Sequence record: NC_047885.1 | Direction: 5' to 3' (one strand) | Source of the DNA: Escherichia phage chee24 | DNA length: 64,000 bases | In this document: positions 1 through 64,000 of the stretch, in pieces | How positions within the stretch are numbered: position 1 is the stretch's first letter | How the letters are laid out: each line of letters opens with the position of its first letter | The notes under the pieces: generated by a model | What the model saw: only the letters and a program-made list of their open reading frames with translations | What the model was told of the DNA's origin: nothing | The model's database searches: none | Translations under genes and position numbers: made by a program

Positions 1-132
1 AAAGATTTGCTACTAAAAATGCTTCGAACAGAAATTCACAAAATCCCGCTAAAAACATACCTATTGTAAAATCGGCAGAAAATACATAGGAATCTTTTAT
101 TTTCTGCTTCATTAAGTAAAACCAGATAGTCA

Positions 133-450
133 TTAAAATCTCTCCATTCTAAAGCCAATGAAGTAAGGTGCATTACACGGAACATGCTTAAGATCTTTAA
201 GAGTAATTTTACGTCCTAAGCGTCGTTCCATACAAGTGAAACATAGAACAATATCTTTGGGCTGCTCTTTTCTTATCTGATCCCAGACCCAATCTTCAAC
301 CATACACATTTCATGGTATTGTTCACAGTCTCGACAATAATGACACTGATGTTCTGGTACTTTTTGATTTTTAATACACAGTTCAGTAAAGCGTTTTCCG
401 GCTCTGCCAGACATTTCTGATATTGTTTCTAGAACTTTGTTAATATTCAT
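133..450 (-). CDS. hypothetical Cys/His-rich small protein (105 aa), possible zinc-binding
   Basis: ORF with ATG at 450 preceded by AAGGA; clustered Cys/His (HQCHYCRDC, CFTC). Confidence 0.55.
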   Translation of the reverse strand: MNINKVLETISEMSGRAGKRFTELCIKNQKVPEHQCHYCRDCEQYHEMCMVEDWVWDQIRKEQPKDIVLCFTCMERRLGRKITLKDLKHVPCNAPYFIGFRMERF

Positions 451-467
451 AACAAATTCCTTTAAAT

Positions 468-546
468 TGGTAGATCGCCTGGGACTCGAACCCAGAACCT
501 TCCGATTAAAAGTCGGATGCTACTAAACCTATTGAGCTAGCGACCT
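468..546 (-). tRNA. tRNA-Lys (anticodon UUU), CCA encoded
   Basis: Hand-folded cloverleaf: 7-bp acceptor stem, T-arm CTGGG-TTCGAGT-CCCAG, anticodon stem TCCGA/TCGGA with loop CTTTTAA. Confidence 0.6.
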
Positions 547-547
547 A

Positions 548-715
548 TTAGTAGCCATTATATACTTCTTTAATAGAATAGACTTTTAGGTAAGAATGAT
601 TAATCCCAAACTCCGCCATTACTTCTTTTTCATTTTTTCCATAATGTGCAAGTAAGAATCTTGAGGTATTATTACCTAAACGTTTGTCACTTACTACTAA
701 TCGAAATACTTTCAT
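548..715 (-). CDS. small hypothetical protein (55 aa)
   Basis: Unlisted ORF below the 60-aa track cutoff; ATG at 715 preceded by AGAGGA; fills the gap between two tRNAs. Confidence 0.35.
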   Translation of the reverse strand: MKVFRLVVSDKRLGNNTSRFLLAHYGKNEKEVMAEFGINHSYLKVYSIKEVYNGY

Positions 716-739
716 TTCGAAATCCTCTATTAAAAGGGA

Positions 740-812
740 AGCGGGTGCAGGAATCGAACCTACCTCTTTCTAGCTTATGAGACTAGCGATCTCTACCAGA
801 GATCTAACCCGC
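740..812 (-). tRNA. tRNA-Met or Ile2 (anticodon CAU), no encoded CCA
   Basis: T-arm GTAGG-TTCGATT-CCTGC, anticodon stem CTAGT/GCTAG with loop CTCATAA; acceptor stem has one terminal mismatch. Confidence 0.55.
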
Positions 813-819
813 AATTGTT

Positions 820-895
820 TGGTCAGTGCGGCAGGACTCGAACCTGCGACCCGAAGCATCCAAGGCTCCCACGCTACCAACTGCGCTACGCACTG
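820..895 (-). tRNA. tRNA-Pro (anticodon UGG), CCA encoded
   Basis: Acceptor CAGTGCG/CGCACTG, T-arm GCAGG-TTCGAGT-CCTGC, anticodon loop CTTGGAT. Confidence 0.65.
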
Positions 896-925
896 TTAAT
901 TTTGTTAACTCACTTTATAAGATAT

Positions 926-954
926 ATTATACAGAGAATTAAGTAAAATAGCAA
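926..954 (-). promoter_or_regulatory. sigma70-like early promoter (minus sense TTGCTA-17-TATAAT) driving the tRNA-Pro/Met/Lys cluster
   Basis: Plus-strand ATTATA at 926-931 and TAGCAA at 949-954, 17-bp spacer, A/T-rich upstream element. Confidence 0.6.
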
Positions 955-970
955 ATGAATTTTTAATAAA

Positions 971-1092
971 TTTACTTATTATGTAGGCCGCCTGGAGGCT
1001 ACCAACCCCACGGCTGACAAAGAAGTTTGCGAGACTTCTCTTAAAAGCCAGAATAGACCCGCCGGTCTATCGGAACCTACATAATAAGTAAA
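971..1092. repeat. perfect 17-bp inverted repeat (TTTACTTATTATGTAGG / CCTACATAATAAGTAAA) flanking an 88-bp core
   Basis: Arms at 971-987 and 1076-1092 are exact reverse complements; core contains a further hairpin AGAAGT-TTGCGAG-ACTTCT. Confidence 0.8.
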
Positions 1093-1104
1093 CTTTATAG
1101 TGTC

Positions 1105-1226
1105 ATTCTAGGCAGGACTCGAACCTGCTATCACTTGTGCGGACTTACGAGAACCATTCTTTCACTCGAATCGAACGAGCTTCTGCCCTCGCCAAGCTGG
1201 TTTCCCCCATCAACCACGCTAGAATG
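1105..1226 (-). ncRNA. tRNA-like element, possible pseudo-tRNA or disrupted tRNA
   Basis: Canonical T-arm GCAGG-TTCGAGT-CCTGC at 1111-1128 and 7-bp acceptor-like pairing between 1105-1111 and 1219-1225, but span is too long and no clean anticodon arm was found. Confidence 0.25.
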
Positions 1227-1347
1227 TTAGATTGTTTTCAGTGCAAGAGTCCGAGTCTTGGACACGACCGCTTCGCAAGTACATAGGCAGCTTATCATGA
1301 GTCAGCACTTCCGAATTGCTAGCTCCGTGTTCTGCACTGAAATTTTA

Positions 1348-1695
1348 TTAGTTTAATCGTAAAGTATTATCTACTTCACCATTAATTGTTCGGCATTCCT
1401 CTGGAATTGCCGGGGTGGCCTTGTATTCCCACCATTCAGCACCGTCATATTCCCCACGTTCTAGCCAAGTTCCATCGGCAAACCATACATTACCATAAAG
1501 TAATTGTCCGCCGTATCCAGAATCATATTCAAAGTCTAGGTTATTAAGAAAATCCTCAATATCTTCTTCTGTATAGCCTAAAGGTAATACCCAGACTTTT
1601 TTGTCCCCATAATACCCAAATTCTATTTTAATACACTTAACTTCAGAATTAGTATTTTTTAAGGCAAGTAACAGCTCTTCTTTAGCATTACGCAT
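1348..1695 (-). CDS. hypothetical protein (115 aa)
   Basis: ORF in the minus-strand gene series; protein-like composition. Confidence 0.5.
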   Translation of the reverse strand: MRNAKEELLLALKNTNSEVKCIKIEFGYYGDKKVWVLPLGYTEEDIEDFLNNLDFEYDSGYGGQLLYGNVWFADGTWLERGEYDGAEWWEYKATPAIPEECRTINGEVDNTLRLN

Positions 1696-1720
1696 AATAT
1701 ATTCTCATACTGAATTAATT

Positions 1721-1797
1721 TGGCGCGACCGATGGGATTTGAACCCACATTCTCTCCCGTGACAGGGGAGTACCATTACCAAGCCAGCCCCGGTCGC
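1721..1797 (-). tRNA. tRNA-Asp (anticodon GUC), CCA encoded
   Basis: Acceptor GCGACCG/CGGTCGC, T-arm ATGGG-TTCAAAT-CCCAT, anticodon stem CTCCC/GGGAG with loop CTGTCAC. Confidence 0.65.
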
Positions 1798-1806
1798 ATA
1801 ATTTAT

Positions 1807-1992
1807 TTACTCAGCTTTGAGTTTTTCAATAGCTGCATTAAGTTCTTTAAGAAACTCTTTTCGTACATTAAGACGATTGAGACTTACTAGTATATCATGT
1901 TTAAGTTCTTCGATGTATTTCTTCTCAACTTCAATATTGTTGATAGTACTATCACGATGAACTTCTAGCTGCGCAATCACATTCTTGGACAT
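1807..1992 (-). CDS. small hypothetical protein (61 aa), predicted coiled coil
   Basis: ORF between tRNA genes; heptad-like charged/hydrophobic pattern. Confidence 0.4.
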   Translation of the reverse strand: MSKNVIAQLEVHRDSTINNIEVEKKYIEELKHDILVSLNRLNVRKEFLKELNAAIEKLKAE

Positions 1993-2094
1993 GCTTGTTT
2001 CCTCAGTTATTAATGAAAATGGTATCTGTGGCTGAATTCGATGTCAGCAATGATAGCTGGTTGGCTACCGGTTTACTTAACTCTACACAGAATT

Positions 2095-2172
2095 TGGCGG
2101 TTCCTGCTGGATTCGAACCAGCAACCCTCAACTTAACAAGATGCCGCTCTAACCAATTAGAGCTAAGGAACC
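2095..2172 (-). tRNA. tRNA, probably Asn (anticodon GUU), CCA encoded
   Basis: Acceptor GGTTCCT/AGGAACC, T-arm GCTGG-TTCGAAT-CCAGC, D-arm GCTC..GAGC; anticodon stem weak so anticodon is tentative. Confidence 0.5.
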
Positions 2173-2667
2173 ATATAAGTCAGAACTAGAGTTAATACGT
2201 CCTAGATATTTACTAAGATCCCTAGAATTTATACTAAACCACTCATGTTCTTTTAAATCTTTGAAATACTGGTGAATTAGTTTTTCACCTTTTCGTTTGT
2301 CAAACCAAAAAGACCAATGCTCTAACTTATAATCCCTATAGGGGGAATAAGTCTGATATTGAGCTAATCTCTCTTTTGGATTTTGACTCATACCTATTTT
2401 ATACTGATTTTTCCATGCAGGATTACTAATACAGTATACAAAACCTTCGGAAATAGGAAGTTTATTTTCCTGCTTAAACTTTATAAAGGAAAGTGCAGCA
2501 AGTTTTCTTGAATACATAGTATTCGTATTCTTTTTGGTATTACCATTGGTTCCTGAAAGATTTATATATTCTTCTATAAATCTCTGGATTAGTTCTGCGG
2601 TTATATAGAAGGGCTCATTAGTAACAACGCCTTTCTTTACCAAACTATCAAAAACTTTTGTATGCAC
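2149..2667 (-). CDS. T5orf172-domain protein (GIY-YIG-like nuclease fold, 172 aa)
   Basis: Motif GFVYCISNPAWKNQYKIGMS...YSPYRDYKLEHW typical of the T5orf172 family; 3' end overlaps the tRNA at 2095-2172. Confidence 0.65.
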   Translation of the reverse strand: MHTKVFDSLVKKGVVTNEPFYITAELIQRFIEEYINLSGTNGNTKKNTNTMYSRKLAALSFIKFKQENKLPISEGFVYCISNPAWKNQYKIGMSQNPKERLAQYQTYSPYRDYKLEHWSFWFDKRKGEKLIHQYFKDLKEHEWFSINSRDLSKYLGRINSSSDLYGSLALIG

Positions 2668-2688
2668 TACTTCTTTCCTTTAGTAATT

Positions 2689-2764
2689 TGGACGACCGCA
2701 TGAGATTTGAACTCACATAAAAAGGATTTGCAATCCTTCGCCTAAGCCATTCAGCCAACGGTCG
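2689..2764 (-). tRNA. tRNA-Cys (anticodon GCA), CCA encoded
   Basis: Acceptor CGACCGT/GCGGTCG, anticodon stem AAGGA/TCCTT with loop TTGCAAA, T-arm GTGAG-TTCAAAT-CTCAT. Confidence 0.65.
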
Positions 2765-2942
2765 ATTTATCTTGTTTTTCGAGATCTTCAAATTCTAAAT
2801 CATTGAAGTTCCCTAGAGTACGGGAGTAGAACCCGTCTCCTACGTCATAGCCTGATTTACCACAATCACACATTTTAAACTCTCTATAACGAGTGAAAAT
2901 ATGTTCAGAACCACAACACTTAAATTTAACTAACATTTTCAT
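2751..2942 (-). CDS. small Cys-rich protein (63 aa), possible zinc ribbon
   Basis: ORF with CC..H and CDC motifs. Confidence 0.45.
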   Translation of the reverse strand: MKMLVKFKCCGSEHIFTRYREFKMCDCGKSGYDVGDGFYSRTLGNFNDLEFEDLEKQDKSTVG

Positions 2943-3181
2943 TTAACACGCTCCGGTAAATCTTCGAGTTTATATTGGGTAGCCACATTAGCAGCATCTA
3001 GTAACAAACCCATATGTTTAAGAATCCTGGTGATAGCCTCGCCTTCTGCTTCTTCTACAAAGCAACGTAGATTAACGAAGTCAATACCACCATCCATACC
3101 AGAGAAAATGTTTAGTAAGCGAAACATTACCAGCTTACGTTCTTTCAATTCTTGTTCTGTCATGTTGCTTCTCCAGTTCAA
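2939..3181 (-). CDS. hypothetical protein (80 aa)
   Basis: ORF start overlaps the stop of the upstream ORF (coupled pair). Confidence 0.5.
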   Translation of the reverse strand: MNWRSNMTEQELKERKLVMFRLLNIFSGMDGGIDFVNLRCFVEEAEGEAITRILKHMGLLLDAANVATQYKLEDLPERVK

Positions 3182-3213
3182 TTTATGTAATTATTATATA
3201 GAACTTTTGGAAA

Positions 3214-3501
3214 CTAAGCAACTACATTTTTTAGGAATTTGATCCCTTTCTTTTTCTTCTTATATTTCCACGTTAATGGATTCTGTCGATTATGAACGCT
3301 TGAGATCTTTGTCTCGTCAAAGTTCTTCAATATCATGTAATCACAGGATAATTGTTCTAGTGGAATGTGATCACCGTCAAAAGCGTATACATAAGGCTGT
3401 TGACTAGCACGATAATGATAGACTTTGTTAATTCTACGTTTCAGCGACTTATCCGCGCAGTAAATAAAGAAGTTTTCAGGATGCATCAGCATCTCCTTCA
3501 A
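3214..3501 (-). CDS. hypothetical protein (95 aa)
   Basis: ORF in the minus-strand series. Confidence 0.5.
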   Translation of the reverse strand: MKEMLMHPENFFIYCADKSLKRRINKVYHYRASQQPYVYAFDGDHIPLEQLSCDYMILKNFDETKISSVHNRQNPLTWKYKKKKKGIKFLKNVVA

Positions 3502-3503
3502 TT

Positions 3504-3578
3504 TGGTGCACCCTGTTCGTATCGAACGAACCTCTCAAGCTCTTCAGGCAAGCGCTAATCCATCTCAGCTAAAGGTGC
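3504..3578 (-). tRNA. tRNA, probably Phe (anticodon GAA), CCA encoded
   Basis: Acceptor GCACCTT/AGGGTGC, D-arm GCTG..TAGC, perfect T-arm GTTCG-TTCGATA-CGAAC; anticodon stem has two U-U mismatches. Confidence 0.5.
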
Positions 3579-3584
3579 AAATTT

Positions 3585-3665
3585 TGGCAAACCCACTAGG
3601 ACTCGAACCTAGACCGTACGGTTTTGGAGACCGACATGCTGTCCAGTAACACTCTAGGAATGCAG
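3585..3665 (-). ncRNA. tRNA-like element with Trp-like anticodon loop (CTCCAAA) but no acceptor-stem pairing
   Basis: T-arm CTAGG-TTCGAGT-CCTAG and 3' CCA present; no complementary 5' strand found within tRNA distance. Confidence 0.3.
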
Positions 3666-3669
3666 AAAT

Positions 3670-3763
3670 TGGTACACCCACGGAGAATTGAACTCCGATT
3701 CTCAGATTGAACTCCGATTCTCAGATTGAAATCCTGATGTCCTAGCCATTAGACGATAGGTGT
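3670..3763 (-). tRNA. tRNA-Glu-like gene (anticodon UUC) with a 19-bp tandem duplication at the variable-loop position
   Basis: Removing one repeat copy gives a 75-nt cloverleaf (acceptor ACACCTA/TGGGTGT, D-arm GTCT-AATGGCTA-GGAC, anticodon stem TCAGG/TCTGA, T-arm CGGAG-TTCAATT-CTCCG); as encoded it is 94 nt. Confidence 0.45.
3687..3730. repeat. perfect 19-bp tandem duplication (ATTGAACTCCGATTCTCAG x2) plus a 6-bp partial third copy
   Basis: Exact copies at 3687-3705 and 3706-3724. Confidence 0.85.
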
Positions 3764-3771
3764 ATTAAATT

Positions 3772-3859
3772 TGGTGGGCGTTAATGGAGTCGAACCACTC
3801 GAGTCGCAATGACCAGGGATTTACAATCCCCTCCGCTACCACTTACGGAATAAACGCCC
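3772..3859 (-). tRNA. tRNA-Tyr (anticodon GUA), long variable arm, CCA encoded
   Basis: Acceptor GGGCGTT/AACGCCC, anticodon stem GGGGA/TCCCT with loop TTGTAAA, 88-nt length with extra arm. Confidence 0.6.
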
Positions 3860-3987
3860 ATATTTAGAAGCATTCAAATACTTGTTTAAACACTTTTAAA
3901 TATGTTTCCGAATTAGATAACTATTATACCAAGTTTTAAGGCACTGAGCAAGTCAAATTTTAAAGAACTTGCTCAGTGCTGTATTAG

Positions 3988-4263
3988 TTAGTCGAACTTA
4001 GGAGTGATAGTTAAGGAGAACGGAAGTTCGAAAACTTCTTCGCCCTCATTACTAACGGTAACTACACGACCTTTAAGTTCAGACATTAAAATATCAATAT
4101 CAGCTTTTGCATCTGGAGCCATGCCAGCTTCAATACATTTAGCTTTAACTTCCGGTAAAAGCTCTACGTTATAGAGATAGAGCCACTCAATCTCACCTTC
4201 CCAGTCTTCCCAGGATTTGCAGATTGCACTTTCAATACCAGTTGCTACAACACGATTTTGCAT
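3988..4263 (-). CDS. hypothetical protein (91 aa)
   Basis: ORF with promoter-like TTGCCT-18-TATAAT (minus sense) at about 4290-4345 upstream. Confidence 0.55.
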   Translation of the reverse strand: MQNRVVATGIESAICKSWEDWEGEIEWLYLYNVELLPEVKAKCIEAGMAPDAKADIDILMSELKGRVVTVSNEGEEVFELPFSLTITPKFD

Positions 4264-4353
4264 TAATTAACTCCTTCATCAATTTATATAACTATTATAC
4301 CAGAAATTTAAAGTAAAAGGCAAGTACATTTTTAAAAATTCTGTTTGGAGGAG

Positions 4354-4560
4354 CTAAACTCCAGATTTTTCGGCCAAGTCTAGACTAATAAGAGTTATAG
4401 CCATAATTGCTGCACCGTGTTCTTTTTCTCCGGTGTTTTTAGCAGAGTCTATAATATCCTTAATCTGTTCGTAATAACTTTTTACTTCTTGTTCAATGCC
4501 TGCCTCGGCTATCATGCCTTTAGCCATGAATCGTTGCATGGTAATTTCAGGATTAGCCAT
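4354..4560 (-). CDS. hypothetical protein (68 aa)
   Basis: ORF; start overlaps the stop of the 4553-4720 ORF. Confidence 0.5.
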   Translation of the reverse strand: MANPEITMQRFMAKGMIAEAGIEQEVKSYYEQIKDIIDSAKNTGEKEHGAAIMAITLISLDLAEKSGV

Positions 4561-4720
4561 GTTGTTTCTCCAGTTTCATTTTTAATAGTTTACAGATGAA
4601 ATCAACGTCTTCATCTGTGCCTAAGTCTCTATCCTCAAGGGTCGCCTTGAAGTTTTTCGTCAATTCCATGAGGATGACTTCCCTAGAACGACGTGTTGGC
4701 GGAGGTGGATGTCTATACAT
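4553..4720 (-). CDS. small hypothetical protein (55 aa)
   Basis: Unlisted ORF below the track cutoff, coupled to the downstream gene. Confidence 0.35.
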   Translation of the reverse strand: MYRHPPPPTRRSREVILMELTKNFKATLEDRDLGTDEDVDFICKLLKMKLEKQHG

Positions 4721-4735
4721 CTTATTTCCTTAATT

Positions 4736-4812
4736 TGGTAGGGGTGGTGGGATTCGAACCCACAAAACCTGAATTTTAAGTCCAGTACCTATGCCAATTC
4801 GATTACACCCCC
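4736..4812 (-). tRNA. tRNA with anticodon UAA (Leu-like, but short variable loop)
   Basis: Acceptor GGGGGTG/CACCCCT, T-arm GTGGG-TTCGAAT-CCCAC, anticodon stem CTGGA/TTCAG with loop CTTAAAA. Confidence 0.5.
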
Positions 4813-5107
4813 ATGTAATCAGTTTATTAGTTGATACATATTATAGCCTAAAGAAAACCCTACTACTAATCCTACGAACCAACCAATATAATAATCTTTT
4901 AATTTCACGGGTGTCAACCTCGTTCAATATCTAGAGAAATACCACAGGTAGGATTAATGCCTGTGCCTTTGCACGTCGGACAAACCCAGATATTACAGAA
5001 TGTATCCCCTGCTTCTGCATCAGAACTTTTCCAACTCCTAGACAGTTAGGACAGGCACATTCTTCTAGCTCTTGCTTGAGTTCTTGAAACTTAGACATAT
5101 AGTTTCC

Positions 5108-5296
5108 TTATTCAATTACTTTTGAGGCTTCAAGGGAGTCGATATAGTGTACGTTTTCTACCATGATCATATAATCTGCCACTTTATCCATAGCCTGAGC
5201 TTCAGAGGTAGCCCTGGCTAACCTATATCCTTTTTTATATTCATCCGGGTATTCCCTATCTGGAATAAACACAACACAAACTAGGTATAGTTCCAC
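5108..5296 (-). CDS. hypothetical protein (62 aa)
   Basis: ORF in the minus-strand series. Confidence 0.4.
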   Translation of the reverse strand: MELYLVCVVFIPDREYPDEYKKGYRLARATSEAQAMDKVADYMIMVENVHYIDSLEASKVIE

Positions 5297-5317
5297 TTGT
5301 AACCTCTCTAATCAAGA

Positions 5318-5395
5318 TGGTGGCTCCCCGAGGATTCGAACCTACGTACCTTCCGGTTATGAGCCGGATGCTCATACCATATGAGCTTGAGAACC
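5318..5395 (-). tRNA. tRNA-Met or Ile2 (anticodon CAU), CCA encoded
   Basis: Acceptor GGTTCTC/GGGAGCC, anticodon stem TCCGG/CCGGA with loop CTCATAA; T-stem imperfect. Confidence 0.55.
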
Positions 5396-5401
5396 AGAAT
5401 T

Positions 5402-5490
5402 TGGCGGAAGAAGTGGGAATCGAACCCACAAGGCTATATTTCAAACCGACAGATTAGCAATCTGCTGCAATACCGTTATGCTATTCTTCC
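5402..5490 (-). tRNA. tRNA-Ser (anticodon GCU), long variable arm, CCA encoded
   Basis: Acceptor GGAAGAA/TTCTTCC, anticodon stem GCAGA/TCTGT with loop TTGCTAA, T-arm GTGGG-TTCGATT-CCCAC, 89 nt. Confidence 0.6.
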
Positions 5491-5505
5491 GAATTTATAA
5501 GATAT

Positions 5506-5534
5506 ATTATATTAGAAATTTAGCTTCATAGCAA
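5506..5534 (-). promoter_or_regulatory. sigma70-like early promoter (minus sense TTGCTA-17-TATAAT) upstream of tRNA-Ser
   Basis: Plus-strand ATTATA 5506-5511 and TAGCAA 5529-5534; same conserved promoter family. Confidence 0.55.
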
Positions 5535-6030
5535 GAAAATTTTTCAAGTTTTCGGTAGACATCTCATCCACATCTACAGGAGAAACAAATCCATTTAATT
5601 GTCTAGCAAATTTTTCACCAGCAGGATCATTATCCCCAACAGCTACCAATTTAAAAGGTAGTAATTTCAATTGCTTTAACAACGCTTTTCCTGGAGAAGA
5701 ACCCAACATTGCCAGGGCTGGATAACCAGCGTTATGTAATGCTACGGCCTTAAATACAGATTCCGCAACCAATACTACTTTTTCATCCCCATTGAGAGTT
5801 TCCAGCCCCCATACACACTGTGTAGTAGAATAAGTAAAATACTTAGCTTCAAAAGGAGATTTACCATGACCTTTTGGAGCAGAAGGATTATAAGTCTGAT
5901 AGCCTCTCAACATCCCAGAGAAGTCATACAATGGGACTGTTAGCCATCCTTCCGGACTTAACCAGCAATGATATTTATCTGTATCAAACCCTCTAGATAA
6001 GAGATGTTCTGTTAGTTCATCAACAGTCAT
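5512..6030 (-). CDS. TOPRIM-domain protein, primase-like paralog lacking a zinc finger (172 aa)
   Basis: VVLVAESVFKAVAL and VAVGDNDPAG motifs (Glu plus DxD) align with the TOPRIM region of the primase at 37630-38520. Confidence 0.55.
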   Translation of the reverse strand: MTVDELTEHLLSRGFDTDKYHCWLSPEGWLTVPLYDFSGMLRGYQTYNPSAPKGHGKSPFEAKYFTYSTTQCVWGLETLNGDEKVVLVAESVFKAVALHNAGYPALAMLGSSPGKALLKQLKLLPFKLVAVGDNDPAGEKFARQLNGFVSPVDVDEMSTENLKNFLAMKLNF

Positions 6031-6058
6031 ATTAGATTCCTCTCAAATTTATAAATAT

Positions 6059-6087
6059 ATTATACAGAGGATTTAGCATTCAAGCAA
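6059..6087 (-). promoter_or_regulatory. sigma70-like early promoter (minus sense TTGCTT-17-TATAAT) for 5512-6030
   Basis: Plus-strand ATTATA 6059-6064 and AAGCAA 6082-6087. Confidence 0.55.
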
Positions 6088-6165
6088 TTGAATTTTTTAA
6101 CTTTTTAGAGGAAAATCACAGGATGCTTACGGGTAGCAGGTAAGTGGTCAGGACCGAAATTTGTG

Positions 6166-6195
6166 ACCCCACTAAAAATCTGGGGTCAATTTTTA
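6166..6195 (+). terminator. rho-independent terminator-like hairpin at the 5' edge of the plus-strand cassette
   Basis: Stem GACCCCA/TGGGGTC with 9-nt loop, followed by AATTTTTA. Confidence 0.5.
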
Positions 6196-6203
6196 AAGAC
6201 CCC

Positions 6204-6232
6204 TTGACATTTTTGCCGGGGTAGTGTAAAGT
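6204..6232 (+). promoter_or_regulatory. sigma70-like promoter (TTGACA-17-TAAAGT) for the plus-strand cassette
   Basis: Consensus -35 at 6204-6209, 17-bp spacer, -10 TAAAGT 6227-6232, AGGAGG RBS at 6280. Confidence 0.6.
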
Positions 6233-6295
6233 ATATGTTATGGATGAGTGATCAAAGAGACACACATTTTCTATATACTAGGAGGTGTCAAAAAA

Positions 6296-7275
6296 TGACA
6301 GAAGAAGTAGCTAAGAGTCCTGAAACCGTCGCTAGCGTAGCAGCAGAACTGCATCGTCACGAGGAATCAGATAAGAAAAAGTGGGAGAAAGTCAAAGCCT
6401 ACGAAGAAGAACATCGTGAACACGATGATAAAGATGAAGAAGATGACGATGATGAACATTGTCATAAATATGGAAAACATAAAATGCAAGAACCAGTAAA
6501 CGTATTTACTAATGGCTTCCCTGGCATGGGTGCATTCCCAGCTAACGCAAGTGCTTTCGGTGGAGAAGGTATGGGTCTATTCGGAGCTATCCTAATCGGT
6601 GCTCTATTAACAGGCGGATTTGGTGGTTTTGGTGGTTTTGGCCGTGGTGCTGGCGTTGCCGCTGAAGGGACTGCTGTGGACGCGATCCTTTCTAACCAAG
6701 ATACTGCAAGTATTCTAGCTGCAATCAATACTACTCGTACAGAAGCTAACCAGGGCACTGGGGCTGTTCTAAGCGCAGTAAACGGTGTGGGAGCTGCTCA
6801 AGCTGCTAGCACTCAGCAAGTTCTGACTACTATCTACGGTACAGGTGCTAATCTGTCAAACCAGATCTGTGCTGAAACTCGTAACGTTATTCAGGGTCAG
6901 TTCGATCTTTCTCGTCAGATGGATCAATCTTTCGCTGCTAACCAGATCGCACGTGCTCAAGATAAGTTTGACTCTGCTCAGATTGCTTTCCAGCAGTCTA
7001 TTCAGACCAATAACCAGTTTGCCGCTGTTCAGGCTCAGATGTGTGCTAACCAGAATGCTATAGAGCGTCAGCTTGCTGAATGTTGCTGTGAACTTCAGAC
7101 TGCGATCGCTGGTGTAACTACTGCGCGTATCCAGGACGAACTGAATGAATGCCGTCTGCGTGAAGCAATCGCTCAAGGTAGTGGTGCTAACGGTCAGGTA
7201 ATTAACCAAATCGCTGTAAGTCTTGGTGCTATCACTCAGACTCTGGCTGGTCTGCAGGCTAAACTGCCGGCTTAA
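6296..7275 (+). CDS. hypothetical protein (326 aa): acidic N-terminus, Gly-rich hydrophobic segment, Gln/Ala-rich C-terminal half
   Basis: Track ORF 6235-7275 trimmed to the ATG at 6296 behind AGGAGG; segment GMGLFGAILIGALLTGGFGGFGGFG looks like a glycine-zipper membrane helix; codons look more GC-rich than neighbours. Confidence 0.6.
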
Positions 7276-7296
7276 AATTAAGGGGAGGAGCCCATT

Positions 7297-7713
7297 ATGA
7301 GTAAATATGGTTTTGTAAACAACGGATTTAATCAACAAATGGGCTCCCAGCAGCCCGTTCCGGGTCTGGATAATCCTTACCTACAACAGTTGCAACAGCG
7401 TTTAGCAGAAGCGCAACAGATGCAGCAACAACTCCAGCAAAACCCTGGAAGTGTGAGTCCTATGCAAATGATGCAGCAAATGAGCGGGCAGTCGCAAATG
7501 CCTCAACAAATGCAGCAACAGGTGCCTCAGCAGCAAGTTCAGCAACAAACCCAACAACCGCAGGTTTCTGCGGAAGGACAGGCAGTACTAGCTCTTTTCG
7601 AAGATTTCGCAAAGACAGAGGATGGGAAACAGCTTGTATCACTTATGGGTAAGTTTAATAGCTTCTGCCAAAGCCAGGTTGCAAAAGCTCAAAATGGTGA
7701 TAATAACTCCTAA
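7297..7713 (+). CDS. Gln-rich low-complexity protein (138 aa)
   Basis: ATG behind GGGGAGGAG RBS; long QQ(M/L)QQ tracts. Confidence 0.55.
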   Translation: MSKYGFVNNGFNQQMGSQQPVPGLDNPYLQQLQQRLAEAQQMQQQLQQNPGSVSPMQMMQQMSGQSQMPQQMQQQVPQQQVQQQTQQPQVSAEGQAVLALFEDFAKTEDGKQLVSLMGKFNSFCQSQVAKAQNGDNNS

Positions 7714-7722
7714 GGAGGAATT

Positions 7723-7917
7723 ATGTGTTGCAGAAAATCTGTTTCGTGCTGCCCAATGCCTGTAGCACGTTGTTGCTCTCCAGCAATGTTTACACAAATA
7801 CCGGCGTTCAATCCCTTTGCCTTTAAGCCTACTCTTATCCTGCCCCCTAGAGTAGATTTTCAGTCAAGATTGGCCTCCCGTATGGGTGGTTGCTGTAACA
7901 AGAGTATATGGTTCTAA
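7723..7917 (+). CDS. small Cys-rich protein (64 aa) with four Cys-Cys doublets
   Basis: ATG behind AAGGAGG RBS; sequence MCCRKSVSCC..RCCS..GGCCNK. Confidence 0.5.
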   Translation: MCCRKSVSCCPMPVARCCSPAMFTQIPAFNPFAFKPTLILPPRVDFQSRLASRMGGCCNKSIWF

Positions 7918-7933
7918 AGAACCAATAATAAAA

Positions 7934-7966
7934 AGCCCCTAGTCGAAAGACTTAGGGGCTTTTCTC
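7934..7966 (+). terminator. rho-independent terminator ending the plus-strand cassette
   Basis: Stem AGCCCCTAGTC / GACTTAGGGGCT with GAAA loop, followed by TTTTCTC. Confidence 0.7.
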
Positions 7967-7975
7967 TTATCTTAA

Positions 7976-8014
7976 ATACAGAAAAGCCCTGCGCTCTCCA
8001 GGGAACGCAGGGCT
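7976..8014 (-). terminator. rho-independent terminator downstream of the SPFH gene
   Basis: Stem AGCCCTGCG/CGCAGGGCT; minus-sense T-tract from plus AGAAAA. Confidence 0.6.
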
Positions 8015-8038
8015 TACTTCGAATATTACGTGTGGGTA

Positions 8039-8986
8039 TTACTTGTTACGCATATCCATAATCATCTGGCCATCATAACCAGTGCCAACCACAGTCTGCG
8101 GTACACCACCTTGATACTTCTGAGCACGAATCATTTCAACTTCTAGTTGCTTCCAGCGAATCATCTCAGGAGTAATGGTACGTTGCAGAGCAGCGTTAGC
8201 TTCAGCTTCTTTCTTAGCTGCATACAGTTTAGCATCTGCATCACGTTCGTTTGCAATAGCTTGGTTGTTACGAGCTTCACGATCTGCTTCTGCTTGTTTA
8301 ACCTTCTGCTGTGCTTCTTGTTCAACGCGAGCTAATTCAGCTTTCGCAGCATTAACTTGTTCTTCGCGAACTTTGGTATTCTGTACCTGTTCCATAATTA
8401 CCGGTGGCAATGTAATATCCTGAAGGAACACTTGCTTAACTGTGTAACCATAGGGGCGTGCATACTCTTCAACTTCCTGTTGAATTGCAGTTTGCAATTG
8501 TGCTTGAATTTTAGCATCAAACAAATCTTGTGCTTTAGGTACAGACTTACCAAACTCACGAATAGTAGACAGTAATTTTTCAGTTACATACTTATCTAGA
8601 GCCTGATCTTGAGTACCCGCATTAATACGGTTGATCGGTGCCTTAGAACCATCAAACTGCAACATAACAGTCAGGTCAACAGTGGATTTAAACTTATCCT
8701 GGCTAGGAACCTGAAGTTTATCTAATTTTACAGCAATATCTTTTGTACTAAAAGTATCGAAAGATGCAAATGGGTTTACAAGATGGAAACCAGGTAATAC
8801 TGGGTTAGGATCTACTTTACCTAGAAATGTTTGGGTTTTAACCGTACCATCAGAAACAATAGTATATGAATTAAAAGCTAGGATTAAACCTGCTAAACCA
8901 ACTACAGCACCAATACTCCAACGTTTAATAGTGCGAATTACTTTTTGCTCAGAAGTCAGTTCTTTCATATTTTTAGTATTAGACAT
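8039..8986 (-). CDS. SPFH/band-7 (prohibitin/HflC-like) membrane protein (315 aa)
   Basis: N-terminal membrane anchor (WSIGAVVGLAGLILAF), SPFH-like core, long Ala/Glu/Gln-rich coiled-coil C-terminus. Confidence 0.65.
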   Translation of the reverse strand: MSNTKNMKELTSEQKVIRTIKRWSIGAVVGLAGLILAFNSYTIVSDGTVKTQTFLGKVDPNPVLPGFHLVNPFASFDTFSTKDIAVKLDKLQVPSQDKFKSTVDLTVMLQFDGSKAPINRINAGTQDQALDKYVTEKLLSTIREFGKSVPKAQDLFDAKIQAQLQTAIQQEVEEYARPYGYTVKQVFLQDITLPPVIMEQVQNTKVREEQVNAAKAELARVEQEAQQKVKQAEADREARNNQAIANERDADAKLYAAKKEAEANAALQRTITPEMIRWKQLEVEMIRAQKYQGGVPQTVVGTGYDGQMIMDMRNK

Positions 8987-9020
8987 ATATTTCCTTTGTT
9001 TTAGTTACAGTTAATAAAAT

Positions 9021-9095
9021 TGGCCGAGGTGACAGGATTCGAACCTGCATAAAGGAATTTAGAAGACTCCTGCCTCTCCCTTAGACTACACCCCG
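9021..9095 (-). tRNA. tRNA-Arg (anticodon UCU), CCA encoded
   Basis: Acceptor CGGGGTG/CACCTCG, anticodon stem GGAGT/ATTCC with loop CTTCTAA, T-arm GCAGG-TTCGAAT-CCTGT. Confidence 0.6.
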
Positions 9096-9597
9096 TTTAA
9101 GTATTTTTAAGAACTCTCGTAAAAACTCTTAAAAATACAGACGATACCGGGAGAGTCATAAGTCTCACTCATTAAGTATTTCAAGACAAAATACAGTAAC
9201 GTCTATTATTTTCCAGTTTAAGTCAAGGTGACTTAGTGGTTATGTCCTGCGGTATACTGAGGACTAGGTTAGGTTAGGGTCATGACTCCCCACCTTTTTG
9301 CTGCTACTCAACAGGAGTTATCGCGAATTACCTGTGCTATTGTGCACCATTAGTGGCATCTCTCATGCCAGCATTTCCCACTTTGTGGATAGTTTGAAAA
9401 ACTACTCCGATATGGAGAAAGAACTTCACTATCCTAGAATACCTTCTAAAGTTCTTCTTTAGCCTGGACATAGTTAAATCGTAATAAAACTATTCAGCAG
9501 ACTGGTTGGTTAGTCTGGAACCAACTACCGCGTGGTTTAGGCAGTGCGCAACTAACCTCGGAAGCTTTTACATTAAAAGCACCAGTTATCCAGTTCT

Positions 9598-9670
9598 TAC
9601 CGACCGTAGGATTCGAACCTACATCTTCCACCAGTTACGGCTTGATAATACCGTTTTATACTAGATCGGC
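9598..9670 (-). ncRNA. tRNA-like element (canonical acceptor stem and T-arm, irregular core)
   Basis: Acceptor GCCGATC/GGTCGGT and T-arm GTAGG-TTCGAAT-CCTAC; no standard anticodon arm identified. Confidence 0.3.
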
Positions 9671-9893
9671 AGTGTTACTACATAAGTGATTTCCACACCC
9701 CACTATCAGTAAATTAGAGAAGAGTTTAGGGGAGAGGTTTCAGACGCCCCATTTTACACGTTCTAGCCACTAACCGGGATTGCCGCCCCCTGTGTACTAG
9801 TTTTCCAACTAACCCACCGACTCTATTCAATGCGCTCCGGTTGGGATTCTGCACTCAGCGTAATCGGCTCGCTGTTCTCTAATTTATGAATAT

Positions 9894-9922
9894 ATTATAC
9901 AGAATTTATAAGCATTTAGCAA
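9894..9922 (-). promoter_or_regulatory. sigma70-like early promoter (minus sense TTGCTA-17-TATAAT)
   Basis: Plus-strand ATTATA 9894-9899 and TAGCAA 9917-9922; points into the 9100-9700 region, tRNA-Arg and the SPFH gene. Confidence 0.55.
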
Positions 9923-9930
9923 ATAAATTT

Positions 9931-10374
9931 TTAATTAAATTCGCCAGCAATCTGAGCAGCAGTACCACCATCATAACGCCCAGGAAATTCTTCCTTAATC
10001 GCTTTCATCAGCATACCTTTTGTAATTCCAGGGTTTAGCTTAACTAATTCTGCAAAGTATTTACGAATCTCAGTATCAGATAACTGAGGAGGCAGATACT
10101 CCTGCAACCACTTATTTAGAATGTATTCATACTGAGTGGACTGCAAGCTATAACTATCAAGATCTTGACCATGAAGTTTAGCTTTCATCTGGTTAATGCT
10201 TTTTAGTTGAGCTTTGAGATAAGACACAAATTGTTCAGAAGTGATGAAATCTTTATCAATACGCTGAAGATCCCCGATTATGGTCTGATAGCTTTTAGCG
10301 ACTTCTTTATCAGAACCATTAAACTTAGAATCCTGCAAAGCTCTACGCAAAACATCTAAAATATTCTCTTCCAT
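9931..10374 (-). CDS. GatB/YqeY-domain protein (147 aa)
   Basis: C-terminal YLPPQLSDTEI...GRYDGGTAAQIA resembles the YqeY family signature. Confidence 0.55.
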   Translation of the reverse strand: MEENILDVLRRALQDSKFNGSDKEVAKSYQTIIGDLQRIDKDFITSEQFVSYLKAQLKSINQMKAKLHGQDLDSYSLQSTQYEYILNKWLQEYLPPQLSDTEIRKYFAELVKLNPGITKGMLMKAIKEEFPGRYDGGTAAQIAGEFN

Positions 10375-10544
10375 TATTTCATTCCTAACGCTTGGTTAAA
10401 AGATTGTTCTGTCATAACTGCTGAGACTTTGGCGAAATCAAACTTTTTAGGGTTCGTAGTGATCTCAGCAACGTTGGAAGTTTTAACAGTTTTCGTAGTA
10501 CGAATACCGCGAGTATTAACACCAATAATTACAACTGATTTCAT
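10374..10544 (-). CDS. small hypothetical protein (56 aa)
   Basis: Unlisted ORF; stop overlaps the next ATG as TAATG. Confidence 0.3.
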   Translation of the reverse strand: MKSVVIIGVNTRGIRTTKTVKTSNVAEITTNPKKFDFAKVSAVMTEQSFNQALGMK

Positions 10545-10575
10545 ATTTCGCTTCCTCTCATTAATTTATGAAAGT

Positions 10576-10604
10576 ATTATACAGAAGTTTAAGTATTTAA
10601 GCAA
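10576..10604 (-). promoter_or_regulatory. sigma70-like early promoter (minus sense TTGCTT-17-TATAAT)
   Basis: Plus-strand ATTATA 10576-10581 and AAGCAA 10599-10604. Confidence 0.55.
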
Positions 10605-10612
10605 ATAAATTT

Positions 10613-11080
10613 TTAAGTTTTAGTGACAACAGGCTTATAAAATGTATGTCCCTTAATCTTAGTTGTTTTCTTAAACTTCTTTGTCCAGTATGGTTTATCT
10701 TTACCACTATGGAAGTATAAAGCTCCATGTGTAGGATCTTGTGGTAAATCAACGTAGTATATCACTCTAGCTAAATTCTTGGCGGTTTGCCAAGCCTCAT
10801 CAGTTTTATCAACTTTTGGTCTCTTAGATACCCAAGAGAACTGGTTAGACTGATATACTACTTTACAGTAGGAATCTGGGAATTTACCGGAGTTTACACG
10901 GTTTTTAGTAACATGTGCAATCGCCGTCATTCCCTTTATGCCCTCACCACGACTTTCGAAATAGATATTTTTAGCAATGCAATCTATTTCTTTTGCATCG
11001 TGCGATGCCTGACTACTAAAGCTGAAGGTAAGGGCAGCTACTAAAAGCAAAGCTGCCTTCATTCTTTTTACTCCTGCCAA
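10613..11080 (-). CDS. secreted cell-wall hydrolase, SleB/Hydrolase_2-like (155 aa)
   Basis: Signal-peptide-like MKAALLLVAALTFSFSSQA, then IYFESRGEGIKGMTAIAHVTKNRV motif. Confidence 0.6.
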   Translation of the reverse strand: MAGVKRMKAALLLVAALTFSFSSQASHDAKEIDCIAKNIYFESRGEGIKGMTAIAHVTKNRVNSGKFPDSYCKVVYQSNQFSWVSKRPKVDKTDEAWQTAKNLARVIYYVDLPQDPTHGALYFHSGKDKPYWTKKFKKTTKIKGHTFYKPVVTKT

Positions 11081-11385
11081 TCATATTCAACACGATTGGG
11101 ATTTTCTTTATACCCTAAGTCAAGCAAATCATTACGCATAGTTTGCTTAGCTACGGGATTCGAGGTTACTAGTACCACTTTCTTTGGTCTCTGCCCAAAT
11201 TCTAAGAGTAAACGAAGAATTTGATAACCTTCCATACCATCTACAGCCAAGTCATTATCCATATAAACAAAGTGGCCTGTGGTATCAGTTTTATTCAGAA
11301 ACTCGACAGCGGCTTCTGGGGTTCGAATGATAATGTCCATTCCATGAAGATTACGCACATCATCAATCAAAATATGAAAAGTCAT
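11068..11385 (-). CDS. hypothetical protein (105 aa), possibly receiver-like fold
   Basis: ORF; weak resemblance to phage cyclic-phosphate-processing receiver domains (HILIDDVR...). Confidence 0.45.
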   Translation of the reverse strand: MTFHILIDDVRNLHGMDIIIRTPEAAVEFLNKTDTTGHFVYMDNDLAVDGMEGYQILRLLLEFGQRPKKVVLVTSNPVAKQTMRNDLLDLGYKENPNRVEYDWQE

Positions 11386-11415
11386 AATAGCCTCGTTTCA
11401 TCAATTTAAAAATAT

Positions 11416-11444
11416 ATTATACAGAAAACTTAATAAATTAGCAA
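11416..11444 (-). promoter_or_regulatory. sigma70-like early promoter (minus sense TTGCTA-17-TATAAT)
   Basis: Plus-strand ATTATA 11416-11421 and TAGCAA 11439-11444. Confidence 0.55.
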
Positions 11445-11827
11445 ATACATTTTTAAATTGTGAAACTAGTAAACCGATAAACAGCCTAGAGGCGCCACAG
11501 GCCATATCTTACGAGCCATGTACCTTTGATCTAGGGTTTGAATCATCAACGAATACTTTGCATCTTTTAGCTTTAGAAGTTTAGAAGTTTGAGTTCTTTA
11601 AACTTTTCAGCTTTCATACTTAAATGTTGATCTTTGAAGTTGTGTCGGTAATATCAACGACGCTTTGTTTTTACGTGTCAGATTAAATGTCTGATGTAAT
11701 AAACATAATCTCCAATAGATTATACTTTATAGTATGGTCAGCGGTCTTATTTAACCTCGTATTTCAACCGCTGCTGCGAGGTAAGATGCTTGGGCTTTCG
11801 TCTACCGATTTACTAGCTTTTAAATTA

Positions 11828-12466
11828 TTACTCTACTTCAATGAAGGTAGAGGCGTTAGACTCGGACAGAACAAAGTCAACATTTGTTGCAAAGTCCTGA
11901 TATTCCTCGTCATGCTGCTTAATCAGCTTCTCCAGTTCCAGCGGATCAATCAAGAATGGAGTATTCTTGAGTTCCAGCAGGTTGAGCTGCATTTTAACTT
12001 CATCTTCGGAAGTTTTCTTATCGCGGGTAGCCATGCTATCCTGCAAACGCTCATATTTAGCATCAAACTGTGCTTTCTGCGTATTAAACTTAACCGTAGC
12101 GGCATGGAACTGCTTACGCATGTTAGCCAGCAGCTGAGCTTTAAGCTCCATAGAACGCTTAGCTTCAATTGCTTCCGCAACAGTCATCTTACGAGAACCA
12201 ATCTCAACTACTGTTTCCGCATTGCTCTTAATCAGAGCAGCTTTGATACGATCACGCTTGGACATCATATCCATGAGAGATTGGAAATCTGCCTTAATAC
12301 GTGCAGACAGATCGTCTACTTCGATTGCAGCGCCAACTACAACCTTATTTTTATCCTTACCTTCACCAACAGCGATCAGAAGCTGTTGTTCAGTAGCTTT
12401 ACGGATTTTAGCTTCCAGAGATTTGATAGTTGCCAGAGCGCGAGTTTTAGAGATACGAGTAGTCAT
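11828..12466 (-). CDS. hypothetical protein (212 aa)
   Basis: Minus-strand ORF with protein-like composition; preferred over the overlapping plus ORF. Confidence 0.55.
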   Translation of the reverse strand: MTTRISKTRALATIKSLEAKIRKATEQQLLIAVGEGKDKNKVVVGAAIEVDDLSARIKADFQSLMDMMSKRDRIKAALIKSNAETVVEIGSRKMTVAEAIEAKRSMELKAQLLANMRKQFHAATVKFNTQKAQFDAKYERLQDSMATRDKKTSEDEVKMQLNLLELKNTPFLIDPLELEKLIKQHDEEYQDFATNVDFVLSESNASTFIEVE

Positions 12467-12519
12467 TATTTGCTTCCTTATATGAAGTTTGAGATTTGAA
12501 TTTGTTTAAATTTGGTATA

Positions 12520-12702
12520 TTACAGACCAATTGCCAGCAGAGTGCGCAGAACAGTATCATTACTGTTATCAATTTTAGGATTAGCACGATTTAACAGATC
12601 AAAGATTTTCTGGATACCTGATTGACGTTCAGCCATACGACGTATACCAAGATTACGAGTAGCTTTCTTACCATTTTTACGAACATTTTTAGATACTGGC
12701 AT
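12520..12702 (-). CDS. small basic hypothetical protein (60 aa)
   Basis: ORF directly downstream of the promoter at 12743-12771. Confidence 0.4.
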   Translation of the reverse strand: MPVSKNVRKNGKKATRNLGIRRMAERQSGIQKIFDLLNRANPKIDNSNDTVLRTLLAIGL

Positions 12703-12742
12703 ATTTGTTTTCCTTTTATTGTTTTCTCAAATTTATGAATAT

Positions 12743-12771
12743 ATTATACAGAATTTTGGAGCCGGAAGCAA
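12743..12771 (-). promoter_or_regulatory. sigma70-like early promoter (minus sense TTGCTT-17-TATAAT)
   Basis: Plus-strand ATTATA 12743-12748 and AAGCAA 12766-12771. Confidence 0.55.
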
Positions 12772-12772
12772 A

Positions 12773-13474
12773 TCAAATTTTCATTTTTTCGATCATAGCT
12801 GCAACACAATAGCTTTCAACTAAGGCATCAAATGCAGGATCATGCTTAACCGGATATATCCCATAACGAATGGTGTCCATCTTCTCCATTTTAGCTATTG
12901 CCCAGCTAACACCTTCGGTCTCTAGAGCCTTATAACTGTATCCAGCTTGCATCCAGAGATTACGAAGAGATCGAACATTACCCAAATTCCAGAATTTCCA
13001 CGGAACTACCTCTTCATTGGTTCCAGCATGGAACGTGTTTGCAGAGTAGATAGTCATATCAAACTCTGGGCCATTGCCATAATACAAAGCATTTTCGCCT
13101 AGAGCCAACTCCATAATATTTTGGGCCATAGAGAAGGCAGCATAGTTTGAGCCTAATTTATTAGTGCAATGATGTTTACCATTTTGGAAGGCAATCAGTT
13201 TTGGATTACGTTCCTTCATAGCTTCCATAATATGTAGAGCTGATGGGCTATTCTTAGCTTGATCCATCCAGAATGCTAGAGTAGATGCCGTAACTTTAGC
13301 TCCAGAATTAAGCTGATCCTGCACATCCAAAGTAACAAATACTAAGTCAGGGTCTTTATCAATCCCATGCATAGCCACAAAAGCGAAAGAAGGCATTGCG
13401 ATATGAGTAGTACCACAATCTCCTGGAGTTCCTAGAGATTCAATATCTAGCATACCAAATGGTTTTACTTTCAT
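12773..13474 (-). CDS. DEDDh-type 3'-5' exonuclease-like protein (233 aa)
   Basis: N-terminal MLDIESLG (DxE) and C-terminal HDPAFDA (H-x4-D) motifs. Confidence 0.55.
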   Translation of the reverse strand: MKVKPFGMLDIESLGTPGDCGTTHIAMPSFAFVAMHGIDKDPDLVFVTLDVQDQLNSGAKVTASTLAFWMDQAKNSPSALHIMEAMKERNPKLIAFQNGKHHCTNKLGSNYAAFSMAQNIMELALGENALYYGNGPEFDMTIYSANTFHAGTNEEVVPWKFWNLGNVRSLRNLWMQAGYSYKALETEGVSWAIAKMEKMDTIRYGIYPVKHDPAFDALVESYCVAAMIEKMKI

Positions 13475-13502
13475 AACTTATCCTTTATTGTGTAGAAAAC
13501 TA

Positions 13503-13739
13503 TTAAAGAGCTGTCTCTTTAATAGACTCCCACTTCTTGGGGTCTTTAAAACCAGGAAGCATATCCTCACTGACATCCCAGTTCTCTTCCATAGAGAAGT
13601 CGGGCCATTCATTCCAGCTACCTTCCAGCTCTTCATAACAGGTATCCATTACCTCATGACTAGAAAGTCGTGTATAATCCCTAGCTGACTTATGGGTGCT
13701 AGCACGGTTAAAATCATTCTTTGCTACAAAATTACGCAT
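13503..13739 (-). CDS. hypothetical protein (78 aa)
   Basis: ORF in the minus-strand series. Confidence 0.45.
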   Translation of the reverse strand: MRNFVAKNDFNRASTHKSARDYTRLSSHEVMDTCYEELEGSWNEWPDFSMEENWDVSEDMLPGFKDPKKWESIKETAL

Positions 13740-13744
13740 AGTTT

Positions 13745-13772
13745 CTCCAAATAAGAGGGGCTTTCGCCCCCT
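13745..13772 (-). terminator. terminator-like GC hairpin after 13781-13996
   Basis: Hairpin AGGGGGC-TTTC-GCCCCCT; minus-sense T-rich run follows. Confidence 0.45.
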
Positions 13773-13780
13773 GATTTAAA

Positions 13781-13996
13781 TTACTTGCCCAGCAGTTTAA
13801 GGATATTTTCCATAATAGTTTGGGCAGATTTTTCACTCTTGTTGGTTTCAGCCAACTTTAAAGCGAGTTCTTCCTGCTGTTTCTGAATATCCGCAGCAAT
13901 TTTTTGATCAGCCTCAATACGAGCTTGAAGCTCATCAGTGATAGTGGTAAAGGAAGCAACGATTTCAGTAACGGAACGTGGTTTCTTAGAGAACAT
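13781..13996 (-). CDS. hypothetical protein (71 aa), predicted coiled coil
   Basis: ORF. Confidence 0.45.
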   Translation of the reverse strand: MFSKKPRSVTEIVASFTTITDELQARIEADQKIAADIQKQQEELALKLAETNKSEKSAQTIMENILKLLGK

Positions 13997-14060
13997 AAAA
14001 AATATCCTTGATTAGTTAGAGAATCAGTAGATTCTAGGGGCTCTCGCCCCTATTTATCTA

Positions 14061-14576
14061 TTACTTCGCTTTACGCTTGCGAGCTGGTTTAGCAGATTTA
14101 CGAGCAGAATCACCCGTGAACTTAATGCCTACACCGTAACACAGAGCACGAACATTATCTTTACTATACTCTACGCCAAAGATATTTGGCTTAACAGAAC
14201 CAAACTGTCCACGAGTATCACGCAATACATCTGCTGTTGGTTTACGCTTCTGGTTAACTGCCTTCTCATAGTCTTTCATAGACATACCATTACGAGAGAA
14301 CAATTCAGCCCCAGCGTTGAAGCTCAGGGAAACTGGGACAGATTTGTGGCCGTAATTTTCTACATACATAACCATTTTGTAGGATTTACGGGTAGCATTT
14401 TTAGCTTTAGGCTTCTGACGAATCGGAGCCGGATTATTCAGTGCTTGCGCAGCCTGAGCATCGGTAGGATGCTTACGCAGGTGACGTTCCAGGCGAGCTT
14501 TGCGATTAGCCTCAGTCTTCGGGAAAGTTTTAACTGCCGGAGCTGCTTGAGTTTTTGCGTTTTTCTGCTTAGCCAT
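14061..14576 (-). CDS. basic Lys/Arg-rich protein (171 aa), possible nucleic-acid binding
   Basis: ORF with highly basic termini. Confidence 0.5.
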   Translation of the reverse strand: MAKQKNAKTQAAPAVKTFPKTEANRKARLERHLRKHPTDAQAAQALNNPAPIRQKPKAKNATRKSYKMVMYVENYGHKSVPVSLSFNAGAELFSRNGMSMKDYEKAVNQKRKPTADVLRDTRGQFGSVKPNIFGVEYSKDNVRALCYGVGIKFTGDSARKSAKPARKRKAK

Positions 14577-14614
14577 TATTTATTTTCCTTTTTGTTTATC
14601 AATTTATGAAGTAT

Positions 14615-14643
14615 ATTATACGAGAATTTGAAGCGTTTAGCAA
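14615..14643 (-). promoter_or_regulatory. sigma70-like early promoter (minus sense TTGCTA-17-TATAAT)
   Basis: Plus-strand ATTATA 14615-14620 and TAGCAA 14638-14643. Confidence 0.55.
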
Positions 14644-14659
14644 CTGAATTTTTTAAAAA

Positions 14660-14938
14660 TTATCTACCAACCATCTTGGCTTGTTCTGCATCGGAAACAT
14701 ATTGATACGCTCCTTTATTATACGCTGGAGCAGTACACATTTTCTTACGCTCAATCTCTTCTTGAGCTTTTCTTTCGCGTTCAGCTAATTCTTCATCCAG
14801 ATAAACTAAACGTTGTTCTGGAGGAGGTGGAAGACGTGTTTCTGGCTCACCAATATTAGCCTTTCTTATTTGACGAGGTGATTGTGCACGTTTTCTCAAC
14901 GGTTTAAATCCTAATGAATTTGAGTTATAAATTCGCAT
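14660..14938 (-). CDS. hypothetical protein (92 aa)
   Basis: ORF. Confidence 0.45.
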   Translation of the reverse strand: MRIYNSNSLGFKPLRKRAQSPRQIRKANIGEPETRLPPPPEQRLVYLDEELAERERKAQEEIERKKMCTAPAYNKGAYQYVSDAEQAKMVGR

Positions 14939-14965
14939 AAAGCCCTCCTCACTTTCAATACGAAT

Positions 14966-14994
14966 ATTATACTAAATTAGAGGGCTTTAAGCAA
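14966..14994 (-). promoter_or_regulatory. sigma70-like early promoter (minus sense TTGCTT-17-TATAAT)
   Basis: Plus-strand ATTATA 14966-14971 and AAGCAA 14989-14994. Confidence 0.5.
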
Positions 14995-15014
14995 GAAGAT
15001 TTTTAATTTATTTA

Positions 15015-15491
15015 TCACATCTCGGCCATTTCAGCTTCAGTAATAACTGTGTTACACAGTGCATCTACAGCTTCATTACCACTAATACCAGAATGTCCTT
15101 TAACCTTAATAAAGGTAGGATTAGTATTATGAAAGTTGATATACTTCTGTGTTAATTTAAATGCTTCCTGCCAAAGTTCTAGATTAAGAGGAACTTCACC
15201 ATCTGCTTTCTTCCAGCCTTTCCTTTGCCAAGAAAACATCCAACTTTCCATACCATTTTTGCAATAAGCAGAGTCAGTATAGATAATAATTGGTCTATTA
15301 TCTTTTTTAACGGACCAACGTAGAGCTTCTACAATAGCTGTGAGTTCCATCTCATTATTTGTAGTTTTAGGACTATAACCAGATTTAGAGCCTAAACGAT
15401 CATCGTTATCATCATAGACAATAAAGCCCCAAGCACCCGGGCCAGGGTTGGACTTACAAGCACCATCTGTGTAAATGTGGAAAACCGACAT
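15015..15491 (-). CDS. rnh: ribonuclease H (RNase HI-like)
   Basis: TDGACKSNPGPGAWG motif; start moved to the ATG at 15491 behind GGAGG (TAATG overlap with the upstream stop). Confidence 0.8.
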   Translation of the reverse strand: MSVFHIYTDGACKSNPGPGAWGFIVYDDNDDRLGSKSGYSPKTTNNEMELTAIVEALRWSVKKDNRPIIIYTDSAYCKNGMESWMFSWQRKGWKKADGEVPLNLELWQEAFKLTQKYINFHNTNPTFIKVKGHSGISGNEAVDALCNTVITEAEMAEM

Positions 15492-15772
15492 TATACCTCC
15501 CAACTAATTTTAAGACCCATGTCTACAAAGGCGGCTTCTCGGTAGTATTGTGAGAGATGATACCCCTTATCCGATAAGGTTTTTAGTACCGATTTAGCGG
15601 CTCCTGGCATTTCTCTAGGATTATATAGCCACCTAGCGTAAGGATTATCTCGAATAATTACTTCTGTATTTCCAGACTTAGCAGCTTCTACAATCTTTTC
15701 TTCTATAAACTTTAGAAATGCGGGTACTTCTGTTAATCCTGCAAGTTCTTGGGCTTCTTTGGCTGAAATCAT
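15491..15772 (-). CDS. hypothetical protein (93 aa)
   Basis: ORF coupled to the RNase H gene. Confidence 0.5.
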   Translation of the reverse strand: MISAKEAQELAGLTEVPAFLKFIEEKIVEAAKSGNTEVIIRDNPYARWLYNPREMPGAAKSVLKTLSDKGYHLSQYYREAAFVDMGLKISWEV

Positions 15773-15797
15773 TGTATACCTCCAATTTATAAAATAT

Positions 15798-15826
15798 ATT
15801 ATATTTAAATTTCACTAAATAAGCAA
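15798..15826 (-). promoter_or_regulatory. sigma70-like early promoter (minus sense TTGCTT-17-TATAAT)
   Basis: Plus-strand ATTATA 15798-15803 and AAGCAA 15821-15826. Confidence 0.5.
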
Positions 15827-15842
15827 ATGAAATTTAAATATA

Positions 15843-15860
15843 ATAGCCCCGAAGGGCTAT
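15843..15860 (-). terminator. terminator-like GC hairpin after the thymidylate synthase gene
   Basis: Hairpin TAGCCC-CGAA-GGGCTA just downstream of the stop. Confidence 0.4.
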
Positions 15861-15865
15861 TTAAG

Positions 15866-16705
15866 TTAAGAGGACATTTTAGCTTTAAGAGCTGGATGAG
15901 GATCGTACCCCTCTAAATGGAATGACCATGCTGCCGTATTATTTTCTAGTAAGTCGTAAAGATCTACAAACTCTGGCATTACTAGAGTTGGCAGAGGGCG
16001 TGGCTTGCGTTTTACCTGTTCTTCTACCTGTTCCATGTGGTCATTATAGATATGAGTATCACCGCCACTAAAGATAAGATAACGAGGTTTTAATCCTGTC
16101 AGTTTTGCTAATATATGCGTTAATAAAGCATAACTAGCAATATTGAAAGGTAAACCGAGGAAACAATCCACAGAGCGTTGTGTCCATTTAAGATCTAGGT
16201 ATCCATCGTTACTTACATAGCACTGGAAGCCATAGTGACACGGTGGTAGTGCCATTTTATCAAGTTCAGCTACGTTCCACGCAGAAACTAGGTGTCTACG
16301 ACCATGTGGATTATTCTTGAGTCCCTCAATGAGTTCTAAAATCTGATCTCGTCCGCCAAAGTTGCGCCATTGTTTACCATATACTGGTCCTAGATTACCA
16401 TTGTCATAACCCATGCTTATAGCTTGGTCTTCATAATTTGGGGTCCAGATAGTCCACTGTCCTTCGTCACGCCCAAATGTGAATATACGCAGATCATGGA
16501 GATTTGTAGACCCAGATAGGAACCATAAGAGTTCTCCAACTACCGATTTCCAAGCTAGACGTTTAGTGGTTACGGCAGGGAATCCCTCACGTAGATCGAA
16601 CTTAGCATAGGAATCAAAAATTGAAACTGTGCCTGTTCCTGTACGGTCATTACGGGGTTCACCTAGTAAAATTACATCTGTCAAAATTTTTAAGTATTGT
16701 TGCAT
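15866..16705 (-). CDS. thyA: thymidylate synthase
   Basis: N-terminal NDRTGTGT and active-site PPCH motifs. Confidence 0.9.
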   Translation of the reverse strand: MQQYLKILTDVILLGEPRNDRTGTGTVSIFDSYAKFDLREGFPAVTTKRLAWKSVVGELLWFLSGSTNLHDLRIFTFGRDEGQWTIWTPNYEDQAISMGYDNGNLGPVYGKQWRNFGGRDQILELIEGLKNNPHGRRHLVSAWNVAELDKMALPPCHYGFQCYVSNDGYLDLKWTQRSVDCFLGLPFNIASYALLTHILAKLTGLKPRYLIFSGGDTHIYNDHMEQVEEQVKRKPRPLPTLVMPEFVDLYDLLENNTAAWSFHLEGYDPHPALKAKMSS

Positions 16706-17238
16706 TAATAAGTAACCAATTCCTGTACAAATCGCAGGCTGTTATCACTGTTTGCGCCAACTGCATAGACTAATCGAGTGGATTCATAGTTATAATCCAG
16801 TATCATACTATCTAGGTATGTATCTGCCTCTAGCTTCTGTTCGCTAAAGATTGTAGATACAAAAGCACTTTCAATATGCCCATGTTGGTACATTTCTAGA
16901 AGAAGATTAGCTCCACCTAGAACTACTGTTTGCTGATCTTTTAGAAAAGTAGGTAATGTATCACCTATCATTGATATGGGAGTGTAAATATCGTGTGTAA
17001 TATCATCTGGCAGTGGACGATCAGCACGAATAAATAGGTCAGAAGCTCCAATCATACGTTCCCTAACGGCGTATGGAAGAGCTAAATAAGTACCTGCCCC
17101 AATAATAATATTATCAGGATTTAGTACATCTAATTGTGAATAAAAAGCATCTAGTTCTTCTTTAAAAGAACCCCAGGGAAGCTTACCTCGGAGGCCGAAC
17201 TCCCCATTCGGCCCAACTGCATACATTGCTGTAATCAT
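16705..17238 (-). CDS. frd: dihydrofolate reductase
   Basis: DHFR-like N-terminus (IGAGTYLALP); coupled between thyA and nrdB. Confidence 0.75.
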   Translation of the reverse strand: MITAMYAVGPNGEFGLRGKLPWGSFKEELDAFYSQLDVLNPDNIIIGAGTYLALPYAVRERMIGASDLFIRADRPLPDDITHDIYTPISMIGDTLPTFLKDQQTVVLGGANLLLEMYQHGHIESAFVSTIFSEQKLEADTYLDSMILDYNYESTRLVYAVGANSDNSLRFVQELVTY

Positions 17239-18380
17239 AGGAAATCTCCAAATTCATTGCCCAGATCTTTCAGAGTATCAGTAGAGGTCTCAGTTACCTG
17301 ACCTACACGGTAAGCTGCACCAATCTGGATTTCTTGTGGAGCAGGCTGTAGAGAAGTAGTATCCAACCAGTTCATGATCCACGGAATAGGGTTTTTGGTG
17401 ATTACTGGTAAGTGACTAGGCCATTCTACACCAATGTGCATAAATGCGTTACGTCCCACAAAGTACAAGTATTCTTCTAGAAGTTCTGCATTCAAACCAA
17501 TCAGACTACGACCTTTGAAGATGAAATGACCCCATTCAATTTCAGTTTTCAGAGTTTTCAGGAGCTGTGCTGGTGCTTTAGCCACTGCTTCATCTACCAG
17601 ATCTTTGTCAAACTGCTGGAACATAATCTGGATGATTGTTTTAGACATCTGAGTATGTAGGGCTTCATCTTTAGCAATCAATTGCAGATTTTTAGCAATA
17701 CCTTGCAGAATATCGTTCTCTGCTAACGCAAAGGTACATGCAAAGGATGCGTAGAACTGCATTGCTTCCAGACCGTAGATTGCAAAATAAGCATCTAACA
17801 GTTTAGCCTGAGTTTCACGCTTAACTTCAGGGAACTCAGTTTCTGGATATGTATTGTCACCACGATGATCACGTACTGCAATGAAATACTGACCTAACTG
17901 GTACAGTTCATCAAACAGTTCAACAGAATCTGCGATACGTGCAAATGCTTCTTGGTTTTTAGTTACAGAATCAATAAATTCTGCCGGATCAGTCAGCACA
18001 TTACGGATAATGTTGCTATACGCACGGCTATGCAGGTCTTCGAAGTAGCTCCACTGTTTTAGCATTCCTTCCAGTTCAGGGCGGCTTACAAGCGGCATAA
18101 TAGCTGCTTCAGGCGCTCGACTGATAAAGGAATCAGTTTGAGTCTGCCATGCTAAGTTCAGGAGTGTAATTTCCTGAATTTCACGTGGGAGGTTAGGCCA
18201 TTGTTTCTTATCTGCTTCCAGACTGATTTCAGTTTCAGTCCAAAATTGAGAGCGTTGCAGAAGTGCCAGACGCTCTAATTCTGGATGTGCTACACGTACA
18301 TAATCTGCGATACCTAGAGAATCGCCCAGGAAAAGATCAGCGTTAGTATGATCCCAATTCAGGTTTAGTAAAGTAGTCAT
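17235..18380 (-). CDS. nrdB: ribonucleotide reductase class Ia small subunit
   Basis: NrdB-like length and composition; ATGA overlap with the DHFR gene. Confidence 0.8.
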   Translation of the reverse strand: MTTLLNLNWDHTNADLFLGDSLGIADYVRVAHPELERLALLQRSQFWTETEISLEADKKQWPNLPREIQEITLLNLAWQTQTDSFISRAPEAAIMPLVSRPELEGMLKQWSYFEDLHSRAYSNIIRNVLTDPAEFIDSVTKNQEAFARIADSVELFDELYQLGQYFIAVRDHRGDNTYPETEFPEVKRETQAKLLDAYFAIYGLEAMQFYASFACTFALAENDILQGIAKNLQLIAKDEALHTQMSKTIIQIMFQQFDKDLVDEAVAKAPAQLLKTLKTEIEWGHFIFKGRSLIGLNAELLEEYLYFVGRNAFMHIGVEWPSHLPVITKNPIPWIMNWLDTTSLQPAPQEIQIGAAYRVGQVTETSTDTLKDLGNEFGDFL

Positions 18381-18411
18381 TGATTTTCCTCTTTCTCACT
18401 ATTTCAGGAAT

Positions 18412-18440
18412 ATTATAGCAAATCAGGTAGCGATTAGCAA
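18412..18440 (-). promoter_or_regulatory. sigma70-like promoter (minus sense TTGCTA-17-TATAAT) between nrdA and nrdB
   Basis: Plus-strand ATTATA 18412-18417 and TAGCAA 18435-18440. Confidence 0.5.
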
Positions 18441-18450
18441 GTAAAATTTC

Positions 18451-18478
18451 AAAGAAAAAGGAGACCCGAAGATCTCCT
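18451..18478 (-). terminator. terminator-like hairpin directly after nrdA
   Basis: Hairpin AGGAGA-CCCGAAGA-TCTCCT with T-rich runs on both sides. Confidence 0.5.
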
Positions 18479-18487
18479 TGTTTTTTA

Positions 18488-20818
18488 TTATAACTGGCAA
18501 CCACCAGAAGCACAACCCGCTGCTTCTTCACCAGCTCCTCCACCATTCGCAGTGTTAAAGTTAGCATAATACCAAGTTTTTATACCGTACTTAACAGCAG
18601 TCATGAAATCACGAACTACTACTGGGCCAGGGATGATTTCATTCTCGAATTTAGAGTAATCATAATACATCTGGAAACTTGATGACTGATTCAAGAATTT
18701 TTGGTAAACGGCGTTCCACTTGATCCACTCAGTGCGATCAATATCATAGGCCAGTTTATAGCTCATGAGAGTATCCCAATCGGTTGCACCTGGAGCAATT
18801 GCAATTACTTTATTCACTGCACTACCCTTGATAGATACAATCTTACGAGGTGGCTCAATTGAGTTGGTAACACCCAATAGTACAGAAGAGCTTTCTCCCG
18901 GCATCTGCGCAGTCAGAACAGAGTTACGCATACCGTATTTCAGAATATCTGCACGCAGAGATTCCCAGTCCATTTCTAGACCTACGGATACCAGTTCATC
19001 AACAGTTTTCTTGTACGTGTCGATTACCAGAGTTCCTTTAGATGGTTTAGTACGATCGAACCATTCACATGCACCTTGCTCTTTGGCTAGACGTACAGAG
19101 GCTTTATGCAGGAAGTAAGACAGTTTTTCAGCCTCACGATGAATCCAGTTACGTGCTTCAACACCTTCGTAGGCCAAACCTTCCGCCGCCATTGCACCTG
19201 CTGCGTTCATCAGACCAATACCAACATTACGACGTTTCTTAGCCGTATATTCCATAGTTGGGAACGGATAATCCTGAATTTCAATGATGGTATCAACGAA
19301 TTTCAGAAGAATATAGCAAGTCTTTTCCCACTCAGCCAGAGATTCCATGCGTCCTAGTACAACACCACCTAAGTTACACAGAGATACTTCCCCAATATCC
19401 TCCGGCTTCATTTGATCAAGTTGTTCTTTTGTTTTATACAGCTCTGTAATGTGGTGGAATGGGCGTGTAGGCTGAGTAATTTCAACACAAAGGTTTGTCA
19501 TACGGATTGGATCAAGGAAGTTACCGTGACGATTAGATTCCCCGATGTGGTGCGCATACATACGTCCTGTTTCCATTCGGATACGTAGCCAGGTATCTAG
19601 GATTTCTTTTGCAGAGACTTTAGGAGCTGCTGGAACTGTTTTTCCTTCGTGGTCGATCTTTGTAAGAGATGCCACACGTTTCTCCGCTGCCACATAAATT
19701 TCTTCAAATTTAGCCTCGTCATCACTATAAAACGCTTCATGAACTTCTGGAGCATAGAAGTATGACATTAGCGTAATATCTTCATTTTTCAGATAACGTT
19801 TTAACAAAAGATTGTTGAAGCTCAGAGAATAATCCATCTTATCGATTTTATTCTCGTCTGTAGCACGTTGTTGCTTAACCTGCATCAACTGGATGATTTC
19901 AGGGTCAAAGTAAGGATAGGATACAGTAGCAGAACCACCACGAGTTTGCTGAGTATTAGCCTTTACTGATCGGTCAATGTGTCGATAATATGGCAGTTTT
20001 CCGGAATGCGGGAATGCCCCATTTCGCACCGGATCAGCAATTGATCGGCTTTCAAGATGATACCCGATTCCCGCTCTGGCTGCGACCATTTTAAAAACGA
20101 TGTGCTCGGCTGTGTCGATTGAATCCAATGTGTCAGTGGAATCAACGAGGCAACAACTAGCAAATCCACGATCACTAGAGCGCAAGCCAACCAATGGCGG
20201 CGTAGGAACGTTGATCTTGTGGAGCGACATTGCATTGTAGAGATCGATTGCATCTAGAATTGTCCAGTTAGGTTGAGATAACATCGCCATTGCCATACCC
20301 ATATAGGCGAATTGCGGAGTTTCGTAAATTTCTCCAGTTGCTATATTACGGCGAGAATACTTATCAAAGAATTGTTTCAGTCCTCCACTAGTGAAAAGAC
20401 GGTCACGATCATGGTCAATAACCTGATTCAAAGCCTCAAACTGCTCATCGGTAATCCATGCACTCATGTCTTCCCATGCACCTACACTAACCATATGATC
20501 ATGGAAGAAGCGTAGAGAAGGTGGTTCAAAGGAATCATAAAGGCGTTTACGCATCTGCGCAAGACGTAATTCCTTTGCTGGCACGTCGTATGCTGGATTA
20601 TCTTTGATAAGACTTTCAGCAGCCTTAATTAAAGCATCCATCAGAGTGTCGGAATCTACAACCCCTTTGGGCAGAGTTTTTTGAGCAGCCATAGTAATGG
20701 CTGACCAACTTACATCAACTGTTTTGCAACCATACTCCGCCCAACCATTGAGTTTTTCAGGAGCAAAGTCTTCTACAGTACCGTCACGTTTAATTACTTT
20801 TTCAATGCGATGGCTCAT
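18488..20818 (-). CDS. nrdA: ribonucleotide reductase class Ia large subunit
   Basis: ATP-cone N-terminus (MSHRIEKVIKRDGTVEDF), active-site region, C-terminal Cys pair; start placed at the internal ATG behind AAGGAAA rather than the track start at 20923. Confidence 0.9.
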   Translation of the reverse strand: MSHRIEKVIKRDGTVEDFAPEKLNGWAEYGCKTVDVSWSAITMAAQKTLPKGVVDSDTLMDALIKAAESLIKDNPAYDVPAKELRLAQMRKRLYDSFEPPSLRFFHDHMVSVGAWEDMSAWITDEQFEALNQVIDHDRDRLFTSGGLKQFFDKYSRRNIATGEIYETPQFAYMGMAMAMLSQPNWTILDAIDLYNAMSLHKINVPTPPLVGLRSSDRGFASCCLVDSTDTLDSIDTAEHIVFKMVAARAGIGYHLESRSIADPVRNGAFPHSGKLPYYRHIDRSVKANTQQTRGGSATVSYPYFDPEIIQLMQVKQQRATDENKIDKMDYSLSFNNLLLKRYLKNEDITLMSYFYAPEVHEAFYSDDEAKFEEIYVAAEKRVASLTKIDHEGKTVPAAPKVSAKEILDTWLRIRMETGRMYAHHIGESNRHGNFLDPIRMTNLCVEITQPTRPFHHITELYKTKEQLDQMKPEDIGEVSLCNLGGVVLGRMESLAEWEKTCYILLKFVDTIIEIQDYPFPTMEYTAKKRRNVGIGLMNAAGAMAAEGLAYEGVEARNWIHREAEKLSYFLHKASVRLAKEQGACEWFDRTKPSKGTLVIDTYKKTVDELVSVGLEMDWESLRADILKYGMRNSVLTAQMPGESSSVLLGVTNSIEPPRKIVSIKGSAVNKVIAIAPGATDWDTLMSYKLAYDIDRTEWIKWNAVYQKFLNQSSSFQMYYDYSKFENEIIPGPVVVRDFMTAVKYGIKTWYYANFNTANGGGAGEEAAGCASGGCQL

Positions 20819-20962
20819 TTGGCTTTCCTTTTTATGGTTATCAGGATTTAAGGAATATTCTACTTTATTATTGGTCATTAGGCAAATAAAATTTTCTGAT
20901 AGAAAAGGCCCGAGTATTTTCATACCCAGGCCTTCTGTGTTGTCAGTCTAGTTTTTGGCCAC

Positions 20963-21160
20963 TTAAGTTCTCAGCAGAATATCTATTGAGGTACTTAGTT
21001 CATTATAATTGAAGGGCCGATTTGGATTTGAGGTTACAATTTTCCACGCTAGGGTAGTCTTAGGACTTTCTTCCCCTTCCTTACGTGTAATCATATTAGC
21101 AGCACTCAGTGAAGTACGATGTATTTTAGTTTTACGGTGTAGATGTACAACGTCTCCCAT
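20963..21160 (-). CDS. small hypothetical protein (65 aa)
   Basis: Track ORF 20963-21229 trimmed to the ATG just after the phoH stop, behind GGGGAAGG. Confidence 0.35.
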   Translation of the reverse strand: MGDVVHLHRKTKIHRTSLSAANMITRKEGEESPKTTLAWKIVTSNPNRPFNYNELSTSIDILLRT

Positions 21161-21161
21161 A

Positions 21162-21914
21162 TTACACCTTCCCCATGTCTTTAAAAATATCGTAGAATGC
21201 TTTAGACTCAACAGAACGAACGTTATCAATCAATTCGATCATTGAGAATGGAGCATTTTCATATTTCTCATAAACTTCCATAAGAAGTGCTAGACCTGAG
21301 TCACCTTTAATGTCTTTCTGAGCTATATCCCCGCAGATAATTAAACGGCAGTCTTGTCCTACACGAGTTAGGAGACAAATCATTGCCTCAACGGAAATAT
21401 TCTGAGCTTCATCGACAATTACATAGGAGTTGTTGAAAGTTCTGCCACGAGCATGTTCTATAGCCAAAAATTTAATTTTCTGACGTTCGACATACCCCTT
21501 ATAGGCATGATCACCGATGGCCCATTTCATACCATCAGCTATTGGCTCTAACCAAGGCTCTAGCTTTTCTGCTAGATCACCAGGAAGCATACCAAGAGAC
21601 TTACCTAGAGGTTCATTAGGACGTACGAGGATCACTTGCTCAATATCTGAGTGAATGTCTACGAGTTCCTGAGCTGCAAGAACAGACGGGATAAAGGTTT
21701 TACCAGTACCTGGCTCACCAATACCCACAGTCACTGTGTTGTTCTTGATCATATTGATATATGATTTTTGCTCTCGGTTTTTACCTACTAGGGATTTAGC
21801 AACTGGGTTAGCGTAATCATTAGAAAAATCAGCCTGAATTACGTTATTCTCATATTTGTTGCCACGCTTTCTTGAACCATTGCGGTTCTCTCTTTTTTGA
21901 CGTGCTTTTCCCAT
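21162..21914 (-). CDS. phoH: PhoH-like ATPase
   Basis: Walker A GEPGTGKT; start moved to the ATG at 21914 behind GGAG. Confidence 0.85.
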   Translation of the reverse strand: MGKARQKRENRNGSRKRGNKYENNVIQADFSNDYANPVAKSLVGKNREQKSYINMIKNNTVTVGIGEPGTGKTFIPSVLAAQELVDIHSDIEQVILVRPNEPLGKSLGMLPGDLAEKLEPWLEPIADGMKWAIGDHAYKGYVERQKIKFLAIEHARGRTFNNSYVIVDEAQNISVEAMICLLTRVGQDCRLIICGDIAQKDIKGDSGLALLMEVYEKYENAPFSMIELIDNVRSVESKAFYDIFKDMGKV

Positions 21915-21987
21915 AAATAACACTCCTATAGTGTACTTCGCTAACAGAGGATCAACAAAAAGATCTTGTTTATCAACTTACAAATAT

Positions 21988-22016
21988 ATTATACCAGTAT
22001 ATGCAGTAAAAAGCAA
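21988..22016 (-). promoter_or_regulatory. sigma70-like promoter (minus sense TTGCTT-17-TATAAT) for phoH
   Basis: Plus-strand ATTATA 21988-21993 and AAGCAA 22011-22016. Confidence 0.55.
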
Positions 22017-22128
22017 CTACAATTTTAAATAAGCCTATGATATTGCATTTAAATAAAAAATTTGCTTGCTTTTAACGGGAAATGTATGGTATTAGATAAT
22101 CATTTTATACCGCGTACATAGGCGCGTG

Positions 22129-22157
22129 ATTATACTATTTTAAGTACAAAATAGCAA
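22129..22157 (-). promoter_or_regulatory. second upstream sigma70-like promoter (minus sense TTGCTA-17-TATAAT)
   Basis: Plus-strand ATTATA 22129-22134 and TAGCAA 22152-22157. Confidence 0.5.
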
Positions 22158-22226
22158 ATAAATTTTTTAACAATTTGCTAACCTTTTAGCACAGATCAAA
22201 ATACAATATCTAAGAGAAAAATTATA

Positions 22227-22255
22227 TTGACATTTGCCCTTGAATAAGCTATAAT
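22227..22255 (+). promoter_or_regulatory. sigma70 consensus promoter (TTGACA-17-TATAAT) for nrdD
   Basis: Exact consensus hexamers with 17-bp spacer; AGAAGGAGAG RBS follows. Confidence 0.7.
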
Positions 22256-22284
22256 AGTAGTCTTAGTTAGAGAAGGAGAGTATA

Positions 22285-24159
22285 ATGAATCGTAATGAAG
22301 AACTAAAGTATAAAGAAATGCAGGCGTTAATTAGAAACTGCAAAGAGATTATCGAAGGATCAGCAGATGAAGAGCTGCTGTTTAATAATGCCAATAAACC
22401 CTCAGAACGTTTCCCTACACAAAGGGATATGCTTGCAGGTGAATTGAGTAAGTATCTGATTCTAGAAGAAATGCCAATTCAGATTCGAAATGCTCATATG
22501 ATTGGGGATATTCATTTCCATGATGCTGATTATGCCGCGTTAGGCATGACTAACTGTTGTCTGGTAGCTCTGGAAGATATGTTGAAGAATGGTATGAAGG
22601 TTGGTAATGCTGAAATTAGCACTCCAAACTCTATCACTACTGCTGCTGCTATTACAGCTCAGATTATCACACAGGTTAGCTCCCATCAGTATGGTGGTAC
22701 TTCTGTAGACCGATTAGATGAAGTATTAGCCCCTTATGTTCGTAAGTCCTATGATAAAAATCATGCGTTTGCAAAACGTTGGACTAAGGATGAAGCCAAA
22801 GCATCCGTAATGGCTACGGAGATGACTGAAAAAGAAGTCTATGACGCTTGTCAGGGTTTAGAATATGAAATCAATACCATGTTCAACTCTAATGGTCAGA
22901 GTCCATTTATTACCTTTGGTTTTGGTCTAGGAACTTCTTGGGAAGCACGTCTAGTACAGAGGGCAATACTGAAAGTACGCATGGATGGTTTAGGTATCAA
23001 TAAACGTACAGCTATCTTTCCTAAACTGGTATTTGTACTTCGTGATGGCGTAAATATGAAACCAGGAGATGTTAATTATGACATCAAGAAGTTAGCTATG
23101 AAATGTACTGCTGAACGTATGTATCCAGATTATATCAGCTATGACAAAGTTGTAGAAGTTACTGGAGACTACAAAGTTTCTATGGGCTGCCGTTCATTCC
23201 TAGCTGCTGCAGAAGATGGTGAAACTGCTGGCCGTAATAACTTAGGTGTTGTTTCTGTAAACTTGCCTAGAATTGCTATCGAAGCTGAAGGAAATATTGA
23301 TCTATTCTTTGATTTGCTTGAGCTACGTGTGGATACAGCGTTAAAAGCATTGGAGTGGAGAGTTGATCGCTTAAAATACATCCAAGCTAAAGCTGCACCC
23401 ATCCTCTATATGTCAGGAGCCTTTGGGTTACGCTTGGAGCCTGATGAATATGTATTTGATCATTTTTATAACCGTGCTTCTGTATCTCTGGGGTATATTG
23501 GTTGCCATGAAATGCTACAGTTCATGTTTGGCAAAGATGTAGACACAATGTCCGAGACCTGCATCAAGTTTGTTCAGCGTGTATTGCAGTACATGCGGGA
23601 TAGAGTCGATCAGAAGAAGGAAGAAACTAAGTTAGGTTATAGCCTGTATGCTACACCATCAGAATCCCTATGTGACCGTTTTTGTCGTCTAGACCGTGAA
23701 TATTTCCCGGAGCATGAAGATATTCTGTCCAAAGGATACTACACTAACTCTCACCACCTTGATGTGGAACGTAAAGTTGCTCCTAACGTGAAATTTGATT
23801 ATGAATCTAATTTTACTCCAATTGCATCTGGTGGGTGTATTTCCTACGTGGAATTACCAGACATGAAACGATTCCCGGATGCACTGGAATGGGTTATTAA
23901 CTATGCTGCTAGTAAGGTTCATTACTTTGGTATTAATACTCCAGTGGATTCTTGTGGTAAATGTGGATTCTTGGGTGAGACAGTAGCATCCGAAGATGGA
24001 TTTAAGTGCCCTATCTGTGGTAATCATGACCCTGAAACTCTTGAAGTAACTCGTCGAGTTTGTGGGTATCTTGGAAATCCAGGCGCTCGTCCGTTTAACC
24101 CAGGCAAACAACATGAGGTTATGGGCAGGGTGAAACATCAGGATATTCGAGCTAAATAA
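22285..24159 (+). CDS. nrdD: anaerobic ribonucleoside-triphosphate reductase (class III)
   Basis: C-terminal zinc ribbon (CGKCG..CPICG) and glycyl-radical motif RVCGYLG. Confidence 0.9.
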   Translation: MNRNEELKYKEMQALIRNCKEIIEGSADEELLFNNANKPSERFPTQRDMLAGELSKYLILEEMPIQIRNAHMIGDIHFHDADYAALGMTNCCLVALEDMLKNGMKVGNAEISTPNSITTAAAITAQIITQVSSHQYGGTSVDRLDEVLAPYVRKSYDKNHAFAKRWTKDEAKASVMATEMTEKEVYDACQGLEYEINTMFNSNGQSPFITFGFGLGTSWEARLVQRAILKVRMDGLGINKRTAIFPKLVFVLRDGVNMKPGDVNYDIKKLAMKCTAERMYPDYISYDKVVEVTGDYKVSMGCRSFLAAAEDGETAGRNNLGVVSVNLPRIAIEAEGNIDLFFDLLELRVDTALKALEWRVDRLKYIQAKAAPILYMSGAFGLRLEPDEYVFDHFYNRASVSLGYIGCHEMLQFMFGKDVDTMSETCIKFVQRVLQYMRDRVDQKKEETKLGYSLYATPSESLCDRFCRLDREYFPEHEDILSKGYYTNSHHLDVERKVAPNVKFDYESNFTPIASGGCISYVELPDMKRFPDALEWVINYAASKVHYFGINTPVDSCGKCGFLGETVASEDGFKCPICGNHDPETLEVTRRVCGYLGNPGARPFNPGKQHEVMGRVKHQDIRAK

Positions 24160-24166
24160 GCTAATC

Positions 24167-24200
24167 AGCCGGGTTGCTAGTCGACCTGGCTTTTATTTTA
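24167..24200 (+). terminator. rho-independent terminator after nrdD
   Basis: Stem AGCCGGGT/ACCTGGCT followed by TTTTATTTTATTT. Confidence 0.65.
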
Positions 24201-24201
24201 T

Positions 24202-24230
24202 TTGCTTTCAGCTAAAAATATATGTATAAT
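24202..24230 (+). promoter_or_regulatory. sigma70-like early promoter (TTGCTT-17-TATAAT) with conserved leader
   Basis: -35 24202-24207, -10 24225-24230, leader AGATTTATAAATTTGAGAGGAGGG. Confidence 0.65.
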
Positions 24231-24257
24231 AGATTTATAAATTTGAGAGGAGGGTAT

Positions 24258-24617
24258 ATGGAACTAAAACCATTTATTGTTGTATCTAAGTTAGGACATT
24301 ATCACTTAGGAGTAGATACTATTCAGGAAGCTATTTTTGCTGCTACAGGTGATTACTCATTACTAGAAGGTATTGGATATCCTACATTACTAGGTGACTT
24401 TGTAGAGCAAGAATTAGATATTACTGTCTATAATCCTATATATGAAGAACCTGAAGACTTAAAAGAGACTCTAGAATTTGTATATTGGAACCACTTACAA
24501 GTATTTAATGTTACCACCAATGGCACAGAGGATTTCTCTTCTGCTATTAAATATCATATTAAGCAAGTTTACTACGATTACTTCTATGAGGATATTGGAG
24601 CGGAGCTAAAAGTATGA
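24258..24617 (+). CDS. hypothetical protein (119 aa)
   Basis: Track ORF 24222 starts inside the promoter -10; moved to the ATG behind GAGAGGAGGG. No Cys cluster, so not an NrdG activase. Confidence 0.5.
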   Translation: MELKPFIVVSKLGHYHLGVDTIQEAIFAATGDYSLLEGIGYPTLLGDFVEQELDITVYNPIYEEPEDLKETLEFVYWNHLQVFNVTTNGTEDFSSAIKYHIKQVYYDYFYEDIGAELKV

Positions 24618-24844
24618 AAAACGTAAAACATCTTAAATATCGCTTAATCTATAACGGACGTATGGAAACTGAAGAGCTAGCTCAATTAGCTATTAACTCT
24701 AATGAGGTTATGGTGCGTGCGCTGGCAATTGAAAAGTTGCGGGCTTCTTATGAAAGCCGTATTATGCGGCTGGAGGAAACCCTTTATGGACTTCTTGAAT
24801 CAGAAGCTAAAAGCAACCCAGAGGACAGGCCTACTAAGCAATAG
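24614..24844 (+). CDS. hypothetical protein (76 aa)
   Basis: ATGA coupling with the upstream gene. Confidence 0.5.
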   Translation: MKNVKHLKYRLIYNGRMETEELAQLAINSNEVMVRALAIEKLRASYESRIMRLEETLYGLLESEAKSNPEDRPTKQ

Positions 24845-24898
24845 AAGGTATGCATATAGGGAATAATTTTACTCCCAAAACATTATCGAAGGATTTAA

Positions 24899-25738
24899 GT
24901 GAGGAATTGTACAGTGCGTAGATTAATTATTATCAGTGGTGCAGGTTTGAGTGTTGAAAGTGGTGTACGAGCCTTCCGTACTGATACTGCTAGTGGTAAA
25001 GCATTGTGGGATGATTATGACTTAGAAGAGGTATGTAATATTCATGCCTTTCGTGGTAACTTTTATCATAAAACCCATATGTTTTACAACAAGCGACGTG
25101 AAGAGCTAGAAACTGTTGAACCTAACCTTGCGCATCTTCGTATTGGTGAGTGGTATAAGAAATATCCGGGTCAAGTAGTAAATTTGACTACTAACGTTGA
25201 TGACCTTATTGAGCGTGCTGGTGTTCCCCATAATGATATTCTCCACATTCATGGATACTTAAAGGAGGTTGTTGTAGCTGATAGCTATAATAGTAGCAAT
25301 AAACGAGTTATTGATGTTGGGTATAGCTCTATTGACCCAGATGATTATAAATGGGTTAAACCTAATGTAATCTTCTTTGGTGAGCATGCTCCAGCGTACG
25401 CAGAAATGTACAATATTTTTGATGGTATTACTAGTCAAGATATGATCGTTGTAGTTGGTTGCTCTAACCAAGTAATTAATTTCTACTGGGAATTATTTCC
25501 TATTCTTAACCGTACTGCTGCGAAACTTATGGTGGTTAACTACTACGATAGTGCCCTAGCGGCAGAACCAGGCTATCAAGGTATGACTCGTAGTGATATG
25601 TACCAGTTGGAAGATCGTGGTATTCCTTACTGGAGTAAAGGTGCGGTAGATGCTTTCAGTGATCCTGGTTTTATTGCTCGTGTAGAAGCTCATCTAGAGG
25701 GTAGACCTTATATGCCGGGAAAACAAATATGTCCATAG
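24899..25738 (+). CDS. Sir2-family (sirtuin-like NAD-dependent) protein
   Basis: SGAGLSVESGVRAFR (GAGIS-like), TTNVDDL and HIHG motifs; GTG start, second GTG at 24914 also possible. Confidence 0.65.
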   Translation: MRNCTVRRLIIISGAGLSVESGVRAFRTDTASGKALWDDYDLEEVCNIHAFRGNFYHKTHMFYNKRREELETVEPNLAHLRIGEWYKKYPGQVVNLTTNVDDLIERAGVPHNDILHIHGYLKEVVVADSYNSSNKRVIDVGYSSIDPDDYKWVKPNVIFFGEHAPAYAEMYNIFDGITSQDMIVVVGCSNQVINFYWELFPILNRTAAKLMVVNYYDSALAAEPGYQGMTRSDMYQLEDRGIPYWSKGAVDAFSDPGFIARVEAHLEGRPYMPGKQICP

Positions 25739-25911
25739 TTAAATCTGTATATACACATCCCGATGATATATTTGTATGGGCGGATGGTAGTTGGTGCTAT
25801 CGATGTGAGCTATGGGAAATGGACTATAAATCCGATGACTATGGTGTCATATATGTTGATACGGTTGAGTATGATACGTTCTTAGAAAGGGACAAAAATG
25901 GAAATAAGTAA
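25729..25911 (+). CDS. small hypothetical protein (60 aa)
   Basis: ORF overlapping both neighbours' ends. Confidence 0.4.
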   Translation: MSIVKSVYTHPDDIFVWADGSWCYRCELWEMDYKSDDYGVIYVDTVEYDTFLERDKNGNK

Positions 25912-26404
25912 TACTCCAATTATTTTTCTAGATATTGATGGGGTGCTCAACTCTAGCATCTCCCATCACCATGCACCTGATGATGAGAAGATTTTCTTCG
26001 GAAGTGACTGGGTTTTTAAGCCGCTTCTCAAGGCTTTTCAGGACTTTATTCGTCCTTCTCCAATAATGATTGTTGGGGTATCTTCATGGTTCTCTGTCAG
26101 GAATGAGATGGAGAACGTTCAGATTATGACCGGATTAGATCTTATCGATCGTTTTCTTGGTACAACGGATTTTACTGGTGGTGGGCTATCTAGGGGTAAT
26201 TCTGTTCTTCGCTTCGTTGAAAAGCATAAGCTCAAACATTGGTGTGTGCTGGATGACGCTGGTGCTATGATGTATCAGTATCCAACGGTTATAGTCAACG
26301 GTAGAACTGGAATAAATCTTCAAGATTTAAGAGCTGTTAGCTATATGTTAGAATTTAGTCCAGATCTTGAAATGTGTAAAGCCCTACAACAATTTAAGGT
26401 GTAA
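25898..26404 (+). CDS. HAD-superfamily phosphatase-like protein (168 aa)
   Basis: N-terminal IFLDIDGVLN (DxDG[TV]L motif I). Confidence 0.55.
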   Translation: MEISNTPIIFLDIDGVLNSSISHHHAPDDEKIFFGSDWVFKPLLKAFQDFIRPSPIMIVGVSSWFSVRNEMENVQIMTGLDLIDRFLGTTDFTGGGLSRGNSVLRFVEKHKLKHWCVLDDAGAMMYQYPTVIVNGRTGINLQDLRAVSYMLEFSPDLEMCKALQQFKV

Positions 26405-26406
26405 AT

Positions 26407-26835
26407 ATGTTCAATAATGTATTTTCTAAAGAAGCTAACCCAATATTGGTTAATTTTTGGCGTACTCTTCCAGCCAATCTGTACAATGAGGCTATTAACT
26501 CCTTGAAAATATGGTGTGAGAATAACGAAATCTCCTTTGCTTTTAAAGATGATATTGATGAGGCTCCCTGTATTGGTTTAATTGTTCAGGTAGAGGAGGG
26601 TCTTGAAGAAATTGTCGGTTGGAAAGAGTTAGATGAAATGGGCTTAGTTTTTGCGTTAAACTATAAGCTGTTTATGCCTGCTAAGCATCGCCTCGTTGTT
26701 AACTATAAAACTAGTGAATCTCCTGGTTTTCAGGTTAATGAACGTTATGGTTGGTCTTACTCACCGGAAGAAGTAAATGAGGGGATTCAGAAACTTCGAC
26801 ATTTCGGGTATATGATCCCAGGTTTAACTGCTTAA
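26407..26835 (+). CDS. hypothetical protein, paralog A of a tandem pair (142 aa)
   Basis: Shares CIG, W..L..MGL..ALN..LF.P and G(Y/I)..PGL motifs with 26845-27237. Confidence 0.55.
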   Translation: MFNNVFSKEANPILVNFWRTLPANLYNEAINSLKIWCENNEISFAFKDDIDEAPCIGLIVQVEEGLEEIVGWKELDEMGLVFALNYKLFMPAKHRLVVNYKTSESPGFQVNERYGWSYSPEEVNEGIQKLRHFGYMIPGLTA

Positions 26836-26844
26836 GGAGGCAGA

Positions 26845-27237
26845 ATGGAACAAGTATATTGGCGTCAGATTGACCCTAGTTTGGTGAAACGTGCGGAGAA
26901 GCTGCTACAACGTTGGTTGGGGGTAAGACAAGTCTCCTTCACTTTTCCGGAGCAGCAAACGGATGATCCATGCATTGGCGTTTTCCTGTCTGGATATGCC
27001 GGGGAATGGGAATTGGATTGGAATGAATTGTCTGCTATGGGCTTGATTGTTGCCCTAAACTTCTCTTTGTTCCATCCACGTGGTTTGGCCATATGTCGTG
27101 TGCCTGATGATGGTTGTTCGCCCCATCTTTTACAGGTGGAAGATGATATTTGGGAGTACACTCCAGATATTCTCACAGAAGCTAAAGAACAATTAAATCG
27201 TGTTGGGATTTATGTTCCGGGCTTAAATGATGAATGA
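26845..27237 (+). CDS. hypothetical protein, paralog B of a tandem pair (130 aa)
   Basis: GGAGG RBS; paralogous to 26407-26835. Confidence 0.55.
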   Translation: MEQVYWRQIDPSLVKRAEKLLQRWLGVRQVSFTFPEQQTDDPCIGVFLSGYAGEWELDWNELSAMGLIVALNFSLFHPRGLAICRVPDDGCSPHLLQVEDDIWEYTPDILTEAKEQLNRVGIYVPGLNDE

Positions 27238-27260
27238 TTTTTATTAGCTGAACTCTGATT

Positions 27261-27286
27261 ACCGAGTCATTTTGGCTCGGTTTTAT
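27261..27286 (+). terminator. weak terminator-like hairpin after the paralog pair
   Basis: Stem ACCGAG/CTCGGT followed by TTTTA. Confidence 0.4.
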
Positions 27287-27328
27287 CCGTACTCAAGACC
27301 AATGATAGCACCATCCGGAAAATTTTAC

Positions 27329-27357
27329 TTGCATGATGCCCAAAATCTTGATATAAT
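27329..27357 (+). promoter_or_regulatory. sigma70-like promoter (TTGCAT-17-TATAAT)
   Basis: -35 27329-27334, -10 27352-27357. Confidence 0.55.
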
Positions 27358-27856
27358 ATTTATATTGAATTGAGAGACATTAGTAAAAATTGATTTTGCT
27401 AATTTTTCTTGTTTACAATCCGCGATACGGAACAGTTAGGCTGCCCCATTAAGGGTTGTTTTAACTGTTACGTGTTAGTTTTTAAACAAATAGTTAATAG
27501 AATACTTAGCGATCTGCGTCCCGTAGGAACCCTGGTAAGGCCTCGAAGCAACCTAGATAGAGGTGGTTGTGAAGTGAGACGGGAGGAGTGAAAAACTCCG
27601 AGACGTGATTCTGTAAGTTATATTGCATCTAGTATGAGCTAGTATATGAAGCATTAGGTGAGCAAATCTGGCTTAGCGGCCATCCTCAAGGATTTGTGCG
27701 GTATAGCAAAGCAGCAGCGCAGCGTGAAAGTGGAAGTTGCCACCCCACTTCAGTATTTGCGATTAATTTGTTGAGAAATTGACAGTAACAGTTGTTCTAT
27801 TCTTTCTGAATAGTCCTAAAGAAAACTTATTTCATTTCCAACACAGGAGTATTGTT

Positions 27857-30646
27857 GTGTTTTCAATCCTACAAGGTCATGCAGGATTTCATCGCGATTT
27901 AGCCACAGGCAATTGGCGAGAAGTTAAAGCAGAAGATTATCTTTTTGCTAAAAGATTTTCCTCAAAGCATCCTGAAGGTAAACCAGCTTCAATGCCCTTC
28001 AAGTTTGATGTAATTGACGAAGTTGATCCTCAAACCCTAGTAGAAATGCTTCCTCTTATGAGACGTTTAACGTCTGACCCTCATATCGTTGCGGTACGAG
28101 GTCGATGTCTTGCACCTAAAAATAATGTGCGACGTAAGAAGGGCAACTTTAATGTATCTAATCCAAGTCATATAATCGCAATGGATGTGGATGGTATTGT
28201 AGATACAGGAGGTTGTAACAAGTTTGATCTTGTTGGCATGGCGCGTCATATTATTAGGATGTTGAATAGTATTAGTGAGGATATGTTTCCTCTTGATGCA
28301 GGGTTTATTGCTCATGCATCATCTTCGGCTGGACTAAAACCAGGTATCCGAATGCACTTAATACTAGAATCTAATGTTAAAGTTACACAGGGCCAGATCA
28401 AGTTCTTATTTACATCTATCAACGAAAGTAGTAGACAAAAGTATGGTTTTGATATTGCCGACTTAGCTTATTACTCTTCCGTACAGCTCCACTATTTTGC
28501 AGATCCTTTATTTACTGATGGTATAGTTGATCCGTTTAAAGCGGAGAGTGCTTCACGTCTGGTATTTGTTAAAGGCTCAAAAGTAAATTTACCTAATAAT
28601 CTAGTTGACTATGAAACAACTAGAGGAGAGTTTAAAGAGGAATTCTACTCTTTACTCGATCAAATTAAAGGTAAAAAAGCTGCCTCTGATAAAGTAGAGG
28701 AAACTATCAGTGAGCTAGAAGAGGCTGATGATGGGGTATACTTACGTATTATTCCAAAGCTATATCACCGAGCGTTAGAGGATGGGGTAGATTTTGGTTG
28801 GCTAGAGAAAGAAATCCGCCCAGCTTTATCAGAATATATTGCAACTAAAGATAATAGCCGTAATATTCAGGATTATTTCAATAACGGACGGAAGCAGGCA
28901 TTAAAAGCCTTTGTGAATAACTCTAAGCGTGAGATCCCTGAAGTATTAAAAGGTATCCCCCTTAAAAAGCTAGAAACTAACTCACTAGAGACCGACAACT
29001 TCTTGAAATTAAATACTGTACCACCAGAAGGCTATATGACTTTTGTAAAAGCAAGTCTAGGTACAGGTAAAACCACGGCTGTTGTTCGTTGGCTGGATTC
29101 AGGGGTTATTAAAGGTAATTTCTTAGCAATTACCAATACTAGGGCACTAGTGTCTTCAAATGCTAAGAAATTTAGCGCAGGTCAATATGATAAATCTGTA
29201 GATATGCTCAACTTTAAACGTGGGGCTATTGATCGTATGTCCACAACCATTCACTCTTTGCATAAGTTTAAGAGTTTTATTGGTCAAATTGATGCAATCT
29301 TTATAGATGAATGTGATGCAGTAATGAATGACCTATTATTCGCCCCGGTTGTTAAGCAACGTCGCGAGTGTATTCAGGTTCTTCGAGATATTCTTGCAAC
29401 TGCAAAAATAATTATATTATCTGATGGAGATATTAGTGCAGAAACAATTGAAGCATATGGTTCTTTGATTGAGTTTGATAAACCAGTTGCATTTTACAAT
29501 CACCACCGTAAAATGTTATCAAAGGCTCATGCTTATGAGTTTCCTGATGAATCCAGTATTTGGGTTGCACTTCAAACATCACTAGAGATGGGTGAGAAAT
29601 CTATTCTAGTATCTGATTGTGGCCCTGATGAGCTGAATGAGAAGGGTATGGCACTACGTCGTAATACTGGTGCGTTAGTTAAGGAAATCCATTCAAACTC
29701 TACCTCAGATGTGGATATTCGACGTATTCTGGATTATACAACTAATGAGCTAATTGATCAACAAATTGATTGCTTATTATGTAGTCCATCCGTAACGAGT
29801 GGTGTTGACTTCAACTATTTTGATAACGTATTCGTTATTACTAGAACCAGTAATCAAGCGCCAAACATGCGTTTTCAAGCAATCAGGCGCGACCGTGGTG
29901 CTCAGAACATCTATTATTTTATTGATAAATCCACTAGTGGATTCTCCGCAGGTTCTGAACAATATAATATTGATGAAGGTTGGCTGGAGTTAGCACAGCA
30001 ATTATACGCACGTCGCAGGGAGCTGGAATCTAGAAACTATACTAGTACCTTACGTTATTACTTGCTTGATCAGGGTGCAACTATTGATATTTTCAGCGAA
30101 AGCTGGGGAACTATTGAAGGTGCTGGTAAAGAGTACACAGAAGAGCGAATCAAAGCTATTCTACATTCAACCCCGGATTATTGTGCTCCACGTCATGCGG
30201 ATGCGTATGAAGCTAAACTACTTCTTGTTCGCTATTATCATCTTGAGTCTATTAAAGATGTAACAGTTGAGCATGTTGAACAATATATCAAAGATAAACC
30301 GAATGATCGAGCTGCATTCTTCCATAAGATGCACGAGATGTTCTGGGAAGATATTAAGAAGTGTTCAAATATAACCATTAAACCATTCATAGAAGCTCTA
30401 AAAGGTAAGAAAAAGGACTTCTTCCTTAAAACAGGTCAGAGTGCTAACCCAAAATATGCTAGAATGTATCTTGGTATGATGGGTATCGGTAAGGATATGA
30501 ACACTGAAAATATCGTAGACTGGTATAGAACCTACTGCAAAATCGAGTGTATGCCAATTCCTTATAAGTTCATGACTGATGAGGAAAAACATATGCACGA
30601 TGAAGCAATGTCAGAACTAGGTGCTAGAAATGACAGTGAAGAATAA
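27857..30646 (+). CDS. large P-loop NTPase, helicase-like (about 929 aa)
   Basis: Walker A SLGTGKTT and Walker B-like IFIDECD; start set at GTG 27857 behind ACAGGAG because the track start 27779 is a TTG inside a TTGACA-like motif. Confidence 0.65.
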   Translation: MFSILQGHAGFHRDLATGNWREVKAEDYLFAKRFSSKHPEGKPASMPFKFDVIDEVDPQTLVEMLPLMRRLTSDPHIVAVRGRCLAPKNNVRRKKGNFNVSNPSHIIAMDVDGIVDTGGCNKFDLVGMARHIIRMLNSISEDMFPLDAGFIAHASSSAGLKPGIRMHLILESNVKVTQGQIKFLFTSINESSRQKYGFDIADLAYYSSVQLHYFADPLFTDGIVDPFKAESASRLVFVKGSKVNLPNNLVDYETTRGEFKEEFYSLLDQIKGKKAASDKVEETISELEEADDGVYLRIIPKLYHRALEDGVDFGWLEKEIRPALSEYIATKDNSRNIQDYFNNGRKQALKAFVNNSKREIPEVLKGIPLKKLETNSLETDNFLKLNTVPPEGYMTFVKASLGTGKTTAVVRWLDSGVIKGNFLAITNTRALVSSNAKKFSAGQYDKSVDMLNFKRGAIDRMSTTIHSLHKFKSFIGQIDAIFIDECDAVMNDLLFAPVVKQRRECIQVLRDILATAKIIILSDGDISAETIEAYGSLIEFDKPVAFYNHHRKMLSKAHAYEFPDESSIWVALQTSLEMGEKSILVSDCGPDELNEKGMALRRNTGALVKEIHSNSTSDVDIRRILDYTTNELIDQQIDCLLCSPSVTSGVDFNYFDNVFVITRTSNQAPNMRFQAIRRDRGAQNIYYFIDKSTSGFSAGSEQYNIDEGWLELAQQLYARRRELESRNYTSTLRYYLLDQGATIDIFSESWGTIEGAGKEYTEERIKAILHSTPDYCAPRHADAYEAKLLLVRYYHLESIKDVTVEHVEQYIKDKPNDRAAFFHKMHEMFWEDIKKCSNITIKPFIEALKGKKKDFFLKTGQSANPKYARMYLGMMGIGKDMNTENIVDWYRTYCKIECMPIPYKFMTDEEKHMHDEAMSELGARNDSEE

Positions 30647-30863
30647 AAAATGGGAAACAAGGAAGTTTCCAGTGAAAGAGCGTAAAGTTCCTGTTTATGA
30701 TACTTCGGAAAAGCTATGTAGGGTGGTACCACATAGATTAGCTGGTATCCCTAACATATCCGAGTGGTTACTTAAACAACGGAGGACTAACGTATCTCTT
30801 CGCATAGGGTTTGAGTTAGATAAAGTATATGCTGAACTTTCTTCTTTGCTCAAGGAATCGTAA
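30630..30863 (+). CDS. small hypothetical protein (77 aa)
   Basis: ATG behind AGGTG; overlaps the end of the NTPase gene. Confidence 0.4.
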   Translation: MTVKNKKWETRKFPVKERKVPVYDTSEKLCRVVPHRLAGIPNISEWLLKQRRTNVSLRIGFELDKVYAELSSLLKES

Positions 30864-30871
30864 AAATTTAT

Positions 30872-30900
30872 TTGCTTTCAGGAAAATTTTTCTGTATAAT
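30872..30900 (+). promoter_or_regulatory. strong early promoter matching the classic T5 P_N25 sequence from memory
   Basis: AAAAATTTATTTGCTTTCAGGAAAATTTTTCTGTATAATAGATTCATAAATTTGAGAGAGGAG; -35 30872-30877, -10 30895-30900. Confidence 0.85.
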
Positions 30901-30931
30901 AGATTCATAAATTTGAGAGAGGAGTTTAAAT

Positions 30932-31636
30932 ATGGCTGGTTCTCGCAGAAAGAAACATATCCATGAAATCCCTGATGAAGTCTTTAAAAAAGTTATAGAG
31001 CATCTGGAGAACGGTGGTACCAAGAAAGCAGCTTGTGAAATGCTCGGCGTATCATCCAATCCAACTATGGAAAGGATGATTGAAGAATGGCAAGATCGCC
31101 AAATTCAAGTTGCCGAGATGAAGAAAAAGAAACGTGGTACACTCATTGAAGGTATTGAGTTGGCCAACGTTATTGAACAGTATCTATCTGGCGATTCTTT
31201 TGAAGAGATTGCCGATCGTAATTACCGCTCTGTAGCAATGGTTAAATCTGTTCTGGAACGATATGGTGCTCTACTTCGTTTGAACGATATTGTAGACCCA
31301 TTGAATCCTCCAATTATCCCTGACGATGCTGTAGCAGAAGAATTTGAAGTTGGAGAACTAGTTTGGGTTCCTGGATACCAGTGTATCGGTGAAATCAAAA
31401 AAGCAATGGATAATCCTGTTGGTTGTTATCGAGTCTGGTTACTATCGGAAGGAAAACAACAGAACGTTCATTATATGAATTACGAGCTGGCTTCTGTTAA
31501 ACATCTGGAAAAGTTAGGGGTTGACGTAAAATCTCTGGGGTACAAGTGGACTCGTGAAGAAGTTATTACGTTGATTAATGAAGCTGTTAAGGCTGCCTTG
31601 AAACTTGATAAAGAAAAAGGAAAACGCCGTGAGTAG
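30932..31636 (+). CDS. helix-turn-helix domain protein (234 aa), putative regulator
   Basis: HTH-like GGTKKAACEMLGVS near the N-terminus; first gene behind the P_N25-like promoter. Confidence 0.6.
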   Translation: MAGSRRKKHIHEIPDEVFKKVIEHLENGGTKKAACEMLGVSSNPTMERMIEEWQDRQIQVAEMKKKKRGTLIEGIELANVIEQYLSGDSFEEIADRNYRSVAMVKSVLERYGALLRLNDIVDPLNPPIIPDDAVAEEFEVGELVWVPGYQCIGEIKKAMDNPVGCYRVWLLSEGKQQNVHYMNYELASVKHLEKLGVDVKSLGYKWTREEVITLINEAVKAALKLDKEKGKRRE

Positions 31637-31880
31637 ACTAACTGATTTACTTAAAGATGGAGAAGTAAAAACTCTGTATCGTAGAAGCTGGGATAATGAT
31701 AATAATGGCTTAGTGTTACTAACTTTAGATGCTGACTCGGATGTAGCTACTCAGCATACCTGGGTAGCCGGTAACTATCCATATAGCGAGGTTGTTTCAT
31801 TAACAGTATGCGAAGCTATTGCAGACGATTGGGAGGTTGCCAGCATCGAGGATATGCTCGCTGTTGGCCTGGTGGAGTAA
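31629..31880 (+). CDS. hypothetical protein (about 83 aa)
   Basis: Start at GTG 31629 behind AAGGAAAA; track start 31605 is a TTG. Confidence 0.4.
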   Translation: MSRLTDLLKDGEVKTLYRRSWDNDNNGLVLLTLDADSDVATQHTWVAGNYPYSEVVSLTVCEAIADDWEVASIEDMLAVGLVE

Positions 31881-31897
31881 CTACTTAAAAATTTCAG

Positions 31898-31926
31898 TTG
31901 CTTAATCCTATAATTCTTGATATAAT
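31898..31926 (+). promoter_or_regulatory. sigma70-like early promoter (TTGCTT-17-TATAAT)
   Basis: -35 31898-31903, -10 31921-31926. Confidence 0.6.
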
Positions 31927-31983
31927 ATTCTCATAGTTTGAAAGAACTATTCTGTTTAATTCTTAATTAAGGAAATATAAAAT

Positions 31984-32394
31984 ATGACTACTCCAACTCA
32001 GTGGACTGATGAACTGTTCGAAAAAATGTCTTCCGAATACGTTGCTCGTATGGAGCAATTCCCAGAGGATGAACGTCCGGGTGTTAGCATGGAAATTGTT
32101 AGCGAAATTGCCCAGGAAAACGGTGTAACTCCGAACGGTTTTCGTATGAAGCTAACTAAAGCAGGTATGTATATCAAGAAAGCTGCTGGCTCCGCTTCTA
32201 AATCTAGCGCATCTGCTGGAGAAAAAGCTTCTGGTGGTTCTCGTACTTCCAAAGCCCAAGCTCATGCCGATCTTCGTTCAGCATTCTCTGATGCTGGCCT
32301 AGCACCAGATTTTCTGGATGATGCAATTATCGACAAACTGACCGGTAAAGCGGCTGCCCATCTTGCAGAAGCAATCCGAGCTATCACTAAGTAA
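31984..32394 (+). CDS. hypothetical protein (136 aa) with Ser/Ala-rich linker
   Basis: ORF behind AAGGAAA. Confidence 0.5.
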   Translation: MTTPTQWTDELFEKMSSEYVARMEQFPEDERPGVSMEIVSEIAQENGVTPNGFRMKLTKAGMYIKKAAGSASKSSASAGEKASGGSRTSKAQAHADLRSAFSDAGLAPDFLDDAIIDKLTGKAAAHLAEAIRAITK

Positions 32395-32430
32395 TTTTTA
32401 GATAAATCCACCAACAAAAGGAACACAGTT

Positions 32431-32727
32431 ATGACCAAAGCTGAAATTATCGCACAATGTGAAAAATTTGGTGAGTTTTATCTTCATTACGAGAAACTTC
32501 GTCAGAAAGGAACCACGTACCTTCAGGGTACGATGGAATTTGATCCAGCCCAAGATAAATATCTGGCTGAGCGTATTAAACGTGAACGTATTCGTAAAGC
32601 GAAAGATGATGAAATCCTTGTCTTCTCTCGTACTAATGATAGTTTCCGTTTTATTCCTGTCGAGAAAGTCCGTCGTGTGACTAGCCTCCAATCAGAGTTA
32701 GATCGTGCTTCTCCAGTAGGCCGATAA
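32431..32727 (+). CDS. hypothetical protein (98 aa)
   Basis: ORF behind AAAGGAA. Confidence 0.5.
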   Translation: MTKAEIIAQCEKFGEFYLHYEKLRQKGTTYLQGTMEFDPAQDKYLAERIKRERIRKAKDDEILVFSRTNDSFRFIPVEKVRRVTSLQSELDRASPVGR

Positions 32728-32777
32728 GAAACCAATTAGCCCCTATATGGGGCTTTTTGTGTATTTGGGATATGTAA

Positions 32778-33086
32778 ATGAGCGAACAGGTAAATCAAAA
32801 CTATGAAGGACACGTTGATGACCAGTCCATCATACTTTGGGAGAAGGAGGGAGAACAAGTAAGATTAACAGTATCTGAATTTCGTGGGAATCTATACATG
32901 GGTATTCGTTACTGGCTTCTTGATATTAATGATGAATGGTTTCCAACGAAATCTGGCTTCTCTTTTCCTTACACCCTAGAAACAACATCACAGCTTTTCT
33001 ATGCGTTTACACAGATTCTTAGCGAATCTGAGGTTTTACATGAAGTACAGAAACGAGCTGAAGAACTCAAAGCCAAGAATGCCTAG
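32778..33086 (+). CDS. hypothetical protein (102 aa), possibly PC4-like ssDNA-binding fold
   Basis: ORF; product call rests on weak resemblance only. Confidence 0.45.
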   Translation: MSEQVNQNYEGHVDDQSIILWEKEGEQVRLTVSEFRGNLYMGIRYWLLDINDEWFPTKSGFSFPYTLETTSQLFYAFTQILSESEVLHEVQKRAEELKAKNA

Positions 33087-33104
33087 TTCTTGGCTTTTTC
33101 TTTA
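33071..33104 (+). terminator. rho-independent terminator overlapping the stop of 32778-33086
   Basis: Stem AGCCAAGAA/TTCTTGGCT followed by TTTTTCTTT. Confidence 0.6.
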
Positions 33105-33113
33105 TAAATGTAT

Positions 33114-33142
33114 TTGCTTTCAACTCAGTTTTGTTATATAAT
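33114..33142 (+). promoter_or_regulatory. sigma70-like early promoter (TTGCTT-17-TATAAT)
   Basis: -35 33114-33119, -10 33137-33142. Confidence 0.6.
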
Positions 33143-33171
33143 ATTTATATAAATTAATGAGAGGATCAATC

Positions 33172-33372
33172 ATGGCAATGACAATAACACTTCCCAAGAT
33201 TCAAGCAAAACTTAATCTACTTTCCACAGCACGCATTAATTATCAAGATAGCATAGGCACAGTAAATCAAAAGGTGTACAAAGATGCGTTCCTGAAAGAA
33301 TCTGCTGATTTGATGGATATGGTTACACAATATAATAAAGAACTCAAGATGGAAATCGCCGATGATGAATAA
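33172..33372 (+). CDS. small hypothetical protein (66 aa)
   Basis: ATG behind GAGAGGA; track start 33157 lies in the leader. Confidence 0.4.
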   Translation: MAMTITLPKIQAKLNLLSTARINYQDSIGTVNQKVYKDAFLKESADLMDMVTQYNKELKMEIADDE

Positions 33373-34336
33373 TGTAAAAGGCTTTATTAAGCGTTGTCAA
33401 GAAGCATATTATCAGGGTATGTCTTTAATCTCTGATGAGGAGTATGATTGCCTGGTAAAACGCTTCCCGTTAGAAGAAGAGATCGGGCCTAAGGGTGATA
33501 TTCCACATCTGTATCGTATGTATTCTTTACAGAAAGTTTATTATAATCGTGGAGATAAACCCCCGTTTAACCCGTTAGGTCAAGTAGAAACTGATAAGTT
33601 AGATGGTTGTGCAATTTCTCTGCTATATATTAATGGCGAATTTGTTCAAGCACTAACTCGTGGTAACGGTATTCTGGGAAATGATGTCACAAGCAACGTA
33701 AGATTGCTGAACATCCCTAAAAAGATTTCCCAAAAAGTACCTACTCAAATCACTGGTGAAGTTCTAATTACAAAAGAAGTAGAAAATAAACGTAATTTTG
33801 CCTCTGGCGCTATTAACCTCAAAGATAGTGATGATTTCGTACAACGCATTGGAGAAGGCGGTTTAATCTTTGTTGCTTACGGTATCCAATGTTCTGCTGA
33901 ATCTGTAGGTATTACAGAAGCATATTTAAAAGATATGCTTTGGCTAGAGAATGAGAACTTCTTAACAGTTGTTAATGTGCGTTCCTTTTTTAAATGGATT
34001 CCGACGGACGGTAAAGTTGTTCGTATTAATGACAACAACAAATTCTTCCGTGAAGGCTGGACTAATAAATTCCCTCGTGGAGCATTCGCCATTAAAGAGG
34101 ATGAAGAAGGCGAGATTACAACTCTTACTAAAGTTGAATGGCAGGTAGGGGCTTCTGGTAAAGTAACTCCAGTCGGTTATTTTGAACCAGTAATTATTGA
34201 TGATGCTACAATTGTTAAAGCGACTCTTAATAACGTTGATTATATTAACTCTCTTGATCTAGAGATCGGTTGCCAGATTCGAGTGATTCGTGCTGGTGGT
34301 GTAATCCCGTGCATAGTAGAGCGAGTATACGATTAA
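33362..34336 (+). CDS. NAD-dependent DNA ligase, N-terminal part (adenylation domain with KxDG)
   Basis: Active-site KLDG motif; ORF ends before any zinc-finger/HhH/BRCT region. Confidence 0.75.
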   Translation: MMNNVKGFIKRCQEAYYQGMSLISDEEYDCLVKRFPLEEEIGPKGDIPHLYRMYSLQKVYYNRGDKPPFNPLGQVETDKLDGCAISLLYINGEFVQALTRGNGILGNDVTSNVRLLNIPKKISQKVPTQITGEVLITKEVENKRNFASGAINLKDSDDFVQRIGEGGLIFVAYGIQCSAESVGITEAYLKDMLWLENENFLTVVNVRSFFKWIPTDGKVVRINDNNKFFREGWTNKFPRGAFAIKEDEEGEITTLTKVEWQVGASGKVTPVGYFEPVIIDDATIVKATLNNVDYINSLDLEIGCQIRVIRAGGVIPCIVERVYD

Positions 34337-34479
34337 TACATAACCCTTTGCTACCCATCTACCATATCGGAATTATAAAGTGGTTATTGACATTTCCGCC
34401 GCTTAGGTATATACTATTATCATTCAGTTGAGGGATAGAAAGTTATGGCGAGGGTAAGCAAAGTTAGTTAAAATTGTAG

Positions 34480-34508
34480 TTGCTAAATGCTTAAATACTT
34501 GCTATAAT
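34480..34508 (+). promoter_or_regulatory. sigma70-like promoter (TTGCTA-17-TATAAT) between the two ligase ORFs
   Basis: -35 34480-34485, -10 34503-34508. Confidence 0.6.
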
Positions 34509-34538
34509 ATTTATATAAATTGATAAGGAAGAAATTTG

Positions 34539-35318
34539 ATGAAAATCGAAATTCCAACACAATGTCCCTCTTGTGGTTCTAAGCTAGATCTTGTCAACGG
34601 ACAATTATTCTGTCGTAATAAGTCCAACTGTCCAGCGCAATCAAGTAAGTTAATTGAGAACTTCTGTACAAAAATGAAGTTAAAGGGCTTTGGCCCAAAA
34701 ACTATTGAGAAGCTGGAGCTGACGAAGATTTCAGAACTATTTTACCTAACCGAAGAAGATTTGGTTAGAGCCGTGGGTAGCAAGGTTGCCGCTAAGTTAA
34801 TTAGCGAATTAAATAATAAAGTTCGCGGAGACATTGACTTTGGTTCAGTTCTCGGTTCTTTAGGAATCCCTCTAATCGGAGAGGTTGCAGCAAAGAAATT
34901 GTCCCAAAATTGCACCAGTTTTCAAGATGTGAGAGCTGATGGCAGAGCTGGAGAAAATTATAAAGCCTGGCTAAATTCCCCACAAGGCAAGGATGTTATC
35001 GAATTACCGTGGAAATTCACAACTGGTATTAAAGGTGCTAAAGCTGAGGTCATCATCACTGATGGTCTAGTAGCCCAACCAAACGGAATAACGGTATGTA
35101 TTACCGGATCTTTGCAAGATTTTGCAAATAGAACGGATGCAACAAACTATTTAGAAGGTCTAGGATATACGGTTAAGAAATCCGTTACCAAAGACGTCAA
35201 ATACCTAATCTGTGAGGATGAATCGAAGCGTTCTTCCTCATCTTATAAGAAAGCCGAAACGAATGGGATAGAAATCCTGTCGATTAAAGAACTATTGGAG
35301 AAAAATAATAATGTCTAA
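34539..35318 (+). CDS. NAD-dependent DNA ligase, C-terminal part (zinc finger, HhH, BRCT-like)
   Basis: CPSCGS...CRNKSNCPAQ zinc-finger motif; ATG at 34539 behind AAGGAAGAAA. Confidence 0.7.
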   Translation: MKIEIPTQCPSCGSKLDLVNGQLFCRNKSNCPAQSSKLIENFCTKMKLKGFGPKTIEKLELTKISELFYLTEEDLVRAVGSKVAAKLISELNNKVRGDIDFGSVLGSLGIPLIGEVAAKKLSQNCTSFQDVRADGRAGENYKAWLNSPQGKDVIELPWKFTTGIKGAKAEVIITDGLVAQPNGITVCITGSLQDFANRTDATNYLEGLGYTVKKSVTKDVKYLICEDESKRSSSSYKKAETNGIEILSIKELLEKNNNV

Positions 35319-36078
35319 ACTGAACTGGAACGTAGAAGGTGTAACCGAGTCTCTGAAAGCAAAAGCCACTGCTCTGGGTGTTGCTGTAATCTCTCAAGAA
35401 CAAGTAGCTGCTATCGCTGCTGAACTGGCTGCTGAAACTGGCAAAGACGTTACCGCTCGCTCTGTTGGCTCTAAGCTGCGTAAAGAAGGTTTCGAAGTAC
35501 AGAAAGCTAACGAAGTACAGAAATCCCCATGGACTCCTGAGCAGGAAGCTGAACTGGTTGATTTCCTGAACGCTCATGCTGGTCAGTATACTTATGCTGA
35601 AATCGCTGCTGCTGTAGCTGGTGGTCAGTTCGGTGCTAAGCAGGTACAGGGTAAAATCTTGAGTCTGGAAATGACCGCATCTGTTAAGCCGACCGAAAAA
35701 GCTGCTGCTGTTCGTTCCTTCACTCCGGATGAAGAAACTGACTTTGTTAATCAGGTTGTTGCTGGAGCTACTATTGAAGCTATCGCTGCTCACTTCGGTC
35801 GTAATATCAAGCAGATCCGTGGTAAAGCTCTGAGTCTGCTTCGTGAAGGTCGTATCGCTGCTATGCCGGTACAGGAAACTTCAAGTGCTAAAACTCGTGA
35901 AGATCTGTTAGAAGGTCTGGATCTGGCTAACATGACTGTTGCTGAGATCGCTGAGAAAACTGGTAAGTCTGAGCGCGGTGTTAAATCTATGCTGTCTCGT
36001 CGTGGTCTGGTTGCTAAGGACTATGATGGTGCCGCTAAGCGTGCTAAACTGGATGCAAAAGCTGCGGCTGCTGAATAA
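35311..36078 (+). CDS. abundant-type protein with three internal HTH-like repeats (255 aa), putative DNA-binding
   Basis: Three repeats (TYAEIAAA...GKILSL, IEAIAAHFG...GKALSLL, TVAEIAEKTG...KSML); codon choice looks strongly host-optimal. Confidence 0.55.
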   Translation: MSKLNWNVEGVTESLKAKATALGVAVISQEQVAAIAAELAAETGKDVTARSVGSKLRKEGFEVQKANEVQKSPWTPEQEAELVDFLNAHAGQYTYAEIAAAVAGGQFGAKQVQGKILSLEMTASVKPTEKAAAVRSFTPDEETDFVNQVVAGATIEAIAAHFGRNIKQIRGKALSLLREGRIAAMPVQETSSAKTREDLLEGLDLANMTVAEIAEKTGKSERGVKSMLSRRGLVAKDYDGAAKRAKLDAKAAAAE

Positions 36079-36095
36079 TCTGGTAAATTAAACCT

Positions 36096-36130
36096 AAGGG
36101 GAGGGGGCTATGCTCCTTCCCCTTTTTGCA
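36096..36130 (+). terminator. rho-independent terminator after 35311-36078
   Basis: Stem AAGGGGAGG/CCTTCCCCTT followed by TTTTG. Confidence 0.6.
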
Positions 36131-36160
36131 TTTAGAAGGCACGAAAGCGTGCAAAGGAGA

Positions 36161-37633
36161 ATGACCTTGTTTAACGTGCAAGCTGTAGTGTTGAAGATGC
36201 TTCTAGCTTCCGAACAGAAGCAAATAGCATTGGAAACATTCTCAAAACTGCATAAAGATCATTTTAATGACGCTTTCTCCTCAATTTACCAAGCCGTCCA
36301 GAATTATTATAAAAAATATAACACAATGCCGTCCATTGACGCACTGATGCTTGAGGCTAATAGGAACGCCCGCCTTTCTCAAGCTCTAGTCGTTTTAGCT
36401 AACACTCAAATTCCAGAAGTTAGCATGGAACAGGCACTTGAAGTCCTAGAAGCCGAGTATACACAGGATTTATTCCTGAAGCTTCTAGAAACAGACGTGC
36501 TTCAAGATTTAACAATGCTGGATCAGGGAGAAATTCTTAACCGAGTTGCCTCCCTTCACTTAAAATTAGAAGAGAAAGTAACGAATACTGGAAAAGTATT
36601 CAACGCAGATAACATGCGTATTTTCCAGAGAGAAGAAGATACCAAACTGAACTTAATCGCTCTTGGTATTTGTAATGAGTTCGACGCTCAAATTGGTTTA
36701 GCTCGCACAGAAACGTTACTGCTTGGTGGTTGGCGTGGTACTGGTAAATCCATTATCTGTTCAAACATACAGGTTCAGCAATATTTGAATGGAGATATTG
36801 CTCCATACTTCTCAATTGAGATGAAAGAACATGAAGTATTTAGACGTAATCTAGCTATGTTAGCTGGTGTATCAGCACTAGCAATGCGTAATAATACTCT
36901 AGAAGGTGCAGCTCTGTTGAGATTAGCCAGAACTAGAGCTAGGATGTTTAACGGTGGTGAAGAGCTTTTCGATAACTTCGTTAAACAGTACACAATGGCT
37001 AAGATGAGTGATTTCTACGATATGGAAAGTAAGCTAATAGAAGGGTATGAATTACATACTCCTATGATTATTGTTTATGATCCTGAGCTGTCTATTACAA
37101 CAGTTGACGTAGAATTAAATAAATTAGTTGCTAGATATGGGGATAAAGTTACAGTAGCTTTACTGGACTATATTAACCAAACCCGACTTCCAGATTCTAA
37201 AACCATTGATATGTATGACTGGAAAGAACAGATGGTTGTTAGCTCGTCTTTCAAATCTATCTGCCAGAAACATAACGTGGCTGGTGTAGCTCCTTACCAG
37301 ATTGATCAAGATGGTAGAACACGTATGTCAAAGGGGATTCTTGATTCCGCAGACATGGCTGCTAATCTTAATGCTGCAAAAGCGGATAATGGTCAAGGTG
37401 CTATTATGTTTGACTTCGTTAAGACTCGTTCTTCTGATAGCGTGAAGTTTATGCCTAAAATGAACTGGGAAACCCTGCGGATGGATAACACTACCAACCT
37501 AGCAATGGAAGATATATCTCAAATGGAAGCTGAGTTCGTTATCCCTATTGAGAAGGATAAGCCGGCTCAATCTAAACGTGCTAAGAAAGACAAAGCTGAA
37601 AATTCAACAGGTGAACAGGCCAGCGATATATGA
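36161..37633 (+). CDS. DnaB-family replicative helicase-like protein
   Basis: Walker A GWRGTGKS and SIEM (DnaB SLEM-like) motif; start moved to the ATG behind AAAGGAGA, past the terminator. Confidence 0.65.
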   Translation: MTLFNVQAVVLKMLLASEQKQIALETFSKLHKDHFNDAFSSIYQAVQNYYKKYNTMPSIDALMLEANRNARLSQALVVLANTQIPEVSMEQALEVLEAEYTQDLFLKLLETDVLQDLTMLDQGEILNRVASLHLKLEEKVTNTGKVFNADNMRIFQREEDTKLNLIALGICNEFDAQIGLARTETLLLGGWRGTGKSIICSNIQVQQYLNGDIAPYFSIEMKEHEVFRRNLAMLAGVSALAMRNNTLEGAALLRLARTRARMFNGGEELFDNFVKQYTMAKMSDFYDMESKLIEGYELHTPMIIVYDPELSITTVDVELNKLVARYGDKVTVALLDYINQTRLPDSKTIDMYDWKEQMVVSSSFKSICQKHNVAGVAPYQIDQDGRTRMSKGILDSADMAANLNAAKADNGQGAIMFDFVKTRSSDSVKFMPKMNWETLRMDNTTNLAMEDISQMEAEFVIPIEKDKPAQSKRAKKDKAENSTGEQASDI

Positions 37634-38520
37634 GTAGAATAACAGAACTACTTGATCTGAAAGGCATTGAATATAAAGACACAGGTGGGGACATCCTCAT
37701 CTGTTGTCTCAATCCAGATCATGATGATAAACACCCAAGTTTGCGTATTGACCCTGAAACAGGTATTATGCACTGCTTGAGTTGTGGCTTCGGTAAAGGT
37801 ATACCGAGCATTTACCATTATTTTAATGAGACTCAGTACCGACAGTCCCCAAGGCTATCGCAAGTACGTAAAAAGATTTCAGAGATTAGGAATGGATCAA
37901 CGAATCTTGCAATTCCTGAATCTGCTTGCCTTTTCGAAGGTGATTTCCGAGGTATAAGTTCTAAGACCTTGAAGAAATATTTTGCTTTCCAACACCAAGC
38001 AGACTGGGAAGGCAGAATTGTATTCCCAATCACAGATGCTGTTGGACGCAATATCCTATTTTTGGGTCGTTCTATAAACAGTTCTGCCCCTCCTAAATAC
38101 TTAGTAAAACCAAAACAAGTTTCACCACCAATTTTTCCTGTACGATATAATACTCCAGTTCTTATTCTAGTTGAAGGCATCTTTGATATGCTGAACCTAG
38201 AGGATAATGGTATAGACTATACTTCTTGCTGCTTTGGTACACATCAGTTTACTTCGGATAACATTGCAGATAAGTTCAGTCCTTATATTATTGCCGGTGT
38301 AAAAGTTGTTGTTATCTTACTAGATAATGATGCTTCTGGTAGTAAAGCTGCACAAGCATTGGCCAAGCTAATTCGTACAAAAACGCGTTTAACACCTGTA
38401 GTTGCTAACTTTCTTCTGCCTGAAGGTAAAGACCCTGGTGACTTAAATAAAGAAGAGATTGATATGTTAGCAAAACGTATTGAAATTTTAGTTGCTGAAT
38501 CGCTTAAAGATTTGGTATAA
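37630..38520 (+). CDS. DNA primase (zinc-binding domain plus TOPRIM)
   Basis: CLNPDHDDKHPS...HCLSCG zinc motif; TOPRIM LVEGIFDML...LLDNDASG; ATGA coupling. Confidence 0.75.
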   Translation: MSRITELLDLKGIEYKDTGGDILICCLNPDHDDKHPSLRIDPETGIMHCLSCGFGKGIPSIYHYFNETQYRQSPRLSQVRKKISEIRNGSTNLAIPESACLFEGDFRGISSKTLKKYFAFQHQADWEGRIVFPITDAVGRNILFLGRSINSSAPPKYLVKPKQVSPPIFPVRYNTPVLILVEGIFDMLNLEDNGIDYTSCCFGTHQFTSDNIADKFSPYIIAGVKVVVILLDNDASGSKAAQALAKLIRTKTRLTPVVANFLLPEGKDPGDLNKEEIDMLAKRIEILVAESLKDLV

Positions 38521-38582
38521 TATATTGGTAAGTTAGAGAAGAAACACTGAAGTTATACTTGCTTACCAAGAGGAGATTAAAT

Positions 38583-41150
38583 TTGAAAATCGCAGTAGTT
38601 GATAAAGCTCTAAATAATACTCGTTATGATAAACATTTCCAGCTATACGGCGAGGAAGTTGATGTATTCCATATGTGTAACGAGAAGTTATCCGGTCGTT
38701 TGCTCAAAAAGCATATTACTATCGGGACTCCGGAAAACCCATTTGACCCGAATGATTATGATTTTGTTATACTGGTAGGTGCCGAACCTTTTCTGTACTT
38801 TGCAGGTAAGAAAGGTATTGGTGATTATACCGGTAAACGTGTAGAGTATAATGGATATGCTAACTGGATTGCGAGTATCAGCCCAGCCCAGCTACACTTT
38901 AAACCTGAAATGAAACCAGTTTTTGATGCAACAGTAGAGAATATCCACGATATTATTAATGGTCGTGAGAAGATTGCAAAAGCTGGTGATTACCGTCCTA
39001 TTACTGACCCTGATGAGGCAGAAGAATATATCAAGATGGTGTATAATATGGTTATCGGACCTGTCGCATTCGACTCCGAAACCTCAGCACTATACTGTCG
39101 AGATGGTTATCTGCTTGGTGTTTCTATTTCTCACCAAGAGTATCAGGGTGTATATATCGATTCTGATTGTCTCACAGAGGTTGCAGTATACTATCTCCAG
39201 AAAATTCTGGATAGTGAAAACCATACTATTGTTTTTCACAACTTGAAGTTTGATATGCACTTTTATAAGTACCATCTGGGACTTACTTTTGATAAAGCGC
39301 ATAAAGAACGCAGGCTCCATGATACCATGTTGCAGCACTATGTTCTAGATGAACGTCGGGGTACTCATGGCTTGAAATCTCTAGCAATGAAGTATACCGA
39401 TATGGGTGACTATGACTTCGAACTAGATAAGTTCAAAGATGATTACTGCAAAGCACATAAAATCAAGAAAGAAGATTTCACCTATGATTTAATTCCGTTT
39501 GATATTATGTGGCCTTATGCTGCGAAAGATACAGATGCTACCATACGTTTGCACAACTTCTTCTTACCAAAAATTGAGAAGAATGAAAAACTTTGCAGTC
39601 TGTACTACGATGTTTTGATGCCTGGTTGCGTATTCTTGCAACGTGTTGAGGATCGTGGAGTACCTATCTCTATTGATCGTTTGAAAGAAGCTCAGTATCA
39701 ACTGACTCATAATTTGAATAAAGCCCGTGAGAAACTGTACACTTATCCAGAAGTTAAACAGCTAGAACAAGATCAGAATGAAGCATTTAACCCGAACTCT
39801 GTTAAACAACTTCGTGTTCTTCTGTTCGATTATGTTGGTTTGACTCCAACTGGTAAGTTAACAGATACTGGTGCAGATTCTACAAACGCAGAAGCTCTGA
39901 ATGAACTGGCTACGCAGCATCCAATTGCTAAAACTCTACTAGAGATTCGTAAGCTTACTAAGCTAATCTCTACTTATGTTGAGAAGATTCTTCTGAGTAT
40001 TGATGCAGATGGTTGCATTCGTACTGGTTTCCATGAACATATGACTACTTCTGGTCGTCTGAGTTCTTCTGGTAAGCTGAACTTACAACAGCTACCCCGT
40101 GATGAATCTATCATTAAGGGTTGTGTAGTTGCACCACCTGGATACCGTGTAATCGCATGGGACTTAACAACTGCGGAAGTTTATTATGCTGCTGTTCTAT
40201 CTGGTGATAGAAATATGCAACAAGTATTTATCAACATGAGAAATGAACCTGATAAATACCCTGACTTCCACTCTAACATCGCCCACATGGTATTTAAATT
40301 GCAATGTGAACCTCGTGATGTTAAGAAGCTGTTCCCAGCTCTACGTCAGGCAGCTAAGGCAATTACCTTTGGTATTTTGTACGGTTCTGGCCCGGCTAAA
40401 GTAGCACATTCTGTTAACGAAGCATTGCTAGAACAAGCAGCCAAAACTGGTGAACCGTTTGTTGAATGTACTGTTGCAGATGCTAAAGAGTACATTGAGA
40501 CTTACTTTAGTCAATTCCCACAGCTTAAGCGTTGGATTGATAAGTGCCACGATCAGATCAAGAATCATGGGTTTATCTATAGTCACTTTGGTCGTAAACG
40601 TCGTCTGCATAATATCCATTCCGAAGACCGTGGCGTTCAGGGTGAAGAAATTCGTTCTGGATTTAACGCAATCATTCAGTCTGCTTCTTCTGATAGTCTC
40701 CTTTTAGGTGCTGTAGATGCAGATAATGAAATCATTTCTCTTGGTTTAGCACAAGAGATGAAGATTGTTATGCTGGTTCATGACTCCGTAGTTGCTATTG
40801 TTCGTGAGGATTTGATCGACCAATACAATGAAATTCTGATTCGTAATATTCAGAAAGACCGGGGTATCAGTATTCCTGGCTGTCCGATTGGTATTGATTC
40901 AGATTCTGAAGCTGGAGGTTCTCGTGACTATTCTTGTGGTAAGATGAAGAAACAGCACCCATCAATCGCTTGTATTGATGATGATGAATATACTCGTTAC
41001 GTTAAAGAAATGCTTCTTGATTCTGAATTCGAGTATAAGAAGTTAGCAGCAATGGATAAAGAGCATCCAGACCACAGCAAGTACAAGGATGATAAGTTTA
41101 TTGCTGTATGCAAAGATCTGGATAACGTGAAAAGGATTCTCGGTGCTTAA
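38583..41150 (+). CDS. DNA polymerase, family A, with 3'-5' exonuclease domain; TTG start
   Basis: N-terminus (M)KIAVVDKALNN matches remembered T5 polymerase; TTG at 38583 lies 7 nt after AAGAGGAG; 855 aa. Confidence 0.9.
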   Translation: MKIAVVDKALNNTRYDKHFQLYGEEVDVFHMCNEKLSGRLLKKHITIGTPENPFDPNDYDFVILVGAEPFLYFAGKKGIGDYTGKRVEYNGYANWIASISPAQLHFKPEMKPVFDATVENIHDIINGREKIAKAGDYRPITDPDEAEEYIKMVYNMVIGPVAFDSETSALYCRDGYLLGVSISHQEYQGVYIDSDCLTEVAVYYLQKILDSENHTIVFHNLKFDMHFYKYHLGLTFDKAHKERRLHDTMLQHYVLDERRGTHGLKSLAMKYTDMGDYDFELDKFKDDYCKAHKIKKEDFTYDLIPFDIMWPYAAKDTDATIRLHNFFLPKIEKNEKLCSLYYDVLMPGCVFLQRVEDRGVPISIDRLKEAQYQLTHNLNKAREKLYTYPEVKQLEQDQNEAFNPNSVKQLRVLLFDYVGLTPTGKLTDTGADSTNAEALNELATQHPIAKTLLEIRKLTKLISTYVEKILLSIDADGCIRTGFHEHMTTSGRLSSSGKLNLQQLPRDESIIKGCVVAPPGYRVIAWDLTTAEVYYAAVLSGDRNMQQVFINMRNEPDKYPDFHSNIAHMVFKLQCEPRDVKKLFPALRQAAKAITFGILYGSGPAKVAHSVNEALLEQAAKTGEPFVECTVADAKEYIETYFSQFPQLKRWIDKCHDQIKNHGFIYSHFGRKRRLHNIHSEDRGVQGEEIRSGFNAIIQSASSDSLLLGAVDADNEIISLGLAQEMKIVMLVHDSVVAIVREDLIDQYNEILIRNIQKDRGISIPGCPIGIDSDSEAGGSRDYSCGKMKKQHPSIACIDDDEYTRYVKEMLLDSEFEYKKLAAMDKEHPDHSKYKDDKFIAVCKDLDNVKRILGA

Positions 41151-41640
41151 TTTCAAATTGCCCGTCTATGCGTTACGGGCGTTTGTATCAATTGAGCAAG
41201 AAGGTGATTATTCCGTAATTACAACAAGATATAATAAATATGTGCTAGATAACAGGAAGTTGCCTGGCACGTTTTCTCAGCGTAGGCTTATTCTATTTGA
41301 GAAACGGAAAGAATTACCATACAAGCTCTATCCTATTAGGGGTAGAATATCAATGTTGTCTCAATTAGTTGGGTCAAAGCGTAACCAATTTATAGATTCT
41401 GATGGAAATCTTATTAATTGGAAGAAAACTACGTTCTATGATGTTGTCACCTCTAAAGTTTTGCATTCAGCTAGAATTTATAATGGAAAATACCAATGCT
41501 ATGTGGCTAAAGTTCCTTATCCATTTGTATTATCCTATGTTCCAGCTTATATAAGCTATATTCTGGTAAATAATAGCCCTGTTATTTATCAAGTCCATCA
41601 AGAGGAGCCTGAAATTCCTAGACTTAGAATAAAATTATGA
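41143..41640 (+). CDS. hypothetical protein (165 aa)
   Basis: ORF with GTG start overlapping the polymerase stop; start uncertain. Confidence 0.45.
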   Translation: MLNFKLPVYALRAFVSIEQEGDYSVITTRYNKYVLDNRKLPGTFSQRRLILFEKRKELPYKLYPIRGRISMLSQLVGSKRNQFIDSDGNLINWKKTTFYDVVTSKVLHSARIYNGKYQCYVAKVPYPFVLSYVPAYISYILVNNSPVIYQVHQEEPEIPRLRIKL

Positions 41641-42989
41641 AGGTTGTTATATCTAATAAAGCCTATTTCAAGCCCGATGATGAACTTTGGGATTATTGTA
41701 GTAAGCAAACCACTTATCACATAGAGACAATGACTAGTAAATACCCTATTATGTATAAGAATAGTGGTGTTGTTGCCAAAGAGATTAAGTGGATTCCTAT
41801 TACGCGTCTGGACTTACTAGATGCTAAAGGAGTAAAATACGAATTAGTCGATAAACGCACATTAGCTCCGGTAGATATACCAAAACCTAAGTTCAAGCTG
41901 CGTGAAGAAGATCAGCTTCCAATATATGAAGAATGCGATGATACCTGTATTATTAATGGTAAGCCTGGGTTTGGTAAAACTATCCTAGCTCTTGCACTTG
42001 CATATAAATTTGGCCAGAAAACTTTGGTAATCTGTACGAATACATCCATTCGTGAAATGTGGGCGGCAGAAGTTCGTAAATGGTTTGGGTTTGAACCAGG
42101 CATCATAGGTTCTGGGAAATACAATATTGATCCACCAATTGTAGTCAGTAATATTCAAACAGTGAATAAACATGCGAATAATCTTTCTAAAGTATTCGGT
42201 ACTGTTATAGTTGATGAAGTTCACCATTGTGTGGCTACAACTTTCACTAATTTCCTAGAAATATCATGTGCTCGCTATAAAATTGGACTATCCGGTACAC
42301 TAAAACGAAAAGATGGTTTACAAGTTATGTTCAAAGATTTCTTTGGATATAAGATATTTAGCCCGCCGGTTAATAATACTGTTGCACCTACAATCCATAG
42401 GTACTCAGTGCCTGTTGAACTATCGGGAAACCAAAACGTACCGTGGGCATTACGTGCTAACGATGTGTATAATCATCCTGAATATCGAGAGACTATTGTA
42501 AACCTAGCACATTTATATGTGAATATGGGACATAAAGTACTCATTGTAAGTGATAGAACAGAGTTAATCCAAACAGTACTAGAAGCACTATCTCAGCGAG
42601 GCGTCACAACCTATGAGATTATTGGCGCAACCCCACTTGATGATCGATTAAAAATTCAGGAAGATATAGCAAAAGGTGGGCCTTGCGTACTTGCAGCCGC
42701 TCAAAGTATCTTCTCTGAAGGTATTTCCCTTAATGAGCTGTCTTGTTTAATAATGGGAAGTCTTATTAATAATGAATCTCTCATTGAACAGCTTGCAGGT
42801 CGTGTTCAACGTATTGTCGATGGTAAACTCGACCCTATTGTTGTAGATCTAATTATGAAAGGTGGTACTGGGCTAAGACAGGCTTCTGGACGTATGGCAG
42901 TATATCGTAACAACGGGTGGAAAACTATTACTATGACTCCGGAAAAAGCAGTTCAGTTAGCTAAAATTGCATTTGGCAACAGCTCATAA
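41637..42989 (+). CDS. SF2 DNA helicase (T5 D10-like)
   Basis: Walker A GKPGFGKT, DEVH box (IVDEVHH), helicase C-terminal motifs. Confidence 0.8.
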   Translation: MKVVISNKAYFKPDDELWDYCSKQTTYHIETMTSKYPIMYKNSGVVAKEIKWIPITRLDLLDAKGVKYELVDKRTLAPVDIPKPKFKLREEDQLPIYEECDDTCIINGKPGFGKTILALALAYKFGQKTLVICTNTSIREMWAAEVRKWFGFEPGIIGSGKYNIDPPIVVSNIQTVNKHANNLSKVFGTVIVDEVHHCVATTFTNFLEISCARYKIGLSGTLKRKDGLQVMFKDFFGYKIFSPPVNNTVAPTIHRYSVPVELSGNQNVPWALRANDVYNHPEYRETIVNLAHLYVNMGHKVLIVSDRTELIQTVLEALSQRGVTTYEIIGATPLDDRLKIQEDIAKGGPCVLAAAQSIFSEGISLNELSCLIMGSLINNESLIEQLAGRVQRIVDGKLDPIVVDLIMKGGTGLRQASGRMAVYRNNGWKTITMTPEKAVQLAKIAFGNSS

Positions 42990-43001
42990 ATGATGTATAA
43001 T
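42973..43001 (+). promoter_or_regulatory. sigma70-like promoter (TTGGCA-17-TATAAT), first of a tandem pair
   Basis: -35 42973-42978, -10 42996-43001, conserved leader ATATATACATAAATTTGAGAG. Confidence 0.55.
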
Positions 43002-43063
43002 ATATACATAAATTTGAGAGAGAAAGTTTAGGATTGATAAGAAAGTCCGAAGCAGAAAAATAA

Positions 43064-43093
43064 AAATTTTAGTTGCTAAATTCTCTCGAAATC
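43064..43093 (+). promoter_or_regulatory. sigma70-like promoter (TTGCTA-18-TATAAT), second of the pair
   Basis: -35 43064-43069, -10 43088-43093, same conserved leader. Confidence 0.55.
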
Positions 43094-43209
43094 TAGTATA
43101 ATATATACATAAATTCGAGGAGAAAACAAAAATTAAATTCTTCGATTATGAAAAGCTATACTTACTAGCTAGAGGAAATTCCGACTTAATTATTAAGCTA
43201 TTCAAAAGA

Positions 43210-43494
43210 ATGCTTACAGAGCCTGATGCTCACCAATTACTGGTCGGTTCCTCATTCATTTTGAATGAATCAACAATAGTTGATAATCCAAATAAATTGT
43301 CTAATAGACAACTGGCAGAATATCTAGGAATTTTAAGTCTACGAAATTATGCCGAATACAAGTTTACAAACGATCCTAGTTTGGACATACAATATGTTCC
43401 AGTATGGATACCACGTTTAGTAATCGACACTAACCCACTAATCGCAATTAACAAATCGAAATTAATCTTTAAAGAGGAAATAAAATATGGCTAA
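43210..43494 (+). CDS. hypothetical protein (94 aa)
   Basis: ORF with weak RBS. Confidence 0.4.
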   Translation: MLTEPDAHQLLVGSSFILNESTIVDNPNKLSNRQLAEYLGILSLRNYAEYKFTNDPSLDIQYVPVWIPRLVIDTNPLIAINKSKLIFKEEIKYG

Positions 43495-44260
43495 GTCTTG
43501 GGGCGAAACTACTGGCGGTTCTAACGATAAAATCGAATTCCTGAAGTTCAACAACGGTATCACTCGTGTTCGTATCGTTTCTGGTGTTCTTCCACGTTAT
43601 GTCTACTGGCTGACTAATAAAGAGGGTAGCGTAGCTCCTTTCGAATGTCTCCGTTTTAACCGCGACAAAGAGAGCTTTGTTCGTGGTAAAGCTGATCCGG
43701 TTCATGAGATGGGCTTCTTTGAGAAAGAGCTGGATAAAGATGGTAATCGCGTTCCGCTGAAACCGAAGAAAAACTATATCGCTTTTGTTATCGACCGTTC
43801 TGATAACAAACTGAAAGTAATGGAAGTCAAAGCTACTATTCTGAAAGGCATCCAGTCTATCATGAAGCAGTTGAATCTGGCAACTCCGTTTGATATTGAT
43901 ATTTCTATTGAGAAAAAAGGCAAAGGTTTCGATACTGAGTATGATGTACAGCAGATTGCTGCTATGCAGTTCCAGATTAAGCTGCAAGATCCTAACAGTG
44001 CAGAATCTAAGCAATATGCTGCGGATGTAGATCTGATTGGTGAAGCTATGTGTGACGAAGATGGCGACATCATTAAGTTCGAAAAAGTTCCTTCTCTGGA
44101 ACAAACCTATCCGGTTCCTACCTATGAAGAGCAGAAAGAAGCAATTCAAGCCTTCATGGAAGGTCGTGAGAATAAAGATGATGATGCCAAATCTGGTAAC
44201 AGCAATGCTGGTTCCCAGAAAGGTATTGACCAAGAAGCTGCAAGCGATCTGGACGATTAA
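43487..44260 (+). CDS. acidic-tailed protein (257 aa), possible ssDNA-binding protein
   Basis: AAGAGGA RBS; host-optimal codons; acidic C-terminal tail (..EAASDLDD); function is inferred. Confidence 0.5.
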   Translation: MAKSWGETTGGSNDKIEFLKFNNGITRVRIVSGVLPRYVYWLTNKEGSVAPFECLRFNRDKESFVRGKADPVHEMGFFEKELDKDGNRVPLKPKKNYIAFVIDRSDNKLKVMEVKATILKGIQSIMKQLNLATPFDIDISIEKKGKGFDTEYDVQQIAAMQFQIKLQDPNSAESKQYAADVDLIGEAMCDEDGDIIKFEKVPSLEQTYPVPTYEEQKEAIQAFMEGRENKDDDAKSGNSNAGSQKGIDQEAASDLDD

Positions 44261-44266
44261 TAAATA

Positions 44267-44292
44267 GAGGGGCCGAAGCCCCTTTCTTTTTA
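44267..44292 (+). terminator. rho-independent terminator
   Basis: Hairpin AGGGGC-CGAA-GCCCCT followed by TTCTTTTT. Confidence 0.65.
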
Positions 44293-44296
44293 ACCA

Positions 44297-45274
44297 ATGA
44301 GAATATTATTTAGTGCTGATCATCATATCAAACTAGGACAAGATAAAGTTCCAAAGGAATGGCAGAAGCGTCGCTTCCTGATGCTAGGAGAACGGTTAAA
44401 TGATATATTCCATAATCATAACTGTGATCTTCATATTGCTGGTGGTGATATACTTGATGTTGCCGACCCGTCGTCAGAAGAAATAGAACTGCTTGAACAG
44501 TTCATGTCAAGACTTGACCATCCAGGCAAAATCTTTACTGGAAATCATGAAATGTTAACTAAAACCATTTCATGTCTGTACCATTATGCGGGAGTTATTA
44601 ATAAAGTAACTAGTGGGAAGTGGGAAGTAATTACCAAACCATATCGTTCCCCTGAATTTGATATTGTTCCGTATGATGAGATTCATAAACCCAAGTGGAA
44701 ACCTGCTGAATCAAAACTATGTTTCACGCATGTTCGTGGTGAAATCCCTCCACATGTAAAACCAGAAATTGATCTAACTAAGTACAACTGTTATGATACT
44801 GTAATTGCTGGTGATTTACATTCTTATACTAATAGCCAGACTATCGGGTCTACTAGACTCCTCTACCCAGGGTCTCCATTAACTACATCGTTCCATAGAG
44901 AACGTACAAAAGGTACAAATGGTTGTTTCATTGTTGATACCGATACATTAAAAGTAGAATGGATTGAACTTGGCGATCTACCTCAGTTGATTCGTAAGAC
45001 AATCGAGGTTGGAGAAGAAATGGAACCGAGTGATTATGATCGTGTAGTCTACGAAGTTACTGGTGACGTTGTTCAATTAAAGTCTATCAAAGACTCTGAT
45101 TTATTAGACAAGAAGATTAACCATCGAGTTACTAAAGATGCTAAGTTAAATCTTGTTGATCTTGATATGTTGGGCGAACTTGAACTTTACTTCCATGAAG
45201 TCGAGAAGCTATCTCAAGGCGACATTGATAGAATCTTGGCTAGAGCTGCGAAATATGTCAAAGATTATAATTAA
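44297..45274 (+). CDS. Mre11/SbcD-like nuclease (calcineurin-like phosphoesterase)
   Basis: Phosphoesterase motifs DHH, GGDILD, GNHE. Confidence 0.75.
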   Translation: MRILFSADHHIKLGQDKVPKEWQKRRFLMLGERLNDIFHNHNCDLHIAGGDILDVADPSSEEIELLEQFMSRLDHPGKIFTGNHEMLTKTISCLYHYAGVINKVTSGKWEVITKPYRSPEFDIVPYDEIHKPKWKPAESKLCFTHVRGEIPPHVKPEIDLTKYNCYDTVIAGDLHSYTNSQTIGSTRLLYPGSPLTTSFHRERTKGTNGCFIVDTDTLKVEWIELGDLPQLIRKTIEVGEEMEPSDYDRVVYEVTGDVVQLKSIKDSDLLDKKINHRVTKDAKLNLVDLDMLGELELYFHEVEKLSQGDIDRILARAAKYVKDYN

Positions 45275-47093
45275 GACACTAAAATTTAGTAACGTTATGT
45301 CTTACGGTAAGGACATCGTAATTCATTTCGATAAGAATCCAGTTACTCAACTAATTGGGGGCAATGGGCTAGGGAAATCCACCATCGCTACGGTTATCGA
45401 GGAATTGTTTTATAACAAGAACTCTCGAGGTATCAAGAAGGATGCATTATTCTCTTGGAATGCCCCTAAGAAAGAATACGATATGCACGCTTACTTTTCA
45501 AAAGATGATGATGAGTATGAGCTGCATAAAGTTGTCAAGTCAACTGCTAAAGTAACGTTGATTAAGAACGGGGAAGATATTAGCGGGCATACTGCAACCC
45601 AAACATACAAGATGATTGAAGAGATTATGGGTGGTGACTTTCAAACATTCACCAAACTGATTTATCAATCAGTGGGTTCCAACCTAGACTTTCTAAAAGC
45701 AACGGATGCAACACGTAAAGCGTTTCTTGTTAACCTGTTTAACCAGGAACAGTACAAAGAAATGTCTGAGACTATCAAAGCTGATCGTAAAGAAGTGGCA
45801 GCCACATTAAGTAATCTGCAGGGCCAAATGGCTGTAATTACGAAAATCCTTAATGGAAAGAATAATCTGGGAACTTTGCAGGAACCTGTAGAAGTACCGG
45901 AGTTTGATGAAGAGCCATTAGCACAAGAACTTACTGAATCGAAAATTAAGGCGGCATTAGCCAAGTCTCAAGAGGCTAATATTACTAAATTGCGTAATTT
46001 GGACAAAGCTGTACAAGTTGCCGAACAATCTTTCGAGCCTTTCAAAAATTTGCCCGCGCCCACTGACCAAAACGAAGAGATCTCAAGTGTTACGCGTGAC
46101 CTAACGATTGTGACCTCACGTGCGGGCGAAGTTAAGAAACGTTATCAGAAGTTCAAGCAAGAGGCTTCAAATACTGAATGCCCTACTTGTGGTACTCATC
46201 TGGATACAACTGCTGCTCAAAAAGCAATGGATATGGCTAGAATAGAATATGATCCTCTGTTCAAAGAGAAGCAATCTCTTGAAGCTAAGCTAGAACAGTT
46301 GAAGAAAGAACAACTTGAGTACGTTGCGTATACTAGAGCAAAGGATGCTTTGGATAAAGCGGTGGTAGCTAGAGACGAGTTCAAAAATTCAATGAGTGAT
46401 GCTTCTTTTGAAGAACTCAATGTGCAAATCCTACAGGTGCAAATCCGACAATTAGAACAGGCAATCGCTGATGGACGTTCTAAGGTTGCAATTGCCAAAG
46501 AGCATAATGCAAATGTCGAATTAGCTAATGCAAAATATAAAGCGAAACTAGAACAGATTGAGAAAGCTGAAGCAGAAATGTCTGAGATTACTTCCAAACT
46601 GAATGGAGTATCAGAAGCTGTAGCTGATCTTGATATTCTAATTGCTGCTTTGAAAAATCTGGTGGGATATAAATTAGAGCATAGTGTGAAAGTATTTGAA
46701 GAACTAATTAATAAATACCTTTCCATTATGACTGGAGGTAAATTCGCACTTGGATTTGAACTTGATGAAACAAAATTACAAGTAGTAATCTTCAATGATG
46801 GAAACCGTACCAGTATGGAGAACTGCTCTACTGGTCAGCAAAGTCGAATTAATTTAGCAACATTGTTAGCGATTCGTATGCTGTTAACATCTATTAGTAA
46901 AGTTAATATTAATCTTCTATTCCTTGATGAAGTAATTAGCTTTATTGATACGAAAGGACTTGATACTCTCGTTGAACTATTAAATGAGGAAGAAAGTCTA
47001 AATTCTATCATTGTTTCTCATGGGCATACGCATCCATTAGCTCATAAGATTACTGTCAAAAAAGATGCAGAAGGATTTTCCTACTTAGAATAA
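45255..47093 (+). CDS. SbcC/Rad50-like ATPase
   Basis: Walker A GGNGLGKST, central zinc-hook-like CPTCG in a coiled coil; start moved to ATG 45255 (track 45153). Confidence 0.75.
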   Translation: MSKIIIKTLKFSNVMSYGKDIVIHFDKNPVTQLIGGNGLGKSTIATVIEELFYNKNSRGIKKDALFSWNAPKKEYDMHAYFSKDDDEYELHKVVKSTAKVTLIKNGEDISGHTATQTYKMIEEIMGGDFQTFTKLIYQSVGSNLDFLKATDATRKAFLVNLFNQEQYKEMSETIKADRKEVAATLSNLQGQMAVITKILNGKNNLGTLQEPVEVPEFDEEPLAQELTESKIKAALAKSQEANITKLRNLDKAVQVAEQSFEPFKNLPAPTDQNEEISSVTRDLTIVTSRAGEVKKRYQKFKQEASNTECPTCGTHLDTTAAQKAMDMARIEYDPLFKEKQSLEAKLEQLKKEQLEYVAYTRAKDALDKAVVARDEFKNSMSDASFEELNVQILQVQIRQLEQAIADGRSKVAIAKEHNANVELANAKYKAKLEQIEKAEAEMSEITSKLNGVSEAVADLDILIAALKNLVGYKLEHSVKVFEELINKYLSIMTGGKFALGFELDETKLQVVIFNDGNRTSMENCSTGQQSRINLATLLAIRMLLTSISKVNINLLFLDEVISFIDTKGLDTLVELLNEEESLNSIIVSHGHTHPLAHKITVKKDAEGFSYLE

Positions 47094-47096
47094 AAC

Positions 47097-47579
47097 ATGG
47101 CTGTAGATAGTAGAGAGAAAGGTAAACGTGGTGAATATCAGGTAAGAGATATTCTACGTGAGCGTACAGGTCTTGAGTGGGAACGTGTTCCTGGCTCTGG
47201 TGCTTTTGGCCAGAGCCACGGACTGAAGGGTGACATCTACCTTCCACCACAAAGCGGACACATTAGTAAATACTGCTTCGAGGTTAAGTGGTATAAAGAT
47301 GATAATATATCAAGTAATTTATTTAATGTTGGTGAATCCACTCTAGAGAAGTGGTGGCAGCAGTGCTCACGTGAAGGCGAGCAGATGAACTCCAAGCCTG
47401 CATTAATATTCAAAAAAGACAGAGGACAGTGGTTAATAGCTTTAGATAGCTCAGACCCGATGGTTGACAACTTAATGAGTCGTACCCATATGGTGTTAAA
47501 TAAGAAAGGCATGGAAATCGTAATCGGTTTATTTGAGCCGTGGCTACATAATGCATCTGTTGAGGACTTAATTAAATAA
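47097..47579 (+). CDS. hypothetical protein (160 aa), possible PD-(D/E)xK nuclease or resolvase
   Basis: GKRGE...D...EVK pattern; weak. Confidence 0.45.
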   Translation: MAVDSREKGKRGEYQVRDILRERTGLEWERVPGSGAFGQSHGLKGDIYLPPQSGHISKYCFEVKWYKDDNISSNLFNVGESTLEKWWQQCSREGEQMNSKPALIFKKDRGQWLIALDSSDPMVDNLMSRTHMVLNKKGMEIVIGLFEPWLHNASVEDLIK

Positions 47580-48454
47580 TGAGCAAATCCTGGGGAAAAT
47601 TTATTGAAGAAGAGGAAGCTGAAATGGCTTCCCGTCGTAACCTAATGATTGTCGATGGAACTAACTTAGGCTTTCGCTTCAAACATAACAACAGTAAAAA
47701 ACCATTTGCCTCAAGTTATGTTTCAACTATTCAATCTTTAGCAAAATCCTACTCCGCAAGAACTACGATTGTTCTAGGTGATAAGGGGAAATCTGTATTT
47801 CGTCTAGAACATCTACCAGAGTATAAAGGTAATCGTGATGAAAAGTATGCACAACGTACAGAAGAAGAGAAAGCACTGGACGAACAGTTCTTTGAGTATT
47901 TGAAAGATGCTTTCGAGTTGTGTGAAACTACATTCCCAACTTTTACCATTCGTGGTGTAGAAGCAGATGATATGGCAGCTTATATTGTTAAGCTCATCGG
48001 GCATCTTTATGATCACGTTTGGTTGATTTCTACCGATGGTGACTGGGATACGTTATTAACGGATAAAGTTTCTCGTTTTTCTTTCACAACACGTCGTGAA
48101 TACCATCTTCGTGATATGTATGAGCATCATAATGTGGATGATGTTGAGCAGTTTATCTCTCTGAAAGCAATTATGGGAGATCTAGGGGATAATATTCGTG
48201 GCGTTGAAGGTATTGGGGCAAAACGCGGATATAATATTATTCGTGAGTTTGGTAACGTACTAGATATTATTGATCAGCTTCCCCTGCCTGGAAAACAGAA
48301 ATATATACAGAATCTGAATGCATCGGAAGAACTACTTTTCCGAAACTTGATTCTGGTTGATTTACCGACGTATTGTGTAGATGCTATTGCTGCCGCAGGG
48401 CAAGATGTATTAGATAAATTTACAAAAGATATTTTGGAGATTGCAGGACAATGA
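47579..48454 (+). CDS. D15: flap endonuclease / 5'-3' exonuclease (T5 D15)
   Basis: Sequence MSKSWGKFIEEEEAEMASRRNLMIVDGTNLGFRF... matches the remembered T5 D15 protein; 291 aa. Confidence 0.9.
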   Translation: MSKSWGKFIEEEEAEMASRRNLMIVDGTNLGFRFKHNNSKKPFASSYVSTIQSLAKSYSARTTIVLGDKGKSVFRLEHLPEYKGNRDEKYAQRTEEEKALDEQFFEYLKDAFELCETTFPTFTIRGVEADDMAAYIVKLIGHLYDHVWLISTDGDWDTLLTDKVSRFSFTTRREYHLRDMYEHHNVDDVEQFISLKAIMGDLGDNIRGVEGIGAKRGYNIIREFGNVLDIIDQLPLPGKQKYIQNLNASEELLFRNLILVDLPTYCVDAIAAAGQDVLDKFTKDILEIAGQ

Positions 48455-48897
48455 TTAAAATTAAATTAACTCACCCAGATTGTATGCCTAAGATTGGCTC
48501 TGAAGATGCCGCAGGTATGGATCTGCGAGCATTCTTTGGTACTAACCCTGCCGCAGATTTACGTGCTATTGCACCAGGCAAATCCTTAATGATTGACACC
48601 GGTGTCGCGGTGGAAATTCCGCGAGGTTGGTTCGGTTTGGTAGTTCCGCGTAGTTCTTTAGGAAAGCGCCATTTGATGATTGCAAACACCGCAGGTGTGA
48701 TCGACTCAGATTATCGTGGGACTATTAAGATGAACCTGTTTAACTACGGTTCTGAAATTCAAACATTAGAAAATTTCGAGAGACTTTGTCAGCTAGTGGT
48801 ACTACCACACTATTCAACTCATCATTTTGAAATCGTTGACGAACTAGAGGAGACTGTACGTGGAGAAGGTGGATTTGGAAGCTCAGGAAGTAAATAA
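48451..48897 (+). CDS. dut: dUTP pyrophosphatase
   Basis: dUTPase motifs AAGMDLRA and IDSDYRGTI; ATGA coupling. Confidence 0.85.
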   Translation: MIKIKLTHPDCMPKIGSEDAAGMDLRAFFGTNPAADLRAIAPGKSLMIDTGVAVEIPRGWFGLVVPRSSLGKRHLMIANTAGVIDSDYRGTIKMNLFNYGSEIQTLENFERLCQLVVLPHYSTHHFEIVDELEETVRGEGGFGSSGSK

Positions 48898-48919
48898 GCA
48901 TGATTATTCAGATCCTAAA

Positions 48920-49129
48920 ATGATAGGTAACTTTGAACATTCAAAAAACTACCACATTGCGGTTGCTGAACCTAACCTAAATAATGTAGTTCTGAAAGTA
49001 GATAATGAAGGCAATGTAATCCATTGGAATGAAGAAGCTTTTGTTGAGCTATGTAGCAAGTCTCAAGATCCTACGCTTAGAGCTATGTTAGCAGTATTTA
49101 ACTTAGGTATTATTGCTGGAAACAGATAA
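48920..49129 (+). CDS. hypothetical protein (about 69 aa)
   Basis: ORF trimmed to the first ATG after the dut stop; weak RBS. Confidence 0.3.
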   Translation: MIGNFEHSKNYHIAVAEPNLNNVVLKVDNEGNVIHWNEEAFVELCSKSQDPTLRAMLAVFNLGIIAGNR

Positions 49130-49136
49130 TAGTAAA

Positions 49137-49168
49137 CCCCAGTGGATTGCCCACTGGGGTTTTCTTTT
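49137..49168. terminator. bidirectional rho-independent terminator at the early/late boundary
   Basis: Perfect 9-bp stem CCCCAGTGG/CCACTGGGG with T-runs on both strands; the minus-strand fibre stop codon lies in the T-tract. Confidence 0.7.
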
Positions 49169-51254
49169 ATTTATCAAGTAACTGTTTTACCAGTTTCTTA
49201 AGCTCATCAATCTCTTGTTGCTGCTTTTCAACAACTTCATTAAGCTCGTTAAAAGCATTAACTAGAAGAGCATTGACACCTGCATGGGAGACACCAAGCA
49301 TACTGTCTTCTTTTTGTGGCTCAATCTTGTACACTGCTTCTGGGAGGACAGATTGCACATCTTGAGCGATAACACCAGCCTCAGTACTGTAAACAGTATC
49401 TTTTTCCTCTTTAAGAGTATTTCTCTTATAATATGTATAGCCTACTAGAGATTTAACCTTATCACGAGCATTCTCAATTTCCTTAAGATCGGCTTTCATG
49501 CGAATATCAGAACTGCTTACCCAGTTACCACCAACAGCATTACCAGCGCTATCAAAACGAAACTCAGCCCCCCTGCAATACATGTTTAACTGTGCACCGC
49601 CGGCACTCCAGCCTACTACATCCATACCGGCTAACCAGTCTACACCCCACATTACGCTTTTAAATACAGAAGATGCAGCATCCAATCCAGTATGTTCTAC
49701 TAGCATTCCTGTAGGTCTTGATCTCCAATCAGTAAATGAACCACCACTAATAGCACCGCTTATTAGTGACCCAGATTCCCCACTTGCAGCCCCCTGTACT
49801 CTAATGGCACCTCGATTAGATATTGCATTAACTAATTGCCCCAAAGCTCCATGAGCTTGCTGCCATACACCCCAAGTACCACCCTCCATAATGCGTACGC
49901 TTACTGAACCTTTCCAAGTTCCTGTAAACATGGTGGCTCTTTGCATTCTATAGTTAGGATCTGGGTGTACTAGAGTCTCTAGGAAAAACCAAGCGTCTTC
50001 CAACCCGTTTATTTGTTGGTATGGTCGGGTACCAACAATATTTCCTCCAGTAGGTGGAACAGTAAACCTACAAGTTACAGCAAGAGTATCAAAGTTAAAT
50101 CCATTTGGGTACTTACCATCCATAGAGGACAAGAGGTCCCACTCTGTTAATTCTAGATTTTTTCTAGCTTGGCCAGCAGAATTAGCCCCCGTACCCCCAG
50201 CTGCAATAGCCAAAGGAACCCAAGTATCAGTATCCTCTTTCCAGCTACCCCATTCCCCATTAGGCCTAGCAGTGATTCTGAATCCAGACCCTGGAGCATA
50301 CATCATAGTCTCAGTAGCACTTTGTTTGAATCTGTCAATATCTAGGTTAGTTCTGGCACCATCCTTAGAATTTGCCCCCGTACCACCGTTAGAGAATTGA
50401 ACAGTAGTTTGATCATTGAACTGCTCCTGCCAGCCCCTCCAGTTGCCTGTACCGTCAAGAACGTTAACCCAAGAACTACCAGACGAGCCAACCGCATGTA
50501 GTACCCCGTATTGGGCAGCACCATTTATATCTATACCGTGGCAGTGAAAATTATATGTCCACCAACCTTCTTGCTTAGAAGGCCCGTTAACTATTAATCC
50601 ACCAGATGAATAATACCCGCTTTGACCTGCAACTGCAACATGGTTTAGAACATCTTCTCCATCAGCTATTTTTTCAGCTAAGGCACCAACCGGAACATTA
50701 AGATTTTTTCTTGCTACTTTTGGAGTAGTTCCTCCAGTACCACCAAATGCAACTTTTAGTGATTGTACTACTGTCGTAGAACTGTCAATTAGACCAAAAT
50801 CCCCATTATCATATATAAATAAAGAATACTTACCATTTGGAGAAGTAACAAAAGTTCCACTATCTTGCTGCCGTAGGCGTTCAACTTGTAAGGCTTTCTT
50901 AGCACCCTCTAACGTAGTAGCACCAGTACCACCCTGAGCAATAGTAATAGCTTTAGTCAGTGCATTTAATTCTGTAATATCGTTATTAGCACCTTTAGCA
51001 GCTTTAGTACCTAAAGTAGTATTAATACCACCTAATGCAGTATTAATATTACCAATTGATTCATTAATACTATTAATAGATGCATCAGTAGCAGCTTTAT
51101 CAGTAGTATATTTAGAAATTTGTAGATATTTGGAAGTTAGTACAACAGCACCAGCCTCTCCATCGACAGAGAAAACACCAGCAACTGCAGCGTCTCTGTT
51201 AACTACTACGTAAGGCGCCATTGCGCCAGATTTAGGCATTAAATTACGTGACAT
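49167..51254 (-). CDS. tail fibre protein with C-terminal intramolecular chaperone domain (LtfB-like, 695 aa)
   Basis: C-terminus SSSDIRMKADLKEIENARDKVKSLVGYTYYKR...GVIAQDV resembles the S74-type auto-cleaving chaperone domain. Confidence 0.7.
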   Translation of the reverse strand: MSRNLMPKSGAMAPYVVVNRDAAVAGVFSVDGEAGAVVLTSKYLQISKYTTDKAATDASINSINESIGNINTALGGINTTLGTKAAKGANNDITELNALTKAITIAQGGTGATTLEGAKKALQVERLRQQDSGTFVTSPNGKYSLFIYDNGDFGLIDSSTTVVQSLKVAFGGTGGTTPKVARKNLNVPVGALAEKIADGEDVLNHVAVAGQSGYYSSGGLIVNGPSKQEGWWTYNFHCHGIDINGAAQYGVLHAVGSSGSSWVNVLDGTGNWRGWQEQFNDQTTVQFSNGGTGANSKDGARTNLDIDRFKQSATETMMYAPGSGFRITARPNGEWGSWKEDTDTWVPLAIAAGGTGANSAGQARKNLELTEWDLLSSMDGKYPNGFNFDTLAVTCRFTVPPTGGNIVGTRPYQQINGLEDAWFFLETLVHPDPNYRMQRATMFTGTWKGSVSVRIMEGGTWGVWQQAHGALGQLVNAISNRGAIRVQGAASGESGSLISGAISGGSFTDWRSRPTGMLVEHTGLDAASSVFKSVMWGVDWLAGMDVVGWSAGGAQLNMYCRGAEFRFDSAGNAVGGNWVSSSDIRMKADLKEIENARDKVKSLVGYTYYKRNTLKEEKDTVYSTEAGVIAQDVQSVLPEAVYKIEPQKEDSMLGVSHAGVNALLVNAFNELNEVVEKQQQEIDELKKLVKQLLDK

Positions 51255-51297
51255 AGTATTTCCTTAGTAAATAGGGGAGAATTACTCCCCTATACTC

Positions 51298-54200
51298 TTA
51301 CTTATTTACCAGAGTAGCCACTAGAGCTTTTAACTCTGCCAGCTCTGCCTTAACGGATTTCAGTTCTTCCTGGGACTCTTCGAACTTTAGAGATAAGTAA
51401 CGAACTGCTAAAGCTGTATCAATAGCAATTGGGTTGATATCTAAGGCTAGAGTATCATCATTGTAATCAATGATCTTACCTTCTACGTTCTCAGTTTCTT
51501 CGTCACAGCAATGATGTTCTGAAGTTTCTATGATAGGAGAACCAGGAACCAGTTTTACGTACTCAGGGTCAATTTTATAAAGATCTTGAGCAATAACACC
51601 ACGGCGTACACGATTATACTTATCTAGTTTATAGATAAATGTGGTAGGTTTAAATTGCTTTATATTCTCATAGGAGGCTAACCCATCATCATAATTAATA
51701 TCTCTTTTGATATCTCTATCTGAAGAAGGGTTCATAGCAATGTCATAGTTACCTCCCCAAGGATCATTACCCCAAGTATATATGCTACCATTTGTTCTAA
51801 AGGTGAATGAACGGTGGAACTGGCCATCCCCATTTAACTTAAGAGCAGCATCAGGCCATGCAGCGTTACCATTAGAAATACATCCAAGCCCAACACGTAG
51901 TGAGTAGCCTCCTGTAGATACAGTACCACCAGAAACAAATGGAGACCAACCACCATCATTATTTATTACAGACTCTGCATGAAATGGGGCACCCATGTAA
52001 TTCCACTCTAAGCCCCAAGATCCTTGGATACACTGACCACGAAAACCTCTTTGAGCAGTTATGTGCCCACCGAAAGAGTTATAGAAGTTAAACTCTTTCC
52101 AATCTGTACCACTATTATTAACTCCAATACGGAGGCAGTCTAAGTCCGGTCCACTACCACGGATACCACCTACTTGCCAGTAACCGTTATACCAGTTACC
52201 CTGTAGTAAGTTAACCCAAGAACCAGCACCAGGGTCATTATTAGGAGTAGGTACAACCATACTAATTTCCCTGTTGCCCCCACCTGTTTGCTGTATATAG
52301 ATTTTTTCCCCGCCTTTGATCCATCCCTGGGCTGTAACATAACCACTTGCAAGGTAGTTAACTGCATGTACATTCTGTAGCCCAGTTAAATCACCATTTT
52401 CTACAAACTGTATATAACGGTTTGCACCATTTAAAGTATTGTTAATATGAAGGGTAATTTTAGCCAAGCCTGATTGCATCTCATGATAGATTCTACCCTG
52501 AGTAATAACATTTTGATCAGATTCCTTTAGCCTATTTAGGTTAAGGATACCACTATAGGGTATACTTTCGGGGTTAGATAGATCTACCCCAGTAAATCTA
52601 GTAGTATTATGATACCCCAATCCAAAGTTATCACGTGCAGCAACTTTATCAGTAGCTCCCGTACCTCCAGAGCCTATAGGCAACGCAGCTACCGTTTCTT
52701 CACCCCTCTTCCAGACACCCCATGTTCCATCATTAGTTATTCTAAACTCATGAATACCAGCAGGGCTCTGGAGGGAATTGAAAGCAGCATCAGCGGGACT
52801 ATCATTACAGAAAACTCCACCAACTTCTAAAGCTTTCTTAGCGGCACCAACTGTGGTAGCTCCAGTACCGCCTTTAGCTAGACTTAAGACACCTTGAGTA
52901 TCCCCATTTAAATCCGGCTTATTAACAGTACCATAAAGAATATTAGTATGAACAGTAGGGTTTTCACCATCTAAACCACCATCATTGATTGCGGCTACAA
53001 ATACTGAGGCACTACCATACGCTGGACAGATAAATGAGTTAGTATCTGCTACTCTGGAATAGAAACCTGCAGCATATGCAGGCAAGCCGTCAAATCCAGT
53101 GTCATTGCGATAATACCCAGAACCAAAGGCTCTCATAGCCTTGAAAAATGATACTATATCAGGTTCATTTAATGCAATACCAGTACCACCTAAACCAAAA
53201 GCACCTCTTAATAAAACCTCGCCATCAGTACCATTCCAAACGTTTTTAGTTACTACATTACCTAGTGCAAGATTTCCATTCTCATCAGGTATAATAGCAC
53301 CATTAACCATCGCTACGTAAGGAAGTTTAATAGCACCAGTATCATCAGCAGGACCAACCCCATTCACAGTAGTAATATAAGGGATTTGTTCTTTGATAGC
53401 ACCAGCATCTTCTTCACCTTTAGTTGGTGCACGGAATGCCTGTCCTTGCATCATATCTGGTAGACGGAAGGTTGTGGAACCATCACCGGTGGAGAAGTAG
53501 AGTGTTGCACCAGCCTGCCATTGTTCTTCCGTAACAGAGGGGATTAAGCCAGCCTCAATAGCTTCCCAAGTATCTGGATAGTCTACACGAAGAACTTCAC
53601 GGCCATCAGCAGGTAGAACACCAGGGTAACCAACACCTGAATCCTTGTTATAAGGGAACCAAGTAACTTCACCTAGCCATAGAGATGGGTTACCACCAGG
53701 AAGGGTGATCTGTACGTTACCTGCATCGTCTGCATGAACGTTGTTAATAGAAACTAGCTTTTGCTCTATTTCTACTAACTCTAGAACAGGAGCTTCAGCA
53801 GTACCAGCAACTTTATACCAACCGTACTTTGAATCAGTTTGATTCCAGACTAGAACCTTTTCGTCTAGCACACGGTTTACAACATCAGCATCAGCTTCTG
53901 CTTTAGTCTTATAAACTTTGATAAAACCAGAAATATCTACTTTATCAAGTTTACTATCAACAATCTGAGTTGCACGATCTGCCTCAGCTTTAGCACGATC
54001 TGCCTCAGTAGTAGCATCGATAGCTTTATCACCGGCTTCAGTAGCAGAACCAGCAGCATTAGTTTCAGAAATCTTAGCGTTTAGTTCTGATTGCTTTGCA
54101 GCAGCAGCATGTTCGCCAGCAGTGGTAGCAGCAGCATCAGCTCCATCTTTAGCTGTTTCAGCACCAGTCTTAGCAGCTTCTGCAGCTGTTTGAGCTTGTT

Positions 54201-54648
54201 GCGCAGCTGTTTTAGCTTGTTCTGCAAGTCTACGACTAGTTTCAGCATTTTGAGCCGCTAATTCAGCAGAATCTCTAAATCCTTTAGACTCTTCCGCCGA
54301 TGTAGCAGATGCTTCAGCACTCTTTTGAGATAAACCAGCTTGTTTTTTAGCTTCGGCCGCAGATGCCGCTGATTGGGTTGCAGATGTTTCAGAAGAAGTA
54401 GCATAGATACTAGCCATGTTTTCTGAATCTTTTGCCTTATTCTCAGAATCTTTAGCAGCAATTTCAGAACCTTTTGCTGCTGCCGCAGAAGCAGCGGTGG
54501 CTTCTACAGCAGCAGTTAATTCACCAGCAGTAATAGAACTAATAGAACTTCCTAAAACTACTGTATATTTAGGATACTTACTAGCAGTAGTTGTAGTGTC
54601 ATCTATGTTCAGGATCTGCTGTACAATAATTTTAGTTTTAAGTGCCAT
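51298..54648 (-). CDS. L-shaped tail fibre protein (pb1/LtfA-like, 1116 aa) with C-terminal chaperone domain
   Basis: Ala-rich coiled-coil N-terminus, Gly/Thr-rich shaft, C-terminal SDRDIKRDI...RGVIAQDLYKIDPEYV. Confidence 0.75.
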   Translation of the reverse strand: MALKTKIIVQQILNIDDTTTTASKYPKYTVVLGSSISSITAGELTAAVEATAASAAAAKGSEIAAKDSENKAKDSENMASIYATSSETSATQSAASAAEAKKQAGLSQKSAEASATSAEESKGFRDSAELAAQNAETSRRLAEQAKTAAQQAQTAAEAAKTGAETAKDGADAAATTAGEHAAAAKQSELNAKISETNAAGSATEAGDKAIDATTEADRAKAEADRATQIVDSKLDKVDISGFIKVYKTKAEADADVVNRVLDEKVLVWNQTDSKYGWYKVAGTAEAPVLELVEIEQKLVSINNVHADDAGNVQITLPGGNPSLWLGEVTWFPYNKDSGVGYPGVLPADGREVLRVDYPDTWEAIEAGLIPSVTEEQWQAGATLYFSTGDGSTTFRLPDMMQGQAFRAPTKGEEDAGAIKEQIPYITTVNGVGPADDTGAIKLPYVAMVNGAIIPDENGNLALGNVVTKNVWNGTDGEVLLRGAFGLGGTGIALNEPDIVSFFKAMRAFGSGYYRNDTGFDGLPAYAAGFYSRVADTNSFICPAYGSASVFVAAINDGGLDGENPTVHTNILYGTVNKPDLNGDTQGVLSLAKGGTGATTVGAAKKALEVGGVFCNDSPADAAFNSLQSPAGIHEFRITNDGTWGVWKRGEETVAALPIGSGGTGATDKVAARDNFGLGYHNTTRFTGVDLSNPESIPYSGILNLNRLKESDQNVITQGRIYHEMQSGLAKITLHINNTLNGANRYIQFVENGDLTGLQNVHAVNYLASGYVTAQGWIKGGEKIYIQQTGGGNREISMVVPTPNNDPGAGSWVNLLQGNWYNGYWQVGGIRGSGPDLDCLRIGVNNSGTDWKEFNFYNSFGGHITAQRGFRGQCIQGSWGLEWNYMGAPFHAESVINNDGGWSPFVSGGTVSTGGYSLRVGLGCISNGNAAWPDAALKLNGDGQFHRSFTFRTNGSIYTWGNDPWGGNYDIAMNPSSDRDIKRDINYDDGLASYENIKQFKPTTFIYKLDKYNRVRRGVIAQDLYKIDPEYVKLVPGSPIIETSEHHCCDEETENVEGKIIDYNDDTLALDINPIAIDTALAVRYLSLKFEESQEELKSVKAELAELKALVATLVNK

Positions 54649-55070
54649 TATTGAGTTACCCCGTCACTTACATAAACCTTTCCTTCCATAATACGGAAAG
54701 AACTGACTTCTGAACCAATAACATCGCGAGTCATTAGAATATCGTAATAACCTGCGAAACGTTGTCTTGGGTTATATTTATCACGCTCTTTGGATGCCTT
54801 AATACCGATATTATTAACATCTCCAACACTAAGGCTAATAGCAGCAGCTCCTTGAGCCGCATCGATTATACGAGTTTTAAAAGTAGCTAAAGTTTCCGCA
54901 TCCTCGTCAAGACTTGCTTTAATCGTTCCACGGAGTGAATAACCTGTTAGATTAACAGGTATTTCAGAGGGAGGGTATACACTATCATCAACATCCATAA
55001 ACTGCATGATAAGACCATAAGGCACTTTCTCATCAACAACAATATCAATTACTCTATTTTCTGTACTCAT
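54648..55070 (-). CDS. p132: tail collar protein (T5 p132-like, 140 aa)
   Basis: Length and position match remembered T5 p132; TAATG coupling. Confidence 0.55.
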
Positions 55071-55076
55071 TATTTA

Positions 55077-57134
55077 TTACCTTATATGGATATACCCACT
55101 ATTTAGGTCTATCTTCATCTTGTAGTATGCCTCAGGATTCCCGGATAGCGCAGCATTTCTATCATAAATGATATTAACACCAATTTGAGACAAGAAAGCA
55201 TTTCCGGCTACAATTTTATCCGCCGTCACCGTCCCATTAACAATCATGTTCCCATGAAGAACCATTGCAGGGTTAACCCACCCAGATCCATTCCATTGTC
55301 TGGTAAATGCTGATTGTGGAGAATTACTATTAAATTCGGTTAATACATCATATCTAACAGGAGGACTACCAAAGTTATTCTGGAAGAAGGCATTAGCCTG
55401 CCCATCATCCCAGCCTCCAAGACCAGGAATACCTAAGGAGTACATTCCAGGACCACGTTGTCCATCATGTCCTATAGTACCTTCAGTACCACTCCACTGA
55501 ACTACATCAGACCAGCTAGTACCTTCAAGAAGTTTGTTAGTAACGGGATCAAGTGTACCCGTAGTCGCATAGATATTTTGAGTCATATCTGTACGATTAG
55601 GTGGAGTTTTCGACCAACCAGGAGGCGGATAATCTTGCTCTAGTGGTTTTGCTGGAAGTGAGGTTGCTAACTTATAAACAAATACTGTCTGTTTACCTTG
55701 TAATCCAGTTCCAATATCTACGTCACCATTTGGTGTTCCAATGACTACACCACTAGAGATACGCAAAGTAGTACCATCATAACGTATCCATTGTGTAGCG
55801 TTACCAATGTCTAATTTAGCTTTGGCAGAGGTATTATCCATACCCATCCAAATACCAGAGTTATTATCCCCCCAAGATTTACCTTGAGTATAAATTGCTG
55901 GATTATCCTTACCAGATAAATTAGTCATGATAAAGTTCGCAGCATTAATATCTCTAGTAATTACTTTACCGTCAACGTTAACAACACGGTTTATAGGGTC
56001 AAAAGAAATAGGTGCTTTTCCTTCTTCATCTAGCAGACCAATGTTAATAGCACCAGTAGCTGCGTCGATTAAGAATGTCTGTCTCCAGATTTCTCCATCT
56101 TTCATACTGCCCTTAATAAAGGCGTAATTAACATCAATACCCGTCTCATTGACAAAGCTGTTGTCTAGAGGAGTATCTTCATTCAATATAAATGTTACAG
56201 GAGCTGATTCTGTTATATCTTGCTTATTTGGTCCCCAGGCAATTGATGATACCTTAAAAGTATGCTCAACTTTCCATGGGAATGATATAATTGTTGCAGC
56301 TCTAGCCGCCCCAACGTTTATCTTTTGAGCTTTAGCCCAACCAGTCTTAGCGTATTCTTCAGAGTTTATATAAGTAACCAGAAATTCACGGACATTAGCA
56401 CCAGCACCACGTTCCCAGTCCCATTCTATTCTAACATCATATCGTTCCTTACCGTCTGCGATTCGTGCAGCTTTAAAGGCAATGTTAGTAGGTGCAGTAG
56501 GCGGTACGAAATTATAAGCTACAGTGAAAACGCTAGGATATTCATAATATCCAGATGAGTCAACTGTAACACCATCTGGCATCGTAACTTGACCAGATAT
56601 TCTGATCTTATAGTCTCCAACAGGAACACCACCAAATTTGATAGTAGGTCCCAGCGCACCTATATAATACTTAACCCATTCACTTTCTTCTGATGCAGTA
56701 CTTTTTAATTCAATAGTGCAGTAACTAGCTTCACCAGCAGTCTCTACAACAACTATTGGAGCACCAACACCAACATCAACGGGTTCTGATTCAGATCTTG
56801 CTGCAGTAATTATTGGCTTTTCCTTTGTTCTAAAATTAGTTTCATTAGAGAGGTTGATACCAATTTTTGCATTTAAAAGCTCTGAGTCAATAATTGAGTC
56901 ATAGAAAGCCCCCTGAATCTCATAGGAGGTAGAGGGGGTTAGATTATTAATCATTACGAAGAAAGTATCTATACCGGTGTAATCACGTCTATCTATACTT
57001 TCTCCTATTTTTAACCAAAAAGATCTACCAATAACATCATAATCAGTATAAATGGAGTGCTGGACATAAGCCAAAGTATATCCAGTCATTATACTATTTA
57101 AGACCATTTTGGCTGGTGCATTATTTGAAATCAT
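55077..57134 (-). CDS. pb4: baseplate tube / tail tip protein (T5 pb4-like)
   Basis: Position and size match remembered pb4; start set at the ATG overlapping the pb3 stop (track 57149 is a GTG). Confidence 0.6.
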   Translation of the reverse strand: MISNNAPAKMVLNSIMTGYTLAYVQHSIYTDYDVIGRSFWLKIGESIDRRDYTGIDTFFVMINNLTPSTSYEIQGAFYDSIIDSELLNAKIGINLSNETNFRTKEKPIITAARSESEPVDVGVGAPIVVVETAGEASYCTIELKSTASEESEWVKYYIGALGPTIKFGGVPVGDYKIRISGQVTMPDGVTVDSSGYYEYPSVFTVAYNFVPPTAPTNIAFKAARIADGKERYDVRIEWDWERGAGANVREFLVTYINSEEYAKTGWAKAQKINVGAARAATIISFPWKVEHTFKVSSIAWGPNKQDITESAPVTFILNEDTPLDNSFVNETGIDVNYAFIKGSMKDGEIWRQTFLIDAATGAINIGLLDEEGKAPISFDPINRVVNVDGKVITRDINAANFIMTNLSGKDNPAIYTQGKSWGDNNSGIWMGMDNTSAKAKLDIGNATQWIRYDGTTLRISSGVVIGTPNGDVDIGTGLQGKQTVFVYKLATSLPAKPLEQDYPPPGWSKTPPNRTDMTQNIYATTGTLDPVTNKLLEGTSWSDVVQWSGTEGTIGHDGQRGPGMYSLGIPGLGGWDDGQANAFFQNNFGSPPVRYDVLTEFNSNSPQSAFTRQWNGSGWVNPAMVLHGNMIVNGTVTADKIVAGNAFLSQIGVNIIYDRNAALSGNPEAYYKMKIDLNSGYIHIR

Positions 57135-59983
57135 TAAATGGATGCCCACTCCACAGACTGTTCTCCATCATCTCCTTCAGCCCTAATACGAAAATACAAT
57201 TTTCTATTTATACCTAGAGCACCACTGTTGTGGAGAGCAAAATCTGCCTTATTATATGTTAGTAAATAGTCATAAGTATACTGATTTTCAATACGTACAC
57301 TTCTTAACATCCTATTTTGTGAATCGTGTATTTCAAGGGTATAAAATATACTCTCTATTATATCTTCTTCCGGTATCCTATCCCAAGCTAGTTTTACATC
57401 TGGGCCGACAAACTCAGTTACATCCCCAGAGGCCGTATTAGTTACTCTAAAATTAGATACTACGCTTAGGTTTTTAGCAGAGTTAAGCTCTATAGATAAT
57501 GTTACTGGAGAACTTCTTCTACCATTAATATCTACTGCCCTTATCTCAAATATAGCCAGACCTGCTGGTTCCCCAATTATTTCTTGGATCATACGTTCGT
57601 TAGGATTGGTCTCTAACTGTTGTATTATGTAAGGTTCGGCATGGCCTGAGTGCACAATAGAGTAGTAAACTACATTATTGGTTAGACTCGGAAGCCAGGA
57701 TAACTCACCATTTTTACCTATAGAACCAACTAAGCCGCCGGGTGTAGGAGTATACTTAAAATCTCTAGGAGGAAGAACATTGTTACTAATATCTGGTATA
57801 TCATTACCGCTATTATCAACCTGCTCAGAGTTGATGAATACATCTTCTCCATACTCCTGTAGAGTAACATTAATCTTACCCTCTCTAGAGTTTTCAACCT
57901 CATCAACTAGGAAATACTTTTTGTCCCATCCATAACGATCATATGTGAATGCAATAGCATCATTAGGCTCAATACCAATGAATTGATATGGCAATGAGAA
58001 AGAAAGTGTTCTTGAGTATCTGGATTTCTTAAGTTCTCTATCCGCAAAACTTCTTGCAGTATAGTAATTAGTAATATTAGCAAAAGATAGTTGTAATTTT
58101 TTATCCAGGTTCTTGTCCTGTTCCTTATACCTGGAGTTATAGAATGTAATGGAATTAGTTTTCCAGCTAAGGGCTGGATCTACGATAGATGCTTGAACTG
58201 AGTTGAATTTATTTCTACCAGTAGTATCAGATAGCTCCAAATCACCGTAAGTATCTAGAAAATTAATCTCTAATGGAGTATTAGAGTATTTTTCTACAGT
58301 AACCCTGTACTGGCCAGATAAGTTGTTAATAGCCCCACCGTAGGACTCTAATAAACCTTGCACATTTTTAAATACTGATTCAGATGTATCCAGAATAGTA
58401 TTCATTTGTACTATTTGTCTATTTTCTGCTAGTGGATCAGTCCACCCAACGTATCTCCAATATGGCTGCCAAGATACCTGATAGGATTCATCTATAATAT
58501 CTAAAATAGCTGCTTCCTGTATTAATTGCTGAAGGGGGAACTGATCAATGGTAATACTAGCGCCATATCTATCAGAGGTTAAGTAATCAAGTGTTTGCCA
58601 AATACCATTTAAACTAGTACTATTAGCAGTTACTCTACCATCAGAATGATAGACTTTTACTTTTTTACCTTGAATTTCAGCACTAACTTCAGGAATCTCA
58701 GTCCTATTTTCATTAATAGTGAAGCGCACCACTGCGTATGCAGTATCTAGTAGTTTATACCTAGCATCCCAGTACTCCGGTCCATTGCCATTCATATTCT
58801 GAAGGTAGAACCCACGTTCTTTAGCTATATCTACTAGTACTTCAGAAGCCGTTTGGTCAGGTTTTCCATGATACGTCCAAATTCTTATATCACCATTACC
58901 ATCATTATATTTATATTCCTGGCCATGCACAGAAGGACTACTAGAAGATATTCCTGATGCTATTCTTTGCATGGTGTCTCCGGCTACTTTTTTAACACCG
59001 AAACAGGTTCTAGCAGAGCTATCATTAGAGTCCATACAAATCATAGGGTTATCCCCAAAGGAAAAGTCAAGAAAACCGTCTATCTCTCCTTCAGCAAAAG
59101 CATATACTACGTAAACTATATTAGGATTGTGTAATTCCGTATCCGCAAAAATAGGTATTCCCGGTACTTTCTGTACACCATAAACTACTGGTAGATACTT
59201 AGCAGCAAGGTTAAAATCTATATCTACTTCTTTAGTAACAGTCTCATAATACTTTTTAAGACTATAACTTCTAGATAGTCCAAATAGCTTTTTCTTAGAC
59301 TTTAGCTTGTATCTTTCTTCCTGTACCTGATACTTTGCTAGAATAGAGATACTTTTATTGGCATGAAAGAAACCGTAGTCTTCTTGGTACTCAAGTCTTT
59401 TAGCCCCGTTAGATGGAAGTAATTGTCCTGCTACAACTTCAAGCCCTCTATGAGAAGCATCATCAGTAAATCTACCATTAACCCTATCAAAATCATAGAA
59501 TTGGTTAGAACAATTCCAAGTAATTGTGGAGGTTCCAACTCCCGAAGTGCTAATATTATCCTTAATACCTCCACCAGTAATTCTACCTCTAAAGTATAAT
59601 AAAGGCCCATTTGTGTCTGGGTCTACAGGTAAAATAGAACCATCTTCTGTAATAATTGCTTGGTGAATTGATACTAATCTATCTAAAAAAGACACACCAT
59701 TCTGCACTAATTTCAGTACTTCATCCTGCGCTGTACCTGTAATAGTAAAAGATAGGCTGCCAATAGATAAATCTCTATTTTGTTTATGTGTGCTAATAGA
59801 CTTAACTTTACCGGCCTGGTACAAAATACCATTATATAGTACATCTCTAAAATAGTCAGTTAAGTAAATAAAAGCAGTACTAGTACCAGTAGAGCCGGGT
59901 AATTCTAGAGAAATTAGACTAGCAGTTTTTATTCTGCTATTATTTTTTAAGTAGTTTCTAGCACTATCTAATATTTTTTTCAT
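57134..59983 (-). CDS. pb3: baseplate hub protein (T5 pb3-like, 949 aa)
   Basis: Length equals remembered pb3; ATGA coupling with the distal tail protein gene. Confidence 0.65.
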   Translation of the reverse strand: MKKILDSARNYLKNNSRIKTASLISLELPGSTGTSTAFIYLTDYFRDVLYNGILYQAGKVKSISTHKQNRDLSIGSLSFTITGTAQDEVLKLVQNGVSFLDRLVSIHQAIITEDGSILPVDPDTNGPLLYFRGRITGGGIKDNISTSGVGTSTITWNCSNQFYDFDRVNGRFTDDASHRGLEVVAGQLLPSNGAKRLEYQEDYGFFHANKSISILAKYQVQEERYKLKSKKKLFGLSRSYSLKKYYETVTKEVDIDFNLAAKYLPVVYGVQKVPGIPIFADTELHNPNIVYVVYAFAEGEIDGFLDFSFGDNPMICMDSNDSSARTCFGVKKVAGDTMQRIASGISSSSPSVHGQEYKYNDGNGDIRIWTYHGKPDQTASEVLVDIAKERGFYLQNMNGNGPEYWDARYKLLDTAYAVVRFTINENRTEIPEVSAEIQGKKVKVYHSDGRVTANSTSLNGIWQTLDYLTSDRYGASITIDQFPLQQLIQEAAILDIIDESYQVSWQPYWRYVGWTDPLAENRQIVQMNTILDTSESVFKNVQGLLESYGGAINNLSGQYRVTVEKYSNTPLEINFLDTYGDLELSDTTGRNKFNSVQASIVDPALSWKTNSITFYNSRYKEQDKNLDKKLQLSFANITNYYTARSFADRELKKSRYSRTLSFSLPYQFIGIEPNDAIAFTYDRYGWDKKYFLVDEVENSREGKINVTLQEYGEDVFINSEQVDNSGNDIPDISNNVLPPRDFKYTPTPGGLVGSIGKNGELSWLPSLTNNVVYYSIVHSGHAEPYIIQQLETNPNERMIQEIIGEPAGLAIFEIRAVDINGRRSSPVTLSIELNSAKNLSVVSNFRVTNTASGDVTEFVGPDVKLAWDRIPEEDIIESIFYTLEIHDSQNRMLRSVRIENQYTYDYLLTYNKADFALHNSGALGINRKLYFRIRAEGDDGEQSVEWASI

Positions 59984-60594
59984 AGACTTTCCCGTAAATT
60001 TAATGAGATGTTGGAATATGTTCCGTTATTATTTAGTGTAGATCCAAAAGCATCACCATTCATGAGTTTTGTTCTAAATAGTATTCCATTAAATACTGGC
60101 TTCTCCGCTCCAGTAGTAGTTATAAATAAATCAGGATATAAGTTTATAGACCATGTATTACCTGATTTGTTAAATGATGTTATTTTATATACTTTTGGGT
60201 GGTTAGACAGCTTAAATAGATCCCCCGGTTTTGGAGTACCTGTAAGAAGTCCTTTTGTATCCATAGTTATATTAGAACCCTTCTGTCCAGCAGGTATATT
60301 TACTAGACTAGTATTACCTCTAACTCTAAAAGCTTCGTATTGGGGTAATATAACATCTATATAACCACCAGTCCTTTTGTATTCTAGAATAAAAGCATCT
60401 AGAACACTATATTCATCTGGAAATAATTCTGGATAAGAAATATTTATACCCCAGTATTGAGCAGATACCTTAACTTCGTTAACTTTACCATTTGGTAACT
60501 CATCACGAATTACTGGGTCATTATCAATCAGGTTAACACTTTCGAATCCTAAGCCTGAAAGTTCTGGATTCGTGTATGGGTCTGGTAATCTCAT
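59980..60594 (-). CDS. pb9: distal tail protein (T5 pb9-like, 204 aa)
   Basis: Length and position; RBS AAAGAGGAGAAATTAACT-ATG. Confidence 0.6.
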   Translation of the reverse strand: MRLPDPYTNPELSGLGFESVNLIDNDPVIRDELPNGKVNEVKVSAQYWGINISYPELFPDEYSVLDAFILEYKRTGGYIDVILPQYEAFRVRGNTSLVNIPAGQKGSNITMDTKGLLTGTPKPGDLFKLSNHPKVYKITSFNKSGNTWSINLYPDLFITTTGAEKPVFNGILFRTKLMNGDAFGSTLNNNGTYSNISLNLRESL

Positions 60595-60622
60595 AGTTAA
60601 TTTCTCCTCTTTAATAACAATA

Positions 60623-60650
60623 TTATAATAGTATTAGAAAATTTTATCAA
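60623..60650 (-). promoter_or_regulatory. sigma70-like promoter (minus sense TTGATA-16-TATAAT) ahead of the pb9-like gene
   Basis: Plus-strand ATTATA 60623-60628 and TATCAA 60645-60650. Confidence 0.45.
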
Positions 60651-60660
60651 GAAATTTTTA

Positions 60661-60697
60661 TTTTTCCATAAAGAAAAGGAGGACTCAAAGTCCTCCT
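60661..60697 (-). terminator. rho-independent terminator after the tape measure gene
   Basis: Stem AGGAGGACT/AGTCCTCCT with CAA loop; minus-sense TTTCTTTATGG follows. Confidence 0.6.
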
Positions 60698-60703
60698 CCA
60701 GTT

Positions 60704-63700
60704 TTAAGAATTTCCTAATGTTTTCAGACTAGCACCGTTCTCATTCAGAGCTAATTCTACTGCGTCTCTTAGAGCACCACTATTACTAGAAGCAAACTCT
60801 CTAAAACTTGCAGCATCCATAGCACTAATATTCAAGATGATAGGTCTTCCTGAAGTTGAGTTAGATGAGGTTTTTAGCTCATCATTAGGTGTAGCTTTCA
60901 TAGGAACCATAGGGGTAACTACTTCTGTACCATGCTCACCCATTTGATAGCTAACCCCAGGGTACATATTACCACCCTCAGCACGAGGAACGAAAGAGTT
61001 AGCACCGCCTATGCCTTTATCACCACGGATATAAGATAATTCACCAGCATTAGCAGACATAGACACATCTATATTCTTCTGACGCTCTCCTAAGGTTAGG
61101 TAACTAGTTGTATCCGCTCCAGAATCAGCAATACTTGACATACCAGATGCAGAAGATGCTTGTGCTAATGCCAATGCACCCGCTAAACCTGCCGCAACCA
61201 TTAGTGGAATAGAGAACGGATATGGAACAGCGGTGGCTGCCTGCATTACAGCTACTGCAGTTTGGATGATAATCTGCTTCTTAGCTGCGTCTTGTTGAAT
61301 CTTCAGCTTTTCAGCTTCCAACTTCTTCAACTTAGCTTTAGATGCTTCTGATTTACCATCACGCTTCTGTTCAGCTGCAATAGCCTGATCAATTGCACTA
61401 ACCTGCTGACTAGCACTATACTGAATCACAGAAGATACAGCTTGCATACCTGCTGCGATCGTGGAAGTAGTATCTAGTGATTTCATTGAGAACTGAATCA
61501 TAGCATTAGTTAAATTACCCATGCTTTGAGCCACAGCAGTTGCTTCGGAGTTTAGCTCAGATAACTTAGAGATTGCCTGATCATAAGAAGCCATTCTATT
61601 TCCCATATCAGCAAAATCTTTATCTTCTCCAGATAGTCCAGTTGTAGGAGTGTACACAGCACCTAAAGAAGATCCAACAGAAGCTTGCATCTCCGCATTT
61701 CTCTGTGCCCTTAAACCTGCTAGTTGTGCCCTAGTTTCAGCTATCTTTTTATTATATTCTGCTTGTGCCGCAGCATTACCTAATGTTTTCTGCTTTAAGT
61801 CTTCATATAATTTTAGCTGTTCCTGTAAGCGCTCCGCATTTCCCATTAATGGTTTAGTAGTAAATTGTCTTTGCTGTTCTTCCTCTCTACCAGCAGCCAT
61901 TGAAGCAATCTGATCTTGGCGGAATTTCCAGATTTCACGTTCAATTTGGGCTTGAGCACGTCTAGACTGTTCCGCCTCCTTCTGTTTATCAGCTTGTTTT
62001 GTATACCATTCGTACTTCTCTTTTTCAATGGTCAATTCAAGATTTAACTGTGCTAGACGATACTGAGTATCTGTCATAGTACGGTTATTTAAGAGAGCTA
62101 TCTCACGATCTACACCCAGGATTTTATCTGTATAATCCTTAACCTTCTTCTGGGCCTCCATACCCTGATTGGTAAGTTTAAGTTTCTCCAGCTGAATTTT
62201 TTCAATTTCTTTCTCAACAGCTTTATTTCCCTGGTTTGTTTGAAGAACACGGCGTAAAGCAGCTTCTTGCTCTTCTAACTGTTGGAGTTCTAAACGCCTA
62301 CCGGCTTCCTGTGCTTTTTCTTTATCCTTAGTTTGGTTATATACATCAGCTATCTTCTGTTGAACTGCTAACTGGTTCTTAGTCTCATTACCGGTTAGTT
62401 TAACGTACTCAGATAAGGCCTGAGACGCAGTTTTCATTTCGGACAGAGTATTGTAGCCTAGGTTAAGATTTTTAACGTATTCATCAGCACTCTTACCAGT
62501 ACCTAGAGATAGAGATTCTATATTTTTTATAGCATCTGCTAAAGTAGCACTAGTTTTAGCAGCAGTATCTGTATTCTGAGCAACGTTCTGTATGTCATTA
62601 GCTAAGTCACTAGCCGTTTTCTTAGTCTGATTGTACGCTTTCTGCTGCTCAGTTAGTCCTTTTAATACAGTAGAGTTAAAATCGTATACAGCATCAGGAT
62701 CAGTAGTATCTCTCTGTAGATTAATTTGCTTCTGAAACTCTGGACTAGCCTTTGCAGCAGCGGCACCAGCAGCTTGATACGCTGATTTCCAAGCATTGAG
62801 ATTCTCTGTAGAATCCTCTACTTCCTTACCAAGTCTAGTTACTTGTAGACCCATAGCTGCAGTTTCTGCTACAAATTGCTTATTGGCCTCCGAAGCACCT
62901 GCTGCTGCAAGACCAACAGGAATACCTTCACCAACTTGACGTATAGCTAATTTTGTATAGAAATCTGCTTGTTCCATTCGTTTATCAAACTCAGATTTTA
63001 GCTTATTACGCTTATCAAGAGATTCCTTATACATATCTAGAGCTTTATTATAGCCTTCTTCAGAAGCAGCTAAACTTAAAGCAACAGCACCAACGTTGGT
63101 AGGGTCTATCTGTCTATTAGTTTTTTCTTGAGCTCTAGCTGCTTCGGCAGATATAGAAGCCTGAGATGTATAAAATACTGTGTTGATAGCGTCAATTACT
63201 GGCCCTAAATACTTAGCAGCAGCTTGTTGTATTTTTCTTAGTGCAGCATCTGCATTAGCAGCAAATTGCTCCCATGGAGTTGCACGTAGTACTTCGTCTA
63301 GGTAGCCAAACCGCTTAGTAGATTCAGCAATTACCGCGTTAGCGTATGCTTGTTGTTTCTGGAAAGTGGTAAGACTATTAACATTATATGTTATACCTGT
63401 GTTTGCAGCATTTAACTGTTTAACATAATCAGCGTATGCGTCATTAAGACGGATGGTGACACCAAGTTCATCCAGAAGTTCGATTTCTTGTTTAGATACA
63501 CCCTTAATTACACGGTTAAGTGCATCAGTCATATCAACGCCAAGAACAGCAGCAGCACGACGAGCTACTAAACCAAATTTATTAAGTTGTTCGGCATCAA
63601 ATCCATAAGCAGATGCTGAAGATGCCTGTCTCATTGCTTCCTCAAAAGAAATAGCATATCCAGCAGCTTCTTGTAGTGATCTAGCAAGGGTCTGAACAGG

Positions 63701-64000
63701 AGTACCTGTCTGAGTACCTACTATAACACCAAATTTTTCTAGACGATTTAGCTGATCACCTAGTTTAAGTTGTTCAAATGCTGATTGCAAAACGAAGATG
63801 TTGGAAGCAAGAGCTGCGTACATAATAGGTAGACTACCACCGATCTTAGCCATTGCCGCAAAATCACGAGTTGCACCACGTGCTGAACCAGAAGTATTAC
63901 CAATAGCTCTAGAAGCTCTACCAGCGGCACCAGCAGTATCATTAAAACCTCTAGCTGTACCGCCTAAAACTCTATTGGTGTCATACAATCTATCTTGAAC
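60704..64000 (-). CDS. pb2: tail tape measure protein (T5 pb2-like), partial: N-terminus beyond window end
   Basis: Over 1090 aa of coiled-coil-rich sequence with a Gly/Ala hydrophobic segment; reading frame still open at the window edge. Confidence 0.75.
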   Translation of the reverse strand, partial: VQDRLYDTNRVLGGTARGFNDTAGAAGRASRAIGNTSGSARGATRDFAAMAKIGGSLPIMYAALASNIFVLQSAFEQLKLGDQLNRLEKFGVIVGTQTGTPVQTLARSLQEAAGYAISFEEAMRQASSASAYGFDAEQLNKFGLVARRAAAVLGVDMTDALNRVIKGVSKQEIELLDELGVTIRLNDAYADYVKQLNAANTGITYNVNSLTTFQKQQAYANAVIAESTKRFGYLDEVLRATPWEQFAANADAALRKIQQAAAKYLGPVIDAINTVFYTSQASISAEAARAQEKTNRQIDPTNVGAVALSLAASEEGYNKALDMYKESLDKRNKLKSEFDKRMEQADFYTKLAIRQVGEGIPVGLAAAGASEANKQFVAETAAMGLQVTRLGKEVEDSTENLNAWKSAYQAAGAAAAKASPEFQKQINLQRDTTDPDAVYDFNSTVLKGLTEQQKAYNQTKKTASDLANDIQNVAQNTDTAAKTSATLADAIKNIESLSLGTGKSADEYVKNLNLGYNTLSEMKTASQALSEYVKLTGNETKNQLAVQQKIADVYNQTKDKEKAQEAGRRLELQQLEEQEAALRRVLQTNQGNKAVEKEIEKIQLEKLKLTNQGMEAQKKVKDYTDKILGVDREIALLNNRTMTDTQYRLAQLNLELTIEKEKYEWYTKQADKQKEAEQSRRAQAQIEREIWKFRQDQIASMAAGREEEQQRQFTTKPLMGNAERLQEQLKLYEDLKQKTLGNAAAQAEYNKKIAETRAQLAGLRAQRNAEMQASVGSSLGAVYTPTTGLSGEDKDFADMGNRMASYDQAISKLSELNSEATAVAQSMGNLTNAMIQFSMKSLDTTSTIAAGMQAVSSVIQYSASQQVSAIDQAIAAEQKRDGKSEASKAKLKKLEAEKLKIQQDAAKKQIIIQTAVAVMQAATAVPYPFSIPLMVAAGLAGALALAQASSASGMSSIADSGADTTSYLTLGERQKNIDVSMSANAGELSYIRGDKGIGGANSFVPRAEGGNMYPGVSYQMGEHGTEVVTPMVPMKATPNDELKTSSNSTSGRPIILNISAMDAASFREFASSNSGALRDAVELALNENGASLKTLGNS

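What the first reader, a model, noticed from the sequence alone, without database searches (positions are those of the whole stretch)
35311..36078. Two early genes with conspicuously host-optimal codon usage; one built from three internal repeats
35311-36078 and 43487-44260 use codons typical of highly expressed E. coli genes (CTG, CGT, GGT, GCT), unlike the A/T-rich surrounding genes. This suggests very high expression. The first protein is made of three HTH-like repeat units, the second ends in an acidic tail like SSBs.
Basis: seen in the sequence. Interest (0 to 1): 0.45.

Follow-up and report, generated by a model that had tools for sequence, protein, structure and literature searches.

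The report
Abundant T5 DNA-binding proteins D5 and D11

Summary
The window is a T5-like phage, 100% identical to GenBank MF431731.1. ORF 35311-36078 is gene D5 (253/255 aa identical to T5). ORF 43487-44260 is gene D11 (256/257).

The codon observation is confirmed. The two genes rank 1st and 2nd of 75 CDSs by E. coli CAI: 0.705 and 0.557 against a median of 0.274 (z = +14 and +10 against synonymous resampling). With weights rebuilt from 30 real MG1655 ribosomal/EF genes, D5 scores 0.774, above the median of those genes. GC3 is not raised, and the D5 gene has no DNA match in 5,426 E. coli genomes.

The bias is conserved in orthologues from Klebsiella, Proteus and Vibrio phages, but the preferred Leu codon differs between them (CTG, TTA, CTA). 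That points to translational selection for abundance. Published SDS-PAGE and proteomics report D5 as very abundant.

D5 has four HTH units plus a C-terminal helix, not three repeats. Only units 2 and 3 are clear sequence repeats. The recognition helices are the most conserved and are basic.

Both proteins are already known. The new details are the four-module architecture and the different preferred codons in phages of different hosts.

The parts
34367..34441 (+). Promoter P-K28b of T5 (TTGACA-17-TATACT at 34387-34415), upstream of ligB and D5
   Evidence: 74/75 identical to the feature annotated in AY692264. 11/12 consensus match.
34460..34534 (+). Promoter P-K28a of T5 (TTGCTA-17-TGnTATAAT at 34480-34508)
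   Evidence: 75/75 identical to the T5 annotated feature. 10/12 consensus match with extended -10 TG.
34539..35318 (+). ligB (NAD-ligase subunit B). Upstream cistron that overlaps the D5 start by 8 nt. Poorly host-adapted codons.
   Evidence: Annotation. CAI 0.219, rank 57/75.
35297..35300 (+). Shine-Dalgarno GGAG for D5, with a 10-nt A-rich spacer
   Evidence: Read from the sequence.
35311..36078 (+). Gene D5: 255 aa, 27.0 kDa, pI 6.8. Abundant dsDNA-binding early protein.
   Evidence: PHROG_323 'D5-like' E = 2e-71. 253/255 identical to T5p116. CAI rank 1/75.
35311..35514 (+). D5 unit 1 (aa 1-68): three-helix HTH, helices 11-22, 29-43, 49-58. Recognition helix ARSVGSKLRK.
   Evidence: AF2. 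hhalign against unit 2 P = 3e-4. Helix 3 identity 0.87, charge +4. Weak engrailed-homeodomain match E = 0.003.
35515..35691 (+). D5 unit 2 (aa 69-127): Myb-like three-helix HTH, helices 76-88, 95-101, 109-118
   Evidence: AF2. hhalign against unit 3 P = 1e-9, probability 96.5%. Pairwise z = 8.
35692..35880 (+). D5 unit 3 (aa 128-190): three-helix HTH, helices 139-150, 155-162, 166-178
   Evidence: HTH_23 E = 1e-4.
35881..36075 (+). D5 unit 4 (aa 191-255): sigma-region-4.2-like HTH (helices 210-217, 221-231) plus a conserved C-terminal helix 240-254
   Evidence: Pfam Sigma70_r4_2 29.1 bits, above the cut-off of 25.7. 38/45 family members match. AF2.
36096..36134 (+). Intrinsic terminator just after D5 (13-bp stem, 8 GC pairs, T-run)
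   Evidence: A terminator is annotated at the same place in phage Sugarland.
43061..43129 (+). Putative early promoter upstream of the small ORF and D11 (TTGCTA-18-TATAAT at 43073-43102)
   Evidence: 69/69 identical to the T5 'putative promoter'. Scan hit.
43210..43494 (+). Small ORF (94 aa, PHROG_4258, unknown function) that overlaps the D11 start by 8 nt. Very low CAI.
   Evidence: CAI 0.160, rank 72/75.
43472..43479 (+). Shine-Dalgarno AAGAGGAA for D11; the GAGG core (43474-43477) lies 9 nt before the ATG
   Evidence: Read from the sequence.
43487..44260 (+). Gene D11: 257 aa, 28.9 kDa, pI 4.9. gp32-like single-strand DNA-binding protein.
44171..44257 (+). D11 disordered acidic C-terminal tail (aa 229-257, net charge -6 over the last 30 aa, conserved EAASDLDD end)
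   Evidence: pLDDT < 50 for 229-257. Tail conservation and charge across the family.
44266..44285 (+). Intrinsic terminator hairpin just after D11, followed by a T-run
   Evidence: A terminator is annotated at the same place in Sugarland.

Best explanation
ORF 35311-36078 is phage T5 gene D5 and ORF 43487-44260 is gene D11. Both proteins act by occupying DNA rather than by catalysis, so they are needed in very large numbers. Selection for fast, efficient translation has driven their synonymous codons to the set used by the host's own ribosomal-protein genes.

Shown here:
- D5 is a single chain of four helix-turn-helix modules in series plus a C-terminal helix.
- The third (recognition) helix of each module is the most conserved part and carries net positive charge.
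- The gene has its own Shine-Dalgarno, lies downstream of the tandem T5 promoters P-K28b/a, and is followed by an intrinsic terminator.
- D11 has a gp32-type OB fold followed by a disordered acidic tail.

Inferred:
- Each D5 module lays its recognition helix in the DNA major groove, so one monomer spans several helical turns.
- Many monomers coat replicating phage DNA with little sequence preference.
- That coating is how D5 affects replication and the early-to-late switch, as reported in the 1979 genetics.
- D11 coats single-stranded DNA at forks, and its acidic tail regulates binding and recruits replication partners, as in T4 gp32.
For: Identity:
- 100% nucleotide identity to MF431731.1.
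- D5 is 253/255 aa and D11 256/257 aa identical to T5.
- PHROG_323 and PHROG_1607 matches.
- The ligB-D5-terminator-helicase synteny is conserved out to Proteus and Vibrio phages.
- The residues mutated in published T5 D5 escape phages (G53, W74, V149, G232) match this protein.

Translational selection:
- CAI ranks 1 and 2 of 75, z = +14 and +10.
- D5 CAI 0.774 against a median of 0.68 for real E. coli ribosomal/EF genes.
- GC3 is not raised.
- The D5 gene has no DNA match in 5,426 E. coli genomes.
- The co-transcribed upstream cistrons are among the least adapted genes (0.219 and 0.160).
- Orthologues keep the top ranks. In Sugarland D5 and D11 are 1/33 and 2/33 by CAI. In Proteus PM135 D5 and D11 are 1/32 and 2/32 by CAI, and D5 has the lowest ENC. 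In Vibrio D386 D11 and D5 have the two lowest ENC of 37.
- The preferred Leu codon differs between these phages: CTG, then TTA 14/22, then CTA 14/21.
- The abundant late major capsid gene is also host-adapted, CAI 0.69.

Abundance:
- D5 is among the top spectral-count proteins in phiR2-01 (PMC8624392).

DNA binding:
- In the retron-Kva2 preprint, D5 expression triggers the retron and purified D5 remodels the complex; binding of its HTH to the msdDNA is an AlphaFold3 prediction.
- Four HTH units: AF2 pLDDT 92.7 and hhalign.
- Sigma70_r4_2 match above the Pfam cut-off.
- Recognition helices: identity 0.81 against 0.58, p = 3e-7, charges +4, +2, +4, +3.

D11:
- 3 of 37 relatives match Pfam gp32.
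- Acidic tail.
- Called the T5 SSB in preprint 10.64898/2026.02.22.705581.
Against: - No binding mode, site size, cooperativity or sequence preference of D5 could be tested here. The coating model rests on abundance, architecture and old biochemistry that I could not read.
- D5 has a near-neutral pI (6.8), unlike classic basic nucleoid proteins.
- pTM is only 0.51, so the relative arrangement of the modules is unknown.
- Unit 4 lacks a modelled first helix, and units 1 and 4 are only weakly similar to units 2 and 3.
- The abundant tail-tube gene is only moderately adapted (CAI 0.45, CTG 6% of Leu), so abundance does not predict codon usage perfectly.
- The reported T5 escape phage carries W74* in D5. 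That sits oddly with an essential coating role unless the population was mixed or the stop codon is suppressed.
Confidence: 0.85

Rival explanations
1. D5 is mainly a sequence-specific late-gene transcription factor, or a sigma-like specificity subunit, that directs host RNA polymerase to late promoters. It would not be a bulk DNA-coating protein.
For: - Annotated as 'late gene transcription factor', 'RNA polymerase sigma factor' or 'putative transcription factor' in several records.
- Unit 4 matches Sigma70_r4_2 above the Pfam cut-off.
- According to the 1979 paper title, the D5 product affects late gene expression.
Against: - No sigma region 2 or any other sigma region was detected. Only HTH-type matches were found.
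- Codon adaptation at the level of ribosomal proteins, and visible abundance on gels, far exceed what a site-specific factor needs.
- T5 transcription of all gene classes is attributed to sigma70 holoenzyme (abstract of PMC7472727).
- The two roles are not mutually exclusive.
Confidence: 0.2
2. The host-like codons reflect timing, not amount. On this view, early proteins must be made from host tRNAs before the phage's own tRNAs accumulate, so D5 and D11 avoid codons served by phage tRNAs.
For: - The window encodes tRNA-Leu(UAA), Arg(UCU) and Pro(UGG), and two CAU-anticodon tRNAs, one of which might be an ATA-reading Ile tRNA.
- D5 uses TTA/TTG 2/19, AGA/AGG 0/12 and ATA 0/10. The rest of the window uses them at 37%, 29% and 17%.
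Against: - The late major capsid gene is just as host-adapted (CAI 0.69, CTG 76%).
- Most early genes on the same transcripts are among the least adapted: ligB 0.219, the ORF upstream of D11 0.160, helicase 0.279.
- Many phage tRNAs read codons that are host-optimal anyway: Lys-UUU, Glu-UUC, Asp-GUC, Asn-GUU, Phe-GAA.
Confidence: 0.07
3. The bias is an artefact or a historical accident. Possible causes would be recent capture of a host gene, local GC content, or Ala-rich low-complexity sequence (GCT runs) inflating the CAI.
For: D5 is 18% alanine and has the highest GC of its neighbourhood (0.478). Short GCT-rich DNA repeats are present.
Against: - The resampling null keeps the amino-acid sequence and still gives z = +14.
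- GC3 is 0.33, no higher than in other genes.
- blastn of the D5 gene finds nothing in 5,426 E. coli genomes.
- Homologues are confined to T5-like phages: 901 phage records and consistent synteny.
- The bias is retained in orthologues with 50-77% aa identity, with a different preferred Leu codon in each.
Confidence: 0.02

Closest known systems
Bacteriophage T5 gene D5 protein (T5p116 / T5.118; PHROG_323 'D5-like transcriptional regulator')
   Same: 253/255 aa identical, the same ligB-D5-helicase position, the same promoters and terminator. Described as a DNA-binding protein affecting replication and late expression (title seen). Very abundant. Triggers retron-Kva2.
   Different: Nothing of substance; this is the same protein in a sister phage (A25 and A206 here, D and V in T5). 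The four-module reading and the codon analysis are added here and were not found in the papers I could read.
T4 / RB69 gp32 single-strand DNA-binding protein (Pfam PF08804)
   Different: Only 15-16% identity. The window protein has no Pfam gp32 match. It has only two Cys and one His, so the gp32 zinc site (His64/Cys77/Cys87/Cys90, from my own knowledge) cannot be formed. No obvious basic N-terminal cooperativity motif.
Tandem homeodomain-like / Myb-type HTH DNA binders (Myb R2R3, Tc3 bipartite domain, POU, Timeless DNA-binding domain)
   Same: D5 units are three-helix bundles with an aromatic residue before helix 1 and a conserved basic third helix. The weak fold and sequence matches are to these proteins. 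Unrelated proteins with 6-10 similar units exist.
   Different: All matches are below significance for the whole chain (Foldseek best E about 0.1). The Pfam Myb score is below its cut-off (17.6 against 24.4). D5 lacks the three regularly spaced Trp of Myb repeats. No solved protein has this four-module arrangement.
Sigma-70 family region 4.2
   Same: D5 unit 4 (aa 204-230) matches the HTH of region 4.2 above the Pfam gathering score.
   Different: No region 2 (-10 recognition and core binding), no significant region 3, and no region 1. D5 is not a sigma factor.

Membership tests
T5 D5 protein family (PHROG_323) | Full-length sequence similarity to T5 D5 | tested here: met
   PHROG_323 E = 1.9e-71 over aa 1-253. 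253/255 identical to T5p116. 76 cluster representatives at E <= 1e-30, typically 233-262 aa.
T5 D5 protein family (PHROG_323) | Genomic position between NAD-ligase subunit B and the DnaB-like helicase in Demerecviridae | tested here: met
   Same order in the window, T5, Sugarland, PM135 and Vibrio D386.
T5 D5 protein family (PHROG_323) | Binds double-stranded DNA; required for replication and late gene expression | not testable with these tools
   Only literature: the 1979 title and the predicted HTH-msdDNA binding in the retron-Kva2 preprint. The primary papers are not held.
T5 D5 protein family (PHROG_323) | Very high abundance in infected cells | tested here: inconclusive
   Codon adaptation equals that of E. 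coli ribosomal-protein genes, which is indirect. Direct evidence is published for T5/BF23 and phiR2-01, not for this isolate.
Sigma-70 family | Region 2 (core binding and -10 recognition, PF04542) | tested here: not met
   No region 2 match at E <= 1 in the window protein, nor among the top families for 45 members.
Sigma-70 family | Region 4.2 HTH | tested here: met
   PF08281 29.1 bits against a cut-off of 25.7, aa 204-230. 38/45 members match.
Myb/SANT repeat proteins (PF00249) | Pfam score above the gathering threshold | tested here: not met
   17.6 bits against a cut-off of 24.4. 11/45 family members reach E < 0.01.
Myb/SANT repeat proteins (PF00249) | Three regularly spaced Trp per repeat | tested here: not met
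   Read from the sequence: one aromatic per unit at the Myb-like position before helix 1 (W6, W74, F137).
gp32-like SSB (PF08804) | OB-fold core superimposable on gp32 | tested here: met
gp32-like SSB (PF08804) | Sequence match to the Pfam gp32 model | tested here: not met
   No match for the window protein. 3/37 relatives match, best E = 5.9e-6. No PDB hit by profile search.
gp32-like SSB (PF08804) | Cys3-His zinc site in the core | tested here: not met
   D11 has only C54, C189 and H73. Only C54 is invariant. The gp32 ligand list is from my own knowledge.
gp32-like SSB (PF08804) | Disordered acidic C-terminal tail | tested here: met
   pLDDT < 50 for aa 229-257. Net charge -4 to -8 over the last 30 aa across the family, with a conserved EAASDLDD end.
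gp32-like SSB (PF08804) | Binds single-stranded DNA | not testable with these tools
   Treated as the T5 SSB in preprint 10.64898/2026.02.22.705581, which bases the OB fold on an AlphaFold3 model.

The most novel reading that the evidence does not exclude
D5 is a phage 'chromatin' protein. It would be a beads-on-a-string chain of four HTH modules, with the module number able to change (a natural five-module variant exists). Near-stoichiometric coating of replicating phage dsDNA would itself be the switch from early to late transcription. Its abundance and exposed HTH surfaces would explain why host immune sensors such as retron-Kva2 have evolved to detect it. Its codon usage differs between T5-like phages of different hosts, which would make D5 and D11 sensitive reporters of host adaptation in Demerecviridae.
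Probability: 0.3. Interest if true: 0.5.

Novelty: already known. Interest (0 to 1): 0.2.

Why it matters
The result is mostly confirmatory. A reader with no tools correctly picked out, from codon usage alone, the phage's two bulk DNA-coating proteins. The quantitative test shows how sharp that signal is: ranks 1 and 2 of 75, at the level of host ribosomal-protein genes.

Three details may be useful to T5 workers:
- D5 has four HTH modules, each with a conserved basic recognition helix. This gives a concrete model for its cooperative dsDNA binding and for which surface retron-Kva2 may sense.
- Adjacent cistrons on the same transcripts have opposite codon adaptation (ligB 0.22 and D5 0.70). Output is therefore probably set at the level of translation.
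- In orthologues from phages of other hosts the bias is kept but the preferred codon differs. That is clean evidence for ongoing translational selection, and it could be used as a marker for host prediction.

Tried and rejected
1. **Host-gene capture.** blastn (word size 11) of the D5 gene against 5,426 complete E. coli genomes found nothing. GC3 is not raised.
2. **Amino-acid composition or GCT-run artefact.** The resampling null keeps the protein sequence and gives z = +14. DNA-level repeats are only short, 61-83% identical matches over the I-A-A motif, so the modules are not a recent duplication.
3. **'Early genes use host tRNAs, late genes use phage tRNAs'.** Rejected as the main cause. 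The late major capsid gene has CAI 0.69 with 76% CTG, and co-transcribed early genes are poorly adapted.
4. **Sigma factor.** Only a region-4.2-type HTH is present; there is no region 2.
6. **PDB sequence and profile searches.** No solved structure of either family.
7. **DRT4 trigger.** The 'phage-encoded DNA binding protein' in that paper is ORF55 from the deletable region, not D5 or D11.
8. **Classical D5 papers.** McCorquodale 1979 is not held. I recall Rice/Moyer and Fujimura/Roop papers on gpD5 but did not try to fetch them. Statements about a roughly 29 kDa, cooperative dsDNA-binding protein rest on my memory and are marked as such.
9. **CAI weights.** It was then checked against weights derived from real MG1655 genes (r = 0.976; D5 and D11 stay 1st and 2nd).
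Full report
**What the window is.** A megablast of 34500-37000 gives 100% identity to the T5-like phages pork27, pork29 and others (MF431731.1) and 98.3% to T5 itself. The first 50 kb of the window equal MF431731.1 positions 32000-81999 exactly. ORF 35311-36078 is the homologue of T5p116. Different records annotate it as 'D5 protein', 'DNA-binding protein' or 'putative transcription factor'. ORF 43487-44260 is T5 gene D11. At the protein level they are 253/255 and 256/257 identical to T5. [quoted passage not shown]

**The observation.** I scored all 75 annotated CDSs of the window.
These are ranks 1 and 2, against a median of 0.274.
- Against a null that keeps each protein sequence and redraws synonymous codons from the rest of the window, z = +14.2 and +9.7.
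- Because the weights came from memory, I rebuilt them from 30 real MG1655 ribosomal-protein, EF-Tu/G and rpoA genes. The two tables correlate at 0.976 and D5 and D11 remain 1st and 2nd.
- With the rebuilt weights D5 scores 0.774, above the median (0.68) of the E. coli reference genes themselves. D11 scores 0.675. The window median is 0.366, close to weakly expressed E. coli genes (0.34).
- In D5, CTG is 84% of Leu (15% elsewhere), ATC 90% of Ile (24%), GCT 87% of Ala (50%), and there is no AGA/AGG (29% elsewhere). ENC is 30.8, the lowest in the window.
- GC3 is 0.33, so this is a shift to the specific host-optimal codons (many of them T-ending), not a GC shift.

**Why the codons are like that.** Several explanations were tested.
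- Host-gene capture is excluded. The D5 gene has no blastn match in 5,426 complete E. coli genomes, and homologues are phage proteins in conserved synteny (901 phage records).
- Composition artefacts are excluded by the resampling null.
- The bias is a conserved property of the orthologues. In Klebsiella phage Sugarland (77% aa identity), D5 and D11 are again ranks 1 and 2 of 33 (CAI 0.685 and 0.681).
- In Proteus phage PM135 (55%), D5 and D11 rank 1/32 and 2/32 by CAI, D5 has the lowest ENC, and its preferred Leu codon is TTA (14/22).
- In Vibrio phage D386 (51%), D11 and D5 have the two lowest ENC of 37 genes, and D5 prefers CTA (14/21).
- A bias that is kept while the preferred codon differs between phages of different hosts is the signature of ongoing translational selection.
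- I considered that the cause might be early timing, that is, translation from host tRNAs before phage tRNAs accumulate. D5 and D11 do avoid TTA/TTG, AGA/AGG and ATA. The window encodes phage tRNAs for the first two pairs, and possibly for ATA.
- That idea fails as the main cause. The late major capsid gene is equally host-adapted (CAI 0.69, CTG 76%). Early genes on the same transcripts are among the least adapted: ligB 0.219, the small ORF before D11 0.160.
- The bias therefore follows the amount of protein. The third early gene with high CAI (31984-32394) is also a 'DNA binding protein' family.

[quoted passage not shown] In Yersinia phage phiR2-01, D5 is among the proteins with the highest spectral counts (PMC8624392).

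**Expression signals.**
- The two tandem promoters annotated in T5 as P-K28b and P-K28a map to 34367-34441 and 34460-34534, with 74/75 and 75/75 identity.
- ligB follows, and D5 starts 8 nt before the ligB stop (ATGTCTAA) with its own GGAG.
- A strong intrinsic terminator (36096-36124 plus a T-run) follows D5.
- D11 has the same layout: a promoter at 43061-43129, a small ORF overlapping by 8 nt (ATGGCTAA), an AAGAGGAA Shine-Dalgarno, and a terminator at 44266-44285.
- Neighbouring cistrons on one mRNA thus differ three-fold in CAI. I infer that output is set at translation.

**D5 anatomy.**
- The AlphaFold2 model built on 45 family members has mean pLDDT 92.7 but pTM 0.51. The domains are confident and their mutual arrangement is not.
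- It shows four helical units: helices 11-22/29-43/49-58, 76-88/95-101/109-118, 139-150/155-162/166-178, and 210-217/221-231 preceded by only a three-residue helical turn at 205-207. A C-terminal helix spans 240-254.
- Profile-profile comparison of the four segments gives P = 1e-9 for units 2 against 3. It gives about 1e-4 to 4e-4, in the same register, for 1-2, 1-4 and 3-4. The 1-3 (P = 1e-3) and 2-4 (P = 1e-2) comparisons are weaker.
- In the single sequence only units 2 and 3 are significantly similar (z = 8).
- There are therefore four HTH modules, not three. Two are obvious repeats and the two flanking ones are divergent.
- Unit 4 matches Sigma70_r4_2 above the Pfam cut-off. Units 2 and 3 give sub-threshold Myb and HTH_23 matches. 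Unit 1 gives a weak engrailed-homeodomain match.
- The third helix of each unit is the most conserved part (mean identity 0.81 against 0.58 for helices 1 and 2, p = 3e-7). Each carries net positive charge (+4, +2, +4, +3), while the first helices of units 2 and 3 are acidic. This is what recognition helices that contact DNA look like.
- No solved structure resembles the whole chain (best Foldseek E about 0.1). The partial matches are multi-HTH DNA binders.
- The four-module, 233-262 aa layout is typical of the full-length members among the 76 cluster representatives at E <= 1e-30. One member has five modules through duplication of unit 2. Unrelated proteins carry 6-10 similar modules.

**What D5 does.**
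- Shown in the literature I could read: the title of McCorquodale 1979 calls it a DNA-binding protein affecting replication and late expression.
- A July 2026 preprint shows that T5 D5 (255 residues) triggers the type IX retron Kva2 and is mildly toxic on its own. AlphaFold3 modelling in that preprint predicts that an HTH of D5 binds the retron's msdDNA.
- The escape phage in that preprint carries G53D, W74*, V149I and G232D. All four positions match this protein. G53, W74 and G232 are nearly invariant in my alignment.
- From memory, not verified here: gpD5 was purified as a roughly 29 kDa protein that binds dsDNA cooperatively and modulates T5 polymerase at nicks. The calculated mass of 27.0 kDa fits that. 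The 55 kDa helicase, to which AY692264 attaches the 'D5' note, does not.
- My inference: one monomer places four recognition helices along the DNA, and many monomers coat replicating phage DNA with little sequence preference. This is why the protein is needed in bulk.
- A sequence-specific or sigma-like role is not excluded, but D5 lacks sigma region 2. A site-specific role alone would not need this abundance.

**D11.**
- The model (pLDDT 81, pTM 0.75) has a beta-rich core and a disordered tail from residue 229.
- Foldseek found nothing significant.
- 3 of 37 relatives match Pfam gp32.
- The tail is acidic across the family and ends in EAASDLDD.
- D11 has two Cys and one His, so it cannot form the gp32 zinc site.
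- A 2026 preprint uses D11 as the T5 SSB that activates the DARNA defence.
- D11 works like gp32 and shares its fold, but it is a very divergent, zinc-less relative.

**Verdict.** The inference of very high expression is right. 'Three repeats' should read four HTH modules. The SSB guess is right. Both proteins and their abundance are already in the literature, so the finding is ordinary, with some added detail on architecture and codon evolution.

Noticed in passing
window 31984-32394 (+): A third early gene with strongly host-adapted codons (CAI 0.53-0.60). It belongs to PHROG_1725 'DNA binding protein' and is the homologue of T5p111. Its orthologues also rank 3/33 in Sugarland and 1/37 in Vibrio D386 by CAI.
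   Followed up: partly
window 11828-12466 (-), 14061-14576 (-), 6295-7275 (+): Three further CDSs with raised CAI (0.48-0.53; z = +5.6 to +8.4). One is labelled 'tail fiber protein' although it lies in the early region. Two are of unknown function. They are probably abundant proteins.
   Followed up: no
window 35284-35793 (-) and 43469-44233 (-): Long antisense ORFs (169 and 254 aa) lie inside D5 and D11. They are most likely a by-product of the extreme codon bias, which leaves the antisense frame free of stop codons, and not genes.
   Followed up: no
window 36096-36170: The start of the DnaB-like helicase is ambiguous. The ATG at 36110, used in the T5 annotation, sits in the loop of the D5 terminator hairpin. 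The ATG at 36161 and the TTG at 36167 (used in MF431731.1) follow an AAGGAG at 36154-36159.
   Followed up: no
window 9597-9671 (-) and 3670-3763 (-): ARAGORN calls a tRNA-Ser with anticodon ACU that is absent from the GenBank annotation and overlaps CDS 9494-9631. The tRNA-Glu call is unusually long (94 nt).
   Followed up: no
L002 (AY692264.1) 5055-6578 versus 4256-5023: Annotation conflict. The calculated mass (27 kDa) and the residue numbering in the retron-Kva2 preprint fit the 255-aa protein.
   Followed up: yes
protein P0158 (309 aa, metagenomic D5 relative): A natural five-module D5 variant in which unit 2 is duplicated in tandem. This shows that the module number can change.
   Followed up: partly
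L008 (MF431731.1 96000-120618) 2202-3608 versus 5468-6844: The major capsid gene is host-adapted (CAI 0.69, CTG 76% of Leu), but the equally abundant tail-tube gene is not (CAI 0.45, CTG 6%, TTA+TTG 44%). Abundance alone does not explain the tail-tube gene.
   Followed up: no
database records OR847187.1 and proteins P0020, P0039: A 4.8-kb 'Listeria phage LM 4-11-1' record and partial 'Enterococcus faecalis' proteins are about 98-99% identical to this T5-like ligB-D5 region. These are probably contamination or mislabelling in public data.
   Followed up: no
window 35311-35319 and 43487-43495: Both highly expressed genes start with the same arrangement, ATG-NCT-AA, in which the stop codon TAA of a poorly adapted upstream cistron is embedded 8 nt into the overlap. 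This may reflect a shared translational-coupling or initiation design.
   Followed up: no

What the first reader, a model, noticed from the sequence alone, without database searches (positions are those of the whole stretch)
49167..54648. Two consecutive tail-fibre genes, each ending in its own self-cleaving chaperone domain
Both proteins carry C-terminal S74-like chaperone signatures with the conserved Ser-Asp-Arg cleavage region. Two independently folding fibre proteins point to a branched or dual-specificity fibre, the main host-range determinant. A small hairpin (about 51266-51284) separates the two genes.
Basis: partly seen in the sequence, partly recalled or inferred. Interest (0 to 1): 0.6.

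Follow-up and report, generated by a model that had tools for sequence, protein, structure and literature searches.

The report
Known two-gene T5-like tail fibre
These are the ltfA and ltfB genes of a published T5-like phage of the chee24/SPC35 type, which together encode the two-protein, probably branched side tail fibre already described for phage DT57C, so the finding is correct but ordinary.

Summary
Two adjacent minus-strand ORFs sit at exactly the stated coordinates: 51298-54648 (1116 aa) and 49167-51254 (695 aa). Each ends in a Peptidase_S74 self-cleaving chaperone domain (39.3 and 50.9 bits; cut-off 22) with an S-D-x-x-x-K motif at S976 and S582. A hairpin separates them, but at 51271-51293, not 51266-51284.

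- The window matches the published chee24-group T5-like phages: 2 mismatches to pork27 over 17.5 kb.
- Gene order is ltfC-ltfA-ltfB, as in phage DT57C.
- LtfA residues 1-442 are 89% identical to DT57C LtfA (PDB 8hqz). This stretch holds the collar-binding end, the coiled coil and a Kuravirus fibre-like region.
- LtfB residues 1-56 carry the phiEco32 gp15-type adaptor module.
- Golomidova et al. 2016 described this branched, dual-receptor fibre with two S74 ends. They named SPC35, 91% identical to this locus at nucleotide level, as a carrier.

The two receptor-binding regions differ from DT57C's and their receptors are unknown. LtfA's distal part is shared with fibres of ~50-kb siphoviruses. 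LtfB's contains pyocin-knob-like domains.

Verdict: already known, low interest.

The parts
54648..55070 (-). ltfC, the collar protein that anchors the side fibres (140 aa). Its stop codon overlaps the ltfA start codon by 1 nt.
   Evidence: Pfam PF23926 LtfC, E 3.1e-14. It has the same position and the same 1-nt overlap as DT57C ltfC.
51298..54648 (-). ltfA, L-shaped tail fibre protein A (1116 aa plus stop).
   Evidence: ORF. PHROG 5481 matches over the full length. Residues 1-442 are 89% identical to DT57C LtfA, PDB 8hqz_d.
53959..54648 (-). LtfA residues 1-230: N-terminal strands that insert into the LtfC ring, followed by an alanine-rich trimeric coiled coil. This is the part shared with T5 pb1.
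   Evidence: Near-identity to the modelled part of DT57C LtfA in 8hqz. A 1396-position tail-fibre PHROG (24369) matches residues 3-229, E 1.3e-52. The cryo-EM description is in PMC10713586.
53320..53955 (-). LtfA residues 232-443: region similar to Kuravirus gp14 and SU10 gp12, the proposed docking site for LtfB.
   Evidence: PDB 7z47_D, which I take to be the SU10 long-fibre protein, E 3e-41 over residues 232-443. 38% identity to the YW01 tail fibre, E 2e-44. Its role was proposed in PMC4728585.
51724..53319 (-). LtfA residues 444-975: distal shaft plus presumed receptor-binding region. It has GGTGA...AR.NL motifs at residues 593 and 661 and a confidently predicted beta-rich domain at about residues 702-960.
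   Evidence: It is not homologous to the DT57C LtfA distal part. Most of the 674-aa query (residues 443-1116; about 65-80% covered) is 46-50% identical to fibres on ~50-kb contigs, including phages egaa, FritzSarasin and Samwise. AF2 block pLDDT is mostly 65-94 across this domain. No solved structure matches specifically.
51301..51723 (-). LtfA residues 976-1116: C-terminal self-cleaving chaperone domain (Peptidase_S74). Cleavage is predicted just before S976.
51271..51293 (-). Intergenic RNA hairpin between ltfA and ltfB: 9-bp stem, 5-nt loop, weak U tract. Followed by an AAGGA ribosome-binding site at 51261-51265.
   Evidence: Identical in SPC35, smaug and AKM_ECS. DT57C has a different stem-loop with a UUCG loop at the same place.
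49167..51254 (-). ltfB, L-shaped tail fibre protein B (695 aa plus stop).
   Evidence: ORF. PHROG 12321 matches 1-695 of 695. 75% identical to a protein named 'L-shaped tail fiber protein B' in phage EscoHU1.
51087..51254 (-). LtfB residues 1-56: adaptor module of the phiEco32 gp15 type, presumed to dock LtfB onto LtfA.
   Evidence: The LtfB N-terminal ~175 aa are 60% identical to DT57C LtfB, and the first 50 residues are nearly identical. 66-70% identity to the second fibre protein of Kuraviruses, including phiEco32, over residues 1-56. The first 60 residues (the query used) are found in 234 phage records.
49512..51086 (-). LtfB residues 57-581: helical stretch, four GGTGA...AR.NL motifs (residues 108, 171, 290, 353), small beta modules, and the distal presumed receptor-binding part.
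   Evidence: for the motifs. AF2 model with mean pLDDT 72. Best structural hit is the R1 pyocin fibre knob region 6cl5, E 2.4e-4, followed by T4 gp34. Distant relatives are named 'pyocin knob domain-containing S74 family peptidase'. Beyond about residue 175 there is no meaningful similarity to DT57C LtfB apart from a repeat of the GGTGA module.
49170..49511 (-). LtfB residues 582-695: C-terminal self-cleaving chaperone domain. Cleavage is predicted just before S582.
   Evidence: PF13884, 50.9 bits. SDIRMK motif. phmmer hit to the S16 gp37 C-terminus 6f45, E 8e-12. The profile also hits MyRF ICA 7dc3 and GA-1 neck appendage 3gud.
49134..49162 (.). Bidirectional terminator-like hairpin (12-13 bp stem) closing the late fibre operon and the convergent plus-strand early genes.
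   Evidence: Terminators are annotated at the equivalent place in phage AKM_ECS.

Best explanation
This is the ltfC-ltfA-ltfB module for the lateral (L-shaped) tail fibre of a T5-like phage of the chee24/SPC35 type.

Proposed mechanism:
1. LtfA trimerises. Its N-terminal strands are locked into the dodecameric LtfC collar at the tail tip, and its coiled coil projects outward.
2. The Kuravirus gp14-like region (residues 232-443) provides the site onto which the N-terminal adaptor of the LtfB trimer docks.
3. LtfA continues beyond that site to its own distal receptor-binding region, so the fibre carries two tips, one from LtfA and one from LtfB.
4. Each polypeptide ends in an intramolecular chaperone of the S74 type. 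This domain drives trimer folding from the C-terminus and then removes itself by Ser/Lys autoproteolysis. Cleavage is predicted before S976 in LtfA and before S582 in LtfB, leaving mature chains of 975 and 581 residues.
5. By analogy with DT57C and T5, the two tips bind surface polysaccharides, most probably O-antigens. That lets the phage cross the O-antigen layer before the central receptor-binding protein engages its outer-membrane receptor.
6. The genes are co-transcribed on the late strand. ltfC and ltfA are translationally coupled by a 1-nt overlap, and ltfB has its own ribosome-binding site behind a conserved hairpin.

Shown here: gene order, domain content, motif conservation, and homology of the attachment modules.
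Inferred from DT57C, T5 and SU10 work: branching, autocleavage, and polysaccharide receptors.
For: Identity of the locus:
- The locus matches the chee24-group phages at about 100%; over the 17.5-kb pork27 locus there are 2 mismatches.
- It is 91% identical at nucleotide level to SPC35.
- Synteny with DT57C is exact: dut, ltfB, ltfA, ltfC, pb4, pb3.

Attachment modules:
- LtfC Pfam hit.
- LtfA residues 1-442 are 89% identical to DT57C LtfA, PDB 8hqz.
- LtfA residues 232-443 match SU10 and YW01 fibres.
- The LtfB N-terminus matches DT57C LtfB and Kuravirus second fibres including phiEco32.

Chaperone domains:
- Two PF13884 domains above threshold with conserved S-D-x-x-x-K.
- Structural and profile matches to solved chaperone domains 7dc3, 3gw6, 6f45 and 3gud.

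Literature:
- PMC4728585 describes the two-gene fibre, the S74 ends and the predicted cleavage sites.
- It reports ltfA and ltfB mutant phenotypes with distinct O-antigen specificities, and lists SPC35 as a carrier.
- PMC10713586 shows LtfA locked in the LtfC ring and no LtfB density on the tail core.
Against: - No experiment exists for this phage or for the SPC35-type fibre proteins. Their distal regions are unrelated in sequence to those of DT57C, so specificity, and even whether both tips are active, is extrapolated.
- The LtfA-LtfB junction has never been resolved structurally.
- In SU10 the homologous pair is described as proximal and distal parts of one elbowed fibre, not as a branch.
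- Monomeric AF2 models gave no specific fold match for the LtfA distal domain.
- The hairpin's function is untested.
Confidence: 0.85

Rival explanations
1. Serial rather than branched fibre. LtfA would be the proximal half and LtfB the distal half of a single elbowed fibre. Only the LtfB tip would bind a receptor, and the LtfA C-terminal part would be structural.
For: The homologous Kuravirus SU10 proteins are described as 'long tail fiber proximal' (gp12) and 'distal' (gp13) proteins of one fibre with an elbow joint. The junction has not been resolved in any T5-like phage.
Against: LtfA continues for more than 500 residues past the presumed docking region. It ends in its own chaperone domain, the hallmark of a free C-terminal fibre tip. 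In DT57C and DT571/2, swapping the LtfA C-terminal part switches host specificity while LtfB confers a separate specificity. The LtfA distal module also occurs as the tip of single-gene lateral fibres of ~50-kb siphoviruses.
Confidence: 0.08
2. Two independent fibre sets. LtfB would attach by itself elsewhere on the tail tip, not through LtfA.
For: Weak extra densities near the tail tip at low contour were tentatively assigned to LtfB in DT57C.
Against: No robust LtfB density is associated with the virion core. The authors interpret the weak density as folded-back LtfB tips. LtfB lacks any similarity to T5 tail proteins, yet the rest of the tail is T5-like. An ltfA mutant loses growth on both hosts. 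The LtfB adaptor co-occurs with the gp14-like region of the neighbouring gene in both the T5-like phages and the Kuravirus examined.
Confidence: 0.05
3. Artefact: the second ORF is a frameshifted continuation or a decayed duplicate of the first.
For: None beyond adjacency and the shared C-terminal domain type.
Against: LtfA has a complete chaperone domain, a terminal helix and a stop codon. LtfB starts at a conserved Met1 behind a ribosome-binding site. Both are full-length members of separate PHROG families. The same two-ORF layout is annotated in DT57C, SPC35, AKM_ECS and smaug, and dozens of records carry the whole locus. The two proteins share only short motif-level similarity, and the longest nucleotide repeat between the genes is 58 nt at 76% identity.
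Confidence: 0.01

Closest known systems
LtfA/LtfB branched lateral tail fibre of T5-like phages DT57C and DT571/2 (Golomidova et al. 2016, PMC4728585; Ayala et al. 2023, PMC10713586, PDB 8hqz)
   Same: Gene order ltfC-ltfA-ltfB and the 1-nt ltfC/ltfA overlap. LtfA residues 1-442 are 89% identical, including the collar-binding end, the coiled coil and the gp14-like region. LtfB has the same N-terminal adaptor. Both proteins end in S74 chaperone domains. A hairpin lies between the genes.
   Different: The distal receptor-binding regions of both proteins are different sequences. LtfB is 695 aa here and 788 aa in DT57C. The hairpin sequence differs. There are no long ltfA/ltfB nucleotide repeats like those that cause fusion deletions in DT57C.
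SPC35-type fibre locus (Salmonella phage SPC35, smaug, SSP1, NR01, Th1 'tail fibers A/B', EscoHU1 'L-shaped tail fiber protein A/B')
   Same: The whole 5.5-kb locus is 90-94% identical at nucleotide level. The architecture and hairpin are the same. SPC35 is listed in PMC4728585 as a two-ltf-gene phage.
   Different: Only point differences. No functional study of this allele type was found in the searched literature.
Phage T5 L-shaped tail fibre pb1 (single gene, 1396 aa)
   Same: Homologous N-terminal attachment and coiled-coil part (a 1396-position tail-fibre PHROG, 24369, E 1.3e-52). A C-terminal S74-type chaperone that is cleaved off (stated). LtfC collar.
   Different: T5 has one fibre gene and one tip. 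It lacks the gp14-like docking region and LtfB. I expected a solved T5 pb1 tip in the PDB copy, but no such entry appeared among the sequence or profile hits.
Kuravirus long-fibre gene pair (phiEco32 gp14/gp15; SU10 gp12/gp13; YW01)
   Same: Adjacent gene pair. The first protein shares the region matching LtfA 232-443 (38% identity). The second shares the 45-56 aa N-terminal adaptor (66-70% identity).
   Different: These are podoviruses, and the fibre attaches to the adaptor ring through a different N-terminus. SU10 authors describe the pair as proximal and distal segments.
Intramolecular chaperone auto-processing domains (K1F endosialidase 3gw6, GA-1 gp12 3gud, S16 gp37 6f45, MyRF ICA 7dc3)
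   Same: Pfam PF13884 membership, the S-D-x-x-x-K motif, and a C-terminal helix.
   Different: The LtfA copy has a poorly predicted insertion of about 25 aa (residues ~1040-1060, containing HHCC) that is not conserved in relatives.

Membership tests
Peptidase_S74 / intramolecular chaperone domain | Profile match above the curated threshold, at the extreme C-terminus of a fibre or spike protein | tested here: met
   PF13884 scores 39.3 bits (LtfA 976-1032) and 50.9 bits (LtfB 582-642) against a cut-off of 22, with full profile coverage.
Peptidase_S74 / intramolecular chaperone domain | Ser and Lys spaced S-D-x-x-x-K at the start of the domain. Their role as catalytic dyad comes from my knowledge of the K1F endosialidase and T5 pb1 work, not from a tool result. 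| tested here: met
   SDRDIK at residue 976 and SDIRMK at residue 582. Ser, Asp and Lys are present in 108, 111 and 110 of 114 LtfA relatives.
Peptidase_S74 / intramolecular chaperone domain | Fold like solved chaperone domains | tested here: met
Peptidase_S74 / intramolecular chaperone domain | Actual autoproteolytic release after trimer folding | not testable with these tools
   Needs virion mass spectrometry or SDS-PAGE of wild type against S976A and S582A mutants.
DT57C-type two-protein (LtfA/LtfB) lateral tail fibre | Two large fibre genes directly downstream of ltfC on the late strand | tested here: met
DT57C-type two-protein (LtfA/LtfB) lateral tail fibre | LtfA N-terminus homologous to DT57C LtfA and T5 pb1 (collar attachment) | tested here: met
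   89% identity over residues 1-442 to 8hqz_d. A 1396-position tail-fibre PHROG, 24369, matches at E 1.3e-52.
DT57C-type two-protein (LtfA/LtfB) lateral tail fibre | phiEco32 gp14-like region in LtfA and gp15-like N-terminus in LtfB | tested here: met
DT57C-type two-protein (LtfA/LtfB) lateral tail fibre | LtfB physically held on the virion through LtfA (branching) | not testable with these tools
   Inferred from DT57C genetics and cryo-EM.
DT57C-type two-protein (LtfA/LtfB) lateral tail fibre | Each protein recognises a different receptor | not testable with these tools
   The distal regions differ from each other and from DT57C. Receptors are unknown.
T5 pb1-type single L-shaped fibre | One fibre gene carrying the T5-type receptor-binding tip | tested here: not met
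   Two genes are present. I expected a solved T5 pb1 tip in the PDB copy, but no such entry was among the sequence or profile hits.

The most novel reading that the evidence does not exclude
The most novel reading left open has three parts.

1. Receptor-binding modules: those of this chee24/SPC35 allele type are functionally uncharacterised. The confidently predicted LtfA distal domain (about residues 702-960) has no specific match among solved structures. It is shared with lateral fibres of ~50-kb siphoviruses.
2. A new tip type: this domain could therefore be a new receptor-binding fold or specificity, one that helps explain the broad E. coli, Shigella and Salmonella range reported for this group.
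3. The hairpin: the strictly conserved ltfA-ltfB hairpin could tune the LtfA:LtfB ratio.
Probability: 0.2. Interest if true: 0.35.

Novelty: already known. Interest (0 to 1): 0.12.

Why it matters
Lateral tail fibres decide which O-antigen types a T5-like phage can penetrate, so they matter for host-range engineering and for phage biocontrol; the chee24 group was isolated for that purpose. The two-protein, two-tip design with two self-cleaving chaperones has been in the literature since 2016, and it is common. The LtfB adaptor occurs in 234 phage records. This locus adds another allele, not a new principle. What is still unknown is which receptors the SPC35/chee24-type tips bind and how LtfB sits on LtfA.

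Tried and rejected
- NCBIfam gave no hits for either protein.
- PDB sequence search with the LtfB N-terminal 70 aa found nothing meaningful. I took PDB 7z47 to be the SU10 virion entry. No SU10 chain matched the LtfB N-terminus, so the junction could not be examined structurally.
- Profile searches of the PDB with both family alignments found no solved relative of either receptor-binding region.
- I looked for long direct repeats between ltfA and ltfB, which form a recombination hot spot in DT57C. Only short GGTGA-motif repeats turned up, the longest 58 nt at 76% identity.
- The promoter scan was no better than shuffled sequence: 27 hits against 23.3 expected. It was not used.
- The frameshift or pseudogene idea was rejected.
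Full report
**What is in the sequence**

The region holds two large minus-strand ORFs at exactly the coordinates given: 51298-54648 (1116 aa) and 49167-51254 (695 aa). Upstream on the same strand lie a 140-aa ORF (54648-55070), the pb4 straight-fibre gene and the pb3 gene. The plus-strand ORFs inside the region are short and have no support.

Pfam gives one full-length Peptidase_S74 (PF13884) match at the C-terminus of each protein:

| Protein | Residues | E-value | Bits (cut-off 22) |
|---|---|---|---|
| First (LtfA) | 976-1032 | 8.2e-10 | 39.3 |
| Second (LtfB) | 582-642 | 1.9e-13 | 50.9 |

The 140-aa ORF is an LtfC collar protein (PF23926). The next gene has the four pb4 domains.

Each S74 domain opens with S-D-x-x-x-K: SDRDIK at residue 976 and SDIRMK at residue 582. 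In an alignment of 114 relatives of the first protein, the Ser, Asp and Lys are present in 108, 111 and 110 sequences.

**The hairpin**

The 43-nt spacer reads TAA-GAGU-AUAGGGGAG-UAAUU-CUCCCCUAU-UUACU-AAGGA-AAUACU-AUG.
- It forms a 9-bp stem with a 5-nt loop at 51271-51293.
- The folded 52-nt segment has a free energy of -17.2 kcal/mol and z -2.56; 5 of 200 shuffles fold as well.
- The hairpin is identical in SPC35, smaug and AKM_ECS, although those loci are only 84-92% identical overall.
- DT57C has a different stem-loop with a UUCG loop at the same position.
- The U tract is short, so it is not a canonical terminator. Its role (attenuation, or stabilising or processing the mRNA) is only inferred.
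- A much stronger bidirectional terminator-like hairpin at 49134-49162 closes the operon.

**Where the window comes from**

- The 5.5-kb locus is about 100% identical to the T5-like phages pork27, pork29, saus47N, saus111K and poul124, and 90.9% identical to SPC35.
- Over 17.5 kb the window differs from pork27 at two positions, 52602 and 54896.
- Both window alleles are the chee24 alleles in Table 3 of Sváb et al. 2018 (PMC5816814). The window is therefore most probably phage chee24 itself.
- In that record family the two genes are annotated simply as 'tail fibers protein'.

**Comparison with the characterised system**

DT57C has the same gene order: dut, ltfB, ltfA, ltfC, pb4, pb3. It also has the same 1-nt ltfC/ltfA overlap.

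The first protein (LtfA):
- Residues 1-442 are 89% identical to DT57C LtfA, which is PDB 8hqz chain d.
- That stretch covers the N-terminal strands that cryo-EM shows locked into the LtfC dodecamer, and the trimeric coiled coil (PMC10713586).
- It also covers residues 232-443, which match the long-fibre protein of Kuravirus SU10 (7z47_D, E 3e-41) and of phage YW01 (38% identity).

The second protein (LtfB):
- Its N-terminal ~175 aa are 60% identical to DT57C LtfB, and the first 50 residues are nearly identical.
- Residues 1-56 are 66-70% identical to the N-terminus of the second fibre gene of Kuraviruses, including phiEco32.

These are the two similarities on which Golomidova et al. 2016 based their branched model, in which LtfB is held on the virion through LtfA (PMC4728585). 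That paper also:
- notes that LtfA and LtfB both end in pfam13884 autocleavable chaperone domains with predictable cleavage sites;
- shows by mutants and recombinants that the two proteins recognise different O-antigens;
- lists SPC35 among phages with two ltf genes.

The LtfB adaptor occurs in 234 phage records. About 144 are at 80% identity or more, and those listed are T5-like. About 90 are at 60-80%, and those listed are almost all Kuravirus-type. Later papers treat LtfA/LtfB as usual for T5-like phages.

**What differs from DT57C**

Beyond residue 442 of LtfA and about residue 175 of LtfB, the sequences are unrelated to DT57C except for the chaperone domains.

LtfA distal part:
- Most of the 674-aa query (residues 443-1116; about 65-80% covered) is 46-50% identical to fibre proteins on ~50-kb contigs.
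- These include phages egaa, FritzSarasin and Samwise. This looks like a horizontally exchanged tip module.
- The AF2 monomer model has mean pLDDT 74.6. A beta-rich domain at about LtfA residues 702-960 has block pLDDT mostly 65-94, and a long terminal helix follows.

LtfB:
- The model has mean pLDDT 72.3.
- It shows a helix at residues 46-87 and small beta modules separated by four GGTGA...AR.NL motifs.
- A beta-rich distal part, the chaperone domain and a terminal helix follow.

Structure searches:
- For LtfB the best matches are the R1 pyocin fibre knob region 6cl5 (E 2.4e-4) and T4 gp34. This agrees with database names such as 'pyocin knob domain-containing S74 family peptidase' for distant relatives.
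- Profile searches of the PDB found no solved relative of either receptor-binding region.
- These were monomer models of trimeric fibres, so the absence of a match is weak evidence.

**Mechanism**

The best-supported account is as follows.
1. LtfA trimers are anchored in the LtfC collar.
2. LtfB trimers dock by their N-terminal adaptor on the gp14-like region of LtfA.
3. Both chains fold from their C-terminal chaperone domains. These then cut themselves off, before S976 and S582.
4. The two free tips bind surface polysaccharides, so the phage can cross the O-antigen layer before the central receptor-binding protein acts.

Gene content, module homology and motif conservation are shown here. Branching, cleavage and receptor class are inferred from DT57C, T5 and related work.

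The main rival is a serial proximal-distal fibre, as SU10's authors describe the homologous pair. It is disfavoured because LtfA carries more than 500 further residues and its own chaperone-capped tip. That tip module also serves as the end of single-gene fibres elsewhere.

The frameshift idea is refuted. LtfA is complete, and LtfB starts at a conserved Met1 behind a ribosome-binding site. Each protein is a full-length member of its own PHROG.

**Verdict**

However, this is a textbook instance of a published arrangement in a published genome. Novelty: already known. Interest: low. The remaining open points are the receptors of the SPC35/chee24-type tips, the structure of the LtfA-LtfB junction, and the role of the conserved hairpin.

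Noticed in passing
window 54896 (ltfC codon 59) and 52602 (ltfA codon 683); locus L001: The window differs from pork27 at only these two bases in 17.5 kb and carries the chee24 alleles. In pork27 the first change is a premature stop (E59*) in the gene that is in fact ltfC, the collar protein needed for fibre attachment in DT57C. The original paper lists it only as 'phage protein'. pork27 may therefore be a natural mutant lacking side fibres.
   Followed up: partly
window 51724-53319 (LtfA residues 444-975): Most of the distal part of LtfA is 46-50% identical to lateral fibre proteins on ~50-kb siphovirus contigs (egaa, FritzSarasin, Samwise). This suggests exchange of the tip module between T5-like and small siphoviruses.
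   Followed up: partly
L003 4501-4536 (Escherichia phage YW01): The second fibre gene of Kuravirus YW01 is annotated as starting at 4537. The conserved adaptor sequence MSRELMPKSG... starts at 4501, so the annotated start is probably 36 nt too far downstream.
   Followed up: partly
hit H29 (PQ773600.1): A 41-kb record named 'Corynebacterium phage CPphiVTCCBPA_418' carries 93% of this enterobacterial T5-like fibre locus at 84% identity, with a collar protein gene. The host assignment or the assembly looks doubtful.
   Followed up: no
window 468-9671, minus strand: A cluster of 15 tRNA genes typical of T5-like phages. It includes a 94-nt call for tRNA-Glu (3670-3763) and a 75-nt 'tRNA-Ser' with anticodon ACT (9597-9671). 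Both look atypical.
   Followed up: no
window 49134-49162: A terminator-like hairpin with a 12-13 bp stem and T runs on both sides. It lies in the 37-nt gap between the convergent ltfB gene and the plus-strand 89-aa ORF.
   Followed up: partly
window 48860-49129, plus strand: An 89-aa ORF overlapping the end of dut. It is a conserved phage protein of unknown function (PHROG 5592, E 1.3e-39).
   Followed up: no
LtfB residues 108, 171, 290, 353; LtfA residues 593, 661 (and a partial motif at 487): A recurrent motif, (A/S)xGGTGAxxxxxA(R/K)xNL, punctuates both shafts and separates small beta modules ending in WG.W. The same motif occurs in the SU10 fibre (7z47_D) and in DT57C LtfA.
   Followed up: partly
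LtfA residues ~1040-1060 (window ~51469-51531): The LtfA chaperone domain has an acidic insertion containing His-His-Cys-Cys. It is predicted with low confidence and is not conserved in relatives. Its significance is unknown.
   Followed up: no
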